62,230 nt of DNA. Origin: a virus (Duplodnaviria > Caudoviricetes). The position numbers and the translations under genes are program-made. Shown one piece after another: positions 1 through 62,230 of this stretch. How positions within the stretch are numbered: the first letter of the stretch is position 1; each line of letters starts with the position of its first letter. Location: the IMG/VR virus record IMGVR_UViG_3300014501_000019, positions 1 through 62,230 of that record. The stretch is one strand, 5' to 3'. A model generated the notes under the pieces. The model had not been told where the DNA came from, did not search any database, and worked only from the letters and a program-made list of their open reading frames with translations.

Positions 1-31
1 ACTCATATGTTACCTTATATCATTGAAACCA

Positions 32-3000
32 TTATCTTACGCGTCTAGCTTGTAAAAACGAATTAGTTCCCCATGTAGCACCACCGGCAACTGTATATGT
101 CACTGCTGCAACCAAATAAACAGTTGTAGTGGTACTCATATTTATACGTCTATTCCCTGTAGGATTAAGATAGGTACTACTTGCTACCAAAGTGCCGAAA
201 GCGTCAAATACACCGCCATTAGCCTGGCTATCTTCCGAAGTAGGATTTAATGAAACACCACCGGAAATAATTGTTCCAGCAGTCGTACTACCTGTAACAA
301 GTGACATAGTCCCATTAACATCCCAATCCCCAGCAGTCAATGAAATAGAAGTTACAGTTACAAAAGCTCCAGAAGAACCTACGGAGACACCAGCACTATT
401 GGCGCTAACGTATTCACCAATATATCCAGTAGTTGCATTTCCACCAGTAGTGGTTCCAATAACTTGAGAACTAGCAACGTTTCCAGTAACTGTCGTAGCA
501 GTTCCAACAGCGCCGTTGTTATAGTATTCGGTGACTTCAATGTAACCAGCGGCTCCTGCTCCACCAACTACTCCACCTGCGTTAGCAGTTCCTGCTGCAC
601 CACCAGTACCCACTGCATAACTATAAGTTGCTGTAGGACTTACGATAATAGCTTCAATGTAGGCACCGGCTCCACCACTTGATCCAGTATATCCTGGTGC
701 AGGAGACCCAGCACCTCCACCACCTGCTCCAGTATTAGCAGCAGGTGCTAAACCAACAGTTGTTCCGCCAGCACCCCCGCCGCCGCCAGCTCCAAAAGGA
801 GTGCTCGCGCCAGGAGGACCGTTTACCGCATTAGTTGTAGTAGAAAGACCAGAAATACCAGTCCCATTTCCACCATTAAAAGCCGCAACAATAATTGGAC
901 CAGCTGTTGAACTTGCGGTTCCACCGAGTCCACCGGTTCCTGCACCACCAGCCGCAGAACCGCCAGTACCAGCGCCAGCGCTAAGGAGTGTTGTATTCCA
1001 AGTAGTTGCCGAACCAGTCCCACCTGCGGCACCAGCACCTGTAGAAGTTCCCGATCCAGCACCCCCGCCACCGCCACCGACCATTTTTATTTGGATAAAA
1101 CTTACGTTAGCAGGGGTGGTATAAGTTCCCGAACCTGAAATAAATTTTTGAACAGTAGGTGTAAAAGCGCCGCCGCCACCCACATAAATAGCGCTCCAAT
1201 TTGCAGCAGTGGTCCCAGAAGTGGCAATACATGTATATATGGCGGTAGTTGAAGGATTTTGAGCTAAAACAGTATTACTTCCACTACTTTGAACCGTTAC
1301 GACCGCCGTACTATTATTAGTGACGATGTAAGCTTGTCCCAAAATTAAAGTACTGGTTACGGGAAGCGTAACCGTTTGTGCGGTGGATCCAGTAAAGTAT
1401 TGTTGACCGGCTGAAATTACGGTTAGCACTACAGGGGTTGCCGATGTAATGGTGGTAGCGTATCCATTAACTAAATTGTTAGAGGCGACAACGTTACCAC
1501 TTGAGTTTATGGTCAAACCAGTGGTTGCAAGATTCGCAGTAGAACCACTGGTTACACTGGCAGGACTGGTTTGAATAATTACACTACCGCCAGCACCTGT
1601 CCCAGTGGAATTACCCCCTATGATGGTTAGATTAGCTCCAGGAAGATTAGCACCAACCATTGGACTTGGTTGAATATTTACGTTAGTAGCGGTTCCATCC
1701 CCAACCGCTCCGCGACCCAAGAACATGCTTTGTAGAGTTGCAGTTGGACTTCCGAAAGTAATCTGACCGGCGGCAGTAGTGGGATCGTATGTCGAAGTGG
1801 TCCCGGCATGTCCAGCTGAAAAACTGTAATGAGTTGGCTGCAGTTGACTTCCAATGGCGATACCGCCGGTAGCGGTATGAGCGGCGTTCCTACCAATTGA
1901 AATACTGTAAGTGGCTAATGACGAATTGTTTCCAGCATTATATCCGATAGCGGTAGCAAACCCAGCGGCTGTTGCGGTGCTACCAGCTGCTGTCCCAATG
2001 ATGACTTGCTCACTTGAATTCGCTTTTGCGGCAGATCCAATCGCTACGATATTTGAAGTTGCAGCAGTAGATGCGATATCATAACCAACAAATACCGAGG
2101 ATGATGCATTAGCTGTAATTGCGTGACCAATAAATACGCTATCAGACGTGTCACCATGTGTGAATACCATGGAATCACCAATAGCAATTAAGGTACTATC
2201 ATTGGTCAACACATTGGTTGAATCGGTTTTGTAACCAATTAAAATAACATCGAAACCCGTAGATAGGGAAGTAGAAGGTTTACTGCCGATAACAGTATTG
2301 AAGGTCCCTGATGTAATCCCGCTACCTGCTTCATAGCCATACAGAGTGTTATCAGTAGCACCGGTTGTTAATGCATTACCAGCACTGATACCAACTACAG
2401 TATTATCGGCACCTGTAAAACTTAAAGTAGAATTCGTGCCCCCGTAAACAGAAGTATTACTAGATAGGTAATTGAATCCATTAACTGATCCCGGCGTCTG
2501 CCAAGTAGGAGCTGCAGTTGCGCTAACCGCTGTTAACACTTGGCCTACTGTGCCACCAGCTACAACGGTTAAGGGACTGGTAGAAGTAGCACCTGCTATG
2601 ATTACCTGATTCGCGGTGAAACTACCGACCCCTGTTCCACCATTAGCTACAGGCAGTAATCCTGTGACACCAGTTATTAAAGGAAGTCCAGTGGCATTAG
2701 TGAGTGTGATAGCGGAAGGAGTGTCTAAGTTTGGAGTTGTTAAGCTTGGAGAAGTAGCTAATACTACCGTGCTTCCCGTACCGGTTGTAGTAGCAGCACT
2801 AATCGCGGTTCCATTTCCTTGTAAAATCCCTGTAATAGTCGTTTCGATAGTAATGGCAGGAGTGGTAGTAGAAGTTGCTACGGTTCCTGCAAATCCATTA
2901 GCGCTAGCTACAGAGACAGAGGTAACGGTGCCGGTTCCAGAAGCAGGTAGATTGTAATATCCTAGAACGCTGGATCCATTGGTTCCGTAGTATTGACTTG

Positions 3001-4054
3001 CTGTAGGACTCGCGGTATCATTTTTAAGTGTGATATTACCAGCAGTAATTACTACTGAATCGCTTGCTGTAAGTGATGAAGGCCCTCCAGTGACCTGTGA
3101 ATAAGGAAGACTTAGAGCGGATAAGGTTACTAATGTACTATTACTAGTTGCTGTCAAAGAAGTAGCTGTTAAGCTGCCCGTGACATCTCCAGTTAATGTA
3201 CCTACCAATGAAAGAGTTGGCGTGGAAGTTGCATTGGTTACGGTGCCTGTAAAACCACCACCATTGGTGAAAGCGAATGAAGTAACGGTACCAGTTCCAG
3301 GGCTAGGAAGGCTAAAATAACCTAGAACACTAGACCCATTGGTTCCGTAATATCGTGAAGCACCAGGAGACGCGGTGTCGTTAACAAGAGTAACGGTTCC
3401 TGAAGTGTTGACCAAACTATCTGCAAATGCTAGGGAAGAAGGGGTGCCAGTTACTTGAGAATAAGGTAGTGAAAGCGATGAGAGCGTGGTTATAGTTGAA
3501 TTCGTAGTAGCTGTAATATTTGAAGCGGTTCCACTAGTATTAGAGGAGATACTTGCGGGAAGATCAGCAGCTACTAAAAGTCTGAACGTGGGTTGAGCAG
3601 ATCCTCCAGAAACAGGACCTGCGAACACCGTATTAGCAACTTCAACATTAAGAGTTAAAGTCAGCGTACCAGTGCCAGTTACTGGGCTATTGCTAATAGC
3701 GTAAATAGGAGTAGTGCTTCCATCAGAAAGGGCAACTGAAGTAACGCTTCCACTATTAGTCGCGGCTATGGTAATATTAGAACCACTAGGGGTAACGCTG
3801 ATTCCTGAACCAGCAACCAAAGTTATGGCTCCGGTGAGACTGTTAAGTGAGGTAACCGAACTACCACCGCCTGGAGACCAACTTAGATTCCCCGCTCCAT
3901 CATTGGTCAATACATATCCTGAAGTAGCGGCTTGCGCGGCAGGCCAAGTAATGGAATAATTGGTCGTAGAAGGAACGAGTTGAGTGAAGGTTCCAGAAGT
4001 GAAAGCAGAAATGGCTAACTTATTGCCACTACCGGTGTTAGGATTGTATGACAT
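32..4054 (-). CDS. Tail fibre-like protein (1340 aa)
   Basis: Thr/Ser/Gly-rich with GTVTSV fibre motifs, an internal duplication, YadA-head-like repeats (xxAIGxxA) and a Gly-rich C-terminal domain; distal end of the tail module. Confidence 0.8.
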   Translation of the reverse strand: MSYNPNTGSGNKLAISAFTSGTFTQLVPSTTNYSITWPAAQAATSGYVLTNDGAGNLSWSPGGGSSVTSLNSLTGAITLVAGSGISVTPSGSNITIAATNSGSVTSVALSDGSTTPIYAISNSPVTGTGTLTLTLNVEVANTVFAGPVSGGSAQPTFRLLVAADLPASISSNTSGTASNITATTNSTITTLSSLSLPYSQVTGTPSSLAFADSLVNTSGTVTLVNDTASPGASRYYGTNGSSVLGYFSLPSPGTGTVTSFAFTNGGGFTGTVTNATSTPTLSLVGTLTGDVTGSLTATSLTATSNSTLVTLSALSLPYSQVTGGPSSLTASDSVVITAGNITLKNDTASPTASQYYGTNGSSVLGYYNLPASGTGTVTSVSVASANGFAGTVATSTTTPAITIETTITGILQGNGTAISAATTTGTGSTVVLATSPSLTTPNLDTPSAITLTNATGLPLITGVTGLLPVANGGTGVGSFTANQVIIAGATSTSPLTVVAGGTVGQVLTAVSATAAPTWQTPGSVNGFNYLSSNTSVYGGTNSTLSFTGADNTVVGISAGNALTTGATDNTLYGYEAGSGITSGTFNTVIGSKPSTSLSTGFDVILIGYKTDSTNVLTNDSTLIAIGDSMVFTHGDTSDSVFIGHAITANASSSVFVGYDIASTAATSNIVAIGSAAKANSSEQVIIGTAAGSTATAAGFATAIGYNAGNNSSLATYSISIGRNAAHTATGGIAIGSQLQPTHYSFSAGHAGTTSTYDPTTAAGQITFGSPTATLQSMFLGRGAVGDGTATNVNIQPSPMVGANLPGANLTIIGGNSTGTGAGGSVIIQTSPASVTSGSTANLATTGLTINSSGNVVASNNLVNGYATTITSATPVVLTVISAGQQYFTGSTAQTVTLPVTSTLILGQAYIVTNNSTAVVTVQSSGSNTVLAQNPSTTAIYTCIATSGTTAANWSAIYVGGGGAFTPTVQKFISGSGTYTTPANVSFIQIKMVGGGGGGAGSGTSTGAGAAGGTGSATTWNTTLLSAGAGTGGSAAGGAGTGGLGGTASSTAGPIIVAAFNGGNGTGISGLSTTTNAVNGPPGASTPFGAGGGGGAGGTTVGLAPAANTGAGGGGAGSPAPGYTGSSGGAGAYIEAIIVSPTATYSYAVGTGGAAGTANAGGVVGGAGAAGYIEVTEYYNNGAVGTATTVTGNVASSQVIGTTTGGNATTGYIGEYVSANSAGVSVGSSGAFVTVTSISLTAGDWDVNGTMSLVTGSTTAGTIISGGVSLNPTSEDSQANGGVFDAFGTLVASSTYLNPTGNRRINMSTTTTVYLVAAVTYTVAGGATWGTNSFLQARRVR
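2915..3520 (-). repeat. Internal ~80-aa duplication in the tail fibre
   Basis: LSLPYSQVTG...NDTASP.AS.YYGTNGSSVLGY...GTGTVTS occurs twice (~3280-3520 and ~2915-3160). Confidence 0.85.
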
Positions 4055-4793
4055 TTTCGATGTCCTCTTGGGGAGAGACCTTATTGCCTTTTATAATATT
4101 TTCTATAGCCCACATCGGCTGTAAATTAGTATAATGACAAACTTTTAAGAACTCTTCTCTATTGGTCAAATCCACTATAGAAAGGGGTATTTTATGATCT
4201 ATATTCCAATATCCATGGCCATTACCGTAGTTATCCCAAGTCATTCCTGGTTGAAATAGGGATTCGAGATATGATTTAAAAAATTCTACGGAACAGCCCA
4301 AATCTTTTACTGCAGAACCGGCCTTAGTTGTTCCATGTATCATTTTAGACATTCTTTTTCTTAAATTATTGGTCAATTTGAATTGAATATCGGTGGAAGA
4401 TCTCTCTCTAGAGTGCTTGTTTCTTTTTTCTCTATTTTCTTCTCTATAAATTTTATGTTGAGCTAGTATTTCTTCTTTATTTCTTTCATAGTGTATTTTT
4501 CTAGCATTGACTATTTGTTCCAAATTATTGTTTCTATATTCTGTTTGTTTTTCTAAAATTTGATCCCTATTTTGTATGTAATATTCTCTACCTCTTTCTT
4601 TCTTCTCGTCTTTATGTTCAGCAATGTAAGTTTTATTTTTAGCTTTAATCTTTTCTTTATTTTTTTGATAATATTCTCTCTTTTTTACACTGTTGCAGGA
4701 TTTACAAAGATAGTAAAATCCGTCTTTAGAACGTTTATTATTATCAAAAAAACAAAAATATAAATTACTATTACATCCTTTACAAAATTTCAT
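4038..4793 (-). CDS. HNH-type homing endonuclease
   Basis: N-terminal CxxC zinc finger, charged helical repeats, YLESLFQPGMTWDN..WNIDHKIP..HYTNLQPMWAIENIIKG; start reassigned to ATG 4793. Confidence 0.85.
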   Translation of the reverse strand: MKFCKGCNSNLYFCFFDNNKRSKDGFYYLCKSCNSVKKREYYQKNKEKIKAKNKTYIAEHKDEKKERGREYYIQNRDQILEKQTEYRNNNLEQIVNARKIHYERNKEEILAQHKIYREENREKRNKHSRERSSTDIQFKLTNNLRKRMSKMIHGTTKAGSAVKDLGCSVEFFKSYLESLFQPGMTWDNYGNGHGYWNIDHKIPLSIVDLTNREEFLKVCHYTNLQPMWAIENIIKGNKVSPQEDIENVIQS

Positions 4794-4794
4794 A

Positions 4795-7700
4795 TTAAAA
4801 TATAAACCACGCATTCCCCGAACTAACCAATGAAAATTCGAAATATTGAGTATTAGTCGATTGTGTACCGAGACCATTTATTAGGTCTGAACCTGCAGCA
4901 ACAATATACATATAATTTGAACTGGCATCCGACTTCACAAAATAGAAGCATCGTCCAATAAAAGCGGAAGCAGAAGGTAAATCAAAAGTTACGGTTCCAG
5001 TAGCACAATCTGCAATCAAAAATTGATCAGCGGTAAGTACGCCATAAGTTGTCGGCCCCACTTTTGTAGAAATGGCTTGCATGTTCCCAAGGCCATTGGC
5101 TCCAGTGGCTCCAGCGGCTCCCGGAGGACCTTGAATGCCGCTATTGCTTCCGCTGCCGCCGCCCGAGTAACGAAATTCCAGTTCGTCCCCGACAACCAGT
5201 CCGTCAGGCAACGTTAGAATTTCAATTTGATTACTTGGCGTGCCAGCGGCACCCACTTCCTCGTAAGCTCCGCTTTCCACATCCAAGAATTGACCGTTAA
5301 GAAATACTTCGAGAATTCCTTTACCAACGGTATAGTATGCAATACTATTAGCTTCTCTGGAATTAAAAGGTAACGTGATAATAGTGGAATTAGCTATTGG
5401 TCCATTTATAGAAACCGGTGAAACCAAAGAAGGTGGATAAGTTCCACCAGAAGCAACCACAGATATGGTTTCATCATAGGTGGGACTATTTAGTGATATC
5501 TCTAGATTTCCTAAGGCAAGATCTAGTTCTTTAATAGCTAACGTTAGATTATCACCATCATGGACGAAGTAGTTTCCGGTTCCGGTTCCGCTTTGAATTA
5601 TAGAAATTGAAAATGGAGCGCCGACATTGCCATTAGTTGCGGGAGTACTTGTGCCTGCACTGGTATTAGTTACGACAACCGCTGTAGCATTACTGGTAAA
5701 AGCGGAGAAAGTAATCGTAGCGTCGCCAACACCACTTGCCAAAGTAAGTGTGCCGGTTCCACTTCCGGGAATCGCGTTTGCATTAGTAGTATTGCTTAGA
5801 GTAACTGCTCCAGTCAATGCAATTAGGGAACCATTTACGGTTCCGCCGCTGGTATCGGTGATACTAGCTTGAGCGATGATATTGCCGTTAAAAGTTCCAG
5901 CATTTCCACTATTAATGGTAGCCGAAGATCCGACTAACCAATAAACGTTCTTAGCTAATGCGCCACCAGTCAAAGCAATTGTAGGGGTTCCACCGGCTCC
6001 AGTAGTTAGAGTAGAAGCGGCTTTAAATACGAATATATCAGTAGCACTACCATTTAATGTCACTGTTCCTGGACCGCTAGCCGCTAAATTAAATGTTCCG
6101 CTGGATTCAGAATAATAACCTGCGGTTAATGTTTGACCATCTAAAATCGGTGATATCGCAACATATCCACCATGAGCGGCTAAACTAGTATACGCCGATA
6201 AAGCATCGCTTTGTGCGATTTGAGCGAGAGTGTTACCAGCGTTTTCAGTACCTGTATAAGTACTGGGAGGAAAATTAGTAATAGAAGTAGCATTATTTGG
6301 ATAAATACCTAAATCACCAGTTAAAACCGACCCTCCACCAGTGGACCCAGTAACCGCTGTTGCACCTAAAACAGCATAAGCACTTGCAGAATTTAGTAAA
6401 CTTCCTCCAATAAGTAGAGGAGATCCGGTTCCCGTAGTAATTAGTGTAGTCCCACCAGAAATCGTCGAAACCACCGTAAATGTTTGCGAATTATTTGTAT
6501 AAGTAGCTCCTGCGGTGGCATTAGCAGAACTAGTGGTAAAGACGTATTCATTAGCATCGATCAGCGCACTAAAATCACCAAGTGGAGAAGAGTTTAAAGC
6601 AATTTCTATTTTGGTATCAACTTGTGCAGCGGTGTCCGTACTTAAAATTGGAACCAGAATTAAACCATTGGTATAAGGAATAACTGGAGGGCTTCCAACT
6701 CCATTAACGGTAAACCAAACCACATATTGCTGGGCGTTCGCACTACTATTAATCAGGAAATACTGACCGCCGGTAATCGTGGAGCCCGTACCAGCAGAAA
6801 TACTGGTAATTTGAGGTAAAGAACCAGGATTTAATGCGCTAACGTATTGTGGGCGGCTAGTACTTGCGGATGGGCTACCAATATATTGAAGAAGCTGTAG
6901 AGAAGTGGTTCCGCTAACTTCTACTGATTCTCCGTAATCCAATTCTTCAGCTAAGAAACGAATGTAGACTCTTGGACTACCACCATTATCTTCTCGTAAG
7001 AATAACCAAAACGCACCTGCAGGAACAAGAGCACGGGGAGCTATATAGATGTTACGGTTGGTAGAAGGTGAAGGTGAAGCGGTGTAGCTACCAAAAGCGT
7101 ATTGAGCGGGGGCGCCACCGACACCGGTATTATCACCAATACTGACATCAGTAGTCAAAGTAACTTGGGAAAGACTATTTACGGTTAAAATTTCGTAGTA
7201 ACCAGAAACAGCATCTGATTTTAATTTAATATAGTCGCCAGGAAGTAAGCCAGAAGTCCATGATACCGCGCCGACGCTATTAACTACAGCGGACCCACCC
7301 ACAAAAATTAGATTTGGAGTGATTGGAACATTATTGACCAAAGTAATATATGCCACTTCATCGTCGGCTAAAGTAATATTGGTGGAAGTAGGGTTGGCCG
7401 CCAAAGTATACATTAGAGAGGAACCAACTACACGAATACTAATTGGTTGATCCCAGTTAATCTGACCGGGTTGAGTAATAACGCTAGGACTATAGAAAGT
7501 AATTCCTAAGCCGGTCCCATTTAAGGTAGCAGCTTGGGACATCGTAATAGCGTATGGACCGCTGCCAGTAATAGCTAAAATAGTGGTATTGGTTGGAATA
7601 CCGGTGCCAAAAATATAATCGCCATTAGCCAATCCGGTGACGGTTGGGAGATTGGTGAGTTGGTTATTTCCTGAAGAAATATTACCAGTAGTGACTAAGA

Positions 7701-8607
7701 TAGAATCTGAATTAGGCAATATCCCGTTTGAAATTTCGCCGCTACCAGTGATTACAGTGTTGCCAAGATCTTGTAAGAGGCTTAGAATGGAAGGAACAAC
7801 GCCGCCGCCACTAGTAGAAGAACTCCAATATGGTGTGCCTTGAATCAGTAAAATCTGAGACATGACAGCATTCATCCAGTCTTTTTGACATGTGAGCTGT
7901 TTATCGCCGCCAACGAAAGGATCTACGGAATTCGAAGTAGTAGTTACTGGAGGAGGAGTACGGCCTTCTGACCAGGGATAGACGTAGTTTGGATTAGGAT
8001 TGATTCCGCCGGTTTCCAGACTAAAAAGCATCCAGCGAGCATCTGTGATAGAAACAACGTTACCGTTGCCATCAGTCGTTACGATTGCAATTGGTAAAAC
8101 ATTGGCAGCCCAGATTGAAGTGGTGATAAAAATTTGAAACGTGAGGGTTTGGGCGGCGGGAGCGATAGTGGTGATTTCAGAATTAGAAGCGGCGTCCCAA
8201 ATATACTTAGTCACATCCGTTGACGGATCAGCGAATCTATTATAATCTAGACCCACATAATTCGTACTGTTCGCCGTGAATGAACCGGTGACCACGGTAT
8301 TGGTAGCTGCATTTAGAACTTGATTTACGGTACCTGTAGGAACCTGAAAGATAGTTCCAGAAACACTGGCGGCAATATGGAGGACAGCACCTGGATCGAC
8401 TACTAGGGCTAAGCCATTGGCAGGCGCACCGATAGCTCCAGCGGTAAGGATAGAGAAACCACGAATGATGTAACCCTGTGAAGTATTAGTGAAAACTGAA
8501 GTTACTAGTGTGTCCCAGTCATTTCTGGAAGCACTTTCGACACGACGCATGTCCGAAATGTCAATTCTCTGTTCACTTAACCAATTTACTGTAGTTAGAA
8601 CGGCCAT
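4795..8607 (-). CDS. Baseplate/tail fibre-associated structural protein with DUF3494 ice-binding-like domain
   Basis: 1270 aa; DUF3494-like segment ~5785-6400 (YAVLGATAVT..GDLGIYP..LDGQTLTAGYY..NVYWLVGSSAT..GNIIAQASIT..GSLIALTGAVTL); short collagen-like G-X-Y run near the C-terminus. Confidence 0.75.
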   Translation of the reverse strand: MAVLTTVNWLSEQRIDISDMRRVESASRNDWDTLVTSVFTNTSQGYIIRGFSILTAGAIGAPANGLALVVDPGAVLHIAASVSGTIFQVPTGTVNQVLNAATNTVVTGSFTANSTNYVGLDYNRFADPSTDVTKYIWDAASNSEITTIAPAAQTLTFQIFITTSIWAANVLPIAIVTTDGNGNVVSITDARWMLFSLETGGINPNPNYVYPWSEGRTPPPVTTTSNSVDPFVGGDKQLTCQKDWMNAVMSQILLIQGTPYWSSSTSGGGVVPSILSLLQDLGNTVITGSGEISNGILPNSDSILVTTGNISSGNNQLTNLPTVTGLANGDYIFGTGIPTNTTILAITGSGPYAITMSQAATLNGTGLGITFYSPSVITQPGQINWDQPISIRVVGSSLMYTLAANPTSTNITLADDEVAYITLVNNVPITPNLIFVGGSAVVNSVGAVSWTSGLLPGDYIKLKSDAVSGYYEILTVNSLSQVTLTTDVSIGDNTGVGGAPAQYAFGSYTASPSPSTNRNIYIAPRALVPAGAFWLFLREDNGGSPRVYIRFLAEELDYGESVEVSGTTSLQLLQYIGSPSASTSRPQYVSALNPGSLPQITSISAGTGSTITGGQYFLINSSANAQQYVVWFTVNGVGSPPVIPYTNGLILVPILSTDTAAQVDTKIEIALNSSPLGDFSALIDANEYVFTTSSANATAGATYTNNSQTFTVVSTISGGTTLITTGTGSPLLIGGSLLNSASAYAVLGATAVTGSTGGGSVLTGDLGIYPNNATSITNFPPSTYTGTENAGNTLAQIAQSDALSAYTSLAAHGGYVAISPILDGQTLTAGYYSESSGTFNLAASGPGTVTLNGSATDIFVFKAASTLTTGAGGTPTIALTGGALAKNVYWLVGSSATINSGNAGTFNGNIIAQASITDTSGGTVNGSLIALTGAVTLSNTTNANAIPGSGTGTLTLASGVGDATITFSAFTSNATAVVVTNTSAGTSTPATNGNVGAPFSISIIQSGTGTGNYFVHDGDNLTLAIKELDLALGNLEISLNSPTYDETISVVASGGTYPPSLVSPVSINGPIANSTIITLPFNSREANSIAYYTVGKGILEVFLNGQFLDVESGAYEEVGAAGTPSNQIEILTLPDGLVVGDELEFRYSGGGSGSNSGIQGPPGAAGATGANGLGNMQAISTKVGPTTYGVLTADQFLIADCATGTVTFDLPSASAFIGRCFYFVKSDASSNYMYIVAAGSDLINGLGTQSTNTQYFEFSLVSSGNAWFIF

Positions 8608-8624
8608 CTGTGTATCCTTACTCT

Positions 8625-8633
8625 ATAAGATTG
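8625..8633 (-). promoter_or_regulatory. CAATCTTAT motif (putative phage late promoter)
   Basis: ATAAGATTG on + strand just upstream of start 8607; same 9-mer at 8 other gene starts. Confidence 0.7.
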
Positions 8634-8669
8634 TCATCAAGGTTATATCGTATAGTTTGCTTTTTGGGT

Positions 8670-8678
8670 CAATCTTAT
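8670..8678 (+). promoter_or_regulatory. CAATCTTAT motif
   Basis: Divergent copy upstream of ATG 8702. Confidence 0.65.
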
Positions 8679-8701
8679 GGTATAGTAGACAGCGAGGAAT
8701 T

Positions 8702-9070
8702 ATGGGTAAATCCAGACGCGGTGATAAAGAATTTACTAGAGAACGTCAATTAGTAAAACAAAATCGTCAATTAAAACAAGAAGTTAGTAAATTAAGAAAA
8801 CAATTGGCAAAAATAGACTTGGATCGTTATTCTACGATAAAAGAAATGGTCGAAGAACACAGAATGGAAAATAAAATAGAAAATACTAAGACTCTTCTAG
8901 AATCTATGAAAGAAACGTGGAAATGTAATGAATGTGATAGCGGGTATTTGGAGATAGTTATTTTTAACAAAGTAGGGTCTCCGTGGTACTACAGGTGCTG
9001 TAGTTCATGCTCTAAAAGAACTAAATCTCAAAAATACACTCCTGAAGTAAAGGGCATTGTTCATGGGTAG
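8702..9070 (+). CDS. Hypothetical protein, coiled coil plus zinc ribbon
   Basis: GAGGA RBS before ATG 8702; CNEC...CSSC motifs. Confidence 0.7.
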   Translation: MGKSRRGDKEFTRERQLVKQNRQLKQEVSKLRKQLAKIDLDRYSTIKEMVEEHRMENKIENTKTLLESMKETWKCNECDSGYLEIVIFNKVGSPWYYRCCSSCSKRTKSQKYTPEVKGIVHG

Positions 9071-9695
9071 ACCGTTACTAAACGATTTAATTGGCAAAAA
9101 ATCTGGAATTTTAACTATAGTGGAATTTTCTCATATAGACCGTAGTAAGAAACTTGCTACTACTTATTGGAAGTGTAGATGCGAATGCGGGGTATTCACT
9201 ATAGTAGAAAGATCTAATCTCACGAGAAAAGGCAATAGGGGAACAAAATCATGCGGGTGTATCGACGTAGAAAACTGTAGAAAAAAGTTTTTGGGTAATA
9301 CTTTTAGAAGAAAAGCACCTGGAGAAACCGGATTCAACATGTTAATTGGCACATACAAACGCTCTGCTAGAGATAGGGATCTTCCATTTGACACGTCTAA
9401 TGAGTTTAAATTAGAATTAAAAAAAATAACAAAAAGTAATTGTTTTTATTGTGGAATAGAACCTAAACAAATCATAAAACCTCAAGAAAAATATCATCCA
9501 ACTAAAGAAAGTATTGAAAATAGCACTTATATCTATAATGGTATTGATAGGATAGATAGTAATAAAGGATATGAATTCGGAAATGTGGTTCCGTGTTGCT
9601 ATCATTGTAATTTAGCAAAATCTGATTATACTACCGAAGAGTTCATGGAATGGGCAAATCGTTTAGCAAAACATATGGAATCTAAAAATGAATGA
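9063..9695 (+). CDS. HNH homing endonuclease
   Basis: WKCRCECG..KSCGC repeat; CFYCG..GIDRIDSNKGY..NVVPCCYHCNLAK. Confidence 0.85.
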   Translation: MGRPLLNDLIGKKSGILTIVEFSHIDRSKKLATTYWKCRCECGVFTIVERSNLTRKGNRGTKSCGCIDVENCRKKFLGNTFRRKAPGETGFNMLIGTYKRSARDRDLPFDTSNEFKLELKKITKSNCFYCGIEPKQIIKPQEKYHPTKESIENSTYIYNGIDRIDSNKGYEFGNVVPCCYHCNLAKSDYTTEEFMEWANRLAKHMESKNE

Positions 9696-9915
9696 ATTCG
9701 TAGAAGGTAGTGTTGTTATTGTAGGTACGGGCCAAAGTGGTTGCGTTGTTCAATTAAAGCCAGAAGTTTGGGTACTTCTACTTAACAACGATATCTGGAT
9801 TGGACCAGCAAGTCAGTGCATGTTTCCTCAAGATGAAGAACATCTCAAAAATTGCCCGCTAGAAGTGGAAAGATTTGAAGTAAGAGAAAAGATCAATCGC
9901 GTAAAGGAAGATTAA
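9688..9915 (+). CDS. Hypothetical protein
   Basis: ORF overlapping the upstream stop, same strand. Confidence 0.6.
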   Translation: MNEFVEGSVVIVGTGQSGCVVQLKPEVWVLLLNNDIWIGPASQCMFPQDEEHLKNCPLEVERFEVREKINRVKED

Positions 9916-10652
9916 TCTACCCAGTATTTAATGAATGGATGATCGTGACTATAATAGACATAAGCAACACCTTTCATCCCAGCACCTTTATAGTCTTTAG
10001 CGAGTCTCTTGTACCAAAGAAAACTGGCTAATTTACACATAAGAGATACACCACAAACAGTCTGAAGTAGATGCCAACTTAGCCTGCGGGGGTCGGCCTG
10101 ATCAATTGGCGTATTTACACAACTTACAGCCAATGTAACCGCTGCCACTAAAAATAAAGGAAAGCATAGTAGTCTAATCAATATGTGAATAGGATTCCAC
10201 GTTGGAAAGCTTGCTGCGACTACAGCGGCCATTAATTGAGGTTGTCTTGGCATAAAAGTTGCCCAATTACTATGACTGCCTGGATTAACGGTGTCCATAA
10301 AACCCATATTCTTGATCAGAGACATTAGAATCTGTCTTGGAATACTAGTATTTCCCATTTGCATGCAGCCGTTCATAACCCCATAATAATCATCAACTTC
10401 TTCCTGTGAAGCCGTTTGTCCTCGTGGAACTCTACAGAGCATGCCTTCATTGTTTATGCAAGAACTGATAATTTTATCAAACGTCGTATAATCGCTACCT
10501 AGTAATTGGCCCATTTTCTTAAGCATTACATAATATTCAGAGGTAAAACAGGTACCATTATCGGAACCTACAATAGTATTGGGAGGAACAGGATTGGGGG
10601 CTACCAAATTGTTACCGTCGATATATGGAGGAATTTCTTCTCTAATGCTCAT
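9912..10652 (-). CDS. Hypothetical protein with a hydrophobic segment
   Basis: 246-aa ORF with the CAATCTTAT motif immediately upstream. Confidence 0.7.
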   Translation of the reverse strand: MSIREEIPPYIDGNNLVAPNPVPPNTIVGSDNGTCFTSEYYVMLKKMGQLLGSDYTTFDKIISSCINNEGMLCRVPRGQTASQEEVDDYYGVMNGCMQMGNTSIPRQILMSLIKNMGFMDTVNPGSHSNWATFMPRQPQLMAAVVAASFPTWNPIHILIRLLCFPLFLVAAVTLAVSCVNTPIDQADPRRLSWHLLQTVCGVSLMCKLASFLWYKRLAKDYKGAGMKGVAYVYYSHDHPFIKYWVD

Positions 10653-10656
10653 AAAT

Positions 10657-10665
10657 ATAAGATTG
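10657..10665 (-). promoter_or_regulatory. CAATCTTAT motif
   Basis: 4 nt from ATG 10652, no Shine-Dalgarno. Confidence 0.7.
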
Positions 10666-10697
10666 ACATATACTTTGTATTAAGTTATTGTCAGAGA

Positions 10698-11144
10698 ATG
10701 GATATTATAAACATTATTCTTGGTGCAGCAAAATCGGTTGGAGTTTCTGGAAGTCTTCTGTTAGCTATTTGTTCCCATGAAAGTTCGGGATTTACTCAAA
10801 ACTACGCAGCAATGGACAAGGGCAGCCCTAGTTATGGAAGTTGTCAGATCAAAAAAAGAACCGCAGAATTTTTAGGTTTTAAGGGTGATCCAAAGAAGCT
10901 CAATGACATTAAGATCAATGCCTATTGGGCAGCAAAATATTTGAAGTATCAGCAAAATAGATACGGAGATAATTGGCTAAAATTAGTTTCTAGTTATAAT
11001 GCCGGTTCTTTCTTGCCTTCAAAATACTACCCGGAATGTCCAAAAAATATCAAATACGTTCACTTGGTACAAAAGAAACTGCCCTACGATTTGCAAAATC
11101 GACTACAATGTGGCATTTCTGGAGAATTTGCGGAGAATCTATGA
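10698..11144 (+). CDS. Lytic transglycosylase (SLT domain)
   Basis: AICSHESS (catalytic Glu), SYGSCQI, AKYL, SYNAG motifs; start ATG 10698. Confidence 0.85.
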   Translation: MDIINIILGAAKSVGVSGSLLLAICSHESSGFTQNYAAMDKGSPSYGSCQIKKRTAEFLGFKGDPKKLNDIKINAYWAAKYLKYQQNRYGDNWLKLVSSYNAGSFLPSKYYPECPKNIKYVHLVQKKLPYDLQNRLQCGISGEFAENL

Positions 11145-11407
11145 AGAAAAAAGCTGTAAAAAGTATTCATCCACTGGATATGATGGACCTAAAGAATGTC
11201 TTCATAGAAGTTTATTGGCTCAACCAATGGCACAGGGTCAGATATGATAGCTGGGAACCCGTCTGTGAAAACGACTTTAGACAGCCAATGAAAGGTGGGG
11301 TGCACACTGTTTATTATCATGTTACGCCATTCCATATGACCACCGGAAGACCATGTCAACAATGGAATATGGTTCACGAGAGCCGAGTTAGGAAATGCAA
11401 GAAATGA
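11141..11407 (+). CDS. Hypothetical protein
   Basis: ATGA overlap with the SLT gene; GGAG RBS. Confidence 0.6.
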   Translation: MKKKAVKSIHPLDMMDLKNVFIEVYWLNQWHRVRYDSWEPVCENDFRQPMKGGVHTVYYHVTPFHMTTGRPCQQWNMVHESRVRKCKK

Positions 11408-11613
11408 GCAAACACTATCTTTGTGGCGTAGACTATCAACACGAAAATGATCAAGGCAAAGCTGACTACTACGATTTTATAAATGAACTCAAGGACAACA
11501 AATCTTGTTGGAAACAATGCGGAATTGTAGAACTTGAACTAGATGAACAAGGAAATGAAATAGGCCATACATGGATCGTCAGACAAAACTTGTTTGGAGA
11601 CAAAAATGACTAA
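11404..11613 (+). CDS. Hypothetical protein
   Basis: Coupled ORF. Confidence 0.6.
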   Translation: MSKHYLCGVDYQHENDQGKADYYDFINELKDNKSCWKQCGIVELELDEQGNEIGHTWIVRQNLFGDKND

Positions 11614-11803
11614 GATGAAAGTTAGATTTTGTTGGCTATGTGGAAATCAGTTGTGTGGCAATCATTTTAAATTACTTGTCGTTGACACACATGAGAGAGT
11701 TTTTCATAAAACATGCGCTAAGACTGTGGAGAAGAATTTTGTTAAAAGAGAAGACGGGTATTATTCGATGGGTACTATTTGGGAATTTGAGGGAGAACGG
11801 TAG
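11606..11803 (+). CDS. Hypothetical zinc-binding protein
   Basis: CWLC...HKTC; GGAG RBS. Confidence 0.55.
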   Translation: MTKMKVRFCWLCGNQLCGNHFKLLVVDTHERVFHKTCAKTVEKNFVKREDGYYSMGTIWEFEGER

Positions 11804-11810
11804 GATTAGT

Positions 11811-12107
11811 ATGAAAACAATTAGAATTAATGGTTATCCGGCTACGTTTGAGTTTAAAATTAGAACCAAATTGCCAAAGTGGGATAAAAGTCAAGATGAC
11901 AACTTTACCGATGGCGATTGGCAAAATATGACCGATGAACAGTATGAAAATCGTGTAAACTTTCAGGCAGAGCAGATCAGAAATAAATTTCTTCTTAAAT
12001 ACCTAAAGAAGCTTAAAATTTATTCTTTTGGTCATGGTTATGGTGATTATGTAGTCGAAGGGGTCACGGAAACCGAAGACGGAGAGATTTGGCAATTGGG
12101 AGGTTGA
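11811..12107 (+). CDS. Hypothetical protein
   Basis: AGGA RBS, ATG 11811. Confidence 0.55.
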   Translation: MKTIRINGYPATFEFKIRTKLPKWDKSQDDNFTDGDWQNMTDEQYENRVNFQAEQIRNKFLLKYLKKLKIYSFGHGYGDYVVEGVTETEDGEIWQLGG

Positions 12108-12116
12108 GAAGTTGAG

Positions 12117-12860
12117 ATGGGCGCGTTTATAGATCTAACTGGACAAAAATTTGGAAAATTGACTGTTTTAAGAAATCTCACTAAAAGAACGAAAAACAAT
12201 AGTGGCCCTACTGTATGGTTATGCCAATGTGATTGTGGAATCGTGAAGAATATTAGATATTCGGGATTGGTTAGAGGTTCTTCTAGTAGCTGTGGTTCCC
12301 ATACCTGTAGACCTAATTTTAAAGACTTAACGGGACAAAAATTTGAGAGACTTACGGTTATAAAAATGAGCACCAAAAAAGGTAAGAGAGGTTCTGCATA
12401 TTGGGAATGCGTATGCGATTGTGGAAACCTTGTAACTATATTTGGAGCTAGCATGTCATGCGGCAAAACGAGATCTTGTGGATGCGTAAAACATTCAAAA
12501 CAATACGAAACAATAAAGAATCTGCATTATAGAATGCACCTAATTCACGCAAAAGAAAACAATGTTGTCAGCTATCTTTCAAAAGAAGAATATGTGCAAA
12601 TAGCTTCACAACGTTGTCATTATTGCAACCTTATCGATATCAAGAAAAACAATCGCACCAAAGTCACAATAGAATTAAATGGGGTAGATAGAAAAAACAA
12701 TGAACTTTACTACAAAATAGAAAATGCACTACCTTGTTGTAAGAATTGTAATTTTATGAAAAGAAATACTCCATATGGGATATTTGTGTCTAGTATTAAA
12801 AGTATCTATTTAAATATCTTTAAGAAAGATCTAGAGGATAAAAAAGAATCTGACCAATAA
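12117..12860 (+). CDS. HNH homing endonuclease
   Basis: Two DLTGQKF..W.C.CDCG..SCG repeats; CHYC..GVDRKNN..PCCKNCNFMK. Confidence 0.85.
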   Translation: MGAFIDLTGQKFGKLTVLRNLTKRTKNNSGPTVWLCQCDCGIVKNIRYSGLVRGSSSSCGSHTCRPNFKDLTGQKFERLTVIKMSTKKGKRGSAYWECVCDCGNLVTIFGASMSCGKTRSCGCVKHSKQYETIKNLHYRMHLIHAKENNVVSYLSKEEYVQIASQRCHYCNLIDIKKNNRTKVTIELNGVDRKNNELYYKIENALPCCKNCNFMKRNTPYGIFVSSIKSIYLNIFKKDLEDKKESDQ

Positions 12861-13251
12861 ATGAAAATGACAATTTATATACTCCCTTAATGGAAACACT
12901 TTCTTGTAAATTACTAAGCTTGGCCTTAGGGATACTCCATAACGTCTCATTTGTACTTCTGTCCTCCAAACGAAGCGAAACGTAGTTGCTGGCTCCGATA
13001 TCGGAAAAAAGAGGTAAAGCATTGACTCCCTGTAATCCACCTGAGTTTTTAGTCCTAACACCAGAAACTTCTCCATGAACAGTCCGTTGTCCACCACCAG
13101 CTATTTCTTGGGGATATGGGGAATTGATTCCAAAAATTTCATATTCGCCGGTCTGATTTTGCATTGAGACGGTTTGAGTGGAAGTGTAGATCTTATTATT
13201 AATATACAGGCGACATAAACCACTTGAAATAACGATTGAATTTGTTGCCAT
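12820..13251 (-). CDS. Tail tube-like structural protein
   Basis: 143 aa, beta-rich pattern resembling tube-fold proteins; follows the wedge gene. Confidence 0.5.
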   Translation of the reverse strand: MATNSIVISSGLCRLYINNKIYTSTQTVSMQNQTGEYEIFGINSPYPQEIAGGGQRTVHGEVSGVRTKNSGGLQGVNALPLFSDIGASNYVSLRLEDRSTNETLWSIPKAKLSNLQESVSIKGVYKLSFSFIGQILFYPLDLS

Positions 13252-13261
13252 AAATTATTCC

Positions 13262-15238
13262 TTAGGGGCCGTATACATAAATTACCTCATCGGTTCCAGG
13301 AATAGGGCTTTGCCAATTTCCCAAACCTATGCTATTGGGATACAAAATTGTATATATAACAGTAATTCCCGCAGCGGCCACGGAGTCAATAATTCCTTGC
13401 GCCCAAACTCTACCACTGGCAGTATCTGTCAAATATGGTTGATAGTAAGATCCATCACTAGGTAATGTAATAGGGGAATCTTGCGTAACCAACATTACAG
13501 ACGATCCTCCTGGATGATCTTGTTGAATGAAATATGCGGGCGAAATAAGTAGGCTTCCAGGACTCGGGGTGGCAATATAAGGAATAGGGCCTTCTTGATA
13601 CTCAGTCCCATAACCAAGTATGATGTATCCGCTACTATTAGGAAATCCTACCGAACTATCAACCAAAATTACATGACTAGTTTCTCCATTAACATCTTCT
13701 GTCAACGTGGTACTAGCGCCGCCCACGACAAATCCTTGAGTCGTATCAAATATGTAAGGCCCGAGTGTATTAGGAGTTGAAGGACCGGCATCCGCAACAG
13801 TAGACGCTACAACATTGGTCATGGTAACCAAATTGTCTACGATCGTATATGTAAGCGAAGGAATTGCGGTTTCAATAGCCAATAAACCTTTAGCCGCTAC
13901 TTCAGCAGCGGTATCCGTACTCAAAATATTCACTTCTATCCCAGTAAATCCTGCGGGAGCCGGATCGCTGTTTCCACCATTAACATTAAGCCAAACATAA
14001 TAAAAGTAAGTAGATCCTAAGTCATCAATTAGAAAATATTCTGCTGGTCCCGTTGCTACTGGATAAAAAGACCAAGGAAATGGTGGAGGTGGCTCAGAAG
14101 GGATCATTCCAGGTGGAAATATGATTTGAACCACTGGAGATTCTGTGACACCGTGAAGATGAGCGCTTCCAATCCTACTTCTTTCAATAACTTGAGTTGT
14201 GGCAGGCATGAAGATCTGAAGTATGTTCTTTTCAGTATTATAAACTGCTCCATAGTATTGTTTACTTAAAATGGTTTCTCTTACCGGCGTAAAAAAAGAA
14301 ACCGCGCTATCAGTACCTTGAACCACAATTCCAGGGCTACCAGTCGGATTACTAATTTGAAAGTAAGCGATCCCAACAGCTCCACCCTGAGCACTTACGA
14401 TAGTAAAACTTCCTTCGTTATTACTGCTAGCGAATCCACCGCCATAAATATTGACGTACTGTAAGGGCTGGACATCTCCTAAGTTAGGATTTCCTCCACC
14501 AGTCCACGTATATCTTAGATAGCCACCAGGCTGAATGCTAATAGTCCATTGAGTGCTGAAGTTACCGCCAGCTGGCACACTTGCGGGAAAAAATAAAACA
14601 TTTTGTGCGCGACCGCCTAGAACCGTTACCGAAGACGAAGCTCCAATAGTAGAAGAAAGGAGTTCTACATAGTTTCCGTTTCCATCATTATTGGCAATTG
14701 CGCTTCCAGTGACATTTAAATTACTGAGACCAACAGAAATTACATTCGCTACTTCTTGCGCGGTTGCTGCTCCAATATTAGTAAATTGGTCGGTGTTAAA
14801 AGTAATAGTGCTGGTATTAGCACCATCAAAATTAATAATTAAAGTATCTCCATCCTGTAGAGCATACGGTTCAAAGTTTTGAGCACTATCCGTTGCTTTA
14901 ACAAAGACATCGCCGAAAACAGCGTCTAGGATGTTATTAATGAGATCCCTGACTTGTTTCCTGTTCTTAACTTGGATACCAATGGTGCGAAAAATTTCAT
15001 CTGATAAGCCAGTTATAGGGTCTCTAGTTATACCATAGTTGGCTAATAGAAGATCTAAATAATTGCCTTGGGCAGTCACTATATAAAGACTGTCATTTAC
15101 GGCTTGTACAGAATTGACAAGATAGGCGGAAGAGGTAGCTAATGCGTTGAGAACAGCTTGAACTCCAGGTCCTTTGAAATAGGGATTAAGATATTTCCTT
15201 AATCTTACAGCTTCTGCGGCTTGTGTTGTAACTGCCAT
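13262..15238 (-). CDS. Baseplate wedge subunit
   Basis: YLDLLLANYGITR...LSDEIFR motif typical of gpI/gp7-like wedge proteins; downstream of baseplate J. Confidence 0.7.
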   Translation of the reverse strand: MAVTTQAAEAVRLRKYLNPYFKGPGVQAVLNALATSSAYLVNSVQAVNDSLYIVTAQGNYLDLLLANYGITRDPITGLSDEIFRTIGIQVKNRKQVRDLINNILDAVFGDVFVKATDSAQNFEPYALQDGDTLIINFDGANTSTITFNTDQFTNIGAATAQEVANVISVGLSNLNVTGSAIANNDGNGNYVELLSSTIGASSSVTVLGGRAQNVLFFPASVPAGGNFSTQWTISIQPGGYLRYTWTGGGNPNLGDVQPLQYVNIYGGGFASSNNEGSFTIVSAQGGAVGIAYFQISNPTGSPGIVVQGTDSAVSFFTPVRETILSKQYYGAVYNTEKNILQIFMPATTQVIERSRIGSAHLHGVTESPVVQIIFPPGMIPSEPPPPFPWSFYPVATGPAEYFLIDDLGSTYFYYVWLNVNGGNSDPAPAGFTGIEVNILSTDTAAEVAAKGLLAIETAIPSLTYTIVDNLVTMTNVVASTVADAGPSTPNTLGPYIFDTTQGFVVGGASTTLTEDVNGETSHVILVDSSVGFPNSSGYIILGYGTEYQEGPIPYIATPSPGSLLISPAYFIQQDHPGGSSVMLVTQDSPITLPSDGSYYQPYLTDTASGRVWAQGIIDSVAAAGITVIYTILYPNSIGLGNWQSPIPGTDEVIYVYGP

Positions 15239-15239
15239 C

Positions 15240-18200
15240 TTAACTTCCTATCAATGACACGGAAATATCAGACACCTGATTGACAATGAACGCCTTTTCT
15301 CCAGTTACAAGTTGAATCTCGTCTTGTGCTAGATCATAAGTTGGCGATGTAAGAACAACAGAAGTCACTCCAGGGATCGCCCTAACCGTCTCTACAATAC
15401 TGCTGCAGTCAATTGATTGGCCTAGGGGGTTTGCCTGAATAAGTGCATACACACTCGATTGAATCTGAGAAGTTATTTGCGCGAAACTAACACCAATATT
15501 TGTCCTGATAGCCAAAGCGATTTGAATCCTCTTGAGAAGAGGTTCACGGATAAAAATATTTGTTCCCGCTGCTTCCACACCTGGATAGGTGATTGCGTCA
15601 CGGGGATCTCCATAGATAACCCGATTTGCTTGTCCAATCAAACCGGTATCATAATTGTAACTATCGATTCCAGTTCTAACAGTTGTTGGGAAATTTAGTT
15701 TCCCAAGTGATACCATTACTACGCCAGCCGATAAGTCGATTTTATCGTATTGCGCTGAAGTGTTAAAAATGATATTGTTGAAATTAGAGACTCCTAATTG
15801 TGGTGAAACATACGCAACTTGTTTATAACCGGTGTACGCAGTTCCTTCTTGAACCGACAGGGATACATAGTTAGCACCTAGACTGGTTCCAAACTGTTGA
15901 CCGATGACTCCAGAAACAACGATAGTATCGGGATTTAATACTTGCAGAATTTTGTAAGTTCCAGCATTTCCGATTCCAAGAATGGATCCGTTAACACTCA
16001 GCTTATCTCCTGGAACCGTTGCGTCATACGGAAAGAATTGGATTTGCGGTCTATTAACAGTGAAAGTCACAGAAGAAATTCCGGTTTGATTCACTCCTGT
16101 GGGATTCACAACATTTAAAAATGTTTGTTGACCTAATTGCGTGATAATGAAATTGAAAGCAGCTGGCATCGAAACATCTACTGGAGAATTAGTAGTTGCC
16201 GGAACTGTTGCTGTCACCGTCACCACATTGCTACTTACGGAAGAAGTCATTGCGGTCAAATGACCATTAATTGCTGTGTAGGTCTCATTAGCAACAGTTG
16301 TAGAGCTATCACTGCTATTGATACTTACTTCAATACCAGTGAAACCAGCAGGAGCGGGATCAGTATTGCTACCACCCAAAACATTATACCAAATATAATA
16401 TTTGTTAGCGTTACCACCGTTGTAAATTTCAAAATATTCTCCTGGACCCGTATCGGAAAACGTGATTCCCGATGGCATAATGAGTTGAACAATCTGTTGC
16501 TGTGCTGGTCCAGAACCTGTTACGATAAAATTGCCTTGATTAGCTGGAAGACTTGTGAATGCGGAGAAGGTGATCGTTGTATCACCGGTCCCAGAAGTTT
16601 TAGTTAATGTTCCAGAAGCTGTTGGGGCACCGGTTCCAATAGTTGTGAGGGTAGTTCCTGCTGCTATAGTGCTAGATACGGTAAATGTTTGACCATTGTT
16701 TATGTACGTCGCTCCAACAGTTGCATTGGCAGAAGTTACGGTAAAAGTATATTCTGTTTCAGTAAAACCAGCACCAAAAGTAACAACGTCTCCTGGAAGC
16801 AACACTCCTAAAGTCGGTGCAGTTCCTGTGCCGGTATAAACCAGACTAGCGGTTCCACCTACTACGGTTACATTGAAAGTTGTAGTAGAATCATAGCCCG
16901 TAGTAATTGGATTTACGACGCAAGTAACTTCTTCTTCAATTAAATCAGTAGCTAATGGGAAAGACAGGGCTTCTGGATTTTCATACCAAACACTGTCGTG
17001 ATTGCTACGAATGACTCTGTACTCACCTTGATTGAGAGGGGAGAAAGGAGAAGAGAGAATCATCGTATCACCTTCGGAAACCGAAGAAGTGGCTGTGAAC
17101 GCACCAGCTGAAATAGTGGTTCCATTTTCTACAACCGCTAAAGGATTATCTACACTGAAAGATGAACCATTAAGTGCAACGGCGGATACAAAGAATGTAC
17201 CATCGTTTGCAGAATTAGCGGCACCCGTAATAGTAATTAGATCTCCAATACTAAGATCAGCAAAGTTTGCGGTTCCCGTGGGCTCTGGCGTGTAAGAAGG
17301 AACAGTGATAGTTGTAGGTTCACTTAAGGTTACTGCAGCTGTTAAAGCGATTAGTGATCCATTAACTGTGCCGCCCAAAGTATTCGTAATACTGGCTTCG
17401 GCAATAATATTACCGTTAAATGTGCCAGCATTTCCACTGTTAATGGTGGCACTACTGCCAACTACCCAATAAACATTGGCCGCAATTGCACCGCCAGTTA
17501 AAGCAATCGTAGCAACTCCACCTGCGCCGGTAGTAAGGGTACTAGGTACTTGGAAAACAAATATGTCTGTTACACTACCATTGATAGTAAATGTTCCAGG
17601 ACCAGATTGAGCTAGATGTACATCCCCAGAAGGAAAGGTATAATAACCAGCAGTAACTGTATGCCCATCGAGAGCATTATAACCTAGATTAGTCGAAGAA
17701 TGGCTATTAAGAGTTGTATAAGCGCTCATGGCATCGGTTTGAGCGTTATCAGCAGCGGTATTGCCGAGATTAGTGGTTCCGGTTACTGTGAAAGCGCCTG
17801 TTACCGTAGATCCAGGATATTCGCCTAAATCTCCATTTACAACACTGGTTCCAACGCTATTAGTGATTGCTGAAGCCGCTAAAATACCATAAGGAGCGGC
17901 TCTTCCTAGAAAAGTGGCAGGAGGCTGAGGAGGATTAGCCACGACAGTATAAGTACCAGTAGAAGAAATGTCTACTGTGAATCCGCCAGTATCGTTAATG
18001 TTGACTACCGAATTGAATCCAGGAGAGGTTCCAACGCCATTCCAACTTAAACAAGCAAGTACACCTTGTTTTTCAATTCTAAAAGTTCTTCCTTCAACAC
18101 TAACATTTTTACGAGGTCCACCGAAATAAAGTTGATTGCCTTCTTGATTGAGTAGTGTTACCGTAGATTCACCAGCGACAGGAGTATTACTTAGGACAGT

Positions 18201-21200
18201 TACACTGGTATTTACACCGATTCCCGTGTCTTTATTTTGGAAGTTTTGAGCTTGCAATCTAAACCATTGATCGCTCATCATGGCTTGACTGGCGATATTA
18301 TTCGCAGAAACCACCATTTCGTTGTTTCCAAGTAATTCGCCAGAAGTTAAGACCGGTACCGTGTATTCATTTCCGCTGCCACCAACGATTTGAATGCTCC
18401 CTACAGATCCAATGGTATTAGTTGCAAGTTGTAGTTTGGTTCCACGATCACTGGTTTCCACGGTCCCAACGGTCGTGAAGCCTGTAACCGCCAAGACGTT
18501 CCAAAAATCTTTGACTTGATCCATGGTTGTTGGAATCAATCTAATAGTTTCTCCACTGGTAAAGAAACTATAGCCCGCAGCGCTTGGATAAGTTAATGGA
18601 GTTTTGAGCGTAAATTGTGGACTTCCAGTAACATTCGAACTTGCGATCCAATTAATTCCGTCAAAGAAATAATAAGACGGAGTTGTGAAACCGCTGTTTT
18701 CATAGGTGCTTAGAACAATATTTCCAGCGCCGGTTCCATTGACAACGGTCGTAGTAAAATATTGACTTAGATTTGCATTTACGTAAGCGTTAATAGCGTT
18801 AGCGGTAGTTGCAGTTGCAGTGAAGAAACTGATGCCATTAAGAACACTAGTTACAGCATTACTTTGTGCTACCGCTGTTCCACTTGGAACTGGTACGCTG
18901 AAAGATGTTGCAGTTGGAGTAATAGTAGTAGATACTCTAAAGGTGCCCGTATCTTTAATGTTAAACCCAGTCGAAGGAAGGATGGTAACATATTCGCCAC
19001 CACTCAATGTAAGATTTGGATTGGTTCCAACGGTGTTCCAGGTGTAAGTTACTTGATCGACTCCAGTTATAGGAGTGTTTGGGGTTATAGTAATATTCCA
19101 TTGTGTATTAGCGGCAATAGTGGAAGTAATGGGGTTACCAGAAAGCAAGCTAATTACAACCGCGACTTCATTATTTGGTGTTACTGTGGAATTTATGGGT
19201 TGATTGGCCGAAGTTGGATATACATAAGATACACTAATATTTTCGCCACTTCTACCAAAAAGTGCGGATCTATAAAGAAGAGAAGTATTTGAAGCCGCAC
19301 TGGAAACCACAAATTTGGCCTGCATCAAAACTTTATAATTGGCGAAAAAATCAGTTGGTGTGGTAAAAACGCTATTAAATGTAGGAACATTGAAATTAGT
19401 AGCAAAGCTCGCAGTGGCTCCAGCAGCAGTATCATAAGCATCAAAACTATAGTTATTAAGAGGAAATATACTGTTAACTAAAGCTGTTCTATAAAGAGGC
19501 ATCGTATAAGCTTCGCCTACAGTATTATTATCAACAATGGCAACTACGGTGTCATTATAACCAAAATCTAAGGGATTTGCTACGTAGAATCTGTCATTGA
19601 CCCTTAATCGTCTAACGTCTGGATACACTGGTAAGATAGTTACAGCTGTCCCAGCTAAAGTAGACATTTGAACCGTTTCTTCAGCCGGTTGTTCGTCGTC
19701 TAGAATAGTTCCTGGAACCACCCCATAAGGATGTAAAAAGTTAATAAGTTCATTTGGATCGAATTGAGACATTGATTGCGATGAAGAAAGACTGGTAAGA
19801 TAGCTATCAATGGGCTCGGCATAACTATCGGCGGTAAAATGAGAATGGAAAAACAATGGAAGTTCGGCTTGAGTTGCTTCGGTTTCATAGAATGCGATCA
19901 GTGCGTCTTGGCTAATATTGGTTTCACCACTAGTGAATCCCATCAACGCACCAAATGAATCCTGAGTAACTACGAAAATTTGACCTTCAGTGTTGAAAGT
20001 ATTGCTAACAACGGTAATATTAGTGTTGTCGAAAACTCCAAAAGTAAGTTGATCAGTTTGAAGTTGAAGTTCGGCGGCAATAACTTGCAAAGTTTTAGTG
20101 CCCGTAGTGACTCTAAATTTTTGTGGAACATTGGCGGTCCTGACAACTACGAAGCCTTGAATGAAGGTGGCGTTTGAGACTGGAGTAACTAAACCGTATT
20201 CGGCAACCGTAACTTCGATATCCAAAGTAGAACCGGTGACAGCGTGAACTCTACCTTCTATGTCATCGGTGGAAGGAATTTCAGCGGACCAAACAATAAC
20301 GTAATCGCCTGGAATTACATTGACAAAAGCCGTAGAGGAATTACTAGTATATCTAATGATGTTTGGGCTAACCTTAGAAACACTAAGTAAGGAACCGCTT
20401 TGAATTGTTGGAATAATTACAGCATCGGTATCTATGGAAATCCAAACATGCGCGTTTTCAGTCAAAACCACCATACCAGTACTAACATTACCGGCTTCAA
20501 TATGTGCCTGCGTGATAAGAGTTCCAGCGGAAAGCGTATCCAGTTTAACAAGAGCGGTGTCTAATTGGATTTGAGCGGTATTTCTATCCAAAATATAATC
20601 GGACTGCACGCCAGTTGAAGTGAGATCGATATTACTGATGACACCTTTTGAGATAAGGGAAGTGGGGTTTGAAATCGTATTGACTACTGTAACTTGAGCC
20701 CTATCGATTGGACCTAAATTAGAAGTGATTTCAATAGTGGATCCAACGATAGAAGCAGTGATTCCGGTAATGTTGGAATTAAGAACGTTCACCCAAGATT
20801 GTAAACTATTTGAAGCAGAAAGTGTGGTATAAGTTCCTTCTGCTACGAACATTGCGTTGGTCAGAGTGTAGGTAATTGGAGCGGTCCCATCAACTGCTAA
20901 ACTTAGAGTATCACCAGAGGCTAAAGTATTAGACCATTGGCCTTGTGAGAGTGTGAAAATAGAAGCCGTGGTACCATCCTCGGTTAATAGGATTCCATTT
21001 TTATAAAGTCTTAAAGTTTCCGCCTTCTGAGAAGGAAATTGAAGGATGGTATTGGCATCAATAACGTTGGTAGTTGCGGGAGTAGTGATTTGAATAACAT
21101 TGGTAATCTCATCTTCGGGACGAATAACAACATAGGTTCCACCGCCAGCAGTGACGGCTTCAAAATTTAGAACCGTGTCGCCATTGATAGAAGCACAAAC

Positions 21201-22472
21201 TTCGTAAGCAGTTGCAGATCCGGGATTAGCGAAATCTGAGGCTTGAAAAGTATGGTATTGAGTGATATTCCCAACTACTACACCGAGAACTTCGCCGCCG
21301 TTAAGGGCAAAGGGTTCGGCAGCAACGGTTTGAAGAAGAGCTTTGGTAACACTGGTTTGTTGGCCGCCTGTAACTAATTGGAAGAACTTCTCACCACCTA
21401 AAGCACTGTTTACGATAGCCTCGATTGGGACACCAGTATGAGTTGCTTCTAGGATACCGCCATCATCGATATAAACTATAGTATTTGAAGAATTGTTAAG
21501 AACATCGGTGCTGACAATAGTATTTGAACTATTTGGATCTTGTACGCCTTGTAATGCCGATTCGATAGCGGTTACCGTCCCGAGTCCAGTAGAAGCGAGT
21601 GCATTTTGAACTCTAACTCGAAGTTGGTTGTCTGTCTCAAGGTCTTGGCCGGTAGTAATGGAAAGAGGATTTGTAACAGAAGCATTTGGTAGCCCTGAAG
21701 GATTTCCAGAGAATTGAGAAATTGCGCCTCCGGGAACATTACCAGCGGCTCCAGGAAGTAAGGCGGTGATTGGTATGTTAGAAGCAACAACCTCACCGTC
21801 AAGAATAATCCCTTGTTGTGTAACCGAATACTGAATAGTAGGAGTGGTGCCGATGCCAGGAGAAACAACGATAGTGTTGACTGGGACCGTTCTTACGCCA
21901 CCTTGAGACAAGATTACGTTTTCTCCTAAATTGTGATATTTAGTTGTTACGGAAGAAAGTGTAATTTGCCAAAATGAACCAATTGGAGTCGGGGCAACGG
22001 TATAGGCAAGTGGTCCTTCAACGTCTACAGTGCCTCTACCAATATAAACCGCTCCTGTTGCGGGGAACAAAGAAGCGTTCGAAACGTATATAATATTAGA
22101 ACCTATATTTGGTGGCTGAATTCCAGCATAAATAGTCGTAGAAATTTTTTGAAAGCTTAGATCGGTGACGGTGACAAAACCGGTAGCTGTTAAAGCGGGG
22201 AGGGGCGGAACATCATACTCGATCGCCAGATTTTGCAAACTTGGTCCAGTTGCCCTCGATAAATTAAAGTCACGAAGGATTTGAAATACGTCTCCGCTTG
22301 AACGACTCACCATCAAAGCGACCAATTTGAAAAAAGAAACGTTCGCACTTCCTACATTAAGATCGTTTGTGTTGATGCTAGAACTATAACTAGAAAGCAT
22401 CTGCCCCAAGATCTCTTCAAAACTTTGAGGTTGAGGCAACGACGAACTTGGTGGTGTGGGACTAGTGGCCAT
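15240..22472 (-). CDS. Giant baseplate J-like (gp6-type) protein with inserted domains including DUF3494
   Basis: N-terminal ATGPSLQNLA..PGAAGNV..GQDLETDNQLRVR and C-terminal IVETVRAIPGVTSV match baseplate J; ~1900-aa beta-rich insertion; DUF3494-like segment ~17305-17912. Confidence 0.8.
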   Translation of the reverse strand: MATSPTPPSSSLPQPQSFEEILGQMLSSYSSSINTNDLNVGSANVSFFKLVALMVSRSSGDVFQILRDFNLSRATGPSLQNLAIEYDVPPLPALTATGFVTVTDLSFQKISTTIYAGIQPPNIGSNIIYVSNASLFPATGAVYIGRGTVDVEGPLAYTVAPTPIGSFWQITLSSVTTKYHNLGENVILSQGGVRTVPVNTIVVSPGIGTTPTIQYSVTQQGIILDGEVVASNIPITALLPGAAGNVPGGAISQFSGNPSGLPNASVTNPLSITTGQDLETDNQLRVRVQNALASTGLGTVTAIESALQGVQDPNSSNTIVSTDVLNNSSNTIVYIDDGGILEATHTGVPIEAIVNSALGGEKFFQLVTGGQQTSVTKALLQTVAAEPFALNGGEVLGVVVGNITQYHTFQASDFANPGSATAYEVCASINGDTVLNFEAVTAGGGTYVVIRPEDEITNVIQITTPATTNVIDANTILQFPSQKAETLRLYKNGILLTEDGTTASIFTLSQGQWSNTLASGDTLSLAVDGTAPITYTLTNAMFVAEGTYTTLSASNSLQSWVNVLNSNITGITASIVGSTIEITSNLGPIDRAQVTVVNTISNPTSLISKGVISNIDLTSTGVQSDYILDRNTAQIQLDTALVKLDTLSAGTLITQAHIEAGNVSTGMVVLTENAHVWISIDTDAVIIPTIQSGSLLSVSKVSPNIIRYTSNSSTAFVNVIPGDYVIVWSAEIPSTDDIEGRVHAVTGSTLDIEVTVAEYGLVTPVSNATFIQGFVVVRTANVPQKFRVTTGTKTLQVIAAELQLQTDQLTFGVFDNTNITVVSNTFNTEGQIFVVTQDSFGALMGFTSGETNISQDALIAFYETEATQAELPLFFHSHFTADSYAEPIDSYLTSLSSSQSMSQFDPNELINFLHPYGVVPGTILDDEQPAEETVQMSTLAGTAVTILPVYPDVRRLRVNDRFYVANPLDFGYNDTVVAIVDNNTVGEAYTMPLYRTALVNSIFPLNNYSFDAYDTAAGATASFATNFNVPTFNSVFTTPTDFFANYKVLMQAKFVVSSAASNTSLLYRSALFGRSGENISVSYVYPTSANQPINSTVTPNNEVAVVISLLSGNPITSTIAANTQWNITITPNTPITGVDQVTYTWNTVGTNPNLTLSGGEYVTILPSTGFNIKDTGTFRVSTTITPTATSFSVPVPSGTAVAQSNAVTSVLNGISFFTATATTANAINAYVNANLSQYFTTTVVNGTGAGNIVLSTYENSGFTTPSYYFFDGINWIASSNVTGSPQFTLKTPLTYPSAAGYSFFTSGETIRLIPTTMDQVKDFWNVLAVTGFTTVGTVETSDRGTKLQLATNTIGSVGSIQIVGGSGNEYTVPVLTSGELLGNNEMVVSANNIASQAMMSDQWFRLQAQNFQNKDTGIGVNTSVTVLSNTPVAGESTVTLLNQEGNQLYFGGPRKNVSVEGRTFRIEKQGVLACLSWNGVGTSPGFNSVVNINDTGGFTVDISSTGTYTVVANPPQPPATFLGRAAPYGILAASAITNSVGTSVVNGDLGEYPGSTVTGAFTVTGTTNLGNTAADNAQTDAMSAYTTLNSHSSTNLGYNALDGHTVTAGYYTFPSGDVHLAQSGPGTFTINGSVTDIFVFQVPSTLTTGAGGVATIALTGGAIAANVYWVVGSSATINSGNAGTFNGNIIAEASITNTLGGTVNGSLIALTAAVTLSEPTTITVPSYTPEPTGTANFADLSIGDLITITGAANSANDGTFFVSAVALNGSSFSVDNPLAVVENGTTISAGAFTATSSVSEGDTMILSSPFSPLNQGEYRVIRSNHDSVWYENPEALSFPLATDLIEEEVTCVVNPITTGYDSTTTFNVTVVGGTASLVYTGTGTAPTLGVLLPGDVVTFGAGFTETEYTFTVTSANATVGATYINNGQTFTVSSTIAAGTTLTTIGTGAPTASGTLTKTSGTGDTTITFSAFTSLPANQGNFIVTGSGPAQQQIVQLIMPSGITFSDTGPGEYFEIYNGGNANKYYIWYNVLGGSNTDPAPAGFTGIEVSINSSDSSTTVANETYTAINGHLTAMTSSVSSNVVTVTATVPATTNSPVDVSMPAAFNFIITQLGQQTFLNVVNPTGVNQTGISSVTFTVNRPQIQFFPYDATVPGDKLSVNGSILGIGNAGTYKILQVLNPDTIVVSGVIGQQFGTSLGANYVSLSVQEGTAYTGYKQVAYVSPQLGVSNFNNIIFNTSAQYDKIDLSAGVVMVSLGKLNFPTTVRTGIDSYNYDTGLIGQANRVIYGDPRDAITYPGVEAAGTNIFIREPLLKRIQIALAIRTNIGVSFAQITSQIQSSVYALIQANPLGQSIDCSSIVETVRAIPGVTSVVLTSPTYDLAQDEIQLVTGEKAFIVNQVSDISVSLIGS

Positions 22473-22487
22473 TGGATCTCCTAATAG

Positions 22488-22496
22488 ATAAGATTG
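22488..22496 (-). promoter_or_regulatory. CAATCTTAT motif
   Basis: Upstream of the AGGAG RBS and ATG 22472. Confidence 0.7.
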
Positions 22497-22499
22497 TCA

Positions 22500-23498
22500 T
22501 TAAAGAATACTCATTTCCTTGAGCTTCTCCCGATCCCAAAGTTCAGCATCTGGAAATTGGGTTTTAAACCAGTCCCATTTAAGTTGTGAACAGGGTCTCA
22601 TATATCCCTTAATCTCTACCCATTTGTTTTCATTGATTAAAAATAGATCCGGGCGATAAGTTGATATGTTTCCTTTGAGGGTTAATATAGGCGTAATAAA
22701 TACTTGTGGTTGCCAAAGAAAGTCTATTCTATTGGTATTAAGATAGTCCACGACTTTAGGCTCATAAGACGCTTTGCATATCAATTCTTCACCTGTTTTC
22801 CAATGTAGTTTTACACATGTATTGTTTCCAGTTTTTGCGGCTTGTAAAGCTTTTTCTCTATTTTGGCTGATATTTTCTACTCCATATCTCGCCAAAGTAG
22901 TGGCCATAGCTTTAATTCGTGCCCTGACTTTATGCCCACACCCTCTCAAAACATTAGTTGGAAAAGCTTCCCAGCTACCGTAGTCCTTATCGATAAAAGT
23001 ACATTTTTCATGCGTCTTAACAAAAGTAGACTCATCCACTATTACCTGATCTCCGTGTACAGCGAAGATTTTTGATTTCAATTCTTCTATTGTCATTATA
23101 GCTTCTTTTGCTCTACCTTCAAAACTACTAGAAGCTCCGCTTAAAATACTCGCAGGAGTGGCCTTCCATTCCCCATATTTCCTGTTAATAAAAACACAAG
23201 GAGTATCTACGTTTACATAAGTACTTTCATCTAAAACAACGAGATCTCCGTGTATTTCCTTAATTCTATTTTTTATTTCCTCTATGGGGCATTTCTTATC
23301 TTCGGTGGCCGCCTTGAAATGGGTAGAACCTCTAGTTACACCTCTAGGAAAAGCTTTCCATGAACCATATATTTTGTGAATAAACGTGCAGTAAGAATTC
23401 ATATCGACATATGTAGATTCGTCTATAGATACCGAATCGCCGTGTGCTTCGAAAAGCCTACGTTTTACTTCTTCTATTTTCAATCTTGTTTTTCCCAT
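22500..23498 (-). CDS. PD-(D/E)XK-type putative homing endonuclease with N-terminal repeats
   Basis: Three HGD.V..DEST.V...C.FI...YG.W.A.P repeats; YRPDLF...WVEIKG. Confidence 0.75.
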   Translation of the reverse strand: MGKTRLKIEEVKRRLFEAHGDSVSIDESTYVDMNSYCTFIHKIYGSWKAFPRGVTRGSTHFKAATEDKKCPIEEIKNRIKEIHGDLVVLDESTYVNVDTPCVFINRKYGEWKATPASILSGASSSFEGRAKEAIMTIEELKSKIFAVHGDQVIVDESTFVKTHEKCTFIDKDYGSWEAFPTNVLRGCGHKVRARIKAMATTLARYGVENISQNREKALQAAKTGNNTCVKLHWKTGEELICKASYEPKVVDYLNTNRIDFLWQPQVFITPILTLKGNISTYRPDLFLINENKWVEIKGYMRPCSQLKWDWFKTQFPDAELWDREKLKEMSIL

Positions 23499-23520
23499 AA
23501 TTATCTTATATCATACACTA

Positions 23521-26205
23521 TTAAGCCGTAATAGGCAACTGGAATCCAATCGGAAACGTGCCACTCTGTCCTGCAAGTTGCACACCTAAGTTAATCCCCA
23601 AACTTGGTGGACTTATTGTCACTTGCAACCCGGATACCCCCTGGAACCTACTGTCTTGAGTAACCATGTTAACTATTTGATTATAAATGGTTTTTGCGTC
23701 TATATCTGAAACCATTGTACCGACTTTCACTCCTAGTCCAAAATTTTGATCGAGCAAACTACTATTCAATGGAGTTCCAAATTTAATCGCTAAGGCCTGG
23801 ACAAGATTCGTAATTCCTGCCGCCAACCTAAAGTCACCCGTATTAGTAAGTGCTAAATCTCCTTGAGGTGTCAGGAGCCAATCCACCTTCGAGAGACCCA
23901 CGAGATCTACGTTTGCCACCGACGCAGGTATATTTATTTGATCATCGGGAGCCGCTGGAAGATCGCTCGGCATCCAAATAACTTGCTGGCTGTTTACGGT
24001 CCCTGGTAAATACGCTTGGATATACGCTTGATCTGTTAACGTAAATACATCCAAATTAGCCAAACCATCCAAAGTGATCAAAAAAGTGGTCTGTGATAGC
24101 GGAACAATGTTAATGATAGTTCTAGCAGTGGCCATTTGTGTGTTAGAATATAGGAAAACTGTCTGACCAATATAAAGATCGGTGTCGCTTCCAATAACGA
24201 TGTTGCGTCCATCGGCGTTGCTAAGTAGTTGATATTGAAAGCCATTTTCATCGATATAAGGTTCTCTTAATTGATTTAATGTGGCAATTTCCAACCACCT
24301 TTGAGGATCTCCCAAGTAGCGCATAGCTATCTGCTCGATAGTCAATCCATATGGCACCGGCACTTGTATCTTACTGTTTGGTATAGAGAATTCAATCTGC
24401 GAAGTAGCCGCCAATGCATTCACGTATTGCATACTATTTAAAATCTGTTGATCATCCAATTGATTCGTAGCAGTAAGGACATCGTATGCTTGTACCAATT
24501 CATAAAAACTTTGCAAAATATCGAACTCATCCAAAGTCATCGGTTCAGATCTAACGATTGGCGCGGGTTGATTAAACAACGTGCTATAATAAGCATTCCC
24601 TGCACCAAACGAATTAGATAACTGCGTAGCTAATGTCAATATGGTCGCTTGCATGGTTTTCAAATTGGCAACCGTAAATTCGCTGACGTTAGTTAATTCA
24701 GTTTGCAACGCGTTTTGCTGCTGACTGTTTAAGGCCAAACTATTTACTGGAACCTGGCTAAAAAGTAATGGATATTGCAAAGGATTAGTAAACACAGCAT
24801 TGCTTGGATTTAAAGTAGATGATGCCGCAGCATTTGGACCTAATACACCGCTTGCCACTGTGGTCGTAGATAAGCCTTCATTTGTCGAAGTTAGCGCTAT
24901 AATAGCAGCAATAGCGGCCAAAGTAGTTACGTCTGTTGCCGCAGCTCCAAATAAATTATTTGGCTGTATGGTGGAAATAAAATTTGAAATAGTACTTTGA
25001 GTATCACCAACTAATTGCGCGGGAAGATCATTTACCGCAAGTGCTACTCCAGCAAGTTGCTTGACAAAAATTCCAGTTTGTCTGATAATGTTTAGGATAT
25101 TATCAACATCTGATCTTACGGCACCAATTAGAGCCGTTGCTGCGGCTGCCGTATTTTGAGCGGCTTGAATAGTGTTTAAAATTTGCTGCAGAATTCCAGG
25201 AGAAAGCGGAGTTACTTGAAGTGGGACCGTAGTTGTGGCGTTATTGAGATCGATTCTACGCCATGCTTTCAACTGAAGATTGTAATTAATCTCCATGGGC
25301 CTATTGACATTTTCATCCCACGTAAATCCAACAGGTGTTACTACAAAACTTTGTTTCTGTTTTGGAATATCGAAAACTAAACGGTAGCCAGCATTTGCGG
25401 GATTTCTCTTGGCTTCCGCGTACTGTTCTAGAAATTGCTGAAGCATGATTGTTTGATAGTATCCGGTGCCAGTTCCTCCATATTCGGGATCACTGGGATT
25501 TGAGATTACCGAATTTGCTGGTCCACTTTTATCGGGTCTAATAGTTACAGGTTTATTGGCTAGGGTTCCAGTCAATGCGGCATTGACTACGGTTTGAAAC
25601 TGACTCGCTACATTCTGTGCGGCTGCGATCGTTCCTCCAAAAATAGATTGCAAGGCACTAGGAGTTCCTGGAGGCTGTACAATAGCAGGCCTACCAGGCC
25701 AAACACCAAAGGTTCCTCGAACCACAATATTTTTAAATCTGACGCCAGAATGTTCTTCTAATACACCGCGTAATGTAGCGCTAGTATTAATAGCAAAAAC
25801 ATCTGAAATAGAAAGTTGTTGAGGCGTAATAGGTAAAGTAAAAGTCCAAGCCTGTGTCATGGGGATAAAAGCTAAAGTTCCATTCCCCAATGGATTAATC
25901 TGAACATTGGAAATAAGATTTCCGTTAACTACTTTATTGCCGTTCGCCGTATCCACTACCACAAGTCTATATGGAACCAATTTATCCCAGAGAGTTGGAT
26001 CTGGAATATAGTATGGAAAAAACGCGCTCTTAGTTGGTAAAGCCGAACTGGTTTGTCCTATTTGAGGTCCTGGGTTAGCCGTTCCAGCCCAAGGAAGATT
26101 ACCGGTATTGGGGATACTAGCAGATGTCAAATTGAGCCCAAGGTTAAGAGGGCCTAATCCAAGGTTTGAAGAGGGTAATGTGGTTGGAACGCCTAAACCT
26201 GCCAT
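23521..26205 (-). CDS. Baseplate protein: tube-initiator-like N-terminus, LysM-like domain, gp25-like C-terminus
   Basis: TLPITPQQLSI; TIEQIAMRYLGDPQRWLEIATLN (LysM-like); GDFRLAAGITNLVQAL...NFGLG...QDSRF (gp25/W-like). Confidence 0.7.
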   Translation of the reverse strand: MAGLGVPTTLPSSNLGLGPLNLGLNLTSASIPNTGNLPWAGTANPGPQIGQTSSALPTKSAFFPYYIPDPTLWDKLVPYRLVVVDTANGNKVVNGNLISNVQINPLGNGTLAFIPMTQAWTFTLPITPQQLSISDVFAINTSATLRGVLEEHSGVRFKNIVVRGTFGVWPGRPAIVQPPGTPSALQSIFGGTIAAAQNVASQFQTVVNAALTGTLANKPVTIRPDKSGPANSVISNPSDPEYGGTGTGYYQTIMLQQFLEQYAEAKRNPANAGYRLVFDIPKQKQSFVVTPVGFTWDENVNRPMEINYNLQLKAWRRIDLNNATTTVPLQVTPLSPGILQQILNTIQAAQNTAAAATALIGAVRSDVDNILNIIRQTGIFVKQLAGVALAVNDLPAQLVGDTQSTISNFISTIQPNNLFGAAATDVTTLAAIAAIIALTSTNEGLSTTTVASGVLGPNAAASSTLNPSNAVFTNPLQYPLLFSQVPVNSLALNSQQQNALQTELTNVSEFTVANLKTMQATILTLATQLSNSFGAGNAYYSTLFNQPAPIVRSEPMTLDEFDILQSFYELVQAYDVLTATNQLDDQQILNSMQYVNALAATSQIEFSIPNSKIQVPVPYGLTIEQIAMRYLGDPQRWLEIATLNQLREPYIDENGFQYQLLSNADGRNIVIGSDTDLYIGQTVFLYSNTQMATARTIINIVPLSQTTFLITLDGLANLDVFTLTDQAYIQAYLPGTVNSQQVIWMPSDLPAAPDDQINIPASVANVDLVGLSKVDWLLTPQGDLALTNTGDFRLAAGITNLVQALAIKFGTPLNSSLLDQNFGLGVKVGTMVSDIDAKTIYNQIVNMVTQDSRFQGVSGLQVTISPPSLGINLGVQLAGQSGTFPIGFQLPITA

Positions 26206-26208
26206 AAT

Positions 26209-26217
26209 ATAAGATTG
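26209..26217 (-). promoter_or_regulatory. CAATCTTAT motif
   Basis: 3 nt from ATG 26205, no Shine-Dalgarno. Confidence 0.7.
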
Positions 26218-26247
26218 TCGGTTTACTCCATATGATATATAGACGAT

Positions 26248-26766
26248 ATGAAGCTTACAAAAATTGTAATAGATTGTTTCTTATTGATTTTTTTATTATC
26301 TTGCTGTACATTTAACATAAGCGGCACTAGATTGATTCCAGAACATGAGGGTGTCGATCCTAAAATTGTACCATATGTGAATGAATACATGGATTTAGCT
26401 AAGATTATGGGAATCAAGTTCAAAAATAAAGTTAGTATTGGATTCAAGGATATTAATAGGGGCGTTATTATTGGCGAGTGTGTTTACGGTATCAATTTTA
26501 GAGAGATTAACATAGATAGGAATTATTGGGACCACGCTACTCCTATTAGTAAAAATACTCTTATATTTCATGAACTTGCACACTGTTATTGTGGTAGAAT
26601 ACACGATTATGGGCTTGGCAAAGAATATGAAAACGAATGGGAAGGACGTTTAGAAGATGGGTGTAAAACGAGTATCATGTCTCCTAAAATACTACCTGAT
26701 GATTGCATGGTCTCTCATTACAAGTATTATGTGGTGGAAGCCTTTGACCGGTGTCAACCTTACTAA
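26248..26766 (+). CDS. Exported or lipoprotein zinc metallopeptidase
   Basis: Signal-like N-terminus with LSC; HELAHCYCGRIH zinc motif and SIM Met-turn. Confidence 0.75.
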   Translation: MKLTKIVIDCFLLIFLLSCCTFNISGTRLIPEHEGVDPKIVPYVNEYMDLAKIMGIKFKNKVSIGFKDINRGVIIGECVYGINFREINIDRNYWDHATPISKNTLIFHELAHCYCGRIHDYGLGKEYENEWEGRLEDGCKTSIMSPKILPDDCMVSHYKYYVVEAFDRCQPY

Positions 26767-26770
26767 AAAT

Positions 26771-27121
26771 ATGATATTAAATATGGGAGATTCAATAATC
26801 ATTAAAACAGTTCTTGATAGATTTCTAGAATCTGAAGAAGCCACCTGGACAGAAATTGACGAAAATATTGATTTTATTAGTTATCTTAGCGATTCAGAAC
26901 TAATAAAAGAGTGTCAAATTAAATATGATTCGCACTGTATTGGAATTTTTAGATGTAATCAGGAACATCAACAACAGCATTGTTTTGCACCATTAGTTCT
27001 TGAAGCCGTGGAAGTAATTTTAGGCTTATATGAAAAAACTGGTGAACTTCATCCAAATCACTATTACATCCTATCTTACTATTTAGCAATGAGCGAAATG
27101 CGTATGATTTTTGTTTCTTAA
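26771..27121 (+). CDS. Hypothetical protein
   Basis: ORF following the peptidase. Confidence 0.55.
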   Translation: MILNMGDSIIIKTVLDRFLESEEATWTEIDENIDFISYLSDSELIKECQIKYDSHCIGIFRCNQEHQQQHCFAPLVLEAVEVILGLYEKTGELHPNHYYILSYYLAMSEMRMIFVS

Positions 27122-27711
27122 GAAATCGTGCCGGTCCCAGTTCCAGTGCCAGGCCCAGTTGGAGTACCTGTCCCAGTAATGGTTATTGTACCCGTGCCAG
27201 AAGAAGTGATTCCGCTACAAACTCCAGCCGCTATAGATGATGCGAGGTTGGCTCTATTTTTTCCTTTGGCTCCCGAATTTTGAAGTGCTGTGTCTATATC
27301 TTGTGCCATAACTGATGCTACAACTGTTATTGATCCAACAAGTATAGTGCCGGTTCCAATGTAAACCGGTGCATTTGTGGTAGTTAATACAGCGTTGCTT
27401 CCAAGATAAGAAATAACTGCATCCATAATTGCAGTCATTAAATCCACAGCTTTCGGTCCCCTACTTGTCATTATAGCTAAAGCGTCGTTTACCATTACGG
27501 AATCGACTAAGCCAGTAATTCCAGTTCCAATACCAGTTCCAATACCCGCTATAGTTCCAATATCTACGGTGGTGAATGTACTTGATATTACAGAGTTTAT
27601 TATGCCAGATGCTACTGAAAAACAGAATTTCTGGAGATTGGAGCCTTTAGCTCCTTGTTTTTCCAAATTGGATTGTATTAATAATGCTAGTCCAGAGGGC
27701 AATAAGGACAT
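27118..27711 (-). CDS. Putative baseplate-associated structural protein
   Basis: Internal two-fold repeat (LEKQGAKG / LQNSGAKG), GT-rich tail; next to the spike gene. Confidence 0.6.
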   Translation of the reverse strand: MSLLPSGLALLIQSNLEKQGAKGSNLQKFCFSVASGIINSVISSTFTTVDIGTIAGIGTGIGTGITGLVDSVMVNDALAIMTSRGPKAVDLMTAIMDAVISYLGSNAVLTTTNAPVYIGTGTILVGSITVVASVMAQDIDTALQNSGAKGKNRANLASSIAAGVCSGITSSGTGTITITGTGTPTGPGTGTGTGTIS

Positions 27712-27712
27712 A

Positions 27713-28528
27713 TTATTTTAATTTAATTCCTAAGCTTTTTAAATATTCTTCGTTTGCAAGTATCACGGGCTGAACCGTTTTGAAAAAATCAAACTTGAGT
27801 TTAGCATCTTTTCTAAACCATCCCTTTACTTCTACAAAAATATTCCATTCTGGAATCCAAAAGTCAGGGGTATAAAAACCAAAAGGAGTTTCGAAGGATT
27901 CTGGTTCATATGTCCACTTTATATTTTTGGAATCTAGATATTGAGCGAATTTTATTTCCCAACCAGAACGCATCTTAATACCGTTGTATTCTCCTTTAAA
28001 ACAATTTTTTACAGAATATCTATTAGCACATTTTTTTGAACAATAGGTATTTTTATATTTTTTTACTACGTTTGGTTTTTGTACATAATTGTTGCCACAT
28101 CTACAAGTCAATTCGATCGAGTTGTAACAATGATGTTCTTTGGTAGGAACCTTAGGCCTTTTCTTATTAGCAATTGTTGTCAGCTCGTTTCGTTTTTCAT
28201 TAAAAATCCCATTACATTTTCGAGAACAAAAATTAGCACTATTTTTTCTATTTTGACTTACATGAAACACTTTTCCACATTTGCAATGTTTTTCTATTTT
28301 ACCCTTATAGTTTGGATTGTTCTTTCCGATAACTGAAGGCCTACCTTTTACCATTTTTAATGTTAGTTGTTTTTTATCAGAAGATTTGTTATAACACCTA
28401 TAACAGTATTGGTAAGTCTTTTTTCTCAACATGTAAAATTGTTGGTATTGTTCTTTTTTACAAATATCGCACACAAAAAGGGCGCATCTTTTTTGTTTTA
28501 TTATTTTTATGTTTTCCCAATAAATCAT
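27713..28528 (-). CDS. PD-(D/E)XK-type putative homing endonuclease with zinc fingers
   Basis: C.CG...FCS.KC repeats; MRSGWE..WTYEP..YTPDF..VEVKG. Confidence 0.8.
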   Translation of the reverse strand: MIYWENIKIIKQKRCALFVCDICKKEQYQQFYMLRKKTYQYCYRCYNKSSDKKQLTLKMVKGRPSVIGKNNPNYKGKIEKHCKCGKVFHVSQNRKNSANFCSRKCNGIFNEKRNELTTIANKKRPKVPTKEHHCYNSIELTCRCGNNYVQKPNVVKKYKNTYCSKKCANRYSVKNCFKGEYNGIKMRSGWEIKFAQYLDSKNIKWTYEPESFETPFGFYTPDFWIPEWNIFVEVKGWFRKDAKLKFDFFKTVQPVILANEEYLKSLGIKLK

Positions 28529-28530
28529 AT

Positions 28531-29397
28531 CTAAATACCTGTTTTTACTTTTGAAAAACCAATACTAGGTTCTCCGTATATGCTATCGATCGTTGGCATT
28601 GATTTGTCGGTCAAAACCTGAGCTTCGCTTCCATTTAAATCTATCTCTGAACCCATAATAACAGCTTTTCCAGTTGCTGTCAAGTTACAATCGCCACCTA
28701 CAGTAATATTAGCATCTCCGCTAGTATTAATAGTAAGTACGCCACTCTTATCTGCGGTAATTGTAATAGTGCTATGATTAAACTGAAAGCTTCCATCTGT
28801 CATGATTTGGAATTCAGTTGGACCTTGACTAGAATCTACTGGCACACCTTTACTGTCCGTCGCACCATTAAATATGAGCGAACAACTGCCATCATTAGCT
28901 ATCGATATACTAACTCCATTATATTCCCCAGCTAATTGAGGATCGGTACTAGTGATATTGGTTGTGCGATCTGGATGAATTAAATTACTAACAACGATGG
29001 CCTTATCGCCAATGTTATCCAAACATTGAATCAAAACTATAGCTCCATCTTGATCACTGAATGTGACAGTTCCTTTATTGGTTTGAAATGTTTTTGGTCT
29101 CAAAGTGTATTCAAAATAATCAGCTAAAGAACCAAAGCCTTGTGTAGACAAACAATTCTTATAAGTAATGGAAGTGCTTCCTTTATTCTCAAACTGCTCA
29201 AACGTTACCACATCATATTCGGTACAAAGTCCATTTTGATTCGCGGGATCATCTGCGGCATACGACTTAATTACAATCCCAGCTTTTATACCAGTATTTC
29301 TATAGCTACGATTAAAAGCGGTTATGGCGGCCTCGGAACCCTGTTTACCTAGTAAGCCAGATGGCAATACAGTTCCATTATTCATCACATTACTCAT
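28531..29397 (-). CDS. Baseplate central spike-like protein (gp5/gpV type)
   Basis: OB-fold-like N-terminus followed by beta-helix-like repeats; follows the hub gene. Confidence 0.6.
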   Translation of the reverse strand: MSNVMNNGTVLPSGLLGKQGSEAAITAFNRSYRNTGIKAGIVIKSYAADDPANQNGLCTEYDVVTFEQFENKGSTSITYKNCLSTQGFGSLADYFEYTLRPKTFQTNKGTVTFSDQDGAIVLIQCLDNIGDKAIVVSNLIHPDRTTNITSTDPQLAGEYNGVSISIANDGSCSLIFNGATDSKGVPVDSSQGPTEFQIMTDGSFQFNHSTITITADKSGVLTINTSGDANITVGGDCNLTATGKAVIMGSEIDLNGSEAQVLTDKSMPTIDSIYGEPSIGFSKVKTGI

Positions 29398-29399
29398 AG

Positions 29400-31289
29400 T
29401 TACTCCGAATCGTTTATGGAAGTGTTTGTATTTGGCTGAATAAAAGACTGATTTGGTGAAATAGGAGTATCTGGATTATTCGGAGCATCTCTATAAACAA
29501 CGTCTTGACTCTCAGATACGCCAGGCAAAATGTTTGCATTTTTGTAATCAGCGACACGACTTTGATAACCACCGCCGTATTTCATTTCGGGATAAACTAC
29601 GTTGGTCCCGCTAAATACAGATACGCCATTGCTTAATGTAACGGTGGTTCTAAAAGTCTTAAATCCATTTTGATCGATAAACGCGCTATGCATAAGTTGT
29701 TCGATATGATAAACCACGTTGTCAAATTGTAGGTTATCTCCAACTGCAATAGGTTCCGGTAAGCCAACGAAATTAATGGTTCCACTCATCTTTAAATGGC
29801 CACCTATTAACGCATCTCCAACTATCTTTGCCCAACCAGGCGCGCGGAAGTCTCCTTGAGCACTGGTATCAGGAGCCCTATCGAACTCCGATGTAACTAC
29901 ATATGGTCTTAAACCATTTCTTTTCACATCGTCTATATCGTAAATATAATTCTGTCTAGCGGTTTCGTCTGAAATATCGTAACCCGCTGGCCCATTAACA
30001 GATCTACCATAGTACTGAACAAAGTTAATTCTAGCGACCTCATCTTTACCAAGATCAAAACTGAAGGCTAAAGAAGGACTGATATTCCACCTAGGAACAT
30101 TCATAAACTTAGTCACATGGTAATTGGTTCCACTAACGGAAAAGCCATCTGTGGTAAAAGGGATTTGACGCAATACCATAGTTGGCATCACGCTTCCATT
30201 TGGAGCCACTCGAAAACAAGTATAAAGCTCATTAAGAGGGGAATTAGTAAATTGATTTAAGATTGCCCATGCTTTTACTTGATTCCAATATTCGGGTTTA
30301 GTTACGGTAACACCTTCTACAGGATTATTGGTGAACATGAAACGACCGGTAGTAGCAGTAGCAGTTGGTGGAATTCCTGAAGGGTTCATTCCTTGAGCCA
30401 ATGTCTGATTGGAATTACTTGAGTAGTTCTGTATACCAAAAAGGAAGTTGTATGCGTCTTTAGCAGATGTTAATCCTTGAAGTCCCAATAGGTTTCCAAC
30501 TGCTTGCGGCATATAGAAATGAGTATTAGCGGAAAAAACGGTTTGACCCTCTACTTTTCTTCCCTGATCTGTAAGGCCGGTTCCAATAAAACATTGGATT
30601 AGAGCCTGCAAAACTTGTTGAATTACATTTAAGCCTTTATCTGATTGTATGGCTGCCCAATCTATTCCCAATTGGCTTATAAACAATAAAAGGTTCTGAT
30701 CACTTTGATCTATAAGATAGGGGTTGAAATAAATGCTATTATTAAATTCAGTAAAAGCGAAACCAGTAATTTTTACCGCGTATGTTCTTATACCGGTTTT
30801 AGGATCTGTGGTTAAAACTTTACGAACGCTCTGAACTTTAAAAAAACCCTTAAATCCGTCGTGAATGCCGTTAATTGGTTGTAAATTTCTTGCTCTATCC
30901 GCTACTCCAGTACCTGCTGAGTTCCTCACTTGGTTTTCCCAATTTAAAATGTTCACAAAAACAAAATCACCAGGAGATAATTCGGTTTCATAGTTTACAT
31001 CGGTAATCAAAAGTGTGGCTGCCATAGATGGAGTTAAAACTGTCTTGGCATCTGAAACCGAAAGTTGTATACAATCGTTTTCCACAACCAAAGGTGTTCC
31101 ATTAGGAACCGCTCCAGCAATAGTGAATGAATTGGTTACAGTAGTATCTAAAGTCCTTAAAGTATCTCGTTCAGCCCATCTTAGGAATGTCAATACCCAT
31201 GCAGGACTGGTCTGATGAACCGGCCCTTCTCCTGGACCACTAGCATTTGGTATGATACGATGTACGAATGCCGTATTATTAGTGGCCAC
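29400..31289 (-). CDS. Baseplate hub-like protein
   Basis: GTG start 31289 after GGAGG; C-terminal MSGTINFVG.PEPIAVGD..YHIEQLMH..TTVTL pattern; follows the tape measure gene. Confidence 0.65.
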   Translation of the reverse strand: MATNNTAFVHRIIPNASGPGEGPVHQTSPAWVLTFLRWAERDTLRTLDTTVTNSFTIAGAVPNGTPLVVENDCIQLSVSDAKTVLTPSMAATLLITDVNYETELSPGDFVFVNILNWENQVRNSAGTGVADRARNLQPINGIHDGFKGFFKVQSVRKVLTTDPKTGIRTYAVKITGFAFTEFNNSIYFNPYLIDQSDQNLLLFISQLGIDWAAIQSDKGLNVIQQVLQALIQCFIGTGLTDQGRKVEGQTVFSANTHFYMPQAVGNLLGLQGLTSAKDAYNFLFGIQNYSSNSNQTLAQGMNPSGIPPTATATTGRFMFTNNPVEGVTVTKPEYWNQVKAWAILNQFTNSPLNELYTCFRVAPNGSVMPTMVLRQIPFTTDGFSVSGTNYHVTKFMNVPRWNISPSLAFSFDLGKDEVARINFVQYYGRSVNGPAGYDISDETARQNYIYDIDDVKRNGLRPYVVTSEFDRAPDTSAQGDFRAPGWAKIVGDALIGGHLKMSGTINFVGLPEPIAVGDNLQFDNVVYHIEQLMHSAFIDQNGFKTFRTTVTLSNGVSVFSGTNVVYPEMKYGGGYQSRVADYKNANILPGVSESQDVVYRDAPNNPDTPISPNQSFIQPNTNTSINDSE

Positions 31290-33597
31290 TACCGCCTCCA
31301 GAATCAGGAGAACCAGCACTAGGGGCTGTAGTCGGTGCGTGGCCAAAAACTGGTAAAATATTCTTATTAGCGTATGCCGCTCTTTCGCTTTCAGGCAACG
31401 CCATCATTACGGCATTAAGTTTTTTAATTTGTTCTACGAAATTAGCAGCAGCTCCTGCGGCGGGAACAATAGAATCTTTCATGTCTAAGAAAATTTGATT
31501 AACTGCCTTAGACATCTCAGCACGAATTCTATTGGTCTCATCTTCAGGACGACCTTGGCCAGGACCTTCTAGCTGTTTCCTCTTAGCCTCTTCTAAGACC
31601 GAATTTTGCTTCTGAACATCTCCAGCAGAAAGAGCATCACTGTAAGCGCTTGTCAACTTTTGATATTGACCAAGTTCTGGATGTTCTTTTACTTGAGCTA
31701 TATTAGATATACCTAATGCACCTGAAATTTCATCATAGCTTCCAGGTGAAAGCGGGCCTTGAAATCCTATTGCCGAAGAAACTCCATATTTTTTCTTTAT
31801 ATTAGCAAGTCTATCTCTAGCTATGTCGGATTTTTTAAATAGATTAGCTGATTTACCAGTAATCTTATTCTGTGCATTAATAATATCTTCTGGAGTAGTT
31901 TTACCTCCCAACTCTCTGGCCATTGCTATGATTGCAGGATTATCAGGAGTTAACTGATCTATCGGCATGTTAAAAAGAGCTTCTCTAGAATCTCTGCCAA
32001 GTCTACTAATTGTGGGATCTGATAACATCCCTGCGGCGCGCATTGTACCTCTGGGGCCAGTGGTGGCCATAGAAGTTTGTCTGTAGAGGTCAAAAGCGCT
32101 TTTACCGGCTTCAATACCGGTATTGGTTTTATCGCCAAAGAATTTACCAATCTCACTAAGAAGTTGATCAACGCCTCCACCAGTAGTTACACCGGCAGCC
32201 GAGACCATTTGAGCCGCAGTTTCTACGAACTTCCTATTTTCTTCTCTAAAATCGCTACCATCTAAACCAACTTTAGTTCCCTCAGCTAAGATCTTAACAA
32301 AGGCTTCTTTAGTTGTTCCTGCACCGCCCATGCTTTTAGAAAGAGTTCCTATTACTCCTCCAGCATTGGTCATGTCTAAATTTCTTTGTGCTTGTAATCC
32401 TAAAGCCGCGTTTCCAGTTGCGGAACGCGTTGAGCCTCCAGCACCCATAATGGAACCTGCCATACTCATTCCTTGGATATCCTCAAAACCGGCATCGTAA
32501 ATACTTTTCTTAAATGTACCTCTAAAACTTTGGGTGTTAAGTCCCATTTGCCTTTGAAAGTCTAAGTCTCTTTGAGAATTTCTATTATATTCTTCAGTCG
32601 CCAAAACTTTGGTAGGATTTAATTGCTTTTTAGATTCGTAGTTTCTATTAAAGTCTTCAGCATTTTGCTGCGCAATTAAACTTTCGTATTCATCATTTTG
32701 CTGTTTTGACAGACCTGGAAAAATACCTTTAGTAAGCGCTGACGTGGTTTTGGCTCGCATTCTTTGGCTGCTAAAAAGAGTTCCTAGAGATGCGAGAGCC
32801 GTTCCACCCGCTCCTAGCATTCCAACGCCAGTCCAACCAGCGCCGAGCGCCATTGCACCGGCTCCCATACCTAAAGCAGCGGCGGCAGCGGTTTTAGCTG
32901 CATCCTTAGCTCTCTCAGCGGCTTCTTGTTTATCCGCCATTTCCTTAGCTTCAGTTCTCTCTTTGTTGAAAGCCAGTCTTTCCGGTAAAGAACCGTTGTA
33001 AAGAGAAGACATTTCTCTTCCAACTGTTCCGCTAACTGCGGAGCCACCGGCTAAAAGCGTTCTTGAAGGAGAACCTGCTATTTGATTGATACCTTGAATT
33101 ACAGCAGTCGCGATGCCACCTACGGCTCCAGCAAACCCAACACCTCCAAGTTTACCTTGGGGACCATTTGGGAGCGGCCCATTCACGCCACTTTTCTCCA
33201 TCCTCTGAAGTGTTCCCTGTAAAGTTACTCGCTCTTTTAATAAATTATTTTTTTCTTTTTCGTAAAAAACCTTGTCCTGATCACTCTTACGTTCTTGTTT
33301 AGCGTTGTTAGCAAGCAGTCTGCCTACTTCTTCTAAGTTCTTTTTAGTTTTTTGGTACGCTTCTTGTTCAACTCTTGACTTATTTTCTTGCGCTCTAACG
33401 GCCTGGAAATTCCTTTGAAACTCCCGGTGTGCCTCAGAACCGGCTTGGAATGAGGCTCCTGGGCCGCCGGGCTTAGCAATATTCGGAGTGATGTTCATTT
33501 TTTTAGAGGCTTGTTCGATCTGAGAAAGCGCGGCTTTAACAGTGGCGATTAAGCCAGACGCGTCACCATCGATCTTGAGTTTTATGTCTTGTGCCAT
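31279..33597 (-). CDS. Tape measure-like protein
   Basis: MAQDIKLKIDGDAS N-terminus; Ala/Gly-rich helical sequence with hydrophobic segments; position in the tail module. Confidence 0.65.
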   Translation of the reverse strand: MAQDIKLKIDGDASGLIATVKAALSQIEQASKKMNITPNIAKPGGPGASFQAGSEAHREFQRNFQAVRAQENKSRVEQEAYQKTKKNLEEVGRLLANNAKQERKSDQDKVFYEKEKNNLLKERVTLQGTLQRMEKSGVNGPLPNGPQGKLGGVGFAGAVGGIATAVIQGINQIAGSPSRTLLAGGSAVSGTVGREMSSLYNGSLPERLAFNKERTEAKEMADKQEAAERAKDAAKTAAAAALGMGAGAMALGAGWTGVGMLGAGGTALASLGTLFSSQRMRAKTTSALTKGIFPGLSKQQNDEYESLIAQQNAEDFNRNYESKKQLNPTKVLATEEYNRNSQRDLDFQRQMGLNTQSFRGTFKKSIYDAGFEDIQGMSMAGSIMGAGGSTRSATGNAALGLQAQRNLDMTNAGGVIGTLSKSMGGAGTTKEAFVKILAEGTKVGLDGSDFREENRKFVETAAQMVSAAGVTTGGGVDQLLSEIGKFFGDKTNTGIEAGKSAFDLYRQTSMATTGPRGTMRAAGMLSDPTISRLGRDSREALFNMPIDQLTPDNPAIIAMARELGGKTTPEDIINAQNKITGKSANLFKKSDIARDRLANIKKKYGVSSAIGFQGPLSPGSYDEISGALGISNIAQVKEHPELGQYQKLTSAYSDALSAGDVQKQNSVLEEAKRKQLEGPGQGRPEDETNRIRAEMSKAVNQIFLDMKDSIVPAAGAAANFVEQIKKLNAVMMALPESERAAYANKNILPVFGHAPTTAPSAGSPDSGGGSGH

Positions 33598-33634
33598 CTC
33601 AAATACTCCAGAAGCCGTTTTAAACCACTATATG

Positions 33635-33643
33635 ATAAGATTG
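33635..33643 (-). promoter_or_regulatory. CAATCTTAT motif
   Basis: Heads the tail operon upstream of 33597. Confidence 0.7.
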
Positions 33644-33691
33644 TCGTTAAAATCTTATAGTTGGCCTATACCTATATCACCAAAAAAGTAG

Positions 33692-33720
33692 TTGACGTGG
33701 AGCTGTAGAATATGTAATAT
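33692..33720 (+). promoter_or_regulatory. Sigma70-type promoter
   Basis: TTGACG-17 nt-TAATAT just upstream of ATG 33727. Confidence 0.6.
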
Positions 33721-33726
33721 CTATCT

Positions 33727-33906
33727 ATGGCAACTAAAAATAAAACTAAGAACAAAGAAAATGACAAAGAAATCGAATACTTGGAGAAATTAATCAAATA
33801 TAGTGCCCGCTGTTTAGATGATAAATATGAAGTTCTAGATTCTATTTTTGTCGAACAAATCTACAAACTTAAGAAAGAAATCAATAAAATCAAGGAAAAA
33901 CAATGA
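33727..33906 (+). CDS. Hypothetical protein (59 aa)
   Basis: Read manually (MATKNKTK...); ATGA overlap with the next gene. Confidence 0.6.
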   Translation: MATKNKTKNKENDKEIEYLEKLIKYSARCLDDKYEVLDSIFVEQIYKLKKEINKIKEKQ

Positions 33907-34424
33907 GTTACAAAAAACTTGGTTTTCTATTTGTAATCGCAGCGATTGTAGGGTTCGCAACTTCTATCCTATTGAATCTAGCGTATGCCGATGAGGCCTT
34001 CGTAGGATATGGCGTTGGTATCTTTAGAGGCGCTGATCAATTCTTAGGCCAAACCAAATATGCTAGTATTGGATACCGGGATTTTCTTTACGAAGGTCTT
34101 TATTGGCAAAGCAAACTTGGATTTATTGGCGAAGGAAGTGCGGACCAAACCAGAAAAAGTGGGGGTTGGACCAGTAGTGGATTTGGCTTAGAAACAAATC
34201 TTTCGCCAGTTGAACTAAGAGGCGGGGCGGCATTGGCTGCAATTACTACTCCCGATAGTCAACTTGGAGGGTATTTTGAATTTAATGAAGATGTTAGTAT
34301 TGGTCTGCGTGATACAAGAGGGGATGGAATTGCTTTACAATATAATCACATCAGCTGTGCCAGTCTATGCTCACCGAATTTAGGCCGGGATGCTGTTATG
34401 TTGGAACTGAGTCAAAAATGGTGA
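33903..34424 (+). CDS. PagL-like lipid A 3-O-deacylase / outer-membrane beta-barrel
   Basis: Signal peptide ending AYA; LGGYFEF..SIG..YNHISCA....PNLGRD; terminal Trp. Confidence 0.7.
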   Translation: MSYKKLGFLFVIAAIVGFATSILLNLAYADEAFVGYGVGIFRGADQFLGQTKYASIGYRDFLYEGLYWQSKLGFIGEGSADQTRKSGGWTSSGFGLETNLSPVELRGGAALAAITTPDSQLGGYFEFNEDVSIGLRDTRGDGIALQYNHISCASLCSPNLGRDAVMLELSQKW

Positions 34425-34427
34425 GAC

Positions 34428-34748
34428 ATGTCGAATAATTACGATTATGAAGCAAATAGAATGAACGCATTTTTAGTGAATATGGTCAGAGAATTGTTGT
34501 TAGATAAAAAGTCGGTTTACTACATTGATCAGAATAGAGATCGTAGGGCTGCAATAAGTGCGATTACTAGAGATTACTTTAGATTGGAAGTAACAAACGG
34601 TGCCCTATCTGGAAAAGGCAGTCTTCATTATAATGTTTTAATTGTTATTAATGAACACGAAGTTTCAGAGTCTCTAAGAAAAGAATGGGACAGTATTCCG
34701 AGTTTCTACAACGGTATTCACCCCTGCACTATACGAATTAGTATTTAG
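34428..34748 (+). CDS. Hypothetical protein
   Basis: ORF in operon. Confidence 0.6.
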   Translation: MSNNYDYEANRMNAFLVNMVRELLLDKKSVYYIDQNRDRRAAISAITRDYFRLEVTNGALSGKGSLHYNVLIVINEHEVSESLRKEWDSIPSFYNGIHPCTIRISI

Positions 34749-34773
34749 GGTGGCAATATGAAAATGGTGAATT

Positions 34774-35205
34774 ATGGATAATGTATTTCATTGGAATATC
34801 ATAGAAGGAAGTGAAAAATGTTGGAAAGATTATGTCAACATGATGACCAGAGGAACCTTTGTTACAGTGCCAACGTCTATCGTTTATCCATATCCTGATG
34901 GCACTACAAGCTCTGTTAAGCCATGCAATGGACAAATTCACTACGTGGGAAACGGCAGCATAGGACTTACAAGGTTTCAATGGGATGAGTATTCGGGAGT
35001 TTGGGTGGATGTCACCCCCTCTCCTGGACCTATTGCTGTAACCACTGGAACAAAAGCTAAAATATACGTGAATGGAGTTTTTGCTGGAGATCTAACTTCG
35101 GCAGATATTAAAATCACTAGCTGCAGTCATGAATGGGTTCCTTATGAAGGTTTTACTCAAAGATATAACTATTGTAAAAAATGCGATATTAAAGATAACG
35201 TATAA
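34774..35205 (+). CDS. Hypothetical protein with C-terminal zinc-knuckle
   Basis: CSHEWVPYEGFTQRYNYCKKCD. Confidence 0.65.
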   Translation: MDNVFHWNIIEGSEKCWKDYVNMMTRGTFVTVPTSIVYPYPDGTTSSVKPCNGQIHYVGNGSIGLTRFQWDEYSGVWVDVTPSPGPIAVTTGTKAKIYVNGVFAGDLTSADIKITSCSHEWVPYEGFTQRYNYCKKCDIKDNV

Positions 35206-35453
35206 TGATCTTCGGACTAGTCTTTCTATTTGGCATAGTCTTTGGACTTATTTTAGTTGCCTACGATGATGGATTACCTTTAGGACTATACCGCAGAATA
35301 CAATGTAAACTTGGTAATTGTAGATATTACATTAAAGTAGGAAAGACGAAGATTAATAAGTATTACTGTATTATTTGTAGGAAGCCAAGAAGTTTTCCTG
35401 TGCTAAAAGTAGTTGACGATGATAAAATGGGCGATAATAAGTTTAGGAGATAG
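35205..35453 (+). CDS. Hypothetical membrane protein
   Basis: N-terminal TM helix, Cys motifs. Confidence 0.6.
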   Translation: MIFGLVFLFGIVFGLILVAYDDGLPLGLYRRIQCKLGNCRYYIKVGKTKINKYYCIICRKPRSFPVLKVVDDDKMGDNKFRR

Positions 35454-35519
35454 TATGAATATTGTTTGCAGAAAATGTCATAAAGTATATGGAGCCTGCA
35501 AGTGTCACAAAGGAAATGT

Positions 35520-35999
35520 ATGCAAGTAAAATTCAAAAAATTACACGAAGACGCTGTTCTTCCAAGTTACGCTAAGCCTGGAGATGCCGGTATGGATCTC
35601 ACAGCAGTAGAAAAAGGTGAAGTTGTTCATTCCAAGGATCTCCTGGTTGATTCCTGGTATTATATAGAATATAAAACAGGCCTAGCGGTTGAAATTCCAG
35701 AAGGTTATGTCGGTCTCATATTTCCACGTTCTTCTATCAGCAAATCCTCTCTTATTTTAGCTAATAGTGTTGCCGTCATCGATTCTGGATATCGAGGAGA
35801 GATCTGTCTTAGATTTAAAATAGACAATGCTCTTATGGACACTTATATGGATGAAACATCTAAGCCCTGTACTTACAAAAAAGGTGACAGAATTGGTCAA
35901 TTAGTAATTTTGCCATTTCCAACTATTGAACCAGAATTTACAGAAGAACTGACCACAACTGAACGTGGTAAAGATGGATGGGGCAGTACTGGCACATGA
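35520..35999 (+). CDS. dut: dUTPase (trimeric type)
   Basis: AGMDL, PRSS, VIDSGYRGEI, GDRIGQL, RGKDGWGSTG motifs. Confidence 0.95.
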   Translation: MQVKFKKLHEDAVLPSYAKPGDAGMDLTAVEKGEVVHSKDLLVDSWYYIEYKTGLAVEIPEGYVGLIFPRSSISKSSLILANSVAVIDSGYRGEICLRFKIDNALMDTYMDETSKPCTYKKGDRIGQLVILPFPTIEPEFTEELTTTERGKDGWGSTGT

Positions 36000-36034
36000 A
36001 AGTAAATTGTGAAATCTTTAACTGTTAGGATAAC

Positions 36035-36433
36035 ATGACATACGACAAAGGTCTTAAAAAGAATAAATTCAAAATGGGAGATAGGGTGAAAGCCCTCCCT
36101 TCTTTGGTTGATTGGCATAGCAGTCACCTTGTTTGGTCGTATGCTAGAGTAGTTGAAGGGGAACATAGGGAAAAAGATGAAAGAGATATTACAGAAGAAT
36201 CATTGCCCATACTCTATTTCTGGATTTGGTGTAAATTATTTAATAGAATGCCCAGAGGGGTTGTAACTGGTTTTGGAGAAGAAGACGATAAGGATGGCGA
36301 GAAGAGCGGTATTAGGTGTGTTTGGGTGGAATTCCATATCTTTACTGAGTTTGGTAAAGTTGAATACAGTACTTACGTAGAAGAAAAAGATTTGGTAGCG
36401 GTTAAGAAGAAGGTTAATAAGAGTATCAAATAA
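36035..36433 (+). CDS. Hypothetical protein
   Basis: AGGA RBS. Confidence 0.6.
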   Translation: MTYDKGLKKNKFKMGDRVKALPSLVDWHSSHLVWSYARVVEGEHREKDERDITEESLPILYFWIWCKLFNRMPRGVVTGFGEEDDKDGEKSGIRCVWVEFHIFTEFGKVEYSTYVEEKDLVAVKKKVNKSIK

Positions 36434-36458
36434 ATAAGTGGTGTACTCCCATGTATGG

Positions 36459-36467
36459 CAATCTTAT
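36459..36467 (+). promoter_or_regulatory. CAATCTTAT motif
   Basis: 4 nt before ATG 36472. Confidence 0.65.
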
Positions 36468-36471
36468 CTGT

Positions 36472-37176
36472 ATGAACAAATATACAGATGAACAAAAAGA
36501 ATTAGTGATTACTCTACGAAAACAAGGATTTACATACGAAAAAATAGCTATTATAGTGGGCATCAAAACAGGAACGACTGTCCATAACATTTGCTATGCT
36601 GCCGGTCTTCCTAAAAAACCATATCCTAGAAGAATAGAATATGCGATTGGACAAAAATTCGACTATTTTACTATAATAGCTCCATCTCCAACTATAACTA
36701 CCCATAAAGGAAGAACTTACACTTGTTGGGAATGTAAATGTGATTGTGGTCAAATATTTACTACAACTACAAAGCAAATAGGAAAAGGAATAAGAAAGTC
36801 TTGTGGGTGTCGCAATAGGGATGGTCGATTTAAAAGAGCCGACGGCGATGTGATAATAGCAAAATATAGAGAAAATCACTACAAATCAGGAGCAAAAAGA
36901 AGAAAATTGATTTGGCAATTAAGTTTTGAAGAATTTATGAAAATGCTTTATGCGAACTGTGTTTATTGTGGATCAACTCCTTTTCTCCCAGTTAAAAGAG
37001 GATGTCATGAAAGAAAATCAAATGGTGTGGACAGGATAGATTCAGATTTAGGATATTTTACAGAAAATTGTGTTGCCTGTTGTAGATTTTGCAATCTGGC
37101 AAAGGGAGATAGGACCAGGGAAGAATTTTTGGAATGGATTGAAAGAGTTAAAGCTTTTGAACCAGCTATTAAATAG
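36472..37176 (+). CDS. HNH homing endonuclease with N-terminal HTH
   Basis: GFTYEKIA HTH; WECKCDCG; CVYCG..GVDRIDSDLGY..CCRFCNLAK. Confidence 0.85.
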   Translation: MNKYTDEQKELVITLRKQGFTYEKIAIIVGIKTGTTVHNICYAAGLPKKPYPRRIEYAIGQKFDYFTIIAPSPTITTHKGRTYTCWECKCDCGQIFTTTTKQIGKGIRKSCGCRNRDGRFKRADGDVIIAKYRENHYKSGAKRRKLIWQLSFEEFMKMLYANCVYCGSTPFLPVKRGCHERKSNGVDRIDSDLGYFTENCVACCRFCNLAKGDRTREEFLEWIERVKAFEPAIK

Positions 37177-37828
37177 TGAGTATGACAGGAAAATTCGTAG
37201 GCTCATACAGCTCAGTACAGACACTGGCATTAATAAAATTAATATCACTAATTTTAACCGATATACCTCCACAAAAATGCAAATGGCCAAATACACTAAG
37301 TCGTAAATCTTTCAATTGTTGAATTCTACTATAGAGATCTTTACAGCCCACATGTTCTTGGACGTGTCCATTATGAATGGAGTGCTCAACAATATCTAAT
37401 ATTCCAAATGGCGGCCCATGTGTAATTAGGATTTGCGTCTCATCCGGAATCAAATCCCATTTTTCCTTCAGAGCTTGCCCACGAGGTAAGTTTAGTGCCC
37501 AATTACAAAATTCTGGAGTCCAGCCAGATCCATAAATAAGTTTATCTTCAAACATTACAGAGGAGTCATGTAGATAGGTAACTCCGACATCTTCACACAT
37601 TTGCTTAAATAGTGTTGGTTGTTTCTCCGATAGCCAATCATGATTACCTGGAGAAAGACAGGTCATTTTAAAATTTTTAGCAATTCTACCGAGTTCTTTA
37701 AGTTCAGAAGATATTTCCTGAACGGTCCCTCTAAACGTAAGATCTCCAGCGTGGAGTAACAGGTCTCCTTCTGGAACATTAATCTTCCTAAGTTTGCAGT
37801 GAGTATCTGAAATACAGACAATCTTCAT
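37169..37828 (-). CDS. Calcineurin-like metallophosphoesterase
   Basis: ISDTH, HAGD, GNHD, THGPP, FGHLH. Confidence 0.9.
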   Translation of the reverse strand: MKIVCISDTHCKLRKINVPEGDLLLHAGDLTFRGTVQEISSELKELGRIAKNFKMTCLSPGNHDWLSEKQPTLFKQMCEDVGVTYLHDSSVMFEDKLIYGSGWTPEFCNWALNLPRGQALKEKWDLIPDETQILITHGPPFGILDIVEHSIHNGHVQEHVGCKDLYSRIQQLKDLRLSVFGHLHFCGGISVKISDINFINASVCTELYEPTNFPVILTI

Positions 37829-37984
37829 ATCATTCTCTATTCATTACGTCGTCAAAATTAAGAACTCTTGGAGTAATAACTTCTTCAAACTTTACCAAAC
37901 GTTTGTAGGTACTATAGACGACAAGGCCCAAAAGAATTGTCCAAACCAAGATAAGGAAAATTACCGATTCTTTTCTAACGACTT

Positions 37985-38179
37985 TCAATCCATGCTCCAA
38001 TCATTTGGTTCGGGTTCAGGTTTCTCTTCTACTTTATCAGGATCGTTGTAGTAGTCAAGTTTCTTTATTGCTCTGATATTGGGATCGTTACACGCGAAAC
38101 AAGTGACATCGTCATTAGGTAAGTAGTTGATTTCCCAGGAATAATTGCAATATAGGCAAGTTAGGATATAATTAGTCAA
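37985..38179 (-). CDS. Hypothetical zinc-ribbon protein
   Basis: CLYC..CFAC. Confidence 0.6.
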   Translation of the reverse strand: MTNYILTCLYCNYSWEINYLPNDDVTCFACNDPNIRAIKKLDYYNDPDKVEEKPEPEPNDWSMD

Positions 38180-38504
38180 GAGAGAAACCCATGGAGATCA
38201 TTACATCTAAGACTTCAGTTTTTCTTAGGCTATTGATCAATCTAGCAAAGTCCTTATCTTTTTCGATATGAACTAGGATTGGACCTTTGAAATAACCTGG
38301 ACAATAAACATTGGCTAACCTTAGAAGTCTCTCTCCTTCTTCCTCCATAAATACAGCGTAGTAATCATGGGCAATGCAAGTTAGTCCTTTGCCTACCGAT
38401 AGAAGAGGAATTGTATCTGCGAATTCATAAAACCACTCTTCGAGTCTAATAAGTTCTTTAAGTAGGATTACGTGATTTTCTGGAATATCGCCAAAGGTTC
38501 TCAT
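38172..38504 (-). CDS. Hypothetical protein
   Basis: Coupled ORF. Confidence 0.6.
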   Translation of the reverse strand: MRTFGDIPENHVILLKELIRLEEWFYEFADTIPLLSVGKGLTCIAHDYYAVFMEEEGERLLRLANVYCPGYFKGPILVHIEKDKDFARLINSLRKTEVLDVMISMGFSLD

Positions 38505-39088
38505 AATTTTAACTTAGTGCCCTTTTTAATATTTTCTATAGCCGTAAGTATTTGAAGATTCCAGGGAACGTGGAGTCCAGAAATTTCTTTTCCTTGCAGT
38601 GGCATTATGTGGTCAACATGATGTTTGATACCAGTTTCTTTAGTTAACTTAGCGGCTTTCGTATAGATATCTTCTATTTCTTTTAATTGTTCTCTTGTAA
38701 GCCATTTGGGAGTTCTTTGAAGTTTAGCCGCGTGTCTTTTTGCATTTGTGGCGTTTACTTTTCCACGATTGTCTTCTTGCCATTTAGAGTGTTGTTTTGC
38801 AACATATTCTTTATTTTCTTGGTGCCAAACTGCCTTGTATGCAATAACCTTATCTTTATTTTTTGCGGTCCAGGCAGATGTCCTTATCAAAACTTCTTCC
38901 CTATTCTTTTCATAACTAATATGACTTTTTATTTTTATTTCTTCTTTATTTCTAGTCCTGTAGTCTTTTCGACATGAAAAGCAGTGCGGATTTAATCCAT
39001 CTTTTCTGCCCCTATCTACACCAAAACAAGTACTTGATTGTGGATTAAGCTGATTACAATTTGGATTAGAACACTTTTTTGTTATTAT
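38501..39088 (-). CDS. HNH endonuclease, probable non-canonical ATA start
   Basis: HHVDHIMPL..GLHVPWNLQIL...EN..K; frame stays open upstream through a zinc finger (KCSNPNC..DGLNPHCFSC) to ATA after GAGGA. Confidence 0.75.
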   Translation of the reverse strand: MITKKCSNPNCNQLNPQSSTCFGVDRGRKDGLNPHCFSCRKDYRTRNKEEIKIKSHISYEKNREEVLIRTSAWTAKNKDKVIAYKAVWHQENKEYVAKQHSKWQEDNRGKVNATNAKRHAAKLQRTPKWLTREQLKEIEDIYTKAAKLTKETGIKHHVDHIMPLQGKEISGLHVPWNLQILTAIENIKKGTKLKL

Positions 39089-39093
39089 AAATA

Positions 39094-39345
39094 CTATTCC
39101 TCTAACTCAATACCATCAGTAAAAAAGAATATCTCTCCACTAACTTCACAGATAGCCAGATCGGTCCAACTTCCAGAGATCGAGCATTCGTCTTCGGGCC
39201 ATTCCCTGTTGAAAGCGTCGATAAATTTTCCCATTTCTAATGTAGTCTTGAACTTCTTTACCTTTGGTTCGGTATTGAGGACATAGAACAAAAGATGGTA
39301 GGTCTCTTTTTTAATCTTATTTGGTTTCTTAACAACTTTTTTCAT
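39094..39345 (-). CDS. Hypothetical protein
   Basis: AGGAG RBS. Confidence 0.65.
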   Translation of the reverse strand: MKKVVKKPNKIKKETYHLLFYVLNTEPKVKKFKTTLEMGKFIDAFNREWPEDECSISGSWTDLAICEVSGEIFFFTDGIELEE

Positions 39346-39369
39346 AGGTTCTCCTATTGTAGTATATCA

Positions 39370-40995
39370 TCAAATACCACAGACCCCATTTAAACATTCC
39401 GCTTCTTTTTCTTCGAATACTTTCCCTTCATCAGCCAGCGCTTCTTGCAACTCTACTCTAGTAAGAGGTTGACCACCGCGACATCCATCGGGATAAACGG
39501 TGAATCCACGCAAACGTTTTGCATATTTAAGGAGTGTATTTGCATTCTTTTCGTAATTGCCTTCATTATTGGCCGGTGAACCCCAACTATCCATATTAGA
39601 CGTGCTAGAAATTGACATGTCTACATAGTTCTGAACATCGGCTTGAAATTTTACTCTTTGTTTAAAAGTTAGATCTCCTGAATCTTTAATATTTTCTATC
39701 TTAATTCCTTGTTCTAATAGTCTCTTGACAGAACCATCAACTACGTATTGATACATCCACTTACCGTCTTTATAATATCGTCTTTTATAGGCCTTACAGT
39801 AAAGAGGTTCGATACCAGTAGTACTCTCGGCAATGATTCCAATTGTTCCTGTGGGTGCAATGGCCCTAACTCCCTTAGGAACGGACACACCAAGTTGTTT
39901 AGCCCCCATAAAAGCAGCGGAGTCGCTTTCCTGTTCATAGATGGACAGAAATTTGTGAAGTTCCGGAGTCACCTCATATGGTTGTCCCTTAGCCATAAGC
40001 CATTCGTGAATACCGCCTAATCCTAAACCAATACGATTATTTTTTAATCCAATTTCTTTGATCCTCTGAGTAGGAATATCACTATAAATACCGCCGCATA
40101 ATAGAAAAAGAGTGGCATATTTGGTAGATTCCGCAAGATCTTTTTTGTCTTTCATACGATTGAGCCAAAGTGTGCCTAGATTGCACTTATCAGAATCGTC
40201 CTCGCTCACCACTTCAGTACAAGCATTTCTCAATGATTCCGCATCCTTACGAAAGTTAAAACTCATTCCTGGTTCTGCAGTAGAAAAAGCTTGTTTACAA
40301 TTCTCCAACCATACTTTTTGTGCTAGAGAGTGTTTAGGGTGATCTTCGTTCTCAATGGCAATAAAAAATTCGGTGTCATAAATCACAGAAATATTAGTAA
40401 GTTCCATTGGAAGAGGAAATGTTAAGTCAACAAGTTTAGCTGCCTTAAGGGTTTCTGAATGATCTTTAAGCTTGATAAACTTAAAAACATCTGGATGATT
40501 CCAATTAAGGCCTGCCCAAATAGCACTTCTCCTTTGGCCGCCCTGCATAATATAGCGTCCAGATTCATTGGTCATTTGCATAAGAGCAATCGGTCCCGTA
40601 GATTTACCACCAGTGCGCCTAATGATAGCGCCTTCTTCCCTTAACCTGGAATAATCGACTCCAATGCCTCCACCAGTCATCAAAGATGCGGTAGTTTTAT
40701 GCATTAGTTCAGCCCAAGATTCGCGGCTGTCTTCAGCCCTAAATAAGAAACAATTATTTACTTGGTGAAATTCTCGACCGGCGGAATACAAGTATCTCCC
40801 ACCTGGAATAAACTTACGTTCTAAAATAATATTGAAGATCTTTTCTTTAGTCTTATTATCCAAAAGTTGAGAACACACGGCTTCAGTGACACGTTTTGAA
40901 GTATCACTCCATGATTCTACTTGATCCTTCGAATATTTTTGAAGATAGATATCGTGCGGAAACTTACTAGAAAATACGTCAAACTCGCTCTTCAT
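39370..40995 (-). CDS. nrdJ: Ribonucleotide reductase, probably class II (B12-dependent)
   Basis: FIPGGR, NNCF, GGGIG, NACTE, CNLG, IAPTGT, SISST motifs; C-terminal CLNGVC; no ATP cone and no beta subunit gene in the window. Confidence 0.85.
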   Translation of the reverse strand: MKSEFDVFSSKFPHDIYLQKYSKDQVESWSDTSKRVTEAVCSQLLDNKTKEKIFNIILERKFIPGGRYLYSAGREFHQVNNCFLFRAEDSRESWAELMHKTTASLMTGGGIGVDYSRLREEGAIIRRTGGKSTGPIALMQMTNESGRYIMQGGQRRSAIWAGLNWNHPDVFKFIKLKDHSETLKAAKLVDLTFPLPMELTNISVIYDTEFFIAIENEDHPKHSLAQKVWLENCKQAFSTAEPGMSFNFRKDAESLRNACTEVVSEDDSDKCNLGTLWLNRMKDKKDLAESTKYATLFLLCGGIYSDIPTQRIKEIGLKNNRIGLGLGGIHEWLMAKGQPYEVTPELHKFLSIYEQESDSAAFMGAKQLGVSVPKGVRAIAPTGTIGIIAESTTGIEPLYCKAYKRRYYKDGKWMYQYVVDGSVKRLLEQGIKIENIKDSGDLTFKQRVKFQADVQNYVDMSISSTSNMDSWGSPANNEGNYEKNANTLLKYAKRLRGFTVYPDGCRGGQPLTRVELQEALADEGKVFEEKEAECLNGVCGI

Positions 40996-41039
40996 TTATT
41001 ATTACCTATTGTATTTTTGGGGATTGTTTTCTGTTATTA

Positions 41040-41048
41040 ATAAGATTG
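41040..41048 (-). promoter_or_regulatory. CAATCTTAT motif
   Basis: Upstream of RNR start 40995. Confidence 0.65.
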
Positions 41049-41056
41049 TCGGGCTT

Positions 41057-41617
41057 TCAGTCCCAAAGATTTCTAATATATTTATTAAGAATATCAAAAA
41101 ACCATTTTTGCTCGCGTTTAGACATAGCATCACCTTTAAAACAAGCTATAAGGAAGTCGCTACGTTCTTCTTCTTGTTCTTCTGGAGTATTAGCGTTTGG
41201 TCTAGAACTATTCCATTTAGACATATCCTTATGATCAATACAAGGAGTAAACCATGTGTACAACTCTCCCCACTTTGAGGCATGGCGCTCGTAAAAAAGT
41301 ATATCGTAGCTATCTTCTTTAAGCCTGCCAGCTAGTTTAATGGCTAATCTGAGAGCTTTCATGTCTTTATCTTCTTGGATAGCAGAACCATTAAGAAGAC
41401 AATTTTCAACACGTTTTAGTTTATATTCCAAGATAGCAAATATACTGTTCGCGTCAAAGTCATAATCATTTCGGAATACGTACCAGAACCAGCCCAATGT
41501 TTTACTTAGCAATCTATATGGTCTACGAAAACAAGTGTATTTGAAATCTCTGATCCAACCATAAAGAGGAGATTCTATATACCAAAGATAGAGCTTCGAT
41601 GGTTTCGAATTAAACAT
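41057..41617 (-). CDS. Hypothetical protein
   Basis: 186-aa ORF in a minus-strand run. Confidence 0.65.
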   Translation of the reverse strand: MFNSKPSKLYLWYIESPLYGWIRDFKYTCFRRPYRLLSKTLGWFWYVFRNDYDFDANSIFAILEYKLKRVENCLLNGSAIQEDKDMKALRLAIKLAGRLKEDSYDILFYERHASKWGELYTWFTPCIDHKDMSKWNSSRPNANTPEEQEEERSDFLIACFKGDAMSKREQKWFFDILNKYIRNLWD

Positions 41618-41799
41618 TACTTAGTCCTCTTCATGATCTTCTTTAAGTATTCAGGAAGTTTGCCAACATCGGCGCGTTCCGACATAAGAATATCTGCAAA
41701 ATACTTAACCGCTTCCTCTGGATCACCTATTTCCAACATTTCCATCAAGTATACCTGCTCGGCATGAGTTAGATAAACTTTGGTATTATCCGAACTCAT
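41617..41799 (-). CDS. Hypothetical protein
   Basis: AGGA RBS before ATG 41799. Confidence 0.55.
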   Translation of the reverse strand: MSSDNTKVYLTHAEQVYLMEMLEIGDPEEAVKYFADILMSERADVGKLPEYLKKIMKRTK

Positions 41800-41934
41800 C
41801 TTTTTCCTGTTCACTTTCGTTTTCCAAATAGCATTCCATACAGGGTTTAGTTCCATCTTCATCTAGCAGTTTTTCTTCATCGTAATCGATCCAAGAGAAA
41901 TTGACTTTACAAAGCCAACAAATATCCTTCATAA

Positions 41935-42297
41935 TTAACGCTTTTTCTTTCCTTTAGACTTCTTCTTTTTACTCTTGGACTTCTTCTTAGGTTTTTCTTC
42001 TAGTCCATACCATTCGACTCGATTAGTAGAATCGATATGCAAGGGAGGTTTATATGAATCTACATCGAGGTAATCATTTGGCGTCTGTGTCTGTACGTCT
42101 TTAACCTCTTCAAGCCTGTCTTCAATTTTAATCTCTTCAAGCCTATCTTCAAATTCCTTCTCGATTACTTCCATTGCTTCCTTATAATATGTCTTCGCTA
42201 GGGAATCTTTTTTCTTACCATTCCTATAAAGTTCAAAACAAACAAGACCCAGACAACAGGCTAACATCGCATACAAAACATAAATAAAATCTTCCAT
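41935..42297 (-). CDS. Hypothetical membrane-anchored protein
   Basis: N-terminal TM helix, Lys-rich tail. Confidence 0.6.
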   Translation of the reverse strand: MEDFIYVLYAMLACCLGLVCFELYRNGKKKDSLAKTYYKEAMEVIEKEFEDRLEEIKIEDRLEEVKDVQTQTPNDYLDVDSYKPPLHIDSTNRVEWYGLEEKPKKKSKSKKKKSKGKKKR

Positions 42298-42513
42298 TTA
42301 TTCCTCCGTTAAAACTAACACTCTAGTTTGTCCTTCATCGTCATCACAACACAAGTACCCAGCTTTTTCATTCATCCTAACACAGTGGTGAGTCAATAGA
42401 TTATCTTTAGGACCTACGAGTTCCCAAATACCAGGCATATTATAGGTATACCTATAGAACCTATCATAAGTCAAATAAATGGTTCCATCTGATTTTTGCC
42501 TGAGTCTAAACAT
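42298..42513 (-). CDS. Hypothetical protein
   Basis: Coupled ORF. Confidence 0.55.
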   Translation of the reverse strand: MFRLRQKSDGTIYLTYDRFYRYTYNMPGIWELVGPKDNLLTHHCVRMNEKAGYLCCDDDEGQTRVLVLTEE

Positions 42514-42926
42514 TAAAATTCCTTTCTATATCGGTCACACCAATCGCTATGGCCTTGACCTACGGGGTTATGCTTATTGCCGCACTCGCATTCGCACCTA
42601 TCTTTGAGTTTAGGCTCAGAAACCATGTTAAATGTCATTTGACTTATAGGGGGATTTGAAACAACTATGCTAGTTCCAGTTAGTGTATAAATTCCAGATC
42701 CAACCGAATAAGCAAGAAAAAGACCGGTAGTGTCTTTTATTACGGTACCATCAAACCAAACATGGTCGGCGTGCAGTTCTTTTTGACCCAATGTTATATT
42801 TCCTATAAAAGCTTGGTCTGATGAGAATTTCCAGTGGGAATTCAAAGAATCGTATTCATCATTAATCCAATTCATGGGATAAACACTCCAAACCTTTTTC
42901 TGAAATTCTTGTGAAGTACATTTCAT
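42513..42926 (-). CDS. Hypothetical protein with C-terminal CECG..HSDWC motif
   Basis: ORF with a putative zinc-binding tail. Confidence 0.6.
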   Translation of the reverse strand: MKCTSQEFQKKVWSVYPMNWINDEYDSLNSHWKFSSDQAFIGNITLGQKELHADHVWFDGTVIKDTTGLFLAYSVGSGIYTLTGTSIVVSNPPISQMTFNMVSEPKLKDRCECECGNKHNPVGQGHSDWCDRYRKEF

Positions 42927-42938
42927 AGAATCATATTG

Positions 42939-43538
42939 TCAGAAACCGTTGGGGTTGTCAACACTTTTCTTCTTTTTGCCAGAAAGATCTTTCTTAGTTT
43001 TATTCTTAGTTTTATTCTTATGACAAGTATAGCAAAGAATTTGATGATTAGATAGTCCTAATGACTCTCCACCATTACAAATAGCTAAAATATGATCCAC
43101 TTCTGGAGCGCGACTTTTCTCACATTTATCTTTAAGTCTTTTCAAATACCACCATTCGAGGAGAGATAAGTCCTGATCCTCACCTTTACTAGCAGGATAG
43201 CGTTCTTTCTCTCTTCTCAGGACGGCCTTCATAATGGGTTTGTAATCAAATTGGCAGTCAGCACATTTCCAGTCTTGTTTAATCAGAAGAAACTTAAGAG
43301 AATTTTCTTTTTGTGGATAGCTCCAAGCCATAGCTGAATCGGAGCATAGATTAGAACAATACTTTTGATTACCATGAAAAATCTCTACTTCAGCACACCA
43401 AGCACAAAGTCTCTTAGGTTTACCTTTAGCATTAAGCTCGTCCAATTTGATTGGATGGATACAAGAAAGATTATAGGATCTTTCCTTTATGGATTTAGTT
43501 AATGCTATCACTTTGGGATTGCCAGAAGGTTTAAACAT
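42939..43538 (-). CDS. HNH endonuclease
   Basis: CAWC..YCS..C; CADC; EVDHILAICNGG..NHQILCYTCHKNKT. Confidence 0.8.
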   Translation of the reverse strand: MFKPSGNPKVIALTKSIKERSYNLSCIHPIKLDELNAKGKPKRLCAWCAEVEIFHGNQKYCSNLCSDSAMAWSYPQKENSLKFLLIKQDWKCADCQFDYKPIMKAVLRREKERYPASKGEDQDLSLLEWWYLKRLKDKCEKSRAPEVDHILAICNGGESLGLSNHQILCYTCHKNKTKNKTKKDLSGKKKKSVDNPNGF

Positions 43539-43560
43539 AGTTTACTATATCATACTAATA

Positions 43561-43590
43561 AAAAAGAGCCACTAAATAAATAGTGGCCCT
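43561..43590 (-). terminator. Rho-independent terminator
   Basis: Minus strand GGGCCACTA-loop-TAGTGGCTC followed by a T tract, after the 43617 stop. Confidence 0.75.
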
Positions 43591-43616
43591 TAACAAAGAT
43601 GAATTAACTAAGATGT

Positions 43617-45227
43617 TTAAGTAATTACGTAACTCGCAGAACCAACCTGAGAGGTAGCGTATCCAGACAATACGGCAATTGCATTTACGGTCTCGGAAGC
43701 GGATACGGAGATTGCTCCAGTATATAGAGTGCTATATACCGTAGGAGTCGTTCCATTGGTAGTATAGTAAATAGCGGCTCCGGGAGTGCCCGAGGTGATC
43801 GTAACCGTCTGTGTAGAAGGGTAGGATCCACCAACAGGACTGAAAGCGGGGCGACCTACTTGAGAAGAAACAGGAGCTAATACTGTAGTAACAACTGCAC
43901 CACTGGCACTAGAGAATGCTTCAGCCATAACCGGCGTTTCAGGACCACTCGAAGGAGCGATAACGTTCGCGGCAGCACTAAGAGTAACGGCTCCAGTCAA
44001 AGCGATTAATGAACCATTCACGGTTCCACCAAGAGTATCGGTGATACTGGCTTGAGCGATGATGTTACCTTGAAAGGTGCCAGCGCTCCCTGAATTGATG
44101 GTTGCAGATGAACCAACGATCCAGTAGATGTTGGCAGAAGTAGCCCCGTTTTCAAGAGTCATGACAGGAACACCTCCAGCACCAGTAGTAAGTGTGGAAG
44201 CAGTATATAGGATATACGTGCCTGCACCATTAAAAGTTAGGGTTCCTGTAGCAGAAGTAGCTAGATGTGCAGCTCCTCCGGTGAACTGATAATTCCCAGG
44301 TGTGAGTGTTTGACCGTCTAGAGTTGCTGAAATCGTGGTACCAGCTAGACCAAGAGTTTGTTTGGAGGTAAACGAAGCTTGTGCTGCGGTTTGGGCAGAA
44401 GAAGCTACGCCGTCCGCGATATGCTCGCCACCAGTATAAGTACCAGGAGGGAAGCCAGTAATACTCGTCCCAGGATAGATGCCAAGATCTCCAGTAAGAA
44501 CGCTTGAACCCGTATTGGTGACTGCAGAGGCGCCCAAGATAGCGAAGGCACCCATTCCACCGCTAGAGGCGTTCATGGCTGCAACTGTCTTAGTGGCAAC
44601 TGCTGAAGCCGAATCACTGCTAAGAATGGTTACTTCGATCCCGGTAAAGCCAGCTGGAGCTGGGTCGGTATTTGAACCGCCTGAAACATTATACCAAATG
44701 TAGTAAGAATTAGAATTACCGCCAGTAAATATTTCAAAGTACTCACCTGCACCAGTAGATGCGAAGGCAGAACCTGCGGGGAAAGTCATCAAATCCCACT
44801 GCTGACGAGCGGGACCTTGAAATTGAACAGATGAACTAAATCCGGAAGGCATCGTTACATTAACTGGCGAGCCGTTAAAATACGCATTTGGAAAAGAGTT
44901 GGGCACCGTTGGGGGTAAAAAGTTTGGAAAAATAGGAGCTTGGACACCGCCAGCTAGAGCGTTAAGCAGTTCTTTTAGACTAGCATCTGGAAGACTGAAG
45001 CCGTCTTTTACAAACTGAACGTCAAGAGGACTAAGTGCGTAGGTTCCAAGAATACAGGCTTGAAAATTACTGGCCATACTAGGACGACCAAGACAGTCGG
45101 TCAGTCTAGTAAAATCAATGGAAGAAAGTGTGGTTTCTTGGGCAATGGCGGAAACGAGGTTGAGACCTGAAGTGGTGCTGCCCATTCCGCTGATAAGATA
45201 AGCTTGAGTAGTTGAAGATAAAGACAT
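43617..45227 (-). CDS. DUF3494 ice-binding-like protein with C-terminal Ig-like (chitobiase/Fn3-associated) domain
   Basis: FAILGASAVTNTG..GDLGIYPGTSITGFPPG..LTPGNY..NIYWIVGSSAT..GNIIAQASIT (~43960-44560); PAFSPVGGSY..IYYTTNGTTPT..LYTGAI (~43620-43860). Confidence 0.85.
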   Translation of the reverse strand: MSLSSTTQAYLISGMGSTTSGLNLVSAIAQETTLSSIDFTRLTDCLGRPSMASNFQACILGTYALSPLDVQFVKDGFSLPDASLKELLNALAGGVQAPIFPNFLPPTVPNSFPNAYFNGSPVNVTMPSGFSSSVQFQGPARQQWDLMTFPAGSAFASTGAGEYFEIFTGGNSNSYYIWYNVSGGSNTDPAPAGFTGIEVTILSSDSASAVATKTVAAMNASSGGMGAFAILGASAVTNTGSSVLTGDLGIYPGTSITGFPPGTYTGGEHIADGVASSAQTAAQASFTSKQTLGLAGTTISATLDGQTLTPGNYQFTGGAAHLATSATGTLTFNGAGTYILYTASTLTTGAGGVPVMTLENGATSANIYWIVGSSATINSGSAGTFQGNIIAQASITDTLGGTVNGSLIALTGAVTLSAAANVIAPSSGPETPVMAEAFSSASGAVVTTVLAPVSSQVGRPAFSPVGGSYPSTQTVTITSGTPGAAIYYTTNGTTPTVYSTLYTGAISVSASETVNAIAVLSGYATSQVGSASYVIT

Positions 45228-45266
45228 TTAAAGCTCCTTGTGTTTTAGTATTTATATATACTGCTT

Positions 45267-45275
45267 ATAAGATTG
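45267..45275 (-). promoter_or_regulatory. CAATCTTAT motif
   Basis: Upstream of the AAGGAG RBS and ATG 45227. Confidence 0.7.
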
Positions 45276-45465
45276 CGTAGTTATAGTGTTATTACTATAA
45301 GTTGTTGTTTTTATTAATCTTTATCTTTATCGGTAATTTCTACTTGCTTTACAAATATCCAAAAACCTTCCATTGGTTTATCTGAAATACCATAATGTCC
45401 ATGGCAAACGTGGCCAGTAGGGTTACCATCTGGATCTAATTCTATCCAATAATGGTCTAAAAATA

Positions 45466-46005
45466 TCATATGAGTCCTAAAATTTTATTAGTAACAGCAA
45501 ATTCTCCGAAAAGGATAATGGCTGCCTCATCATGTGCTTTAGCTGCTTCTATTTTAGTGTGATAGGTCCCTAATACAATTTGTTTCCCATTTTTATAGAT
45601 ATGGGCTCTCCATTTTTTGGTCCTATTTTTATCTGATCTATACGATACACCTTTATATCCAGACGTGTTATCCGATCGGATTCCGACATTGGCAGCATTA
45701 GATTGTTTATCGGCACATCTTAAATTGTCCCATTTATTATTAGACCTATTTCTATCCTCATGATCCACATGGGCAGGAATTGTTCCTGTTATGTATAAGA
45801 AAGCCAATCTATGAGCCCTATAATGTTCTCCGTCTATACCAATCATAACGTATCCTTCGCTACCACCATAAGTCGGCGTATAGCCCGCAATTGTACCGGC
45901 TTCATGCTGATTGTTTTTAGACGAACGTGTCCATACAAAATCCCCTGTTAGTGGATCATAATATAATATGGATTTTAAATATTCTTGAGTTATAATTTTA
46001 GGCAC
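45466..46005 (-). CDS. HNH-AP2 homing endonuclease
   Basis: YRAHRLA..VDHEDRNRSNNKWDNLR; SGYKGVS..WRAHI..LGTY..EAAKAHDEAA. Confidence 0.9.
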   Translation of the reverse strand: MPKIITQEYLKSILYYDPLTGDFVWTRSSKNNQHEAGTIAGYTPTYGGSEGYVMIGIDGEHYRAHRLAFLYITGTIPAHVDHEDRNRSNNKWDNLRCADKQSNAANVGIRSDNTSGYKGVSYRSDKNRTKKWRAHIYKNGKQIVLGTYHTKIEAAKAHDEAAIILFGEFAVTNKILGLI

Positions 46006-46586
46006 AAAATATCTTTTTCTATTCGCTCTAAACTAACTGGATAAAAGTCATTTACGTCCACGCCCACGTTTATCATCAAACTATTTTTTGGAGACAGTTT
46101 ATTTTTCCATGCACCATGACAATGGCCATGAAGCAACGTCTGCCCATTATCAATTGGCCTATATTTGGGATATCTTTGGTCATACCGGGAGTTGTCTTCT
46201 AAATAAGGTAGATGATGCATCAACACTTGTTTACCGCCGATAATGATCGTATCTTCTAATTTAATAGTCTTAAATCCAGCATCAAAGTATATTTTACGAA
46301 ATTTTTCCAGCTTTTCTTTGTTCTTAGCATGAACGGGATGACAATGATCATGGTTTCCAGCAATAAGGTGATGCTCACCATTTAAACGTGGTAGGATTAA
46401 ACCAGGAGCGGTTTTGTCGAGACTGAAGTCTCCCAGATGGTAAGTTACGTCCCCAGGTTTAACCAAAGAATTAAAACGTTCTACGATGGTTTCATTCATT
46501 TCCTCAATTGAGTTAAATGGGCGACTACAGTATTTTATTACGTTAACGTGATTAATGTGGAAATCCGCGCTGAAAAATATTGACAC
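45990..46586 (-). CDS. Calcineurin-like phosphoesterase
   Basis: ADFH, HLGDF, GNHD, LHGHCH, NVGVD. Confidence 0.9.
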   Translation of the reverse strand: MSIFFSADFHINHVNVIKYCSRPFNSIEEMNETIVERFNSLVKPGDVTYHLGDFSLDKTAPGLILPRLNGEHHLIAGNHDHCHPVHAKNKEKLEKFRKIYFDAGFKTIKLEDTIIIGGKQVLMHHLPYLEDNSRYDQRYPKYRPIDNGQTLLHGHCHGAWKNKLSPKNSLMINVGVDVNDFYPVSLERIEKDILCLKL

Positions 46587-46925
46587 TTAACACCACTTAA
46601 TCTCTACGACCTTCTCTAAAAGATAGACACCACCTTGAGTTTCGAAGGTAATGCTATTCTCACCGGCATCTAAAACCTTAACGATAGGTGATGTTCTAAT
46701 ATATTGGTTATCAAAGAACCTATTAGCCGAGGTATTAATCACCTTAACACCAGGCAACCCAAGAGACTTGACTTCAACGATGGTAAGTGGACCTTCTACA
46801 CTATCGCCGTCATTAACCATACCTAAACGAAAATTCTGGGTTTTAGTGAGTCTATAGTTAACATCTTCTAGGTTTAGAAATTCCTTGGGTACCAAATGTT
46901 TAATGTTTTCGTCGATTTTAATCAT
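46587..46925 (-). CDS. Hypothetical protein
   Basis: Start reassigned to ATG 46925. Confidence 0.6.
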   Translation of the reverse strand: MIKIDENIKHLVPKEFLNLEDVNYRLTKTQNFRLGMVNDGDSVEGPLTIVEVKSLGLPGVKVINTSANRFFDNQYIRTSPIVKVLDAGENSITFETQGGVYLLEKVVEIKWC

Positions 46926-46926
46926 A

Positions 46927-47322
46927 TCATCCTTTTTCATCGCATTTAGTACAGTAGTTATAGGTTTCAGTGAAGCCTTCGTATTTAGCCCAGGCGTGGT
47001 TGCAAGTTTTGAAGTCTTCATCACAGGTAATCCAACCAGGGTTTTTAAACTGTGCATAGAACTGCTTTCTAAACTGTGCATAGAACTGCTTTCTAAGCTC
47101 TTCTATATCCTCATCTACATAATTCCTAACCAATTCAATTGTTTCCTCAGTCTCTGGAGAGGGTTTATAATTAGGATCTCCAGGCATGCCTAGAATATAA
47201 CCTGTTGGAAAACCATTAATGGCAACATATCTAAGAGCGTCTAACATATCATCCTTATATGGAACATCCTTCTTAGAACAAGACATGGATTCCAAATAAT
47301 CGAGAAAATTACCTTCGTTCAT
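46927..47322 (-). CDS. Hypothetical protein with C-terminal zinc-knuckle
   Basis: CNHAWAKYEGFTETYNYCTKCD. Confidence 0.65.
   Translation of the reverse strand: MNEGNFLDYLESMSCSKKDVPYKDDMLDALRYVAINGFPTGYILGMPGDPNYKPSPETEETIELVRNYVDEDIEELRKQFYAQFRKQFYAQFKNPGWITCDEDFKTCNHAWAKYEGFTETYNYCTKCDEKG
47046..47093. repeat. Perfect 24-bp tandem duplication
   Basis: TAAACTGTGCATAGAACTGCTTTC x2 (RKQFYAQF x2). Confidence 0.9.
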
Positions 47323-47513
47323 TTCTTCACCTCAACTGGCATAGCCGTCTTCACTAGTTCGATCTTAGCAGAGACCATAGAAAGTTCGCGTTCAAGAAAC
47401 TGTCGATATTCTTTGGCACGATTCTTGTGCTTTTCTGGCAATACGGTAGAAGCAAGTTTTAGCTTAACATCGCTCTCATACTTAACAAGACTGATCAACT
47501 TTTCCTTATTCAT
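47319..47513 (-). CDS. Hypothetical protein
   Basis: ORF with RBS. Confidence 0.6.
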   Translation of the reverse strand: MNKEKLISLVKYESDVKLKLASTVLPEKHKNRAKEYRQFLERELSMVSAKIELVKTAMPVEVKK

Positions 47514-47522
47514 ATTTTTCCT

Positions 47523-47819
47523 TTAATATCCATCCTTAAAAACTTTAACACCATAACCGCAATTATTGGAAGTATCCAACTCTGTTATACCGATTTTATT
47601 GGTAATTTTTACTGAATTACTTTCAGGACCATCACCTAAATATTTAACCGTTCTGATGTCTAATAAACCAAGTTCTAACCGCTCTTTTGCGTTAGTGGAA
47701 AATTCTCGAAATTTACGGTAGCAATCACTATCATCGCTCCCTTGAACTAAGAAGAATCTATCTTCCCTGGATACTAAATCTTTAGCGGTCATCAAAACTA
47801 CACACATATTATTCCTCAT
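47523..47819 (-). CDS. Hypothetical protein
   Basis: ORF in a minus-strand run. Confidence 0.55.
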   Translation of the reverse strand: MRNNMCVVLMTAKDLVSREDRFFLVQGSDDSDCYRKFREFSTNAKERLELGLLDIRTVKYLGDGPESNSVKITNKIGITELDTSNNCGYGVKVFKDGY

Positions 47820-48009
47820 AATTCTCCCATGCTTGATCTACTGCTCGTTCCGCCTTACGTACTTTATTGTTAATATACACTGCCTCATTACAACTGTCTA
47901 GACATTTAAACAAATAATAATTATATTCTGACGCACCACATTGATCGCACTCATAAATGGGCGGCATGCTACTATGTGAAGTAATTAGTTTAATCAAATT
48001 TATATCCAA
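47809..48009 (-). CDS. Hypothetical protein
   Basis: CDQC..CLDSC. Confidence 0.55.
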   Translation of the reverse strand: MDINLIKLITSHSSMPPIYECDQCGASEYNYYLFKCLDSCNEAVYINNKVRKAERAVDQAWENYEE

Positions 48010-48397
48010 ACCTCTCCAGATCAGCTTTCGAACGAACGCTGGTTGGTAGACCGTTGTTGTGCCCAGATAGTCTATAAATGGAAATAGTTCCGTAAAGAAC
48101 TCGTATTTCTGTGATATCAGGGGGCAATACGCTTTGATCTGATGGGGTCAATATAAGAACTAAGGAACCGGGATCGCAATGACGTTCTAAATAGAACTTA
48201 ATACCTTCGTTAGCGATTTCATAAATTTGTTCACGTCTATCCGTTACTAATGAGTAGGTAGGTAGTTCAAAAAATTCTTCAACAAGTTTAAGATCAAAAA
48301 GTGAAGGTTTATACTCACTTCCATCTTCATCCAAGTTTTGAACCAATTTTTGCATTTGTCGAAATTGTTCAACATAGTATTCAAATGAATTACGCAT
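47990..48397 (-). CDS. Hypothetical protein
   Basis: ORF in a minus-strand run. Confidence 0.6.
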   Translation of the reverse strand: MRNSFEYYVEQFRQMQKLVQNLDEDGSEYKPSLFDLKLVEEFFELPTYSLVTDRREQIYEIANEGIKFYLERHCDPGSLVLILTPSDQSVLPPDITEIRVLYGTISIYRLSGHNNGLPTSVRSKADLERFGYKFD

Positions 48398-48399
48398 AA

Positions 48400-48612
48400 T
48401 TACTTCTTAGGACCATAATAATACACTGGTTTAGTTCCATCCAAATATTCCTCCTGCGATTCTGGACAATGAATTTCAAGGTAGCCACGAACAATATTAA
48501 GAATTTCTCCCCATTGAAGTTCATGGGCTTCTACCATCTCCAAAATAAGGGGCTCCATATCCATGGTTATGTCTCCGAGAGGCCTAAGTTTTTTACCCAT
48601 ATCAAAATCCAA
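48400..48612 (-). CDS. Hypothetical protein
   Basis: ORF in a minus-strand run. Confidence 0.6.
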   Translation of the reverse strand: MDFDMGKKLRPLGDITMDMEPLILEMVEAHELQWGEILNIVRGYLEIHCPESQEEYLDGTKPVYYYGPKK

Positions 48613-49219
48613 AACTCAAAGCCGCACCGGCCTGATTCATTCGTTGTGCAATTTGACGCAAAGCTTCCATTAGCTGTTGATTCTGCATCTCTAAGCTTTG
48701 TATCTTTAGGGCTAACATTCGATTTTCATATTTTTGTGCCAAACCTTCAGGTAGAAGATCGGTGTATTTAATCATCAAAGAATCAACAATAGGTGCATAA
48801 CCAAGATGGTCCAAAAAAGTAAAGAATTCCTGCTGTTTGTCAAACTCTTCTTGAAATTCCCATCTACACCGTTGTTTACATTCAAGATCGCCGCTCCAGA
48901 TTACTTGTTGCCTATCTTTATGTTTATCTAAGAAAATATCGCCTTTGCACAGGTTTCCAAATTCTTGTGAATCGTAGTAACTATAGCCGCCAGGTCTTTG
49001 ATATTTGTATCCTGGAACCATATTAACACATGTATCCTGACAGCCCACGTATTTCTTACCGCAGGAAGTGCAATACGAGAATCCCTCGGTTTTATCCACA
49101 ATGTGATCTGGGGTTCTGATATTAAATTTCTTAGCAGTAGCCACCCAATCGGCTCTAGAATAGGGAGTCCAGCAATAATCGCCGTATCCAGGTTCTTTGT
49201 ATGGAATTAGCTCGTTCAT
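48602..49219 (-). CDS. Hypothetical protein, zinc ribbon plus coiled coil
   Basis: YCTSCG; C-terminal coiled coil. Confidence 0.65.
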   Translation of the reverse strand: MNELIPYKEPGYGDYCWTPYSRADWVATAKKFNIRTPDHIVDKTEGFSYCTSCGKKYVGCQDTCVNMVPGYKYQRPGGYSYYDSQEFGNLCKGDIFLDKHKDRQQVIWSGDLECKQRCRWEFQEEFDKQQEFFTFLDHLGYAPIVDSLMIKYTDLLPEGLAQKYENRMLALKIQSLEMQNQQLMEALRQIAQRMNQAGAALSFGF

Positions 49220-49220
49220 A

Positions 49221-49511
49221 CTAAAACCACAGCCGTTCGTCTTCAGTTAAACCAAACTCCTGACAAACCCTTTCAGCTTCTGGAATATCTCGCTCATTGA
49301 TATACCAAGTACAAGAGTTGGTTTCATCACCAATAGGTAGGTTGTCGATTAATTCTTCAATGGCATCCCTATTATGTTCTGCAATGTGATCGTCTATATA
49401 TCCAACTTGCTGGGAGCTAAGGGAAAAACGATATTCGCCGTCAGTATATTCGTCACTGTAAATTATATAACGATACCCTTTTAGATTACTCATTTTCATC
49501 TCATCACGCAA
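49221..49511 (-). CDS. Hypothetical protein
   Basis: ORF in a minus-strand run. Confidence 0.55.
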   Translation of the reverse strand: MRDEMKMSNLKGYRYIIYSDEYTDGEYRFSLSSQQVGYIDDHIAEHNRDAIEELIDNLPIGDETNSCTWYINERDIPEAERVCQEFGLTEDERLWF

Positions 49512-49702
49512 TTTCGGTGAATATTTTCGGTTCCATTACAACAGGGGCATTGATTGGTTTCTGTTATATAAAGAGAATATACGGCATGAGCCATTTCAAG
49601 TCTGGTAATTAAACTAGCACTGTCGTCGTAACAGTAATCATTACGTTCAATCTCGTCTTGAAGTTCCTTAATAGTAGTTTTTATCCAATTTCCAAAATTC
49701 AT
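49496..49702 (-). CDS. Hypothetical protein
   Basis: GAGG RBS before ATG 49702. Confidence 0.55.
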   Translation of the reverse strand: MNFGNWIKTTIKELQDEIERNDYCYDDSASLITRLEMAHAVYSLYITETNQCPCCNGTENIHRNCVMR

Positions 49703-49863
49703 ATTAATCCTCGTATCCAAGATATACGCGCCAACCTTCGGTACCAAAGAAATCGTCCATGGACAATTCGTCCAATTTCTTCATAAGGTCTTCCAGCAAT
49801 ATTTCTCTTTGCATGGCAGTCAACACGTCAAGATCACGGGTTCTACGGGGACACAAGACTTTC

Positions 49864-50181
49864 TTAGGTTTGTTTTTCTTCATCTTCGCCTTCCTCGATA
49901 TGTGAATACTGGTATTTAAGTTGGTCTAAACTAATCCTATTGCCATCTCTATCCATGAGAATGAATCCGCCATCTCTCATGTCTATACTAAGTTTTATAT
50001 ATTTGCACAGACTATTTTTAATCCAAGACCAATCTATGGCTCCCGGTTTTAAAGTCATTCCGTCTTCCTCGTATGGATCTTCTATTGCGGCGGATTTAAT
50101 GAAAGCAATGACTTCATCAAAGTTGGTTTCCCAAATATTTGCATTTACTTTAGCTTCAAATTCTTTACTTGGTTTATTCAT
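49864..50181 (-). CDS. Hypothetical protein
   Basis: ORF in a minus-strand run. Confidence 0.6.
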   Translation of the reverse strand: MNKPSKEFEAKVNANIWETNFDEVIAFIKSAAIEDPYEEDGMTLKPGAIDWSWIKNSLCKYIKLSIDMRDGGFILMDRDGNRISLDQLKYQYSHIEEGEDEEKQT

Positions 50182-50212
50182 AAATAGAATGTATTCTAAT
50201 AACTAATGAAGG

Positions 50213-50479
50213 TCAATCTTTATCTTCAATTCCTTTCATAAATTCGTCCAAAGAGATCCTAACACCTTCTACTCCATAAGCATTCCTATATTTACCATCT
50301 TTTTGTAGTGTAAAGTGCTCGGGACTCCAATTCATAGCACGTTGAATTTGGTCATGTAGGGCATCTTCTCTGGCAGTTCTAGTCCTACGCCATGGACGAT
50401 CCGGTGCAAATCCAATAACGAAAAGCGGTAGAAAAAATACAAAAAATAGTAACCCGAATGTGAACAATAAATCAACCAT
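50213..50479 (-). CDS. Hypothetical membrane protein
   Basis: N-terminal TM helix. Confidence 0.6.
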   Translation of the reverse strand: MVDLLFTFGLLFFVFFLPLFVIGFAPDRPWRRTRTAREDALHDQIQRAMNWSPEHFTLQKDGKYRNAYGVEGVRISLDEFMKGIEDKD

Positions 50480-50846
50480 TTTCTTCTTTCTTTACGTTAC
50501 AATGCTTGCAATACTCATACCTACTCCAACCACTATCGTAGGTTAACCAAACATGGTCGCAAGGTAGATCAGGTAGATCAGGTAGATCAGCATGGGAAGC
50601 CGTAACAGGAGATAACGATTCAAGAAATACTTGAATATCTAGTTCCAAGTCTTTTTCATCGATGGTATATGTACGACTACCGACAGTAACGAATCCTTGA
50701 CTGTTATCCAGTACTTGGCACATAACTTGATAAGTACGTTCTGTGATTCCAGTGCTATGGCCAGCAATTCTAGTCCCAATAACGATACCTTTATTATAAT
50801 GGGTGAAAAGCTTAATAATTACTTTGTCGCGGAGTTTAAACTTCAT
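50472..50846 (-). CDS. Hypothetical protein with C-terminal zinc-knuckle
   Basis: MKFKLRDKV SH3-like start; DLP x3 linker; CDHVWLTYDSGWSRYEYCKHCN. Confidence 0.65.
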   Translation of the reverse strand: MKFKLRDKVIIKLFTHYNKGIVIGTRIAGHSTGITERTYQVMCQVLDNSQGFVTVGSRTYTIDEKDLELDIQVFLESLSPVTASHADLPDLPDLPCDHVWLTYDSGWSRYEYCKHCNVKKEENG

Positions 50847-50982
50847 ATCGATTTACTTTGGTTTAAATATGTTTAATTTTTTAGCAAGTTTTACCGCAGA
50901 TTTTTCTTTACCACTGGCTTTAATTTTCTTGTCAAGAATCTTTATCATCAAGAGTCTACCTTCTTTTGTTAACCCCATAATT

Positions 50983-51207
50983 TCAATGACTTGTTTTCGT
51001 AGGATCTATATCTTCTAAGGAACCATCTAGACCCGGTTTATTCTCTGGATTGTTTCCTGTGTATCTTTCTACTAAGTAGTTTAATCCAAACTGGGTAGTT
51101 TCTGGAATTTCAAAGAAATGCTGGCAATCGTCGTGACGGCATATAAAGCCAACTAACATAAACTGAGTTTCTTTTCTATTACATTTGGGACAAACTACTT
51201 CATTCAT
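50983..51207 (-). CDS. Hypothetical zinc-ribbon protein
   Basis: AAGGA RBS before ATG 51207; CPKC..CRHDDC. Confidence 0.6.
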   Translation of the reverse strand: MNEVVCPKCNRKETQFMLVGFICRHDDCQHFFEIPETTQFGLNYLVERYTGNNPENKPGLDGSLEDIDPTKTSH

Positions 51208-51224
51208 ATTTTCCTTTAAATAAT

Positions 51225-51430
51225 GGGTAGGGATTCTCGATTTACCCCTAGGCTCGCTCCTCATACCTATTTACCTTCCGGCCCTGGTAAGTGCTCCCCG
51301 GAAGACCCTGACTATCACATTAGCCAGCCCACTCATTTACAGTCACCTACCCGCTAACCGTTCGGTTAACGCTGAAATCGGCCTTTGCTTAGCAATCTGC
51401 GATTCATCGCATTGGCTTTCGGCGCTGCTA
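51225..51430 (-). ncRNA. Putative structured RNA of unknown class
   Basis: GC-rich intergenic island with several nested stems; candidate TTGACT-17-GAATCT promoter on the minus strand just upstream. Confidence 0.5.
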
Positions 51431-51542
51431 TAAATAGAGATTCGCACAAAGAGGAAAGGAAGTCAAATGTTTTTTGGCGAAGCCTCCGTGGTATTTATCT
51501 TGCCTTTATTAAAATATATGAGACTATGGTTAGGAGGTATAT

Positions 51543-52109
51543 ATGAAAGGCGCAAGAAGTTTAACAGATCAAGAAATAACGGATGTCTATAACTCATTGA
51601 AATCTTTGAGAGATAAGGCATTTTTCTGGCTAGGCATAAAATGCGGGTTAAGAATAAGTGAAATACTTTCTTTACAGATCAAGGATGTCATGGAGTATGG
51701 AGAAGTTGGAAGTCAGGTAAAGGTAAGAAAAAACAATACCAAGGGTAAAATAGAAAGCAGGACTTTGCCACTGACAGAAAGTGCGAAACGAGTATTGAAA
51801 ACGTATATTGATAGTTTATGGAAAGCCGTGCCCGATGATATGCTGTTTAAGTCAAACCAAAGTAAAGAGGCTATCACAGTAAGGCAAGCCAATAGAATTC
51901 TTAAGGAAGCGTTCAACCAATTAAAGTTGCAGGGAAATTGCAGCTCACATAGCCTAAGAAAGAGTTATGCCCACAGAGTCCATAAGGCGTTGGGCGAAAA
52001 GATTGAAAAGACGCAGATAGCAATGGGGCATAAAAGTCTGAGTTCGACGGTAAGCTATATTCAGGTAAATAGGGAAGAAGTAGATCAGGCGATCTTGGGG
52101 ATGGGATAA
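51543..52109 (+). CDS. Tyrosine recombinase, catalytic domain only
   Basis: GLRISE (R), TKG (K), HSLRK (HxxR), MGH..STVSY (H, Y); AGGAGG RBS; 188 aa. Confidence 0.92.
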   Translation: MKGARSLTDQEITDVYNSLKSLRDKAFFWLGIKCGLRISEILSLQIKDVMEYGEVGSQVKVRKNNTKGKIESRTLPLTESAKRVLKTYIDSLWKAVPDDMLFKSNQSKEAITVRQANRILKEAFNQLKLQGNCSSHSLRKSYAHRVHKALGEKIEKTQIAMGHKSLSSTVSYIQVNREEVDQAILGMG

Positions 52110-52354
52110 TGGACAATAGAATAACTCATAAAAACGTGGTTATAGAACTTCAAATGAATGAAGAACCAATATTTTTGGTGGGTAGGGGTTGGGTTCATGT
52201 AGCGATGCTGTGTGGAAGTTATAATAGGGACCAATTAAAAGATCTCATTGGTTTACAATTATGGGGAACAAAAGTTTTAGCGGTAGAAAGTTTCTGCATC
52301 GATAATCAGACCAATAGGCCAATTGGGCTTTTAGTCAATAGGAGATTGTGGTAA
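52109..52354 (+). CDS. Hypothetical protein
   Basis: TAATG coupling to the recombinase. Confidence 0.6.
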   Translation: MDNRITHKNVVIELQMNEEPIFLVGRGWVHVAMLCGSYNRDQLKDLIGLQLWGTKVLAVESFCIDNQTNRPIGLLVNRRLW

Positions 52355-52656
52355 TTATGAACGAAACTATATGGTTAGTAGCATTTTACCTGTTTAAGTA
52401 CTATTCCAGACCAGGCTTTGAGAGAATCGATCTCCATTGGATTTTTAAGACAGAGGAACCAGCCAGGAGAGCGTGCGAGAAGAGTTTTTGTGATGAAGCG
52501 GGCTGGTATGAAGGCGCTCTGATTGAGGAACGACCGTTTGGTTATCGTTTATCAAAGAATCTAAAGAGAATTTGGTATCGCCAAGATGACCACGGCGTAA
52601 TGGAAGAAATTGAAGAACCAAAAAATTATAAAAACGTCAGCAATCTAATCGGTTGA
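52348..52656 (+). CDS. Hypothetical protein
   Basis: AGGAG RBS. Confidence 0.6.
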   Translation: MVIMNETIWLVAFYLFKYYSRPGFERIDLHWIFKTEEPARRACEKSFCDEAGWYEGALIEERPFGYRLSKNLKRIWYRQDDHGVMEEIEEPKNYKNVSNLIG

Positions 52657-52660
52657 TGAT

Positions 52661-52921
52661 ATGGGAAGCTTAAATAAATACGAATTATCGCATCTAGCAT
52701 TTATTATTGATGCCCTAGTGGGTTGCCCTAAACAAGTGGACAAAATAGAAAAAGCGGTTAAAAAGTATTTTCCAAAGCAGAGTGAATTGCTGAAGAAAAC
52801 TATTAAAGAAGCCTTTGAAATAGCTAGAGGTAAGAAAAGCGAAGATGAACGATTGCTAGGTTGCTTTGAGTGGGCGAAAAGTAATTACCAGTATAGGAAA
52901 AATAGAAATGGCAAAAGATAG
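52661..52921 (+). CDS. Hypothetical protein
   Basis: ORF in operon. Confidence 0.6.
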   Translation: MGSLNKYELSHLAFIIDALVGCPKQVDKIEKAVKKYFPKQSELLKKTIKEAFEIARGKKSEDERLLGCFEWAKSNYQYRKNRNGKR

Positions 52922-53222
52922 TTATACTAAAAGAATGAAGGGCAGCTGGAATCAAGGTAAACGCTGCAAGGGCGATGCAGAGGAACGCCAATACGCTAAA
53001 ACTGAAATAAAACAAGAACTTGAAAGCGACGATGAGAATTATCTTGTAAAACACAAAGCTAAGAAAAAGAAGAATGAGAAAGCAAGGTTAGAACATTGGA
53101 TTGACTGGTATGAAAGGACTATCCAGGAATACGAGCGACGAGGAATGGACGACAGTCACACAAGTTATTTGAGGGATGGTCTGAAGAAGGCAAAAATGAA
53201 ACTGGAGAAACTAAAGCCATAG
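52908..53222 (+). CDS. Hypothetical basic protein
   Basis: ATG 52908 after AGGA. Confidence 0.6.
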   Translation: MAKDSYTKRMKGSWNQGKRCKGDAEERQYAKTEIKQELESDDENYLVKHKAKKKKNEKARLEHWIDWYERTIQEYERRGMDDSHTSYLRDGLKKAKMKLEKLKP

Positions 53223-53225
53223 TTT

Positions 53226-53900
53226 TCAGAGCGAAGCGACCACGGGTATTGGAATCTCAAAAGGTGGAATGCTTTCGTCGATGTTGTGAAGAAGCTTGTA
53301 GGCTAGCCATTCTTCTGGAGACTTTGCATTCTTCTGGATATTATATATCCCCCACATGGGTTTTATATTTGTAAAATGAAAATATTTATATAACTCTTCT
53401 TCTGTTTTAGCGTTGGAAAGAGAAATTGTATGATCTAAATGCCATTCACCGTGATTGTCCCAAGTCATTCCTGGTTGAAATAGGGATTCTAGATAGACAG
53501 TTAGTTCGTAAATAGAACATCCTAAGTATTTGGCATAATCGCATGAATTATTAAACCTACCTTTTTTAAGAGCAGAATTTAGTCTAGATCTTAAAGTATT
53601 TTTCAATCTAACTATGGTATTTTTAGGTTTGTAGGCTTTTGTTTTATTAACAGATTTTTTACGCCTGACTCGGGGAGTAAACTTATGATCTTTGAAAAAT
53701 ACAGGTATTTTTCTTTCCCTTCGTTTTTCTTTAATCTTGTCCTTGTTTAACATACGCCTTTTGCTGTCATAATCACGTTCACAAACTCTACAAATATAAT
53801 AAGATTTTACACTCTCATGTTTATCCCTGTATTGCCTAAAATCTGTTTGGTTCTTTTCAGTCAAACACTGATTACATATTTTATTACTCAAATCGCTCAT
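53226..53900 (-). CDS. HNH-type homing endonuclease (paralog of 4038-4793)
   Basis: CNQC..CRVC; YLESLFQPGMTWDNHGEWHLDH..HFTNIKPMW..N..K. Confidence 0.85.
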   Translation of the reverse strand: MSDLSNKICNQCLTEKNQTDFRQYRDKHESVKSYYICRVCERDYDSKRRMLNKDKIKEKRRERKIPVFFKDHKFTPRVRRKKSVNKTKAYKPKNTIVRLKNTLRSRLNSALKKGRFNNSCDYAKYLGCSIYELTVYLESLFQPGMTWDNHGEWHLDHTISLSNAKTEEELYKYFHFTNIKPMWGIYNIQKNAKSPEEWLAYKLLHNIDESIPPFEIPIPVVASL

Positions 53901-54606
53901 ATTATATATGTTATATCATAAGATTTTTATAGAAAAATTTTTAATGATATTAATAAGTTACGTTCATTAATTCTTTAAAATTCTGGAAAAATTTTAAAGT
54001 TGTTATTACGGTCGTGTGAATAAATGTAACTATATGGGCCTTCAGTTTGGCCATGTCTATTAGGACCCGGTTCATGAAATATATGTCTAACCTTTTGTAA
54101 TCATTGACTTATTTGGATTGGCATGTTCTATGATGCCGATACGTGACACATGCACGCGGACATAGGTGATGACTCATGTCAGGGCAGACATTTTGCATTA
54201 GCAATGCCGATGCCATACAACTTAACTAATGCATACGCGGGTTTATAGCGCAACGCGTTATAGGCCGATGCTATGGCCATGGCTTACCCTGCGTTGTCCA
54301 CTGGCGCCGATCCTAGACAGTCTGCTAGTGAATTTCGAATACCTATAAGGTACGATACAGCATGACCTGACTGGCGCATTGACTCCAATGGGCGCCATTG
54401 ATACTAACTATATGAGATTATTAAATTTAGTTTGATTCGTGACTTCTTTTACTCTTTCGGGACACTGGCATTTTGAAACACAAATGCCCTGCAACGGATG
54501 CTCCGCGCAAGGCGATTGACTATTTATTTTTCTAATGCTATAAAAGCGAGGGATAATACTAGCTATGTATTAATCCCTCATTGTAAAGATTGAACTACTT
54601 AACTAG

Positions 54607-55059
54607 TTATTTTGATTTGTGTTTTTCTATGTATTTGATAGCATTAGCTAATATACTGGAGTCTTCTAAGAAGATGCCTAATCCCGTGTTACATCTGCGA
54701 CACAGTAATCCGCGTACCACTATTTCGCCTGTTTTCTCTTCTATCGTATGGTCATGGTCAACCATTAGCTGCAATCGGCGCCCCGTTTTCTTTCGAATGC
54801 CCGTTTCGGGTAGTTCACAAATAGAGCAGTTACCATTTTGTGATTTCAATACTTCGTTGTATCTCTCTAATGTTATTCCATAATGATGCTTGTAATGAGT
54901 ATCACGGTATAGATCGGGATTCTTTAATGGGTATGCCCTGCGTTTAGTGCTATGACAGACCTTGCAATAAGTACTTAAGCCGTCATTCTTTCGACGTTCT
55001 TTATTGAATAGTTCTATTGGTTTAGTCTCATTACAGCAACTGCATTGTTTATGTGTCAT
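54607..55059 (-). CDS. Endonuclease VII-like homing endonuclease
   Basis: YGITLERY..QNGNCSIC..VDHDH..VRGLLCRRCNTGLG. Confidence 0.88.
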   Translation of the reverse strand: MTHKQCSCCNETKPIELFNKERRKNDGLSTYCKVCHSTKRRAYPLKNPDLYRDTHYKHHYGITLERYNEVLKSQNGNCSICELPETGIRKKTGRRLQLMVDHDHTIEEKTGEIVVRGLLCRRCNTGLGIFLEDSSILANAIKYIEKHKSK

Positions 55060-55084
55060 AGCGGATTATATCATGCAATACACA

Positions 55085-55177
55085 TATCCAAGTATTAGAC
55101 AGTGTAAACGCCATAGACACTATTTTAAATTAACAGTTGCCATGTCTCATATACTTAGGTCTGGCATAGCCGCTGCA
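55085..55177 (+). promoter_or_regulatory. Tandem upstream element plus sigma54-type promoter, copy 1
   Basis: TATCCAAGTATTAGACA-G-TGTAAACGCCATAGACA (55085-55119); TGGCATAGCCGCTGCA (55162-55177, GG-N10-GC). Confidence 0.75.
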
Positions 55178-55231
55178 ATAGAGTATAAGTGTCAGTAACA
55201 AGGTCATGCGTAAACTGATCTAACCGGGAGA

Positions 55232-55465
55232 ATGACAATGAAATGCGATAAGTGCAAGACTACTGTTGGCATGAGTACACAACATGGCCATGTTAACATG
55301 ACTTTAAATGGCATTCCATCAACGGTTTGCCGCGCATGTAGTTTTGAGATTAGGGATAATCAGATAAAAATTGAAGTATTTGAATTTTCAGGTGAATTCT
55401 GTAAACATGGCCTGCCCATGGCGTTAGGGTATGATATCTGTGAATGCGAGATATCCAATGAGTAA
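55232..55465 (+). CDS. Hypothetical zinc-binding protein
   Basis: CDKC..CRAC..CKHG..CEC; GGAG RBS. Confidence 0.6.
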   Translation: MTMKCDKCKTTVGMSTQHGHVNMTLNGIPSTVCRACSFEIRDNQIKIEVFEFSGEFCKHGLPMALGYDICECEISNE

Positions 55466-55661
55466 AGTAGCTAGTTATAAACATGGCGTATCTTGGATTG
55501 CAATGAATGACAATAATGGCGCATTAGATGCAATGGTTACAGAAGTAGTAGCGTCCTATATTTCAACGATTTTACTTGCCGATCTTTTTGGCAAGACAGT
55601 CGAACATGTCGCTAAAGACATAGTTAAAGCCCGTATGAGAATTGAAGAGTCAACTATATGA
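55458..55661 (+). CDS. Hypothetical protein
   Basis: Coupled ORF. Confidence 0.6.
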   Translation: MSKVASYKHGVSWIAMNDNNGALDAMVTEVVASYISTILLADLFGKTVEHVAKDIVKARMRIEESTI

Positions 55662-55900
55662 CTAAATAGGAATTTACTAAGGCTTTACAGCTAGCGCATT
55701 CCGATAATGAAGTACCTGCATACTTTTCAACTGAAATGAGTCATCTTAAGGATTGCGCGTTAGACAATAAACGCAGGTATGTCCGTTTAGACCATGTCGC
55801 TAGTCTTATTCGTGGACATTGCTTGACGTTTGCCGGAACATGGGATTACACTGAACTTGCCAGTATTCAGGAATGGTCGAAACGCTTTGATTTGATCTAA
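55658..55900 (+). pseudogene. 80-codon ORF with in-frame TAG at codon 4
   Basis: ATG ACT AAA TAG GAA TTT..., otherwise open to TAA 55900; ATGA overlap with the upstream gene. Confidence 0.55.
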
Positions 55901-55916
55901 ATAATTGAAAGAATTT

Positions 55917-56405
55917 ATGAAAATCTCTAATTCCCGTGGTTTCAGTTTGCTTGAAACCATGATTGCTCTGGCCGTCTTGAGTATCCTAGCTATGGCTTCC
56001 GCAGGCTTGATGACCAATATACTTCGGGCTCAAGTCACGGCTACCGTTGATTCAGATATCCTAGGTTTAGTCAGTCAAATGCGAGCGGCGTTGCAAAACA
56101 GCACTACAGCCGTATGTTCAGAGGATCTATCCAGTGGTTTACAAGTAGTGAACCCTTTGAACACTGTGCAGGTCATTGCTAGCGGTGGTATGTCATTTAA
56201 TAATAAACTTTGGAATATCTCCATGATTGGATTGACTAATACCACTGTGTTGAATGGCGTTACTAAGGGGACAGTCGTCATGACAGTCAATAAAGACACT
56301 ACTAGACTCTATGGCGCGCCCCAGTCTCAAATTGTAGTCACTGATATCTATTGCACGACTCCAGTTGCGCCAGTGACTCCCGTTGACCCCTGTGATAAAA
56401 ATTGA
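55917..56405 (+). CDS. Type IV pilin/pseudopilin-like protein
   Basis: Class III signal MKISNSRG|FSLLETMIALAVLSILAMA (Gly -1, Phe +1, Glu +5, hydrophobic helix). Confidence 0.85.
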   Translation: MKISNSRGFSLLETMIALAVLSILAMASAGLMTNILRAQVTATVDSDILGLVSQMRAALQNSTTAVCSEDLSSGLQVVNPLNTVQVIASGGMSFNNKLWNISMIGLTNTTVLNGVTKGTVVMTVNKDTTRLYGAPQSQIVVTDIYCTTPVAPVTPVDPCDKN

Positions 56406-56417
56406 ATTGAGGAAACC

Positions 56418-56675
56418 ATGAAAGTCTTTACTAAGATATATGATCCTGGACATGGTTGGCTGAAAGTTAGCCGTAAAGCCTATGAGGCAAGCGGTTACGT
56501 AGCATCGCGATACAGCTATCAGTCTGCTAGTGGTAAAACCGTGTATCTTGAAGAGGATTGCGACATGTATGGGTTTTTGTTGGCTATTGGCTACAGTACC
56601 TTAACGCGTGTTCGACTCAAAAATGTTTACATCAAAAACTATAGCAAAATCCGTAACTTGGAGCCTATCAAATGA
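56418..56675 (+). CDS. Conserved phage hypothetical protein
   Basis: DPGHGWLKV..YSY..VYLEEDCD motif; GAGGA RBS. Confidence 0.7.
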   Translation: MKVFTKIYDPGHGWLKVSRKAYEASGYVASRYSYQSASGKTVYLEEDCDMYGFLLAIGYSTLTRVRLKNVYIKNYSKIRNLEPIK

Positions 56676-56908
56676 AAATTTACATTGTTACTATTCATCC
56701 GACTAAGGCTAGCAAGTCTAGTTACCTGCTAGGCGCGTATTCCACTGTCAAGCTTGCCCATGATGCAGCTAAAGCCGAAGTAGGCCGCGCCGACGCGTCA
56801 TGGTGGACAAATTACGATATTACTATGGCTACCGTAGATCGTAATGTCGAGCATATTGAGCATAATGGAAACGACCACTATTTGAAGTATGTCGAAGGAT
56901 TGGATTGA
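56672..56908 (+). CDS. Hypothetical protein
   Basis: Coupled ORF. Confidence 0.6.
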   Translation: MKIYIVTIHPTKASKSSYLLGAYSTVKLAHDAAKAEVGRADASWWTNYDITMATVDRNVEHIEHNGNDHYLKYVEGLD

Positions 56909-56909
56909 T

Positions 56910-57098
56910 ATGCATATATACGCTATAACCTTTACAATTGATGGAGTTAGGGATTACAAGGTTATCCAGGCGGCTAGCGGTATCAGCGCTGTAAATTGGT
57001 TGCGCCGCAAGTTGAAAATGGATGGAATTGACTTGAGTCTTTTCCTAGTGGTAAGCTGTAAGCTGGAAAAAGACGTTAGCGTTTATGATCAACTGTAA
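56910..57098 (+). CDS. Hypothetical protein
   Basis: ATG 56910. Confidence 0.55.
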   Translation: MHIYAITFTIDGVRDYKVIQAASGISAVNWLRRKLKMDGIDLSLFLVVSCKLEKDVSVYDQL

Positions 57099-57113
57099 AT
57101 GAAAGGAAAACCG

Positions 57114-57452
57114 ATGTCTAAGCCAATTAATGGTTTTACTAAACAGAAAATCTTGGAAGTCTTGCAGGCTCGAAAGTTTCCCGGACGGGCGATAAGCGAT
57201 GAAAGGGGCGATTGTGCTTACAAGACTGAGGATGGTAACAAGTGCGGCGTTGGCATGTTTATCCCAGATGGTCATAAAGCCGAATCCTATCACGGGTCAT
57301 ATTTGGAAGTAATCGCATACTATCCCGATCTACTAGCGTTTATGCCATTAGATCACGTAGGTATGGGAGAATTACAATTTGCACATGATAGTTCCCCTAA
57401 TGCCAAAAAAGCAATGCTGGATTGGGTAAATGAGAATGTGGAAAACGATTGA
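57114..57452 (+). CDS. Hypothetical protein (paralog of 58092-58442)
   Basis: INGFTK..CAY..GNKCGVGMFIP..LQFAHD. Confidence 0.7.
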   Translation: MSKPINGFTKQKILEVLQARKFPGRAISDERGDCAYKTEDGNKCGVGMFIPDGHKAESYHGSYLEVIAYYPDLLAFMPLDHVGMGELQFAHDSSPNAKKAMLDWVNENVEND

Positions 57453-57507
57453 TGTCATTAGACTAATCCCCCTAGTCTATTGAATTAACAAGGGAAGGAG
57501 AGCAGCG

Positions 57508-57570
57508 CTATACATCCAGGCTCCCGCTAGTGCGTCGTTCGGCGCGTCAAAGCTAGTGGGAGCCTTTTCT
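57508..57570 (+). terminator. Long GC-rich hairpin, probable terminator
   Basis: AGGCTCCCGCTAG...CTAGTGGGAGCCT followed by TTTCT. Confidence 0.7.
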
Positions 57571-57600
57571 ATTTGATACAGCCATGTGTCCATTATGGCC

Positions 57601-57692
57601 TGTCCAAGTATTAATCGCTGTAAACGCCTTACACACTTATCTTTCTTCACAAATCAATTAATCCACGTATTTAGTTTGGCATCTATACTGCA
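57601..57692 (+). promoter_or_regulatory. Tandem upstream element plus sigma54-type promoter, copy 2
   Basis: TGTCCAAGTATTAATCG-C-TGTAAACGCCTTACACA (57601-57635); TGGCATCTATACTGCA (57677-57692). Confidence 0.72.
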
Positions 57693-57730
57693 ATACTATG
57701 TAATCAGAACGCAGTTATACCGGAGGATAT

Positions 57731-57826
57731 ATGCAAAAACCTGATTTATTTGACTTAATCCTGATCCTTATGGCAATCCTGGTTTTAGTGCTGTGCGCGG
57801 TAGAATTCAACCAATGGTTTATGTGA
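57731..57826 (+). CDS. Small membrane peptide (31 aa)
   Basis: GGAGG RBS; MQKPDLFDLILILMAILVLVLCAVEFNQWFM. Confidence 0.55.
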   Translation: MQKPDLFDLILILMAILVLVLCAVEFNQWFM

Positions 57827-58083
57827 TGTTTACCATCGTGCAAAATGAAAATCGATATCAAGTAAGCTATAAAGGTAAGCTAAGTATTCCCTTTGACGAT
57901 ATCACGGACGCTATTAATCACGGACATCGAAGGGCATTGGCTAGTATCTCTATTGGCTCCCACATCTCTCAACTGACGGGCAGTGGCGAGGAATGGCTAG
58001 TCATTAATGACACAGTTATAGCTAAGATGTATGACGGCAATTTGATGACTGATGTCGTTGGGAATAACGACGTAACTATTTGA
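57826..58083 (+). CDS. Hypothetical protein
   Basis: TGATG coupling. Confidence 0.55.
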   Translation: MFTIVQNENRYQVSYKGKLSIPFDDITDAINHGHRRALASISIGSHISQLTGSGEEWLVINDTVIAKMYDGNLMTDVVGNNDVTI

Positions 58084-58091
58084 AAGGATTT

Positions 58092-58442
58092 ATGTTTAAG
58101 CTTATTAATGGATGGACTAAAGCAACTGTCATGGCTAAGGTCAAAGAAATGAATAATAACACGCAATGCCGGAATGAAAACGGAAACTGCGTTTATGACG
58201 ATGGTAAAGGCAATCATTGCGCAATAGGTTGCTTTATCCCACTAAATCATGGGGCAATGCAGGGAGAGCCAAGCATTCAAGCTATCAAATTAGTAACACG
58301 CTATCCAGACCTTGCACTGTGTATGCCATTTGAAGTAATGTATCTAAATGACTTTCAAATAGCGCATGACAACGCTAAAAGTTGTGACTTAACCGTGTAT
58401 GAAGCCGTCGAAAAGTTTTTAAATGAAAGAGTTACTGAATAG
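58092..58442 (+). CDS. Hypothetical protein (paralog of 57114-57452)
   Basis: INGWTK..CVY..GNHCAIGCFIP..FQIAHD. Confidence 0.7.
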   Translation: MFKLINGWTKATVMAKVKEMNNNTQCRNENGNCVYDDGKGNHCAIGCFIPLNHGAMQGEPSIQAIKLVTRYPDLALCMPFEVMYLNDFQIAHDNAKSCDLTVYEAVEKFLNERVTE

Positions 58443-58517
58443 ATTAGTTGCTATGCATTTCGAAGTCTGTTACTGTTTAGTTAGTGGTCCCAATGTAAAT
58501 AACCTGAAAGGAATTTT

Positions 58518-59372
58518 ATGAGCTTGAAAACCGTTTCCCCTGAAGTTGTCCAAGGTTTTGCCGATATCCCCGCTAATCATCCCGGTAGCGCGTCGAACTA
58601 TGGCGTTAGTGGGAGTTACCTGCAAACCGATCGACACGCTATTGTGAGTGATCGTTTCCAAGTGATTCAACCGGCTGCAGTAGGAAACGCATTGTCTGAA
58701 CGTGGTTTCAATCTTGTGTCTTGTTTGACTGGTAAAGCTAGACAAGAGGATAAAACCGATTTTCAGCGAACCATTAGCCGGTATCGCAGCAATGACTTGT
58801 TTGATATCAATGGCTTGTCACTGGATATCATCTATATCGGTAAACATATGGGTCGCGGCTGCGATGAACTTCGTTTGGGACTATATAGGGGAGTTTGCGC
58901 TAATCAGTGGGCAGTGGGTACGCTTTTTGATATGATTCGTTTCCGACACACTGGCAATGCTTTGGATGATATCCAGACTGGAATTGCAGCCGTGCTGAGT
59001 CAACGCGCTAAGCTTGTTGAAACCGTTCAGAATATGCAAGGTAAACAAATGACTGCCAGTGAAATCGAGGAATTGTGCAAAAAGTATGCCGATATTCGAT
59101 TGAATGGCAAGCCTAACGTAATCAAGGTAGACTTTCGGCGCCTTGCTACCGTGCGCCGCGCTGAGGATAGTTTTGCCGATCTTTTCACGGTGGCCAATGT
59201 TTTGCAAGAGAATGCAATCCGTTTCCCGATTCCGTATGATCTTAACGCGGTTGACACACAAGGTAACCCATATGTGCGCCATATGACTAGCCGTAGACTA
59301 CGCGAATCATCTAGTCAATTGGTTGAATTGAATGGTGCAATGTTCGATGCTGCAATGCAGTTTGCCGCTTAA
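58518..59372 (+). CDS. DUF932/DUF945-like phage/plasmid protein
   Basis: VSDRFQVI..LGLYRGVCAN..RFRH.G..DLFTVANVLQEN..LN. Confidence 0.7.
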   Translation: MSLKTVSPEVVQGFADIPANHPGSASNYGVSGSYLQTDRHAIVSDRFQVIQPAAVGNALSERGFNLVSCLTGKARQEDKTDFQRTISRYRSNDLFDINGLSLDIIYIGKHMGRGCDELRLGLYRGVCANQWAVGTLFDMIRFRHTGNALDDIQTGIAAVLSQRAKLVETVQNMQGKQMTASEIEELCKKYADIRLNGKPNVIKVDFRRLATVRRAEDSFADLFTVANVLQENAIRFPIPYDLNAVDTQGNPYVRHMTSRRLRESSSQLVELNGAMFDAAMQFAA

Positions 59373-59447
59373 TCAATAACCGGTTTATTTTGTTTGCGTT
59401 TAGAACATTGTTTCATATAAGAAAGATTGTATATCATAAAATTGACA

Positions 59448-59540
59448 TGACCAAGTATTAGACAGTGTAAACGCCATAGACAGAGTATCTGAAAATACAC
59501 AGAATAATTTATAAGGGTTTTGTTTGGCATCTCGGTTGCA
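59448..59540 (+). promoter_or_regulatory. Tandem upstream element plus sigma54-type promoter, copy 3
   Basis: TGACCAAGTATTAGACA-G-TGTAAACGCCATAGACA (59448-59482); TGGCATCTCGGTTGCA (59525-59540). Confidence 0.78.
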
Positions 59541-59579
59541 ATAGGGTATAAGTGTCAGACAACAAATACGGGAGATGAA

Positions 59580-59807
59580 ATGCGTTACAATTCTAAAACC
59601 ATGATGCTTGAAGGATTATCGGAAACCGCTAAAACTGAAATTGTGCAAATATGTCGCGATATTATACTAAACGGCAAAATTGACCGGGAAAATCAATACG
59701 TTAAGTTTTGGCTTGAGCAGACTGGAATGGGGAATGTAACGCACGGGTTACTATTGCAAACGACCGTGATGCCGTGCCGCCTGCTCCTTTCTGTTGTATC
59801 GCTTTGA
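59580..59807 (+). CDS. Hypothetical protein
   Basis: GGAG RBS, ATG 59580. Confidence 0.6.
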   Translation: MRYNSKTMMLEGLSETAKTEIVQICRDIILNGKIDRENQYVKFWLEQTGMGNVTHGLLLQTTVMPCRLLLSVVSL

Positions 59808-59835
59808 TAAGTTAGGACGCGCTAGGGGCGCTTGC

Positions 59836-59876
59836 GAGGTATCCGCCCTAATCCCCTTACCGGATACCTCATTTTT
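59836..59876 (+). terminator. Hairpin, possible terminator or processing site
   Basis: GAGGTATCCG...CGGATACCTC followed by ATTTTT. Confidence 0.55.
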
Positions 59877-59888
59877 ATAGGAGTTAAC

Positions 59889-60251
59889 ATGTTTAAATCG
59901 CTTCGGGAATTCACTTTAGATAAGCAAGTTAATCGTGCCAAACTCAAGATTATTCATACCAATGATAAGCGCGGACCTTGCACTATTGTCCAGCTATACC
60001 GTACCTCTGTAGTCCATCGGCAAAACGTTAATAACGTGGTTACGCTGAATAGTGGCGCATGGCGTACCGTTTCGACTAAGACTTGCATTAATACCGCGCT
60101 AAAAGCGATTTATGGCAGTCTATCGCCTTATGTCTTTCAATATAAAAAGGAATGGTATATCAATTTACCCGGTATGCAAGATGCTATCAAATATTTTGAC
60201 GGCATGACTATCGGTGGCGGTTGCGGCGCCCCATTCATGGTTTTAAACTGA
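59889..60251 (+). CDS. Conserved phage hypothetical protein
   Basis: AGGAG RBS; LNSGAWRTVSTKTCIN..VFQYKKEWY. Confidence 0.65.
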   Translation: MFKSLREFTLDKQVNRAKLKIIHTNDKRGPCTIVQLYRTSVVHRQNVNNVVTLNSGAWRTVSTKTCINTALKAIYGSLSPYVFQYKKEWYINLPGMQDAIKYFDGMTIGGGCGAPFMVLN

Positions 60252-60260
60252 AAGGCTAAT

Positions 60261-60464
60261 ATGGCAAAAATCATTGACTTTGTAACTAGACAAGTATTAT
60301 TTGATGGTCCCGTAAAGAAAAGCAAGCCATACGCGCAACTTTGGAAGTTTACTGATAATGATCCATACCGTTATCAGTTGTATACTATCGCCAGTAATCA
60401 AGTCGAAGCAATTGATAACCTGCATAGGGCGAAAAGCCGTATCTATGAAGTGAAAGCAAGTTAA
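60261..60464 (+). CDS. Hypothetical protein
   Basis: ORF in operon. Confidence 0.6.
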   Translation: MAKIIDFVTRQVLFDGPVKKSKPYAQLWKFTDNDPYRYQLYTIASNQVEAIDNLHRAKSRIYEVKAS

Positions 60465-60465
60465 T

Positions 60466-60660
60466 ATGCCCGTAAGGAAAACATCGTTAAGCAAAATGGC
60501 GTTAGGTTTAGATGCTCTGTCTGTCCTTGAAATCATTGTTGCCGAACATCCCGGCATGATAACCGATGACGAAGTCAATGGCGCCGATTTAGTGGATACT
60601 TTGAGCCGATTGATTAATGATGACAGTGATTTAGCTAAATACCTAGGGAGATTAGTTTAA
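60466..60660 (+). CDS. Hypothetical protein
   Basis: ORF in operon. Confidence 0.6.
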   Translation: MPVRKTSLSKMALGLDALSVLEIIVAEHPGMITDDEVNGADLVDTLSRLINDDSDLAKYLGRLV

Positions 60661-60712
60661 AATCGAGTTAAGCAAGTATTATACCGAAAAGTGAATTTTC
60701 AAGGGGATTAAT

Positions 60713-60943
60713 ATGCCATGCGATTGCGCGGTAGTTATGGCACCATGCCATTATTGCGAGAATTCATATGAATGCGATTCATGTGGCGGCATTAAATATA
60801 TAGACGGGGATGGGTTAAATAAGACTAACACTGAATTGTTATGTGATGTATGCGTAAATAAAGAATGTTCTCATGACTGGCGCTTGTATGAGGGATTTAC
60901 TAGTTGGTATAATTATTGCACTAAATGTGATAAAAAGGATTGA
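60713..60943 (+). CDS. Cys-rich protein with C-terminal zinc-knuckle
   Basis: CSHDWRLYEGFTSWYNYCTKCD. Confidence 0.65.
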   Translation: MPCDCAVVMAPCHYCENSYECDSCGGIKYIDGDGLNKTNTELLCDVCVNKECSHDWRLYEGFTSWYNYCTKCDKKD

Positions 60944-60944
60944 T

Positions 60945-61619
60945 ATGTTATTGACACAGAATAGCAAAATGAAGAAAAGTTCTAAGAATGGCCTAACCGT
61001 TGTTAACTGGACTATTCCCGCATTCATGTCTAGTAGTGGATTCCGGACCTGCCCTAATGCCGGAGTATGTGCTAAGGGATGCTATGCGCGTAGCGGGACA
61101 TACATGTTTAAATGCTCAAAGGCAAGCCATGAAAAGAAGTTAGCTTTGACACAACGCGATGATTTTACTCAAGTTATGATCAATGAAATCGAGTCATGGC
61201 TTAAAAAGAAAAGCGTTAAGCATCTTAAGGTTAGAATACATGACGCAGGCGATTTTTATGATATCCAGTATTTGAATAAATGGGTTAGCGTTATGACACA
61301 CTATGCCACTGATAGCCGTGTCAGTTTTTACGCGTATACTAAACAAGTAGACATGTTTAAGAAATACCGCGCAGTCAAAGGTTTGCCCGATAGTTTTACC
61401 GTTATTTTTAGCTATGGCGGCAAGCAAGACAAGTTGATTAATCCCGCAGTGGATCGACATAGCAAGGTTTTCGAGTCAATGGATAGGCTAGTTGCTGAGG
61501 GATATGCTGAGTCAACGGCTGATGATATGGTCGCTGCAATGGGAGTCAATAATAAAATCGGCCTAGTCTTTCATCATGTCAAAAATTGGGAAAATACGGC
61601 ATGGGATAGGGTTAAATAA
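60945..61619 (+). CDS. Gene product 88 (gp88)-like protein
   Basis: NSKMKK..TCPNAGVCAKGCYA..VRIHDAGDF..FYAYTK (CxxxCY radical-SAM-like motif). Confidence 0.75.
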   Translation: MLLTQNSKMKKSSKNGLTVVNWTIPAFMSSSGFRTCPNAGVCAKGCYARSGTYMFKCSKASHEKKLALTQRDDFTQVMINEIESWLKKKSVKHLKVRIHDAGDFYDIQYLNKWVSVMTHYATDSRVSFYAYTKQVDMFKKYRAVKGLPDSFTVIFSYGGKQDKLINPAVDRHSKVFESMDRLVAEGYAESTADDMVAAMGVNNKIGLVFHHVKNWENTAWDRVK

Positions 61620-61654
61620 CGGATTGACTAAGGTAAAGGCTCAAAAGTGATTTT

Positions 61655-61670
61655 TGGCACAACTTGTGCT
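61655..61670 (+). promoter_or_regulatory. Possible fourth sigma54-type promoter
   Basis: TGGCACAACTTGTGCT (GG-N10-GC) upstream of ATG 61684. Confidence 0.5.
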
Positions 61671-61683
61671 ATGAGGAAATTTT

Positions 61684-62230
61684 ATGAAACTAACTTTTAA
61701 ATTGACTTCCGAAAGTATTGTTAACGTCCATGGCGTCAAACTTTATCGCATGGAAGCCATAACGGATATTCCCGCGCGTGGCGTCAAGGCAGGTGATAAA
61801 GGCGGATTTCTATCCAGTGCGGACATTAACGGCAACGCTCGGGTATTCGGCAACGCTTGGGTATACGGCAACGCTCAGGTATACGGCGACGCTCGGGTAT
61901 ACGGCGACGCTCGGGTATACGGCGACGCTCGGGTATACGGCGACGCTCAGGTATACGGCAACGCTTGGGTATACGGCAACGCTCGGGTATTCGGCAACGC
62001 TTGGGTATACGGCAACGCTCGGGTATTCGGCGACGCTCAGGTATACGGCAACGCTTGGGTATACGGCAACGCTTGGGTATTCGGCGACGCTCAGGTATAC
62101 GGCAACGCTCGGGTATTCGGCAACGCTCAGGTATACGGCGACGCTCGGGTATACGGCGACGCTCGGGTATACGGCGACGCTCGGGTATACGGCGACGCTC
62201 GGGTATACGGCGACGCTCAGGTATACGGCA
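61684..62230 (+). CDS. Hexapeptide-repeat (beta-helix) protein, truncated by the window end
   Basis: MKLTFKLT..LYRMEA..GDKGGF then G(N/D)A(R/W/Q)V(Y/F) repeats. Confidence 0.85.
   Translation, partial: MKLTFKLTSESIVNVHGVKLYRMEAITDIPARGVKAGDKGGFLSSADINGNARVFGNAWVYGNAQVYGDARVYGDARVYGDARVYGDAQVYGNAWVYGNARVFGNAWVYGNARVFGDAQVYGNAWVYGNAWVFGDAQVYGNARVFGNAQVYGDARVYGDARVYGDARVYGDARVYGDAQVYG
61831..62230 (+). repeat. 18-bp coding tandem repeat, about 22 units
   Basis: GGC(A/G)ACGCT(CGG/TGG/CAG)GTA(TAC/TTC). Confidence 0.95.

Follow-up and report, generated by a model that had tools for sequence, protein, structure and literature searches.

In large phages many non-coding regions lack an explanation, and few of the RNAs made by phages have been assigned a role. 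The pRNA of phi29-type phages is a phage-encoded structured packaging RNA that is made from an early promoter, and the large lytic phage T4 carries two small stable RNAs, RNA C and RNA D, in its tRNA region. Other structured RNAs bind proteins, as do 6S RNA and CsrB/RsmZ, or lie beside a recombinase gene, as does the structured bridge RNA of the IS110 family, which measures ~150-200 nt and combines a conserved scaffold with a variable part. At the level of DNA, tyrosine recombinases are known to act on folded single strands, with integron attC sites and CTX phage as examples, and the 3' ends of tRNAs are classic integration sites. Finally, mobilization of SGI1 requires a small RNA, sgm-sRNA, which is encoded beside the tyrosine-recombinase-like protein MpsA and which, according to the authors, acts differently from classical regulatory sRNAs (PMC9299015).

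The stretch of DNA that we analysed (hereafter the window), an IMG/VR virus record, has 62,230 bases, a completeness estimate of 39% and a G+C content of 40%. It represents 62 kb of the ~160-kb genome of an uncultured tailed phage from permafrost or peat, and the metagenome DNA runs that contain this phage carry the labels permafrost and peat. The window codes for very large baseplate/tail-type proteins that carry ice-binding-like domains, for a transglycosylase, for a PagL-like protein, for a dUTPase and for a ribonucleotide reductase, and it has several HNH and endonuclease VII genes (Pfam, PHROG). The ice-binding-like domains (PF11999, E 1e-31 to 1e-35) lie in three large tail/baseplate-type proteins (4795-8607, 15240-22472 and 43617-45227). 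The PagL-like protein is a lipid A deacylase homolog (33903-34424), and together with a phage-encoded protein that has a type IV pilin N-terminal methylation motif (55905-56405) it hints at a Gram-negative host. The element studied here occupies a 335-nt gap that separates two divergent gene sets, and positions 51220-51430 on the minus strand are most likely the gene for a folded ncRNA of ~211 nt, of a family not described before; the ends of this candidate were placed by the limits of conservation and by promoter spacing.

The locus resembles each of the described systems in part. As is the case for T4 RNA C and RNA D, it would encode a structured phage ncRNA of 100-200 nt with no assigned function, and the accessory region in which it is found carries genes of tRNA type in the relatives G001 and G003; unlike the T4 region, the window contains no tRNA or tmRNA gene according to ARAGORN, and the likeness is one of description, not of sequence or model. 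With the phi29-type pRNA the element shares its phage origin, structure and approximate size, but it has no Rfam match and comes from a phage of ~160 kb that is unrelated to phi29-like phages. A short motif that is repeated unpaired within a conserved fold recalls 6S RNA and CsrB/RsmZ, and this likeness is the basis of our guess at a mechanism, although in this case too there is no Rfam match and the motif is (G/U)UAAAU. Size, position at the side of a recombinase gene and the presence of conserved and variable parts recall the IS110 bridge RNA, whereas the neighbouring enzyme is of the PF00589 tyrosine type rather than the DEDD type and no element ends were seen. In a search of the flanking DNA and the two phage genomes, no loop of the element showed complementarity above chance. 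In SGI1, sgm-sRNA likewise lies beside a tyrosine-recombinase-type protein, one whose polypeptide does not include the core-binding-like domain, but it is part of a module for conjugative mobilization that has an oriT, and it arises by maturation from an mRNA 3' end (PMC9299015). The present locus is set in a phage, has no oriT and no MpsB-like gene, and was compared with the SGI1 module by description and not by sequence; Pfam scans revealed no relaxase or oriT feature.

Conservation and fold of the element

When viral contigs were searched with aligned relatives of the recombinase, 80 loci were returned, and one of these, L002, holds a second copy of the element (81.7% identity over 218 nt by blastn; window 51221-51432 corresponds to L002 3982-3776, on opposite strands). 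L002 is part of contig G001, which has 162,446 bases and a completeness estimate of 100%. The two phages are collinear, with structural proteins that are 60-76% identical and a reductase that is 90% identical. Among the 22 blastn segments common to the window and G001, the element has the highest identity, followed by segments at 75.2% (the ribonucleotide reductase gene) and 75.0%, and it is the only segment in inverted orientation. Around it little else is shared, as just four ORFs between 47.5 and 62.2 kb of the window match anything in G001, namely 50472-50846 (30%), the recombinase (61%), 56418-56675 (46%) and 53226-53900 (31%, with its match at a distant place in G001). The first of these, on the minus strand, contains three tandem copies of a 9-nt unit (AGGTAGATC) at 50563-50592, which reads DLPDLPDLP. 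The 82% identity of the element could partly stem from recent exchange and not from purifying selection.

The RNA family has two known members, which come from related phages. The covariance model R1 scored 254 and 250 bits on its own two source copies, and no further homolog was found with R1 by cmsearch in 100 and 79 sources, with a two-sequence nhmmer profile in 164 loci, or in single-protein locus scans. In 38 phage records that were collected via the ribonucleotide reductase gene, 17 of them at least 90% complete, R1 matched only G001, the positive control. Exact probes hit G001 only in IMG/VR and nothing in GTDB genomes; a 16-mer probe found 17 loci in IMG/VR, of which the 16 outside G001 had no RNA detectable with R1, and blastn of the element against a phage collection gave no match. 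As for transcripts, 0 of 12 sequencing runs were RNA runs, and the contigs from four runs (four, all short) miss 51076-51515.

The initial annotation of this stretch had called the element highly structured, which the thermodynamics do not bear out. Compared with dinucleotide shuffles, minimum free energy (MFE) z-scores were near chance for a 273-nt segment (-0.44 on the plus and -0.05 on the minus strand) and not significant for the 211-nt core (-0.92 on the minus and -1.03 on the plus strand). The structure seen in the single sequence is thus no more than chance would give. The GC content of the element is 0.52, against 0.40 for the window.

The evidence for a fold comes instead from the comparison of the two copies. 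The alignment consisted of two sequences, the minus strand of the window and the plus strand of L002, and the consensus structure was derived from this same alignment. RNAalifold returned -59.95 kcal/mol and 55 pairs, ten of which had changed on both sides with pairing kept, while the opposite strands gave -41.75 kcal/mol, 45 pairs and two doubly changed pairs. All 110 of 110 pair cells (two sequences, named structure) held standard pairs, and the observed pairing values were reached by 1 of 500 shuffles. When partners were slid by 1-3 columns as a control, pairing dropped to 28-48%, with 0-1 double changes. Thirty-six substitutions separate the two sequences; 22 of them are in paired columns and all of these keep the pairing, so that the one homolog in which covariation could be looked for shows ten compensated pairs and no broken pair. 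All seven gap columns are unpaired and form runs of 4, 1, 1 and 1 nt, which excludes a conserved reading frame. On the plus strand an ORF of 44 aa overlaps the element, as do, on the minus strand, 19 codons by which the downstream 74-aa ORF could be extended upstream, and an ORF of 21 aa lies within the RNA; in G001 these reading frames shift or end early, and a small protein was rejected as a candidate. Because there are only two sequences and the structure was taken from their own alignment, the covariation statistics are weak. Judged from the two copies, sequence and base pairing of the element nonetheless clearly appear to be under selection.

The consensus fold has two domains, and the separate single-sequence folds of both RNAs agree on this overall architecture. 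The predicted 5' domain (51339-51428, minus strand; alignment columns 3-93) consists of one hairpin and a variable stretch, both within a closing helix; 65 of its 94 columns (1-94) are identical, and its closing helix shows one A-U to G-C exchange. The hairpin (51352-51371, minus strand) has eight pairs and a conserved GAAC loop. Six of the eight pairs have changed on both sides and still pair, and three of its pairs are G-U or U-G, which are workable on the minus strand only. The 3' domain (51222-51333, minus strand) is almost invariant (104 of 118 columns identical; columns 95-212) and would form a five-way junction, with a closing helix AGUGGG/CCCAUU around four hairpins. In one of these (51308-51327, minus strand; seven pairs), two pairs have had both partners replaced and one G-U pair corresponds to G-C. 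Both single-sequence folds contain the 3' closing helix and three of the four hairpins, while the fourth (51250-51268) pairs differently in L002. The motif (G/U)UAAAU occurs unpaired three times in both RNAs.

All of the stems that had been quoted in the initial annotation are present in the plus-strand sequence at the coordinates given, but they differ in how they relate to this fold. The local hairpins CTGACTA/TAGCCAG (51308-14/51321-27, within 51308-27), CTTCCGG/CCGGAAG (51275-81/51298-304), 51352-71 and TAGG/CCTA (51249-52/51266-69) are helices of the two-phage consensus. The last of these has four pairs, since the fifth pair of the stem quoted as TAGGC..ACCTA is a C-A mismatch, and the first has one A-C mismatch on the plus strand that is a G-U pair on the minus strand. 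The stems TGCGAT/ATCGCA and TTGCT/AGCAA do occur in the minimum-energy fold of the window, but in that fold only, and the region differs in the homolog. The two proposed long-range closing helices, GGGTAGG/CCTACCC (51225-51231/51346-51352) and CGCTGAAA/TTTCGGCG (51370-77/51417-24), are missing from the consensus; by our estimate, about one perfect 7-nt complement is expected by chance anywhere in 211 nt.

The comparison also favours the minus strand as the strand that would be transcribed, because of the alifold energy, the compensated pairs, the G-U pairs and the conservation of TTGAC and TG at the same spacing upstream. The structure contains nine G-U pairs in the window and eight in L002, which are C-A mismatches on the other strand. 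Against the minus strand stands the plus-strand helix CGCTGAAA/TTTCGGCG, in which two one-sided changes are compatible with the plus strand alone.

One could regard the element as functionless DNA that was recently exchanged between the two phages and whose structure arose by chance. The MFE z-scores of about -1, the existence of only two copies and the status of the element as the sole inverted segment, which fits recent transfer, would agree with this. It is hard to reconcile, though, with 36 substitutions that broke no pair, with a hairpin in which six of eight pairs were replaced and remained paired, and with the fall in pairing in the slid controls, and we consider it extremely improbable.

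RNA gene, leader or DNA site

With respect to known families, the element could not be placed. Rfam 15 (4227 models) at gathering thresholds gave no match in the whole window and none in 140 kb of G001, and with E values up to 10 only chance-level matches to the S10-Clostridia leader (16.3 bits, threshold 35.1) and HOTTIP_2 (7 bits) appeared. In L002 3400-4100 there were three short sub-threshold Rfam matches, all on a neighbouring tRNA-like element, and ARAGORN called no tRNA or tmRNA gene in L002 and G001. The stem and loop sizes of the four hairpins in the 3' domain are unlike those of D, anticodon and T arms. The earlier view that the element belongs to no tRNA, tmRNA or riboswitch class therefore stands after an Infernal search against Rfam. 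Of the two identities offered in the initial annotation, a novel ncRNA or a structured leader of the minus-strand operon, the homolog favours the first.

Upstream of the RNA, a promoter-like motif is conserved. On the minus strand of the window, the -35-like hexamer TTGACT (51461-51466) matches the consensus at five of six positions, and its counterpart in L002 is TTGACG (3742-3747); in both phages TTGAC is 34 nt from a conserved TATAGC. After a 17-nt spacer follows what may be a weak -10-like hexamer preceded by TG (TGC GAATCT, 51438-51446, minus strand). L002 has the same spacing, with TTGACG, 17 nt that end in TGA, and then TAGGTT. Only TTGAC and TG are conserved upstream of the element, in DNA that is otherwise unalignable. 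Relative to the sigma-70 consensus TATAAT, the -10 hexamers match at two (window) and three (L002) of six positions, and a simple consensus promoter scan called the site in neither phage. The minus-strand promoter TTGACT-17-GAATCT that had been suggested at 51466-51461/51443-51438 can thus be read from the sequence, with GAATCT as a poor hexamer and no call from the scan. Given these weak hexamers and the missing scan call, we go no further than to infer that the RNA has its own sigma-70-like promoter (TTGAC, 17 nt, TGn and a weak -10).

Downstream of the RNA, more than ten small and tightly packed ORFs form the minus-strand side of the gap, with the first likely start at 51207. The first ORF (50983-51207, minus strand) encodes 74 aa with several Cys pairs and has an AAGGA ribosome-binding site ~10 nt past the RNA end; it matched no family in Pfam or PHROG and no ORF in G001. 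The element could accordingly be a cis-acting 5' leader, riboswitch or attenuator, for the minus-strand operon from 51207, since in the window it is immediately flanked by the sole promoter-like motif on one side and, on the other, by the ribosome-binding site of the operon's first gene. Several observations speak against such a leader. G001 lacks a homolog of that first downstream ORF, no predicted helix includes the ribosome-binding site, no alternative terminator/antiterminator pairing was found in the window, and no riboswitch family in Rfam matches. The G001 copy has no downstream gene on the same strand.

In G001 the recombinase (L002 2501-3067, plus strand) ends a row of plus-strand genes and is followed by two small minus-strand ORFs, a tRNA-like element on the minus strand and the RNA (L002 3778-3983, plus strand). 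The 3' side of the RNA is occupied by a GC-rich hairpin and then by the stop codon of a convergent 332-aa gene. Because of this hairpin and this convergent gene, we view the RNA in G001 as a stand-alone gene and not merely a leader. In the window no minus-strand terminator-like site was called within 50800-51800, and a 3' end or terminator of the RNA is not evident there. On balance, the leader reading seems to us unlikely, and an RNA gene remains the preferred one.

The tRNA-like element (L002 3575-3680, minus strand; about 41192-41297 of G001) lies ~100 nt from the RNA gene, divergent to it. It has a 9-bp acceptor-like stem, two T-arm-like hairpins (GGGUUCGAUUCCC, GGGGUUCGAAUCCC) and an MFE z of -2.4; ARAGORN did not call it, Rfam gave partial T-arm matches only, and the window has no counterpart. 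The RNA is similar at its 3' end to the last ~18 nt of this element (17/18). Two relatives without the RNA each have one tRNA gene, a tRNA-Ile(tat) in G003 (5309-5385), ~2.2 kb from the recombinase of that phage, and a tRNA-Met(cat) in G009 (49442-49516).

The element might also act as DNA, as an attachment or recombination site, a folded single-stranded recombinase site, or a replication or packaging signal. This idea gains some appeal from the adjoining recombinase gene and from the likeness of the RNA's final 17 nt to the 3' terminus of G001's tRNA-like element. However, the pairing requires nine and eight G-U pairs and works on one strand only, and it is on this G-U-pairing strand that the promoter-like motif is conserved. 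Flanking direct or inverted repeats did not exceed chance, two exact probes (20 and 22 specified bases) had no match in 185,579 species genomes, and a core site would be far shorter than these 211 nt, which have a closed helix at either end. We therefore hold a DNA-level role to be highly improbable. A search for integron attC-like repeats in 49500-54500 found only short two-copy matches, and the minus-strand ORFs are packed without spacers.

A 14-mer of the last hairpin of the RNA recurs at window positions 53481 and 4257 and at G001 38259, in HNH-type genes in which it encodes the peptide LESL. It is included, with 1-2 mismatches to the hairpin (TAGGGATTC..GAT), in a ~37-nt block that is nearly identical in two HNH-type genes of the window (4234-4270 and 53458-53494), and a weaker copy of this block lies at G001 38244-38272 in a non-homologous 223-aa ORF. 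An invertible or excisable segment was considered and rejected, as the 14-mer copies are in coding sequence and their number is near chance at up to two mismatches. We judge the likeness of the block to the RNA hairpin to be a protein motif plus chance.

The neighbouring recombinase

On the plus strand, divergent from the element, lies the minimal tyrosine recombinase that had been recognized before (51543-52109). It has 188 aa and consists of the catalytic domain only (PF00589 at residues 7-178, E 5.9e-23; phrog_216 integrase), without an N-terminal core-binding domain, and R37, K67, H136, R139, H163 and Y172 are invariant in 38 recombinase relatives of 180-197 aa. Position and orientation of the recombinase within the collinear backbone are the same in the window and in G001, while the RNA has moved relative to it. 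The RNA is 112 nt away from the start of the recombinase gene in the window, and in G001 it is on the other side, flipped, ~710 nt from the stop.

Such an arrangement raises the thought that the RNA is a cofactor of this catalytic-domain-only enzyme and aids DNA recognition or assembly in place of the missing core-binding domain. The RNA is near the recombinase in both phages even though every other nearby gene was replaced and its side and orientation changed, the enzyme lacks any N-terminal DNA-binding domain, and sgm-sRNA beside the tyrosine-recombinase-like MpsA of SGI1 offers a precedent (PMC9299015). These points are weighed against the distribution of the RNA. It is present at 1 of 160 loci of recombinase relatives (80 from viruses and 80 from metagenomes, with short flanks in many cases), the one being L002, and in 0 of 5 whole records with such relatives. 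Synteny with the recombinase thus holds for the two phages and fails at the other 159 of 160 loci. Furthermore, RNA and recombinase share one variable interval of 5.6-8.5 kb, for which we estimate a probability of chance closeness of ~0.2-0.3; matches of the RNA or its complement to the phage genomes were at chance level, the longest being 11 nt (window) and 13 nt (G001); and the recombinases of a distant clade are coupled instead to an HTH_17 protein. We rate a cofactor role as unlikely to very unlikely, and a small module of RNA and recombinase that moved as a unit within the variable region as very unlikely. A partnership with the recombinase is speculative, which is how it had been presented originally, and the absence of the RNA from nearly all loci of recombinase relatives upholds that caution. 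Among the papers listed by a literature search, none dealt with RNA guidance of a tyrosine recombinase.

The flanks of 161 recombinase loci were compared by all-against-all blastn for conserved islands, and one recurrent island was examined. A general rule of a recombinase plus an adjacent RNA was rejected, as this island is an HTH_17 protein gene and not an RNA. In the distant clade (~40% identity), a gene for a 77-94-aa HTH_17 (excisionase-type) protein overlaps the stop codon of the recombinase (ATGTCATGA). It is located at 1375-1608 in L128, for which alone the HTH_17 assignment was made with Pfam, at the same place in L111, L122, L124, L125, L129, L130, L133, L134, L136 and L139, and slightly further downstream in L132 and L141. 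The recombinase of this clade therefore appears to have a small DNA-binding partner protein.

Positions 51261-51276, in the 3' domain of the RNA, are 88% complementary to 52063-52078 at the 3' end of the recombinase gene, and both transcripts would carry GGUAAAUAGG. This 16-nt match is probably due to chance, because the codons involved, which encode QVNRE, read SVDRE in the G001 recombinase. A search for a protein partner by co-occurrence was not convincing either, since the window ORFs that are present in G001 and absent from G003 and G009 are mostly small unknowns; 47319-47513, 50472-50846 and 56418-56675 are among them.

Possible function and meaning for phage biology

Our proposal is that the host RNA polymerase would transcribe the RNA from its own sigma-70-like promoter and that the RNA would act in trans and not on the adjacent genes. 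In the phage of the window, this promoter probably drives the downstream operon as well, in which case the RNA might be cut from the operon transcript or form its 5' end. As a guess, the invariant 3' domain and the three exposed (G/U)UAAAU motifs could bind a conserved phage or host protein, with the RNA serving as a scaffold or a decoy. This guess stems from the near-invariant 3' junction, the repeated exposed motif, the variable 5' domain and the location in an early accessory region. Taken as a whole, an RNA gene with its own promoter, action in trans and the guessed protein binding is the explanation that we consider best, and we hold it to be probable.

What is known is the general kind, phage-encoded structured small RNAs; what is new is an RNA family without an Rfam match. 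The element is the most conserved DNA common to the window and its closest known relative, above any shared protein gene, which suggests that the phage clearly needs it, and it sits in a region that usually holds genes for host takeover and counter-defence. Should the RNA prove to bind a protein of the host or the phage, phage biology would gain a new RNA-based tool. If it works with the domain-less recombinase, it would represent a new way to direct site-specific recombination, and, were that partnership true, the first RNA-assisted tyrosine recombinase in a phage.

Follow-up and report, generated by a model that had tools for sequence, protein, structure and literature searches.

A divergent type IV pilin-like gene behind a sigma-54-type promoter cassette in an uncultured phage

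The pilin-like gene and its surroundings

The window analysed here, a stretch of 62,230 nucleotides comprising IMG/VR record IMGVR_UViG_3300014501_000019, contains near its right end a sigma-54-type promoter with an upstream element, and behind it a series of small genes of which one encodes a prepilin-type protein. Two further copies of the promoter cassette lie to the right. The features are as follows:

55067-55119, + strand: upstream element of cassette 1 (candidate enhancer/UAS), with its invariant core at 55088-55112
55162-55177, + strand: sigma-54-type -24/-12 promoter of cassette 1, TGGCAT-N5-CTGCA, with GG at 55163-4 and GC at 55175-6
55232-55465, + strand: gene 1 of the run, 77 aa, Cys-rich, no family
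55458-55661, + strand: gene 2 of the run, 67 aa, its ATG overlapping the preceding stop (ATGAGTAA), no family
55736-55900, + strand: gene 3 of the run, 54 aa, no family
55917-56405, + strand: prepilin-type (type IV pilin-like) gene, 162 aa from the ATG at 55917
55917-55940, + strand: prepilin leader, 8 aa, with a predicted cut after G8
56418-56675, 56672-56908, 56889-57098 and 57099-57452, + strand: genes after the pilin in the run
57604-57692, + strand: cassette 2, with its core at 57604-57628 and TGGCAT-N5-CTGCA at 57677-57692
59451-59540, + strand: cassette 3, with its core at 59451-59475 and TGGCAT-N5-TTGCA at 59525-59540

A preliminary description of this DNA, made from the sequence alone, had placed the pilin in the gene run following cassette 1, and this is confirmed: the run is unbroken on the + strand from 55232 to 57452, and the pilin-like ORF is its fourth gene. 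No terminator-like site is present on the + strand inside the run, the single listed site (55302-55287) being on the - strand. The small proteins of the run have no match in PHROGs or PADLOC, and homologues of ORF 57099-57452 lie directly behind sigma-54 sites in a relative. Contigs from one RNA library correspond to 55329-55633 and 55685-55835 within the run (55329-55835 overall), and others from the same library to 57722-57922 and 58650-59188, all of them downstream of cassettes. These contigs are a weak hint of expression, as they show neither strand nor start and could derive from DNA carry-over; they leave the pilin ORF uncovered, which is no evidence that it is silent. We also note that joints in DNA run X2 skip 54547-55130, 55666-55914 and 56417-56672, and suggest strain variants without the neighbouring small ORFs; the sides of these joints are only 21-30 nt long and we do not rely on them.

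The pilin-like protein begins MKISNSRG/FSLLE (the slash marks the predicted cut) followed by about 20 hydrophobic residues, and G-1, F+1 and E+5 are all present; an alternative upstream TTG at 55905 would add four residues. The ORF thus has every component of a class III signal, namely a basic leader ending in Gly, a hydrophobic +1 residue, Glu+5 and a stretch of about 20 hydrophobic residues, and both the position and the completeness of the signal reported at first are correct. The predicted mature protein has 154 aa, with E5, and there are Cys at residues 67, 146 and 158. The N_methyl profile, proposed initially as a check, matches with 32.9 bits (Pfam PF07963, E 4.1e-8, cut-off 21.2), and NCBIfam TIGR02532 matches with 29.3 bits (cut-off 16.3). 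Every one of the specific pilin equivalogs of NCBIfam fails: the GspH/FimU model TIGR01708 reaches 16.6 bits where 80 are required, in a match confined to the N-terminal 58 residues, the PilV model TIGR02523 scores 12.5 bits against 52.2, and PilA_Myxo NF041775 scores 12.8 bits against 400. ComGF (24.6 bits against a cut-off of 80), ComGE and GspJ give weak NCBIfam matches below their cut-offs, and the globular part of the protein has no Pfam family. We conclude that ORF 55917-56405 is a genuine type IV pilin-like gene, though one of great divergence.

The gene stands alone. A six-frame regular-expression scan gives one real class III signal in the whole window; a second match, inside the 772-aa ORF 31279-33597, falls in a Gly/Ala-rich stretch and was discounted. 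An N_methyl search over the whole record yields exactly one match in the window. A Pfam scan of 54 ORFs finds no pilus or T2SS family, no prepilin peptidase (peptidase A24) is present in the window or in four complete relatives, and no T2SSE/PilB ATPase is present in the window or the clade, bearing out the initial statement that the phage encodes no other pilus or T2SS gene. Because the phage has no peptidase, processing of the protein would need a host prepilin peptidase.

The phage and its relatives

Genes for baseplate components, a homing endonuclease and ribonucleotide reductase identify the window as phage DNA. Its source, sampled from permafrost/peat, is an uncultured myovirus-like phage with a large genome of about 165 kb. 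Fifteen IMG/VR contigs are related to it, as is, more remotely, Myxococcus phage Mx1, and the only cultured relative infects Myxococcus; the clade is not covered in a myxophage preprint. In a search accompanied by a positive control, the pilin family was found in none of five near-complete relatives, although these share the sigma-54 promoters. The pilin is therefore dispensable, and it is an accessory gene that stands outside the promoter system.

Sigma-54-type promoter cassettes

Cassette 1 conforms to the sigma-54 pattern TGGCAY-N5-YTGCW, in which GG and GC are 10 nt apart. There are seven such sites in the window where 0.37 are expected, and the enrichment is spacing-specific, with seven window sites at the N6 spacing and 0-2 at other spacings. 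Seven relatives contain 5-18 sites each, compared with 0-3 for a reversed-pattern control. From textbook -24/-12 geometry the start site of cassette 1 would lie close to 55188, with the first ATG about 44 nt further on, and the upstream core at about -100 to -76 from it, an enhancer-like position. The upstream core occurs three times in the window (55088, 57604 and 59451; repeat family D2) where none is expected, and every copy begins 73-74 nt before its own TGGCAT, such that the whole module is present in triplicate. The initial picture of a phage-encoded prepilin-type protein without cognate machinery, downstream of a sigma-54 cassette with a candidate enhancer, is upheld, and the cassette comprises a genuine sigma-54-type promoter and an upstream element at a fixed distance from it. 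A sigma-70 reading (TTGGCA-N17-TATAAG/TGTAAT) fits cassettes 1-3 by eye, but we set it aside as the principal reading, since the -12 TGC is spacing-specific and there is no consistent -10 hexamer in the relatives; a dual promoter at these cassettes could still be accommodated.

No Sigma54_activat domain was found in the five records searched, and neither a sigma-54 gene nor an activator AAA+ domain in the clade, and a host activator would therefore be needed. Rather than serving the pilin in particular, the sigma-54 cassette is the clade's general means of expressing this gene block; the locus marks a cargo slot inside a phage gene block predicted to be driven by host sigma-54. Dependence on sigma-54 is rarely documented for phages, and this is the more surprising aspect of the locus, being a property of the clade that is independent of the pilin. 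A literature search on the use of sigma-54 promoters by phages and on the PilR site consensus returned nothing decisive.

The preliminary description went further and proposed a PilS/PilR hijack, in which the upstream elements are PilR sites, early phage transcription relies on PilR and sigma-54, and the N-terminal helix of the phage pilin engages PilS in the membrane, with the effect that PilR activity falls, host pilA is silenced and early phage transcription comes to an end. Its starting point was GACA/TGTC in the elements. GACA (=TGTC) is indeed present in the elements of cassettes 1 and 3, but it is replaced in cassette 2 and falls outside the invariant core, which in a three-way alignment is CCAAGTATTA-N5-TGTAAACGCC. 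Myxococcus pilA is controlled by sigma-54/PilR, and this genus, which had been cited for that control, is the host of the only cultured relative. The need for a host activator at a sigma-54-type promoter, and the enhancer-like position of the conserved element, also accord with the proposal. All three elements contain TGT-N11-ACA, and AGAC, which reads GTCT on the opposite strand, is present in two of them, those of cassettes 1 and 3; this is to be compared with the PilR-site hallmarks TGT-N11-AGA plus GTCT as quoted in PMC6058289. The likeness is a loose one, drawn post hoc over only 6-7 specified bases. That article describes control of Pseudomonas aeruginosa pilA by PilS-PilR and sigma-54, in which an activator site lies upstream of the sigma-54 promoter and the membrane pool of pilin can signal.

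Nothing connects the phage element with PilR. Its conserved core is unlike the hallmarks given there, and pilin and cassette are inherited independently of each other. Since cassettes are found clade-wide and the pilin is absent from the near-complete relatives, the pilin cannot act as feedback built into the transcription programme. Two other pilin-bearing contigs have no excess of sigma-54 sites (none in one, and in the other a single site inside the pilin ORF itself), and the motif shared with the relatives, TTAGACAGYGTA, is non-palindromic and accompanies 6 of 25 sites. In addition, the mature protein has Gly and not Pro as its residue 22; Kilmury and Burrows reportedly found in 2016 that Pro at this position of the mature pilin is important for PilS signalling. 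With the two parts inherited separately and GACA/TGTC not the conserved portion of the element, we regard the hijack as unsupported and very unlikely. A variant that we consider marginally more improbable still is a pilus-sensing switch, in which a PilR-like activator would fire the clade's cassettes when the host membrane pilin pool is depleted, and the pilin mimic would restore a 'pilin-replete' signal through PilS, switching off host pilA together with the early phage block and removing the pilus receptor.

Protein family and its distribution

The pilin family is known from metagenomes only, with 33 members among 1.84 billion representatives (phmmer, 33 matches at E<=1e-3, of which 11 reach E<=1e-10), and the closest match has 47% identity over the full length. 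Neither the DNA nor the protein of the pilin region has a match among 50,697 phage records, and IMG/VR scans with the pilin, P0002 or the exact upstream element as query, metagenome contig scans with family alignments A4 and A2, and word-index searches gave no match beyond unnamed metagenome proteins in the last of these. The sole result of a genome-contig scan with A2 was a weak match in an Acinetobacter MAG, limited to the N-terminal helix, and these scans showed the family in no named bacterial genome. The nearest ESM Atlas clusters are labelled as bacterial (Bdellovibrionota) and not viral, and the family may therefore be mainly chromosomal; the nearest cluster is named 'PilV family' (score 0.95), an automatic name that we take only as a lead. 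Members are also present in two unrelated phage contigs, where they adjoin exonuclease, ligase and helicase genes. The gene represents a new sequence family, metagenome-only, on at least three unrelated phage backbones.

The N-terminal signal varies within the family. Of the 27 rows of alignment A1, 25 have G-1, and all have P80 and W99; F+1 is found in 16 rows, with Q at this position in eight, and E+5 in only 10, Gly replacing it in 14. N_methyl matches 23 of the 27 members, and the full G/F..E motif is kept by the window's copy and by four of the five nearest relatives of the protein. Because E+5 and F+1 are so often lost, many members could not assemble like ordinary pilins. Glu5 is needed by normal pilins for assembly, and its loss in most members may indicate that interference here takes the form of capping or poisoning the pilus; the loss fits a cap or poison role and equally fits a role unrelated to pili.

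One such unrelated role is that of a membrane-anchored periplasmic phage protein, for example a modifier of lysis or of the envelope, or an immunity protein that blocks injection, in which the pilin-like N-terminus is only an anchor or export signal and makes no contact with pilus machinery. This would account for the 17 of 27 members without E+5 and the frequent Q at +1, for a globular domain without a family and with weak pilin-fold scores, and for the position of the gene among unrelated small early-type genes. Conservation of G-1 and of the N_methyl match, retention of the full motif in the window's copy and its nearest relatives, and a predicted structure with a long kinked-free alpha-1 and a sheet typical of pilins argue against it, and we consider it unlikely, though a reading to be kept in mind.

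Predicted structure

AlphaFold2 with alignment A1 gives a confident model (pLDDT 88, pTM 0.75) with a helix at residues 7-61 and four strands, whereas the single-sequence fold is poor (pLDDT 47). In a VIA-align comparison, 12 of the best 15 rows are pilins or pseudopilins, including GspK/I/J, EpsI, ComZ, PilA4/5 and XcpV, with Z 4.0-5.0, a range that the tool calls common; the best Z of 5.0 is weak, and 73-95 residues align to the nearest solved folds. Foldseek against PDB and BFVD finds no match at E<=1e-3, and a PDB profile search matches only the N-terminal helices of pilins (profile positions 2-60), PilA included. The structure prediction proposed at the outset therefore shows the pilin-like helix and sheet but returns only weak matches, to minor pilins and pseudopilins.

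An alternative is that the protein mimics a pseudopilin of another type IV filament system, that of type II secretion or a competence pilus, and would block secretion or DNA uptake and not type IVa pili. T2SS minor pseudopilins head the structural comparison (GspK/I/J with Z 5.0, EpsI with 4.7 and XcpV with 4.4), the sub-threshold NCBIfam matches are to ComGF, ComGE and GspJ, and clusters named T2SSI and T2SSJ appear in the ESM Atlas structure results. However, all of these matches are weak, with the sequence models below family cut-offs, minimal pilin folds look alike, and no demonstrated benefit to a phage is known. We thus judge this reading improbable. The protein is like the minor pseudopilins GspI/EpsI/XcpV and GspK and the minor pilins PilV and ComZ in being small, with a short leader and F+1, but differs in that no family HMM reaches its cut-off. 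GspK-type tip subunits lack E5, as do most members of the pilin family.

A probable role in interference with host pili

Interference with host pili is probably the role of the gene, by analogy with P-FimU and phage PilA-like proteins, and of the functions suggested initially this one, with superinfection exclusion, has the best precedent (PMC12952977). The mechanism that we propose in full, for which we put the chances at about even, is that ORF 55917-56405 encodes an accessory, divergent pilin-like protein acting as a mimic. During infection, host sigma-54 RNA polymerase would transcribe the gene together with the rest of the run, and its product would be inserted into the host inner membrane and then cleaved by the host prepilin peptidase. 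As a minor pilin or pseudopilin mimic, it could enter, cap or jam the type IV pilus of the host, or else a pseudopilus of related type. The surface receptor would thereby be altered or removed and superinfection by pilus-dependent phages prevented, or loss of the receptor might prevent wasteful adsorption of phage to already infected cells. Processing, incorporation and the effect on pili are all inferences.

The closest precedent is P-FimU, the FimU-like minor pilins encoded by prophages of Pseudomonas aeruginosa F10-like phages, for which Sztanko et al. (2026, PMC12952977) give exclusion of pilus-binding phages through the host type IV pilus system as the proven outcome. Phage-encoded pilins have, in that account, only recently been shown to act as receptor mimics that exclude rival phages, and ORF 55917-56405 extends this idea. 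Like P-FimU, it is a phage-encoded pilin without cognate machinery and, as we suppose here, reliant on the host pilus system. Unlike P-FimU, it has no sequence relationship past the N-terminal helix, as the GspH/FimU score indicates; its carrier is a large phage, apparently of virulent type, and a sigma-54-type promoter precedes it there. The same source mentions PilA-like proteins in virulent phages and Xylella prophages, with a proposed early action against superinfection (PMC12952977). The gene described here resembles those of the virulent phages in being carried by an apparently non-temperate phage; the PilA-like phage proteins are recognisable by BLAST, whereas this one is unmatched among phage records. 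PfsE (PMC8764522) and PlzR (PMC11461919) are small phage proteins that inhibit type IV pili by binding PilC or PilZ. Neither of them mimics a pilin, but the likely outcome is the same, with pili shut down or altered against superinfection.

A prepilin-type protein and its family

The ORF at 55917-56405 (+) is predicted to encode a genuine prepilin-type protein, with the N-terminus MKISNSRG/FSLLE followed by a hydrophobic stretch, and with matches to Pfam N_methyl (32.9 bits, cut-off 21.2) and TIGR02532 (29.3 bits, cut-off 16.3); the specific pilin equivalogs all score below their cut-offs. The record has no other N_methyl match, and a six-frame scan of the window reveals a real class III signal only here. 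Searches for a prepilin peptidase, a T2SSE ATPase, and sigma-54 DNA-binding and activator domains were negative, both for the window and for the four complete relatives that each search covered. The preliminary description of this gene, as a complete prepilin signal lacking accompanying pilus or T2SS machinery, is therefore correct.

When 1.84 billion representatives are searched exhaustively with phmmer, 33 proteins, counting the pilin itself, match at E<=1e-3; of these, 11 reach E<=1e-10 and 2 reach E<=1e-30, and the best match has 47% identity over the full length. The family alignment A1 contains 27 of the 33. Left out were P0016 (2,860 aa), which matches only locally, P0022, P0031 and P0033, whose matches are short or partial, and P0024 (449 aa) and P0032 (486 aa). 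N_methyl is matched by 23 of these 27 rows, and the glycine at -1 is kept in 25, with leaders mostly of 5-10 residues. Position +1 is F (16), Q (8) or M (3), and position +5 is most often G (14), followed by E (only 10), S (2) and Q (1). All rows have P80 and W99, and conservation is almost complete at G133, D143, Y145 and a Cys. Many members (P0002, P0034 and others) have long low-complexity C-terminal tails (Asp-, His-, Gly- and Ser-rich) with a final Cys; the window's pilin has no such tail and, with 154 aa in its mature part, is one of the two shortest sequences of A1.

Prediction from the single sequence gives a pLDDT of only 47, and AlphaFold2 with A1 gives a model (pLDDT 88, pTM 0.75) with a helix at residues 7-61 followed by four strands. 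Matches of this model to solved pilins are weak: Foldseek finds none at E<=1e-3 in PDB and BFVD, and the best VIA-align hit among 48,161 chains is GspK of the GspK-I-J complex (Z 5.0). Pilins and pseudopilins fill 12 of the top 15 VIA-align rows, and because their Z values (4.0-5.0) are of a common size the predicted pilin fold is suggestive only. In a PDB-sequence profile search the alignment is confined to the N-terminal helix (e.g. geopilin, E 4.9e-5).

Distribution among phages

The window is the entire 62,230-base record, which CheckV rates as 39% complete. A 648-aa protein (29400-31346) has relatives on 15 IMG/VR contigs (45-66% identity), several of them 98-100% complete with lengths of 162-176 kb. 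Its sole match in a set of 50,697 isolate phage records is in Myxococcus phage Mx1 (28.5% identity, 87% query coverage), whose genome is 169.6 kb with 55.5% GC (PMC10720576); the window's GC is ~36-48%.

Members of the pilin family (52% identity to family member P0013) are also present on two other IMG/VR contigs, of 54 and 64 kb, with exonuclease, DNA ligase and helicase genes as neighbours. The A1 profile recovers all three pilin-bearing records, which validates its lack of matches in the five near-complete relatives of the window phage; N_methyl likewise has none in the four searched. The one-genome-per-species collection gives only a weak helix-only match, the family was not found in JGI metagenome contigs, and every word-index match is a metagenome protein, from contigs 1-118 kb long. 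All three retrievable contexts, the two IMG/VR contigs and the window, are therefore phage. In the ESM Atlas the three nearest clusters (scores 0.95, 0.94 and 0.93) have members mostly labelled Bdellovibrionota, and one Uroviricota cluster scores 0.91; the globular part alone retrieves the same clusters at 0.80-0.81, a lead only. Judged by these labels, many members may be carried on Bdellovibrionota chromosomes.

Sigma-54-type cassettes

The pattern TGGCAY-N6-TGCW occurs at seven sites in the window (0.37 expected), a number reached by none of 100 shuffles. Only the sigma-54 spacing is enriched: other spacings from N2 to N11 give 0-2 sites, and in the window plus fetched loci, which were picked around N6 sites, there are 64 sites at N6 and 1-5 at the others. 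Of the seven sites, five lie between genes:

54200 (-)
55162, cassette 1
57677, cassette 2
59525, cassette 3
61655

Compared with a reversed-pattern control, sites are enriched in the window and seven relatives; three other phage records show no enrichment.

Sigma-54-type sites and reversed-pattern controls
G000 (window): 7 sites, control 0
G001: 8, control 0
G002: 10, control 0
G003: 5, control 1
G004: 8, control 3
G005: 18, control 1
G006: 8, control 1
G007: 8, control 2
Myxococcus phage Mx1: 1, control 4
G008 (other pilin-bearing contig): 0, control 0
G009 (other pilin-bearing contig): 1, within the pilin ORF, control 0

The sites are spatially clustered throughout this clade of roughly 165-kb phages. 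Regions around them in the relatives encode homologues of window genes 57099, 57793, 58518 (DUF932), 59832 and 60873 (GP88), and none of 55232-57098, the pilin included. We interpret the pilin as a dispensable cargo gene that one lineage of the clade carries within a conserved block of small genes driven by sigma-54. The paralogous small proteins of 57099-57452 (117 aa) and 58080-58442 (120 aa) match a single G005 gene (L028 5301-5735), located directly 3' of a sigma-54 site.

At the three cassettes an upstream core, CCAAGTATTA-N5-TGTAAACGCC, is invariant and starts 73-74 nt 5' of TGGCAT, a position of about -100 to -76 on the textbook -24/-12 geometry. A ribosome-binding site and start codon follow 25 of the 64 sites; upstream of these 25, TAGACA, CAGTGT and TTAGAC show 6-11-fold enrichment (each at 6 of the 25), so that a TTAGACAGYGTA-like box is recurrent in the clade. 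It was proposed that the GACA/TGTC-containing elements of the cassettes could be PilR-type sites and that the pilin would feed back through PilS. PMC6058289 quotes 'TGT-N11-AGA plus GTCT' as hallmarks of PilR sites, and the resemblance is loose: TGT-N11-ACA is common to the three elements, two of which also have AGAC. However, the conserved core does not consist of the GACA/TGTC motifs, the TTAGACAGYGTA-like box is replaced in cassette 2, the cassettes are clade-wide in phages lacking the pilin, and the pilin-bearing G008 and G009 have no excess of sites. The proposal needs both PilR-dependent cassettes and a functional link of cassette and pilin, and we consider it very improbable.

Metatranscriptome contigs from one library lie at 55329-55633, 55685-55835, 57722-57922, 58650-58879 and 58942-59188, all downstream of cassettes, and 54000-55205 has none. 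This is a weak hint of expression, since the contigs give neither strand nor start sites and RNA libraries may contain DNA.

Possible role of the pilin

As the phage encodes no pilus machinery or peptidase, any activity of the pilin would have to rely on type IV filament systems of the host. Subunits lacking E5 occupy filament tips in known systems, and a capping or poisoning role would therefore fit a family in which E+5 is often lost. Phage-encoded pilins are already published, so the kind is not new; what is new is the family, which has an unassigned globular domain and occurs on several phage backbones, and its regulatory setting. The best precedent is P-FimU, which becomes part of the pilus and blocks phages that bind the tip (PMC12952977). 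That paper also describes virulent phages with PilA-like proteins and suggests early action against superinfection. On these precedents we favour receptor alteration or pilus jamming, with about even confidence. Literature searches found no description of the window's family, and Supplementary Table S3 of PMC12952977 (phage PilA-like groups) could contain related entries.

Other genome features

The window encodes baseplate and tail proteins, many HNH and endonuclease VII proteins, ribonucleotide reductase, dUTPase, and PagL-like and SLT-like proteins; it has no tRNA genes or Rfam matches. The PagL-like lipid A deacylase domain (33903-34424 (+), E 7.8e-9) argues for a probable Gram-negative host. 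A short integrase-like ORF (51543-52109 (+), 188 aa) matches the PHROG integrase profile in part only. At least eight HNH or endonuclease VII-type homing-endonuclease-like genes are scattered over the structural and early regions:

4038-4877
22500-23498
27713-28528
36451-37176
42939-43538
45466-46005
53226-53900
54607-55059

A variant lacking 54547-55130, which spans one of these genes, may be present in one DNA run, where the sides of the joint are short. The ~700 bases at 53901-54606 have no convincing ORF, tRNA or Rfam match and contain a sigma-54-like site (54215-54200 (-)) facing the endonuclease VII-like gene 53226-53900.

An Ice_binding-like domain (PF11999) is present in each of three large proteins associated with the tail or baseplate, with E-values of 1e-31 to 1e-35:

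4795-8607 (-)
15240-22472 (-)
43617-45227 (-)

The source samples are permafrost and peat, and public runs containing window DNA are labelled as permafrost and peat metagenomes. Finally, the ORF at 61684-62229 (+) continues past the window end and contains 17 tandem 18-nt units (61740-62225); its predicted product is YdcK-type beta-solenoid or bactofilin-like, and a TGGCAC-N5-GTGCT site is only ~13 nt 5' of its start codon.

Follow-up and report, generated by a model that had tools for sequence, protein, structure and literature searches.

Repeated sigma54-type promoter-like cassettes head three blocks of small genes in an uncultured phage

Bacterial promoters of the sigma54 (RpoN) type are the sole class unable to fire without an ATP-driven activator, and examples with upstream enhancers are glnAp2, nifH and pspA, which are served by NtrC, NifA and PspF, respectively. 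Phages, too, are known to repeat promoter modules in front of small early genes: T4-type phages carry the early-promoter cassettes called PeSL, and T7 has the tandem strong promoters A1-A3 at the early end of its genome. Both are sigma70-type and need no ATP-driven activator. In T4 late transcription, the sliding clamp is described as an enhancer-like mobile activator (PMC2988020). For Pseudomonas phage YuA, a short description records a sigma54-type promoter region and states that transcription depends on sigma70 and sigma54 (PMC10914365, citing Ceyssens et al. 2008).

The window, the whole stretch of 62,230 nt of phage DNA analysed here, holds three intergenic cassettes that resemble the bacterial RpoN promoters in a TGGCAY-N5-TTGCW core with exact GG-N10-GC spacing, in the lack of -10/-35 hexamers and in a conserved element about 70-100 bp upstream. 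They differ from them in lying on a phage genome, in being repeated as cassettes or arrays, in having no AAA+ activator or sigma54 encoded with them, in an upstream box without the usual enhancer dyad and, at some sites in relatives, in abutting start codons. A sigma54-type promoter region on a phage is shared with YuA, for which that description gives one region, P015, among other promoter types, whereas here three cassettes stand on consecutive gene blocks and relatives carry 17-23 copies; the two cases are set apart by description, not by sequence (PMC10914365). The first-pass annotation had called such control unusual for a phage, which is fair but, given YuA, not absolute. T4 late promoters are likewise a phage class with an unusual activator in place of a simple sigma70 promoter, but T4 encodes its own sigma factor (gp55) and co-activator, and no such genes were recognised here.

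Three cassettes at the heads of consecutive gene blocks

Re-reading of the sequence confirmed the three cassettes where they had been annotated, at 55.1, 57.6 and 59.5 kb. Exact copies of a 32-nt upstream box, CCAAGTATTAGACAGTGTAAACGCCATAGACA, lie at 55088..55119 in cassette 1 and at 59451..59482 in cassette 3 (0 expected), and a diverged copy in cassette 2 (57604..57635), defined by repeat family D4 and the cassette alignment, is identical at 26 of 32 positions by manual count; all three are on the plus strand. TGGCAT-N5-YTGCAAT follows in every cassette, at 74, 73 and 74 bp from the box, or 77, 76 and 77 bp from the annotated cassette starts, in agreement with the 76-77 bp first given. The exact GG-N10-GC spacing also held, while the gap between TGGCAT and TGCA, annotated as N7, is N6. 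The cores, again on the plus strand, are cTGGCATagccgCTGCAATA with downstream GTATAAGTGTCAG in cassette 1 (55159..55195; GG at 55163-64, GC at 55175-76; 13.8 bits), TGGCATctataCTGCA followed by ATA in cassette 2 (57677..57692; 14.4 bits) and tTGGCATctcggTTGCAATA with GTATAAGTGTCAG in cassette 3 (59522..59558; 16.0 bits). The sharing of ATAG(A/G)GTATAAGTGTCAG by two copies was borne out (repeat family D19, 37 nt, 84% identity).

The strict pattern TGGCAY-N6-TGCA occurs four times in the window against 0.29 expected, a count reached by none of 100 shuffles; three matches are the cassettes (55162, 57677 and 59525, plus strand), and the other lies inside a gene (58313-58328, minus strand). A position weight matrix built solely from relatives' sites gave 7 window matches of at least 14 bits versus about 1 per shuffle, and the cassette cores, at 13.8-16.0 bits, individually fall within the range of the best chance match in a 62-kb shuffle (11.6-19.4 bits). 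CTGC stands in place of TTGC in two of the three cores. TGGCAT and TGCAATA are invariant in all copies of the cassette alignment, and the 42-bp spacer and the 5 nt that separate the two words are variable, which is the pattern of a bipartite -24/-12 element. Since the cassettes are paralogous copies of one ancestral cassette, they represent roughly one event rather than three independent ones.

A block of small genes on the plus strand follows each cassette, and terminator-like hairpins close two of these blocks. Cassette 1, with a predicted start near 55188, precedes about eight small genes by ORF content (55238..57452), beginning with the ATG at 55238; one of them (about 55918-56405, plus strand) encodes a prepilin-like protein whose N-terminus carries a methylation motif (Pfam N_methyl, 4.3e-08). 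This block ends at an intrinsic-terminator-like hairpin of 48 nt with UUUUCUAUUU (57518..57575, plus strand), for which a 96-nt piece folds at -37.8 kcal/mol (z = -3.3; 1 of 200 shuffles folds as well). Cassette 2, with a predicted start near 57703, leads into the ATG at 57731 and a block (57731..59372, plus strand) that encodes a 31-aa hydrophobic peptide, two small proteins and a DUF932 protein (58518-59372). Behind cassette 3, with a predicted start near 59551, one 75-aa gene of no known family begins at the ATG at 59580 and forms the third block (59580..59807, plus strand); a weaker terminator-like hairpin with a 10-bp stem, a 15-nt loop and AUUUUUAU follows it (59836..59878, plus strand) and is not significant by energy alone (z = -0.7). 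These positions fit promoters: cassette 2 comes directly after the strong hairpin, and cassettes 1, 2 and 3 are each co-oriented with the next genes, at 62, 40 and 41 nt from GC to ATG. Assembled contigs of one RNA library that are identical to the window cover genes of blocks 1 and 2 (run X8), which is no more than a hint, since such libraries can also contain DNA. Runs with the window sequence are labelled as permafrost and peat metagenomes. The first-pass annotation took the genes to be early, a timing suggested solely by their small size and unknown function.

We regard it as on balance probable that the cassettes are paralogous -24/-12 promoter modules read by host sigma54 polymerase, with the upstream box binding an activating factor. 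The core at the head of each of the three consecutive blocks would most likely be bound by host RNA polymerase carrying sigma54, transcription would begin about 12 nt past the GC to give leaders of about 30-50 nt, and the 32-bp box, 73-74 bp upstream, most likely binds the factor that switches the closed complex on. The host could supply this factor as an enhancer-binding protein, or the phage could encode it in the unsequenced 61% of its genome. A different origin for the repeats was considered, since a 53-nt stretch of cassette 1 recurs in cassette 3 at 89% identity and the window has at least 10 HNH or endonuclease VII-like genes, one of which adjoins cassette 1: they could be recombination or homing repeats, the borders of mobile gene modules spread by homing endonucleases, with no role in transcription. 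That is highly improbable, as conservation is block-wise at fixed spacing rather than end to end, flanking inverted repeats and target duplications were looked for at the cassettes and none were found, and the core that is conserved also occurs as the same motif in relatives, at non-homologous places. The divergent endonuclease VII-like gene beside cassette 1 (54607-55059) has a possible extended -10-like word, TGATATAAT, 5 nt before its ATG (55065..55073, minus strand). What may be a decayed copy of this word, TGATATACA, lies beside cassette 3.

Further -24/-12 matches lie outside the cassettes. The annotated fourth match, TGGCACAACTTGTGCT (61655..61670, plus strand; 17.4 bits), exists directly after the GP88-family gene and is part of a small hairpin, but the TGTC reported 78 bp upstream of it is a trivial tetramer inside that gene. 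With just 15 nt between its GC and the ATG at 61684, a start at +12 would come after the ribosome-binding site. The three cassettes have room for a ribosome-binding site in the leader, but 61655 and several sites in relatives do not; in relatives some motifs lie only 14-20 nt before the ATG, which would place a canonical +12 start within or past the ribosome-binding site. A fifth strict match, TGGCATCGGCATTGCT followed by AATGCAA (54200..54215, minus strand; 14.6 bits), lies in a 700-bp non-coding stretch. The AATGCAA there doubles the -12 word, as also happens in relatives.

The core motif in relatives and other viral contigs

Distant relatives were reached through the neighbouring GP88-family gene. 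Among the GP88-side loci, 9 of 21 carry three or more motifs, with 14 in L001 and 23 in L002 within about 13 kb. Whole records contain 17 copies (G001) against 1.3 expected and 23 (G002) against 0.9, clustered at the matching genome end; GG/GC conservation in related phages, on which the first-pass annotation had made its reading depend, was seen, with enrichment, in both. The start-to-start distance from TGGCA to TGCW is 12 in 20 cases in G001 and 24 in G002, versus 0-7 at any other distance, and of the possible orders of the two words, TGGCA followed by TTGCA alone is enriched (451 versus 0, 2 and 6). The logo of 44 relatives' sites, tTGGCAYR-N4-TTGCAt, agrees with the sigma54 consensus TGGCAC-N5-7-TTGCT as given in a passage of a published work (PMC12316311). 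The presence of the same bipartite motif at the same exact spacing, enriched in the matching region of distant relatives, supports the sigma54-type reading of the cassettes.

The relatives also bear on whether the cassettes are sigma70-type promoters, with (C/T)TGGCA as -35, a 17-nt spacer, TATAAG or TGTAAT as -10 and the box as an upstream activator or UP-like site, the likeness to sigma54 promoters being coincidental. Phage early promoters are usually sigma70-type, TTGGCA-N17-TATAAG of cassette 3 matches five of six positions of both TTGACA and TATAAT at the ideal spacing of 17 nt, and the -10-like word and the TCAG after it are partly conserved in all three copies. However, the word is TATAAG twice and TGTAAT once, the last T being missing in two copies and the second-position A in one. 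These two are the -10 bases most needed by sigma70-family factors, and a sigma70 consensus scan listed none of the cassettes because each copy lacks one of them. TGCAATA is invariant although it would be mere spacer. In relatives the -24/-12 words stand alone, and nothing is conserved at the would-be -10 hexamer (at most 0.16 bits of information content in the 44 sites), which weakens the sigma70 reading further; we hold it to be decidedly unlikely.

Beyond the relatives, the tandem motif was found in at least 120 viral contigs, whereas a control pattern with the spacer lengthened by two bases gave 4. Single-linkage grouping placed 85 of 120 loci in one group and the remainder in 28 small groups or singletons, and 118 of the 120 have no protein in common with the window. 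Some carry dense arrays (21 motifs in 6.5 kb in L078; eight tandem copies with a 27-bp period in L041) or face-to-face palindromic pairs (L149 and L057), and such pairs and 27-bp arrays are odd for promoters. In a large podovirus-like family, most array members are oriented toward the GP88-side genes, and in the L133 lineage a conserved box of its own directly abuts the motif at 9 of 10 sites.

Dense arrays and facing pairs would suit sites that bind the sigma54 holoenzyme but mainly do not act as promoters, serving as a sink for scarce host sigma54 or as roadblocks and thereby switching off host responses that depend on sigma54. No activator is needed for sigma54 holoenzyme to form stable closed complexes, none is encoded, and some sites adjoin start codons. 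Against this, the window holds just 3-5 sites, with promoter-like placement and orientation at block heads and a box at fixed distance, and the arrays of the podovirus-like family mostly aim at genes on the GP88 side. We therefore think a sink or roadblock role very unlikely to be the main one.

Candidate activators and the upstream box

A domain search confirmed the earlier statement that no enhancer-binding protein is encoded in the window. Sigma54 and AAA+ activator (bEBP) domains were absent from the window and five relatives' records, and also from 41 further motif-bearing records, of which 17 are at least 90% complete. Sigma70_r2 was found in none of five records (the window and four relatives), one of them 100% complete; T7-type RNA_pol was found in none of five records either, one complete, which is a weak negative because that search gave no match in any of its control genomes. 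An AAA+ activator is regarded as indispensable at every sigma54 promoter (PMC4641369). The contig is 39% of the genome, which leaves room for a phage activator in the part not covered, so that the activator is possibly a host protein or a novel phage protein.

A bEBP enhancer (upstream activating sequence) would have one or more dyad-symmetric sites about 80-150 bp upstream, recurring throughout the regulon of its activator. The box lies at about -100 to -69 relative to the sigma54-type start that is predicted, and this position and the fixed spacing fit such an enhancer. As for the tandem enhancer proposed in the first-pass annotation, the box and its fixed distance are real, but its first half is degenerate in cassette 2, and no dyad symmetry, which typical enhancer sites have, was found in the 32 bp. 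Only cassettes 1 and 3 retain both 17-bp TGT-N11-ACA sites, as the first 17-mer of cassette 2 ends in TCG; the two 17-mers agree at 9 of 17 positions by manual count. A search of 185,579 species genomes, viral contigs and metagenome contigs gave no match to the box, with a 20-base degenerate pattern far stricter than a real binding site.

The motif may instead be read by a phage-encoded protein from the missing 61%, such as a novel sigma-like factor, polymerase or DNA-binding regulator that recognises TGGCA-N6-TTGCA, with the box as a further site bound by that factor or by another one from the phage. The incompleteness of the contig leaves space for such a gene, and no activator or sigma54 was found in any motif-bearing record. 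The palindromic pairs and tandem arrays of other phages resemble protein-binding arrays, the L133 box adjoins its motif, and some motifs are too near start codons for a sigma54 start. We nevertheless consider this explanation unlikely. The logo matches the sigma54 consensus down to minor positions (Y -21, R -20, T -15, W -11), order and spacing are strict, and neither Sigma70_r2 nor a T7-type polymerase turned up in the five records. Moreover, the grouping of the 120 loci and their lack of proteins shared with the window imply that several lineages would each need a factor of identical specificity.

Implications for phage dependence on the host

Tentatively, and with more doubt than confidence, we propose that many uncultured phage lineages place their first genes under sigma54-type promoters, standing singly or in arrays of as many as about 20, without encoding an AAA+ activator. 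Activation would then come from a new type of activator at lineage-specific boxes, such as the 32-bp box and the L133 box, or from any host enhancer-binding protein that is active at the time, in which case host physiology would gate infection, and arrays could soak up host sigma54. Metagenomes could be screened for such phages with the strict motif as a simple marker. Because sigma54 promoters need an ATP-driven activator, a phage with genes behind them gives up autonomy. If sigma54 does read these cassettes, as well as the arrays carried by at least 120 other viral contigs, phages may sense the state of the host through host activators; alternatively, they may carry an unknown means of opening sigma54 complexes, or may use the sites to disable the sigma54 responses of the host.

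Repeated intergenic cassettes and the gene blocks that follow them

The first-pass annotation had described repeated intergenic cassettes with a -24/-12-like core and read them as sigma54 promoters with a tandem enhancer under a host activator; the cassettes themselves were borne out with small corrections. A 32-nt box occurs as exact copies at 55088 and 59451 and as a diverged third copy at 57604, in which 26 of 32 positions are identical by manual count. The tandem pair of TGT-N11-ACA sites ascribed to it is intact in copies 1 and 3, but not in copy 2. TGGCAT follows the box at a distance of 74, 73 and 74 bp in cassettes 1, 2 and 3, respectively. When the cassettes were aligned, two blocks proved to be conserved, whereas the spacer of about 42 bp that lies between them no longer shows recognisable similarity; in the second block, all three copies keep TGGCAT and TGCAATA unchanged, with an intervening five-base sequence that is different in each. 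The spacing proposed earlier, TGGCAT-N7-TGCA, is thus really N6, while the GG-N10-GC assignment was correct. The pattern TGGCAY-N6-TGCA was found four times in the window against 0.29 expected, a count reached in none of 100 shuffles, and three of the four matches are the cassettes (plus strand, 55162, 57677 and 59525), although these three are copies of one ancestor and the score of each alone falls among those of the best chance hits. In another sample, the region is tiled by DNA contigs that are interrupted at the copies of the box (records end at 55117 and 59480, and one starts at 59448); we attribute these breaks to the box, which is a long exact repeat. No mobile-element signatures were found around the cassettes, and no dispersed dyad motif exceeded shuffles in the window's own region. 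When the DUF932 protein encoded between cassettes 2 and 3 was used as a query against viral and metagenome contigs, no close relatives suitable for footprinting of the cassettes were obtained.

The gene blocks of the window were taken from ORF lists read by eye. Cassette 1 has an endonuclease VII-like gene of the minus strand on one side and, on the other, the first plus-strand gene (ATG at 55238), which opens block 1 (55238 to 57452, plus strand). This block is followed by a 48-nt hairpin with a U-run (57518-57575; -37.8 kcal/mol and z = -3.3 for a 96-nt piece), and cassette 2 is placed directly 3' of this hairpin, at the head of block 2 (57731-59372). Block 3, headed by cassette 3, consists of one gene (59580-59807), after which a weaker hairpin with a U-run is present. 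Since the cassettes stand at block starts and a hairpin precedes cassette 2, they sit where promoters would be expected, in the correct orientation. From one RNA library, contigs with 0-5 differences (records 23, 24, 26, 27 and 30) overlie block 1 and block 2 genes, but such contigs can neither show transcript ends nor exclude DNA carry-over, and uncovered parts of the region carry no evidential weight.

The window is an entire viral contig of 62,230 bases, of linear class and with an estimated completeness of 39%, which implies a whole genome of about 160 kb; blastn of the cassette region against 50,697 deposited phage records found no matching DNA. Most of it consists of nucleotide-metabolism and tail/baseplate-like genes, including those for ribonucleotide reductase, dUTPase, phosphoesterases and a baseplate-like protein. 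Small plus-strand genes are found from about 55.2 kb to the contig end, the majority without a known family; the exceptions encode prepilin-like, DUF932 and GP88-family proteins. The prepilin-like protein (55918-56405, block 1) carries an N-terminal methylation motif (Pfam N_methyl, 4.3e-08). No tRNA genes were detected in the window, and no Rfam families in the window or in four loci. The 62 kb contain at least ten genes of HNH or endonuclease VII-like type, which are likely homing endonucleases (9057-9695, 12117-12860, 22500-23498, 27713-28528, 36451-37176, 38501-38890, 42939-43538, 45466-46005, 53226-53900 and 54607-55059), an unusually high load. A TGATATAA-type extended -10 word precedes the ATG of two endonuclease VII-like genes by only a few bases (55057-55075 on the minus strand, and 53900-53935), so near that leaderless or near-leaderless transcripts would result. 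The 700 bp at 53900-54607 hold no convincing ORF and no Rfam match, and contain a -24/-12 match in which the -12 word is doubled (TTGCTAATGCAA). A single protein at 43617-45227 joins an ice-binding-like domain (PF11999) with chitobiase-C and Fn3-associated domains, and is of interest because the public runs containing the window sequence are labelled permafrost and peat metagenomes. An ORF of 188 aa at 51543-52109 appears to be a short or truncated integrase-like gene, since its tyrosine integrase match (PF00589) is limited to the catalytic part. The final ORF (61684-62230) enters at least 27 tandem 18-bp units encoding a hexapeptide repeat (GNA/GDA-R/W/Q-V-Y/F); the contig ends within this array, and contigs of several relatives likewise stop near their GP88-family gene.

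The core motif in relatives and the choice between sigma factors

Twenty-one viral loci were retrieved via the GP88-family gene that adjoins the cassettes. The strict motif TGGCA[CT]-N5-NTGC[AT] occurs 14 times in locus L001, 23 times in L002, three times in each of seven more loci and once in two; ten loci have none. In the whole records containing L001 and L002 (G001 and G002), 17 and 23 strict motifs were counted against 1.3 and 0.9 expected, nearly all of them within 10-15 kb containing the GP88 and DUF932 genes, and two further records (G003 and G004) carry a three-motif cluster in a non-coding stretch beside the GP88/DUF932 region. The window and its motif-bearing GP88 relatives have few genes in common and their motif sites lie at non-homologous places, indicating that the motif has been maintained rather than merely inherited. 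A distance of 12 between TGGCA and TGCW was found in 20 and 24 cases in G001 and G002, against 0-7 at other distances in the range 5-30; conservation of the GG/GC spacing in related phages was looked for and found. The logo built from 44 relative sites, tTGGCAYR-N4-TTGCAt, agrees with the published sigma54 consensus (PMC12316311).

The cassette cores could alternatively be written as sigma70-type promoters, (C/T)TGGCA-N17-TATAAG or TGTAAT, but this match is a weak one. Sigma70-family factors depend most on two bases of the -10 element, and each cassette lacks one of these; a consensus scan listed none of the three. A sigma70 reading also leaves the invariant TGCAATA unexplained. In the relatives, exact -24/-12 spacing is accompanied by no -10 conservation, the information content at the position of the would-be -10 hexamer being at most 0.16 bits across the 44 sites, and we take the relatives as settling the choice between sigma54 and sigma70. 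The comparison with relatives thus strengthens the sigma54-type reading beyond what the window alone could show. On the other side, at 61655 and at several L001 and L002 sites the GC lies only 14-20 nt 5' of an ATG, so that a transcript starting 12 nt on would skip the ribosome-binding site, and the distance from motif to next gene has no preferred value across all loci. Weighing these points, we regard a sigma54-type core as the best-supported explanation, with somewhat more confidence than doubt.

A further sequence, the near-palindrome GTCTCA-N3-TG(A/G)GAC, occurs 19 times in G001 and 29 times in G002 against about 2.6 expected, with a strand bias and almost entirely in the -24/-12 motif region (the first ~5 kb of G001 and the last ~9 kb of G002), also inside genes; the window has no copy. 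No fixed upstream element was found in G001 or G002. At L002:4290-4700, a GC-rich non-coding stretch packed with GCGCGTGGC-like repeats has -24/-12 motifs on its flanks, both tandem and inverted; this stretch may represent an origin, a terminal region or a site for packaging.

Motif arrays in other phages and the GP88-family gene

At least 120 viral contigs contain TGGCAY-N5-TTGCA twice within 5-35 nt, whereas a control in which the spacer was two bases longer was found in four. The 120 loci listed hold 575 strict motifs in 949 kb, and TGGCA followed by TTGCA at 11 nt was counted 451 times in them against 0, 2 and 6 for the other orders; enrichment of a single order argues against a homodimer reading direct repeats. 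Grouping of the 120 by shared proteins, which is rough because the loci are short windows, placed 85 in one loose group and the others in 28 small groups or singletons, and 118 of them have no protein in common with the window. About 55 of the listed loci have a common podovirus-like module (portal, large terminase, M15 peptidase and primase-helicase). In this family the array occupies a divergent region with packaging genes on one side and the GP88-family gene on the other, and most motifs face the GP88 side. The arrays take several forms, from eight tandem copies with a 27-bp period (L041) and 21 copies in 6.5 kb (L078) to face-to-face palindromic pairs (L149 and L057), which are hard to picture as working promoters. 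In L133, from a 141-kb record (G037), nine of ten sites have a conserved word of some 20 nt (GAGTTAYGTAAAG...) immediately next to TGGCAC, a lineage-specific extension of the motif. The portal and primase-helicase of the large tandem-array family are ~25% and 43% identical to those of marine podoviruses; three cultured Siovirus genomes (SIO1, ICBM1 and P12053L) contain no strict motif, and blastn of two array loci gave no match.

The GP88-family gene adjoins motif clusters in two phage groups. The family was rejected as a functional partner of the motif, being present in Amycolatopsis and Streptomyces loci with zero motifs. Matches of this protein (PF17338; window 60945-61619) in cultured phages reach only 25-38% identity, and no solved structure matched it by sequence. 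Family members have in common an invariant C-X5-C-X3-C cluster as well as the motifs RIHDxGDFY and FYAYTK, suggestive of an enzyme that binds a metal or a cluster.

A possible host activator and the upstream box

In agreement with the first-pass annotation, the window lacks the sigma54-interaction AAA+ domain (PF00158), as do five relatives' records and 41 larger records bearing the motif, of which 17 are at least 90% complete; the sigma54 DNA-binding domain is missing from these sets as well. In the five relatives' records, the sole set searched for it, the sigma54 core-binding domain was not found; sigma70 region 2 and, in a search without a positive control, a T7-type polymerase were likewise absent from five records. 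Among 20 small or neighbouring window proteins, none has a recognised DNA-binding domain in Pfam. If sigma54 reads these sites, the activator would therefore either come from the host or be of an unknown kind. In the window phage, the 32-bp box would be its natural candidate binding site, since the box is conserved, unlike the spacer, and held at a fixed distance. The box has no dyad symmetry, and its pattern was found nowhere else in viral, metagenome or genome contigs. Together with the abutting word of L133 and the near-palindrome of G001 and G002, it raises the possibility that lineage-specific partner sites may be a general feature.

The closest precedent found is a sigma54-like promoter in Pseudomonas phage YuA (PMC10914365); a putative sigma54-like protein is reported for Pectobacterium phage Q19 (PMC7693777), a preprint describes a phage protein that resembles AAA+ enhancer-binding proteins but lacks the sigma54-contact loop (10.64898/2026.10.06.757011), and in Salmonella, rpoN is described as affecting phage sensitivity by an indirect route (PMC8744999). 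The literature searched, which was of limited coverage, yielded no paper on -24/-12 motif arrays or cassettes in phage genomes. Judged from sequence, these phages would carry predicted sigma54-class promoters in repeated cassettes and arrays while encoding no recognisable activator, which would be a variation on a known promoter class.
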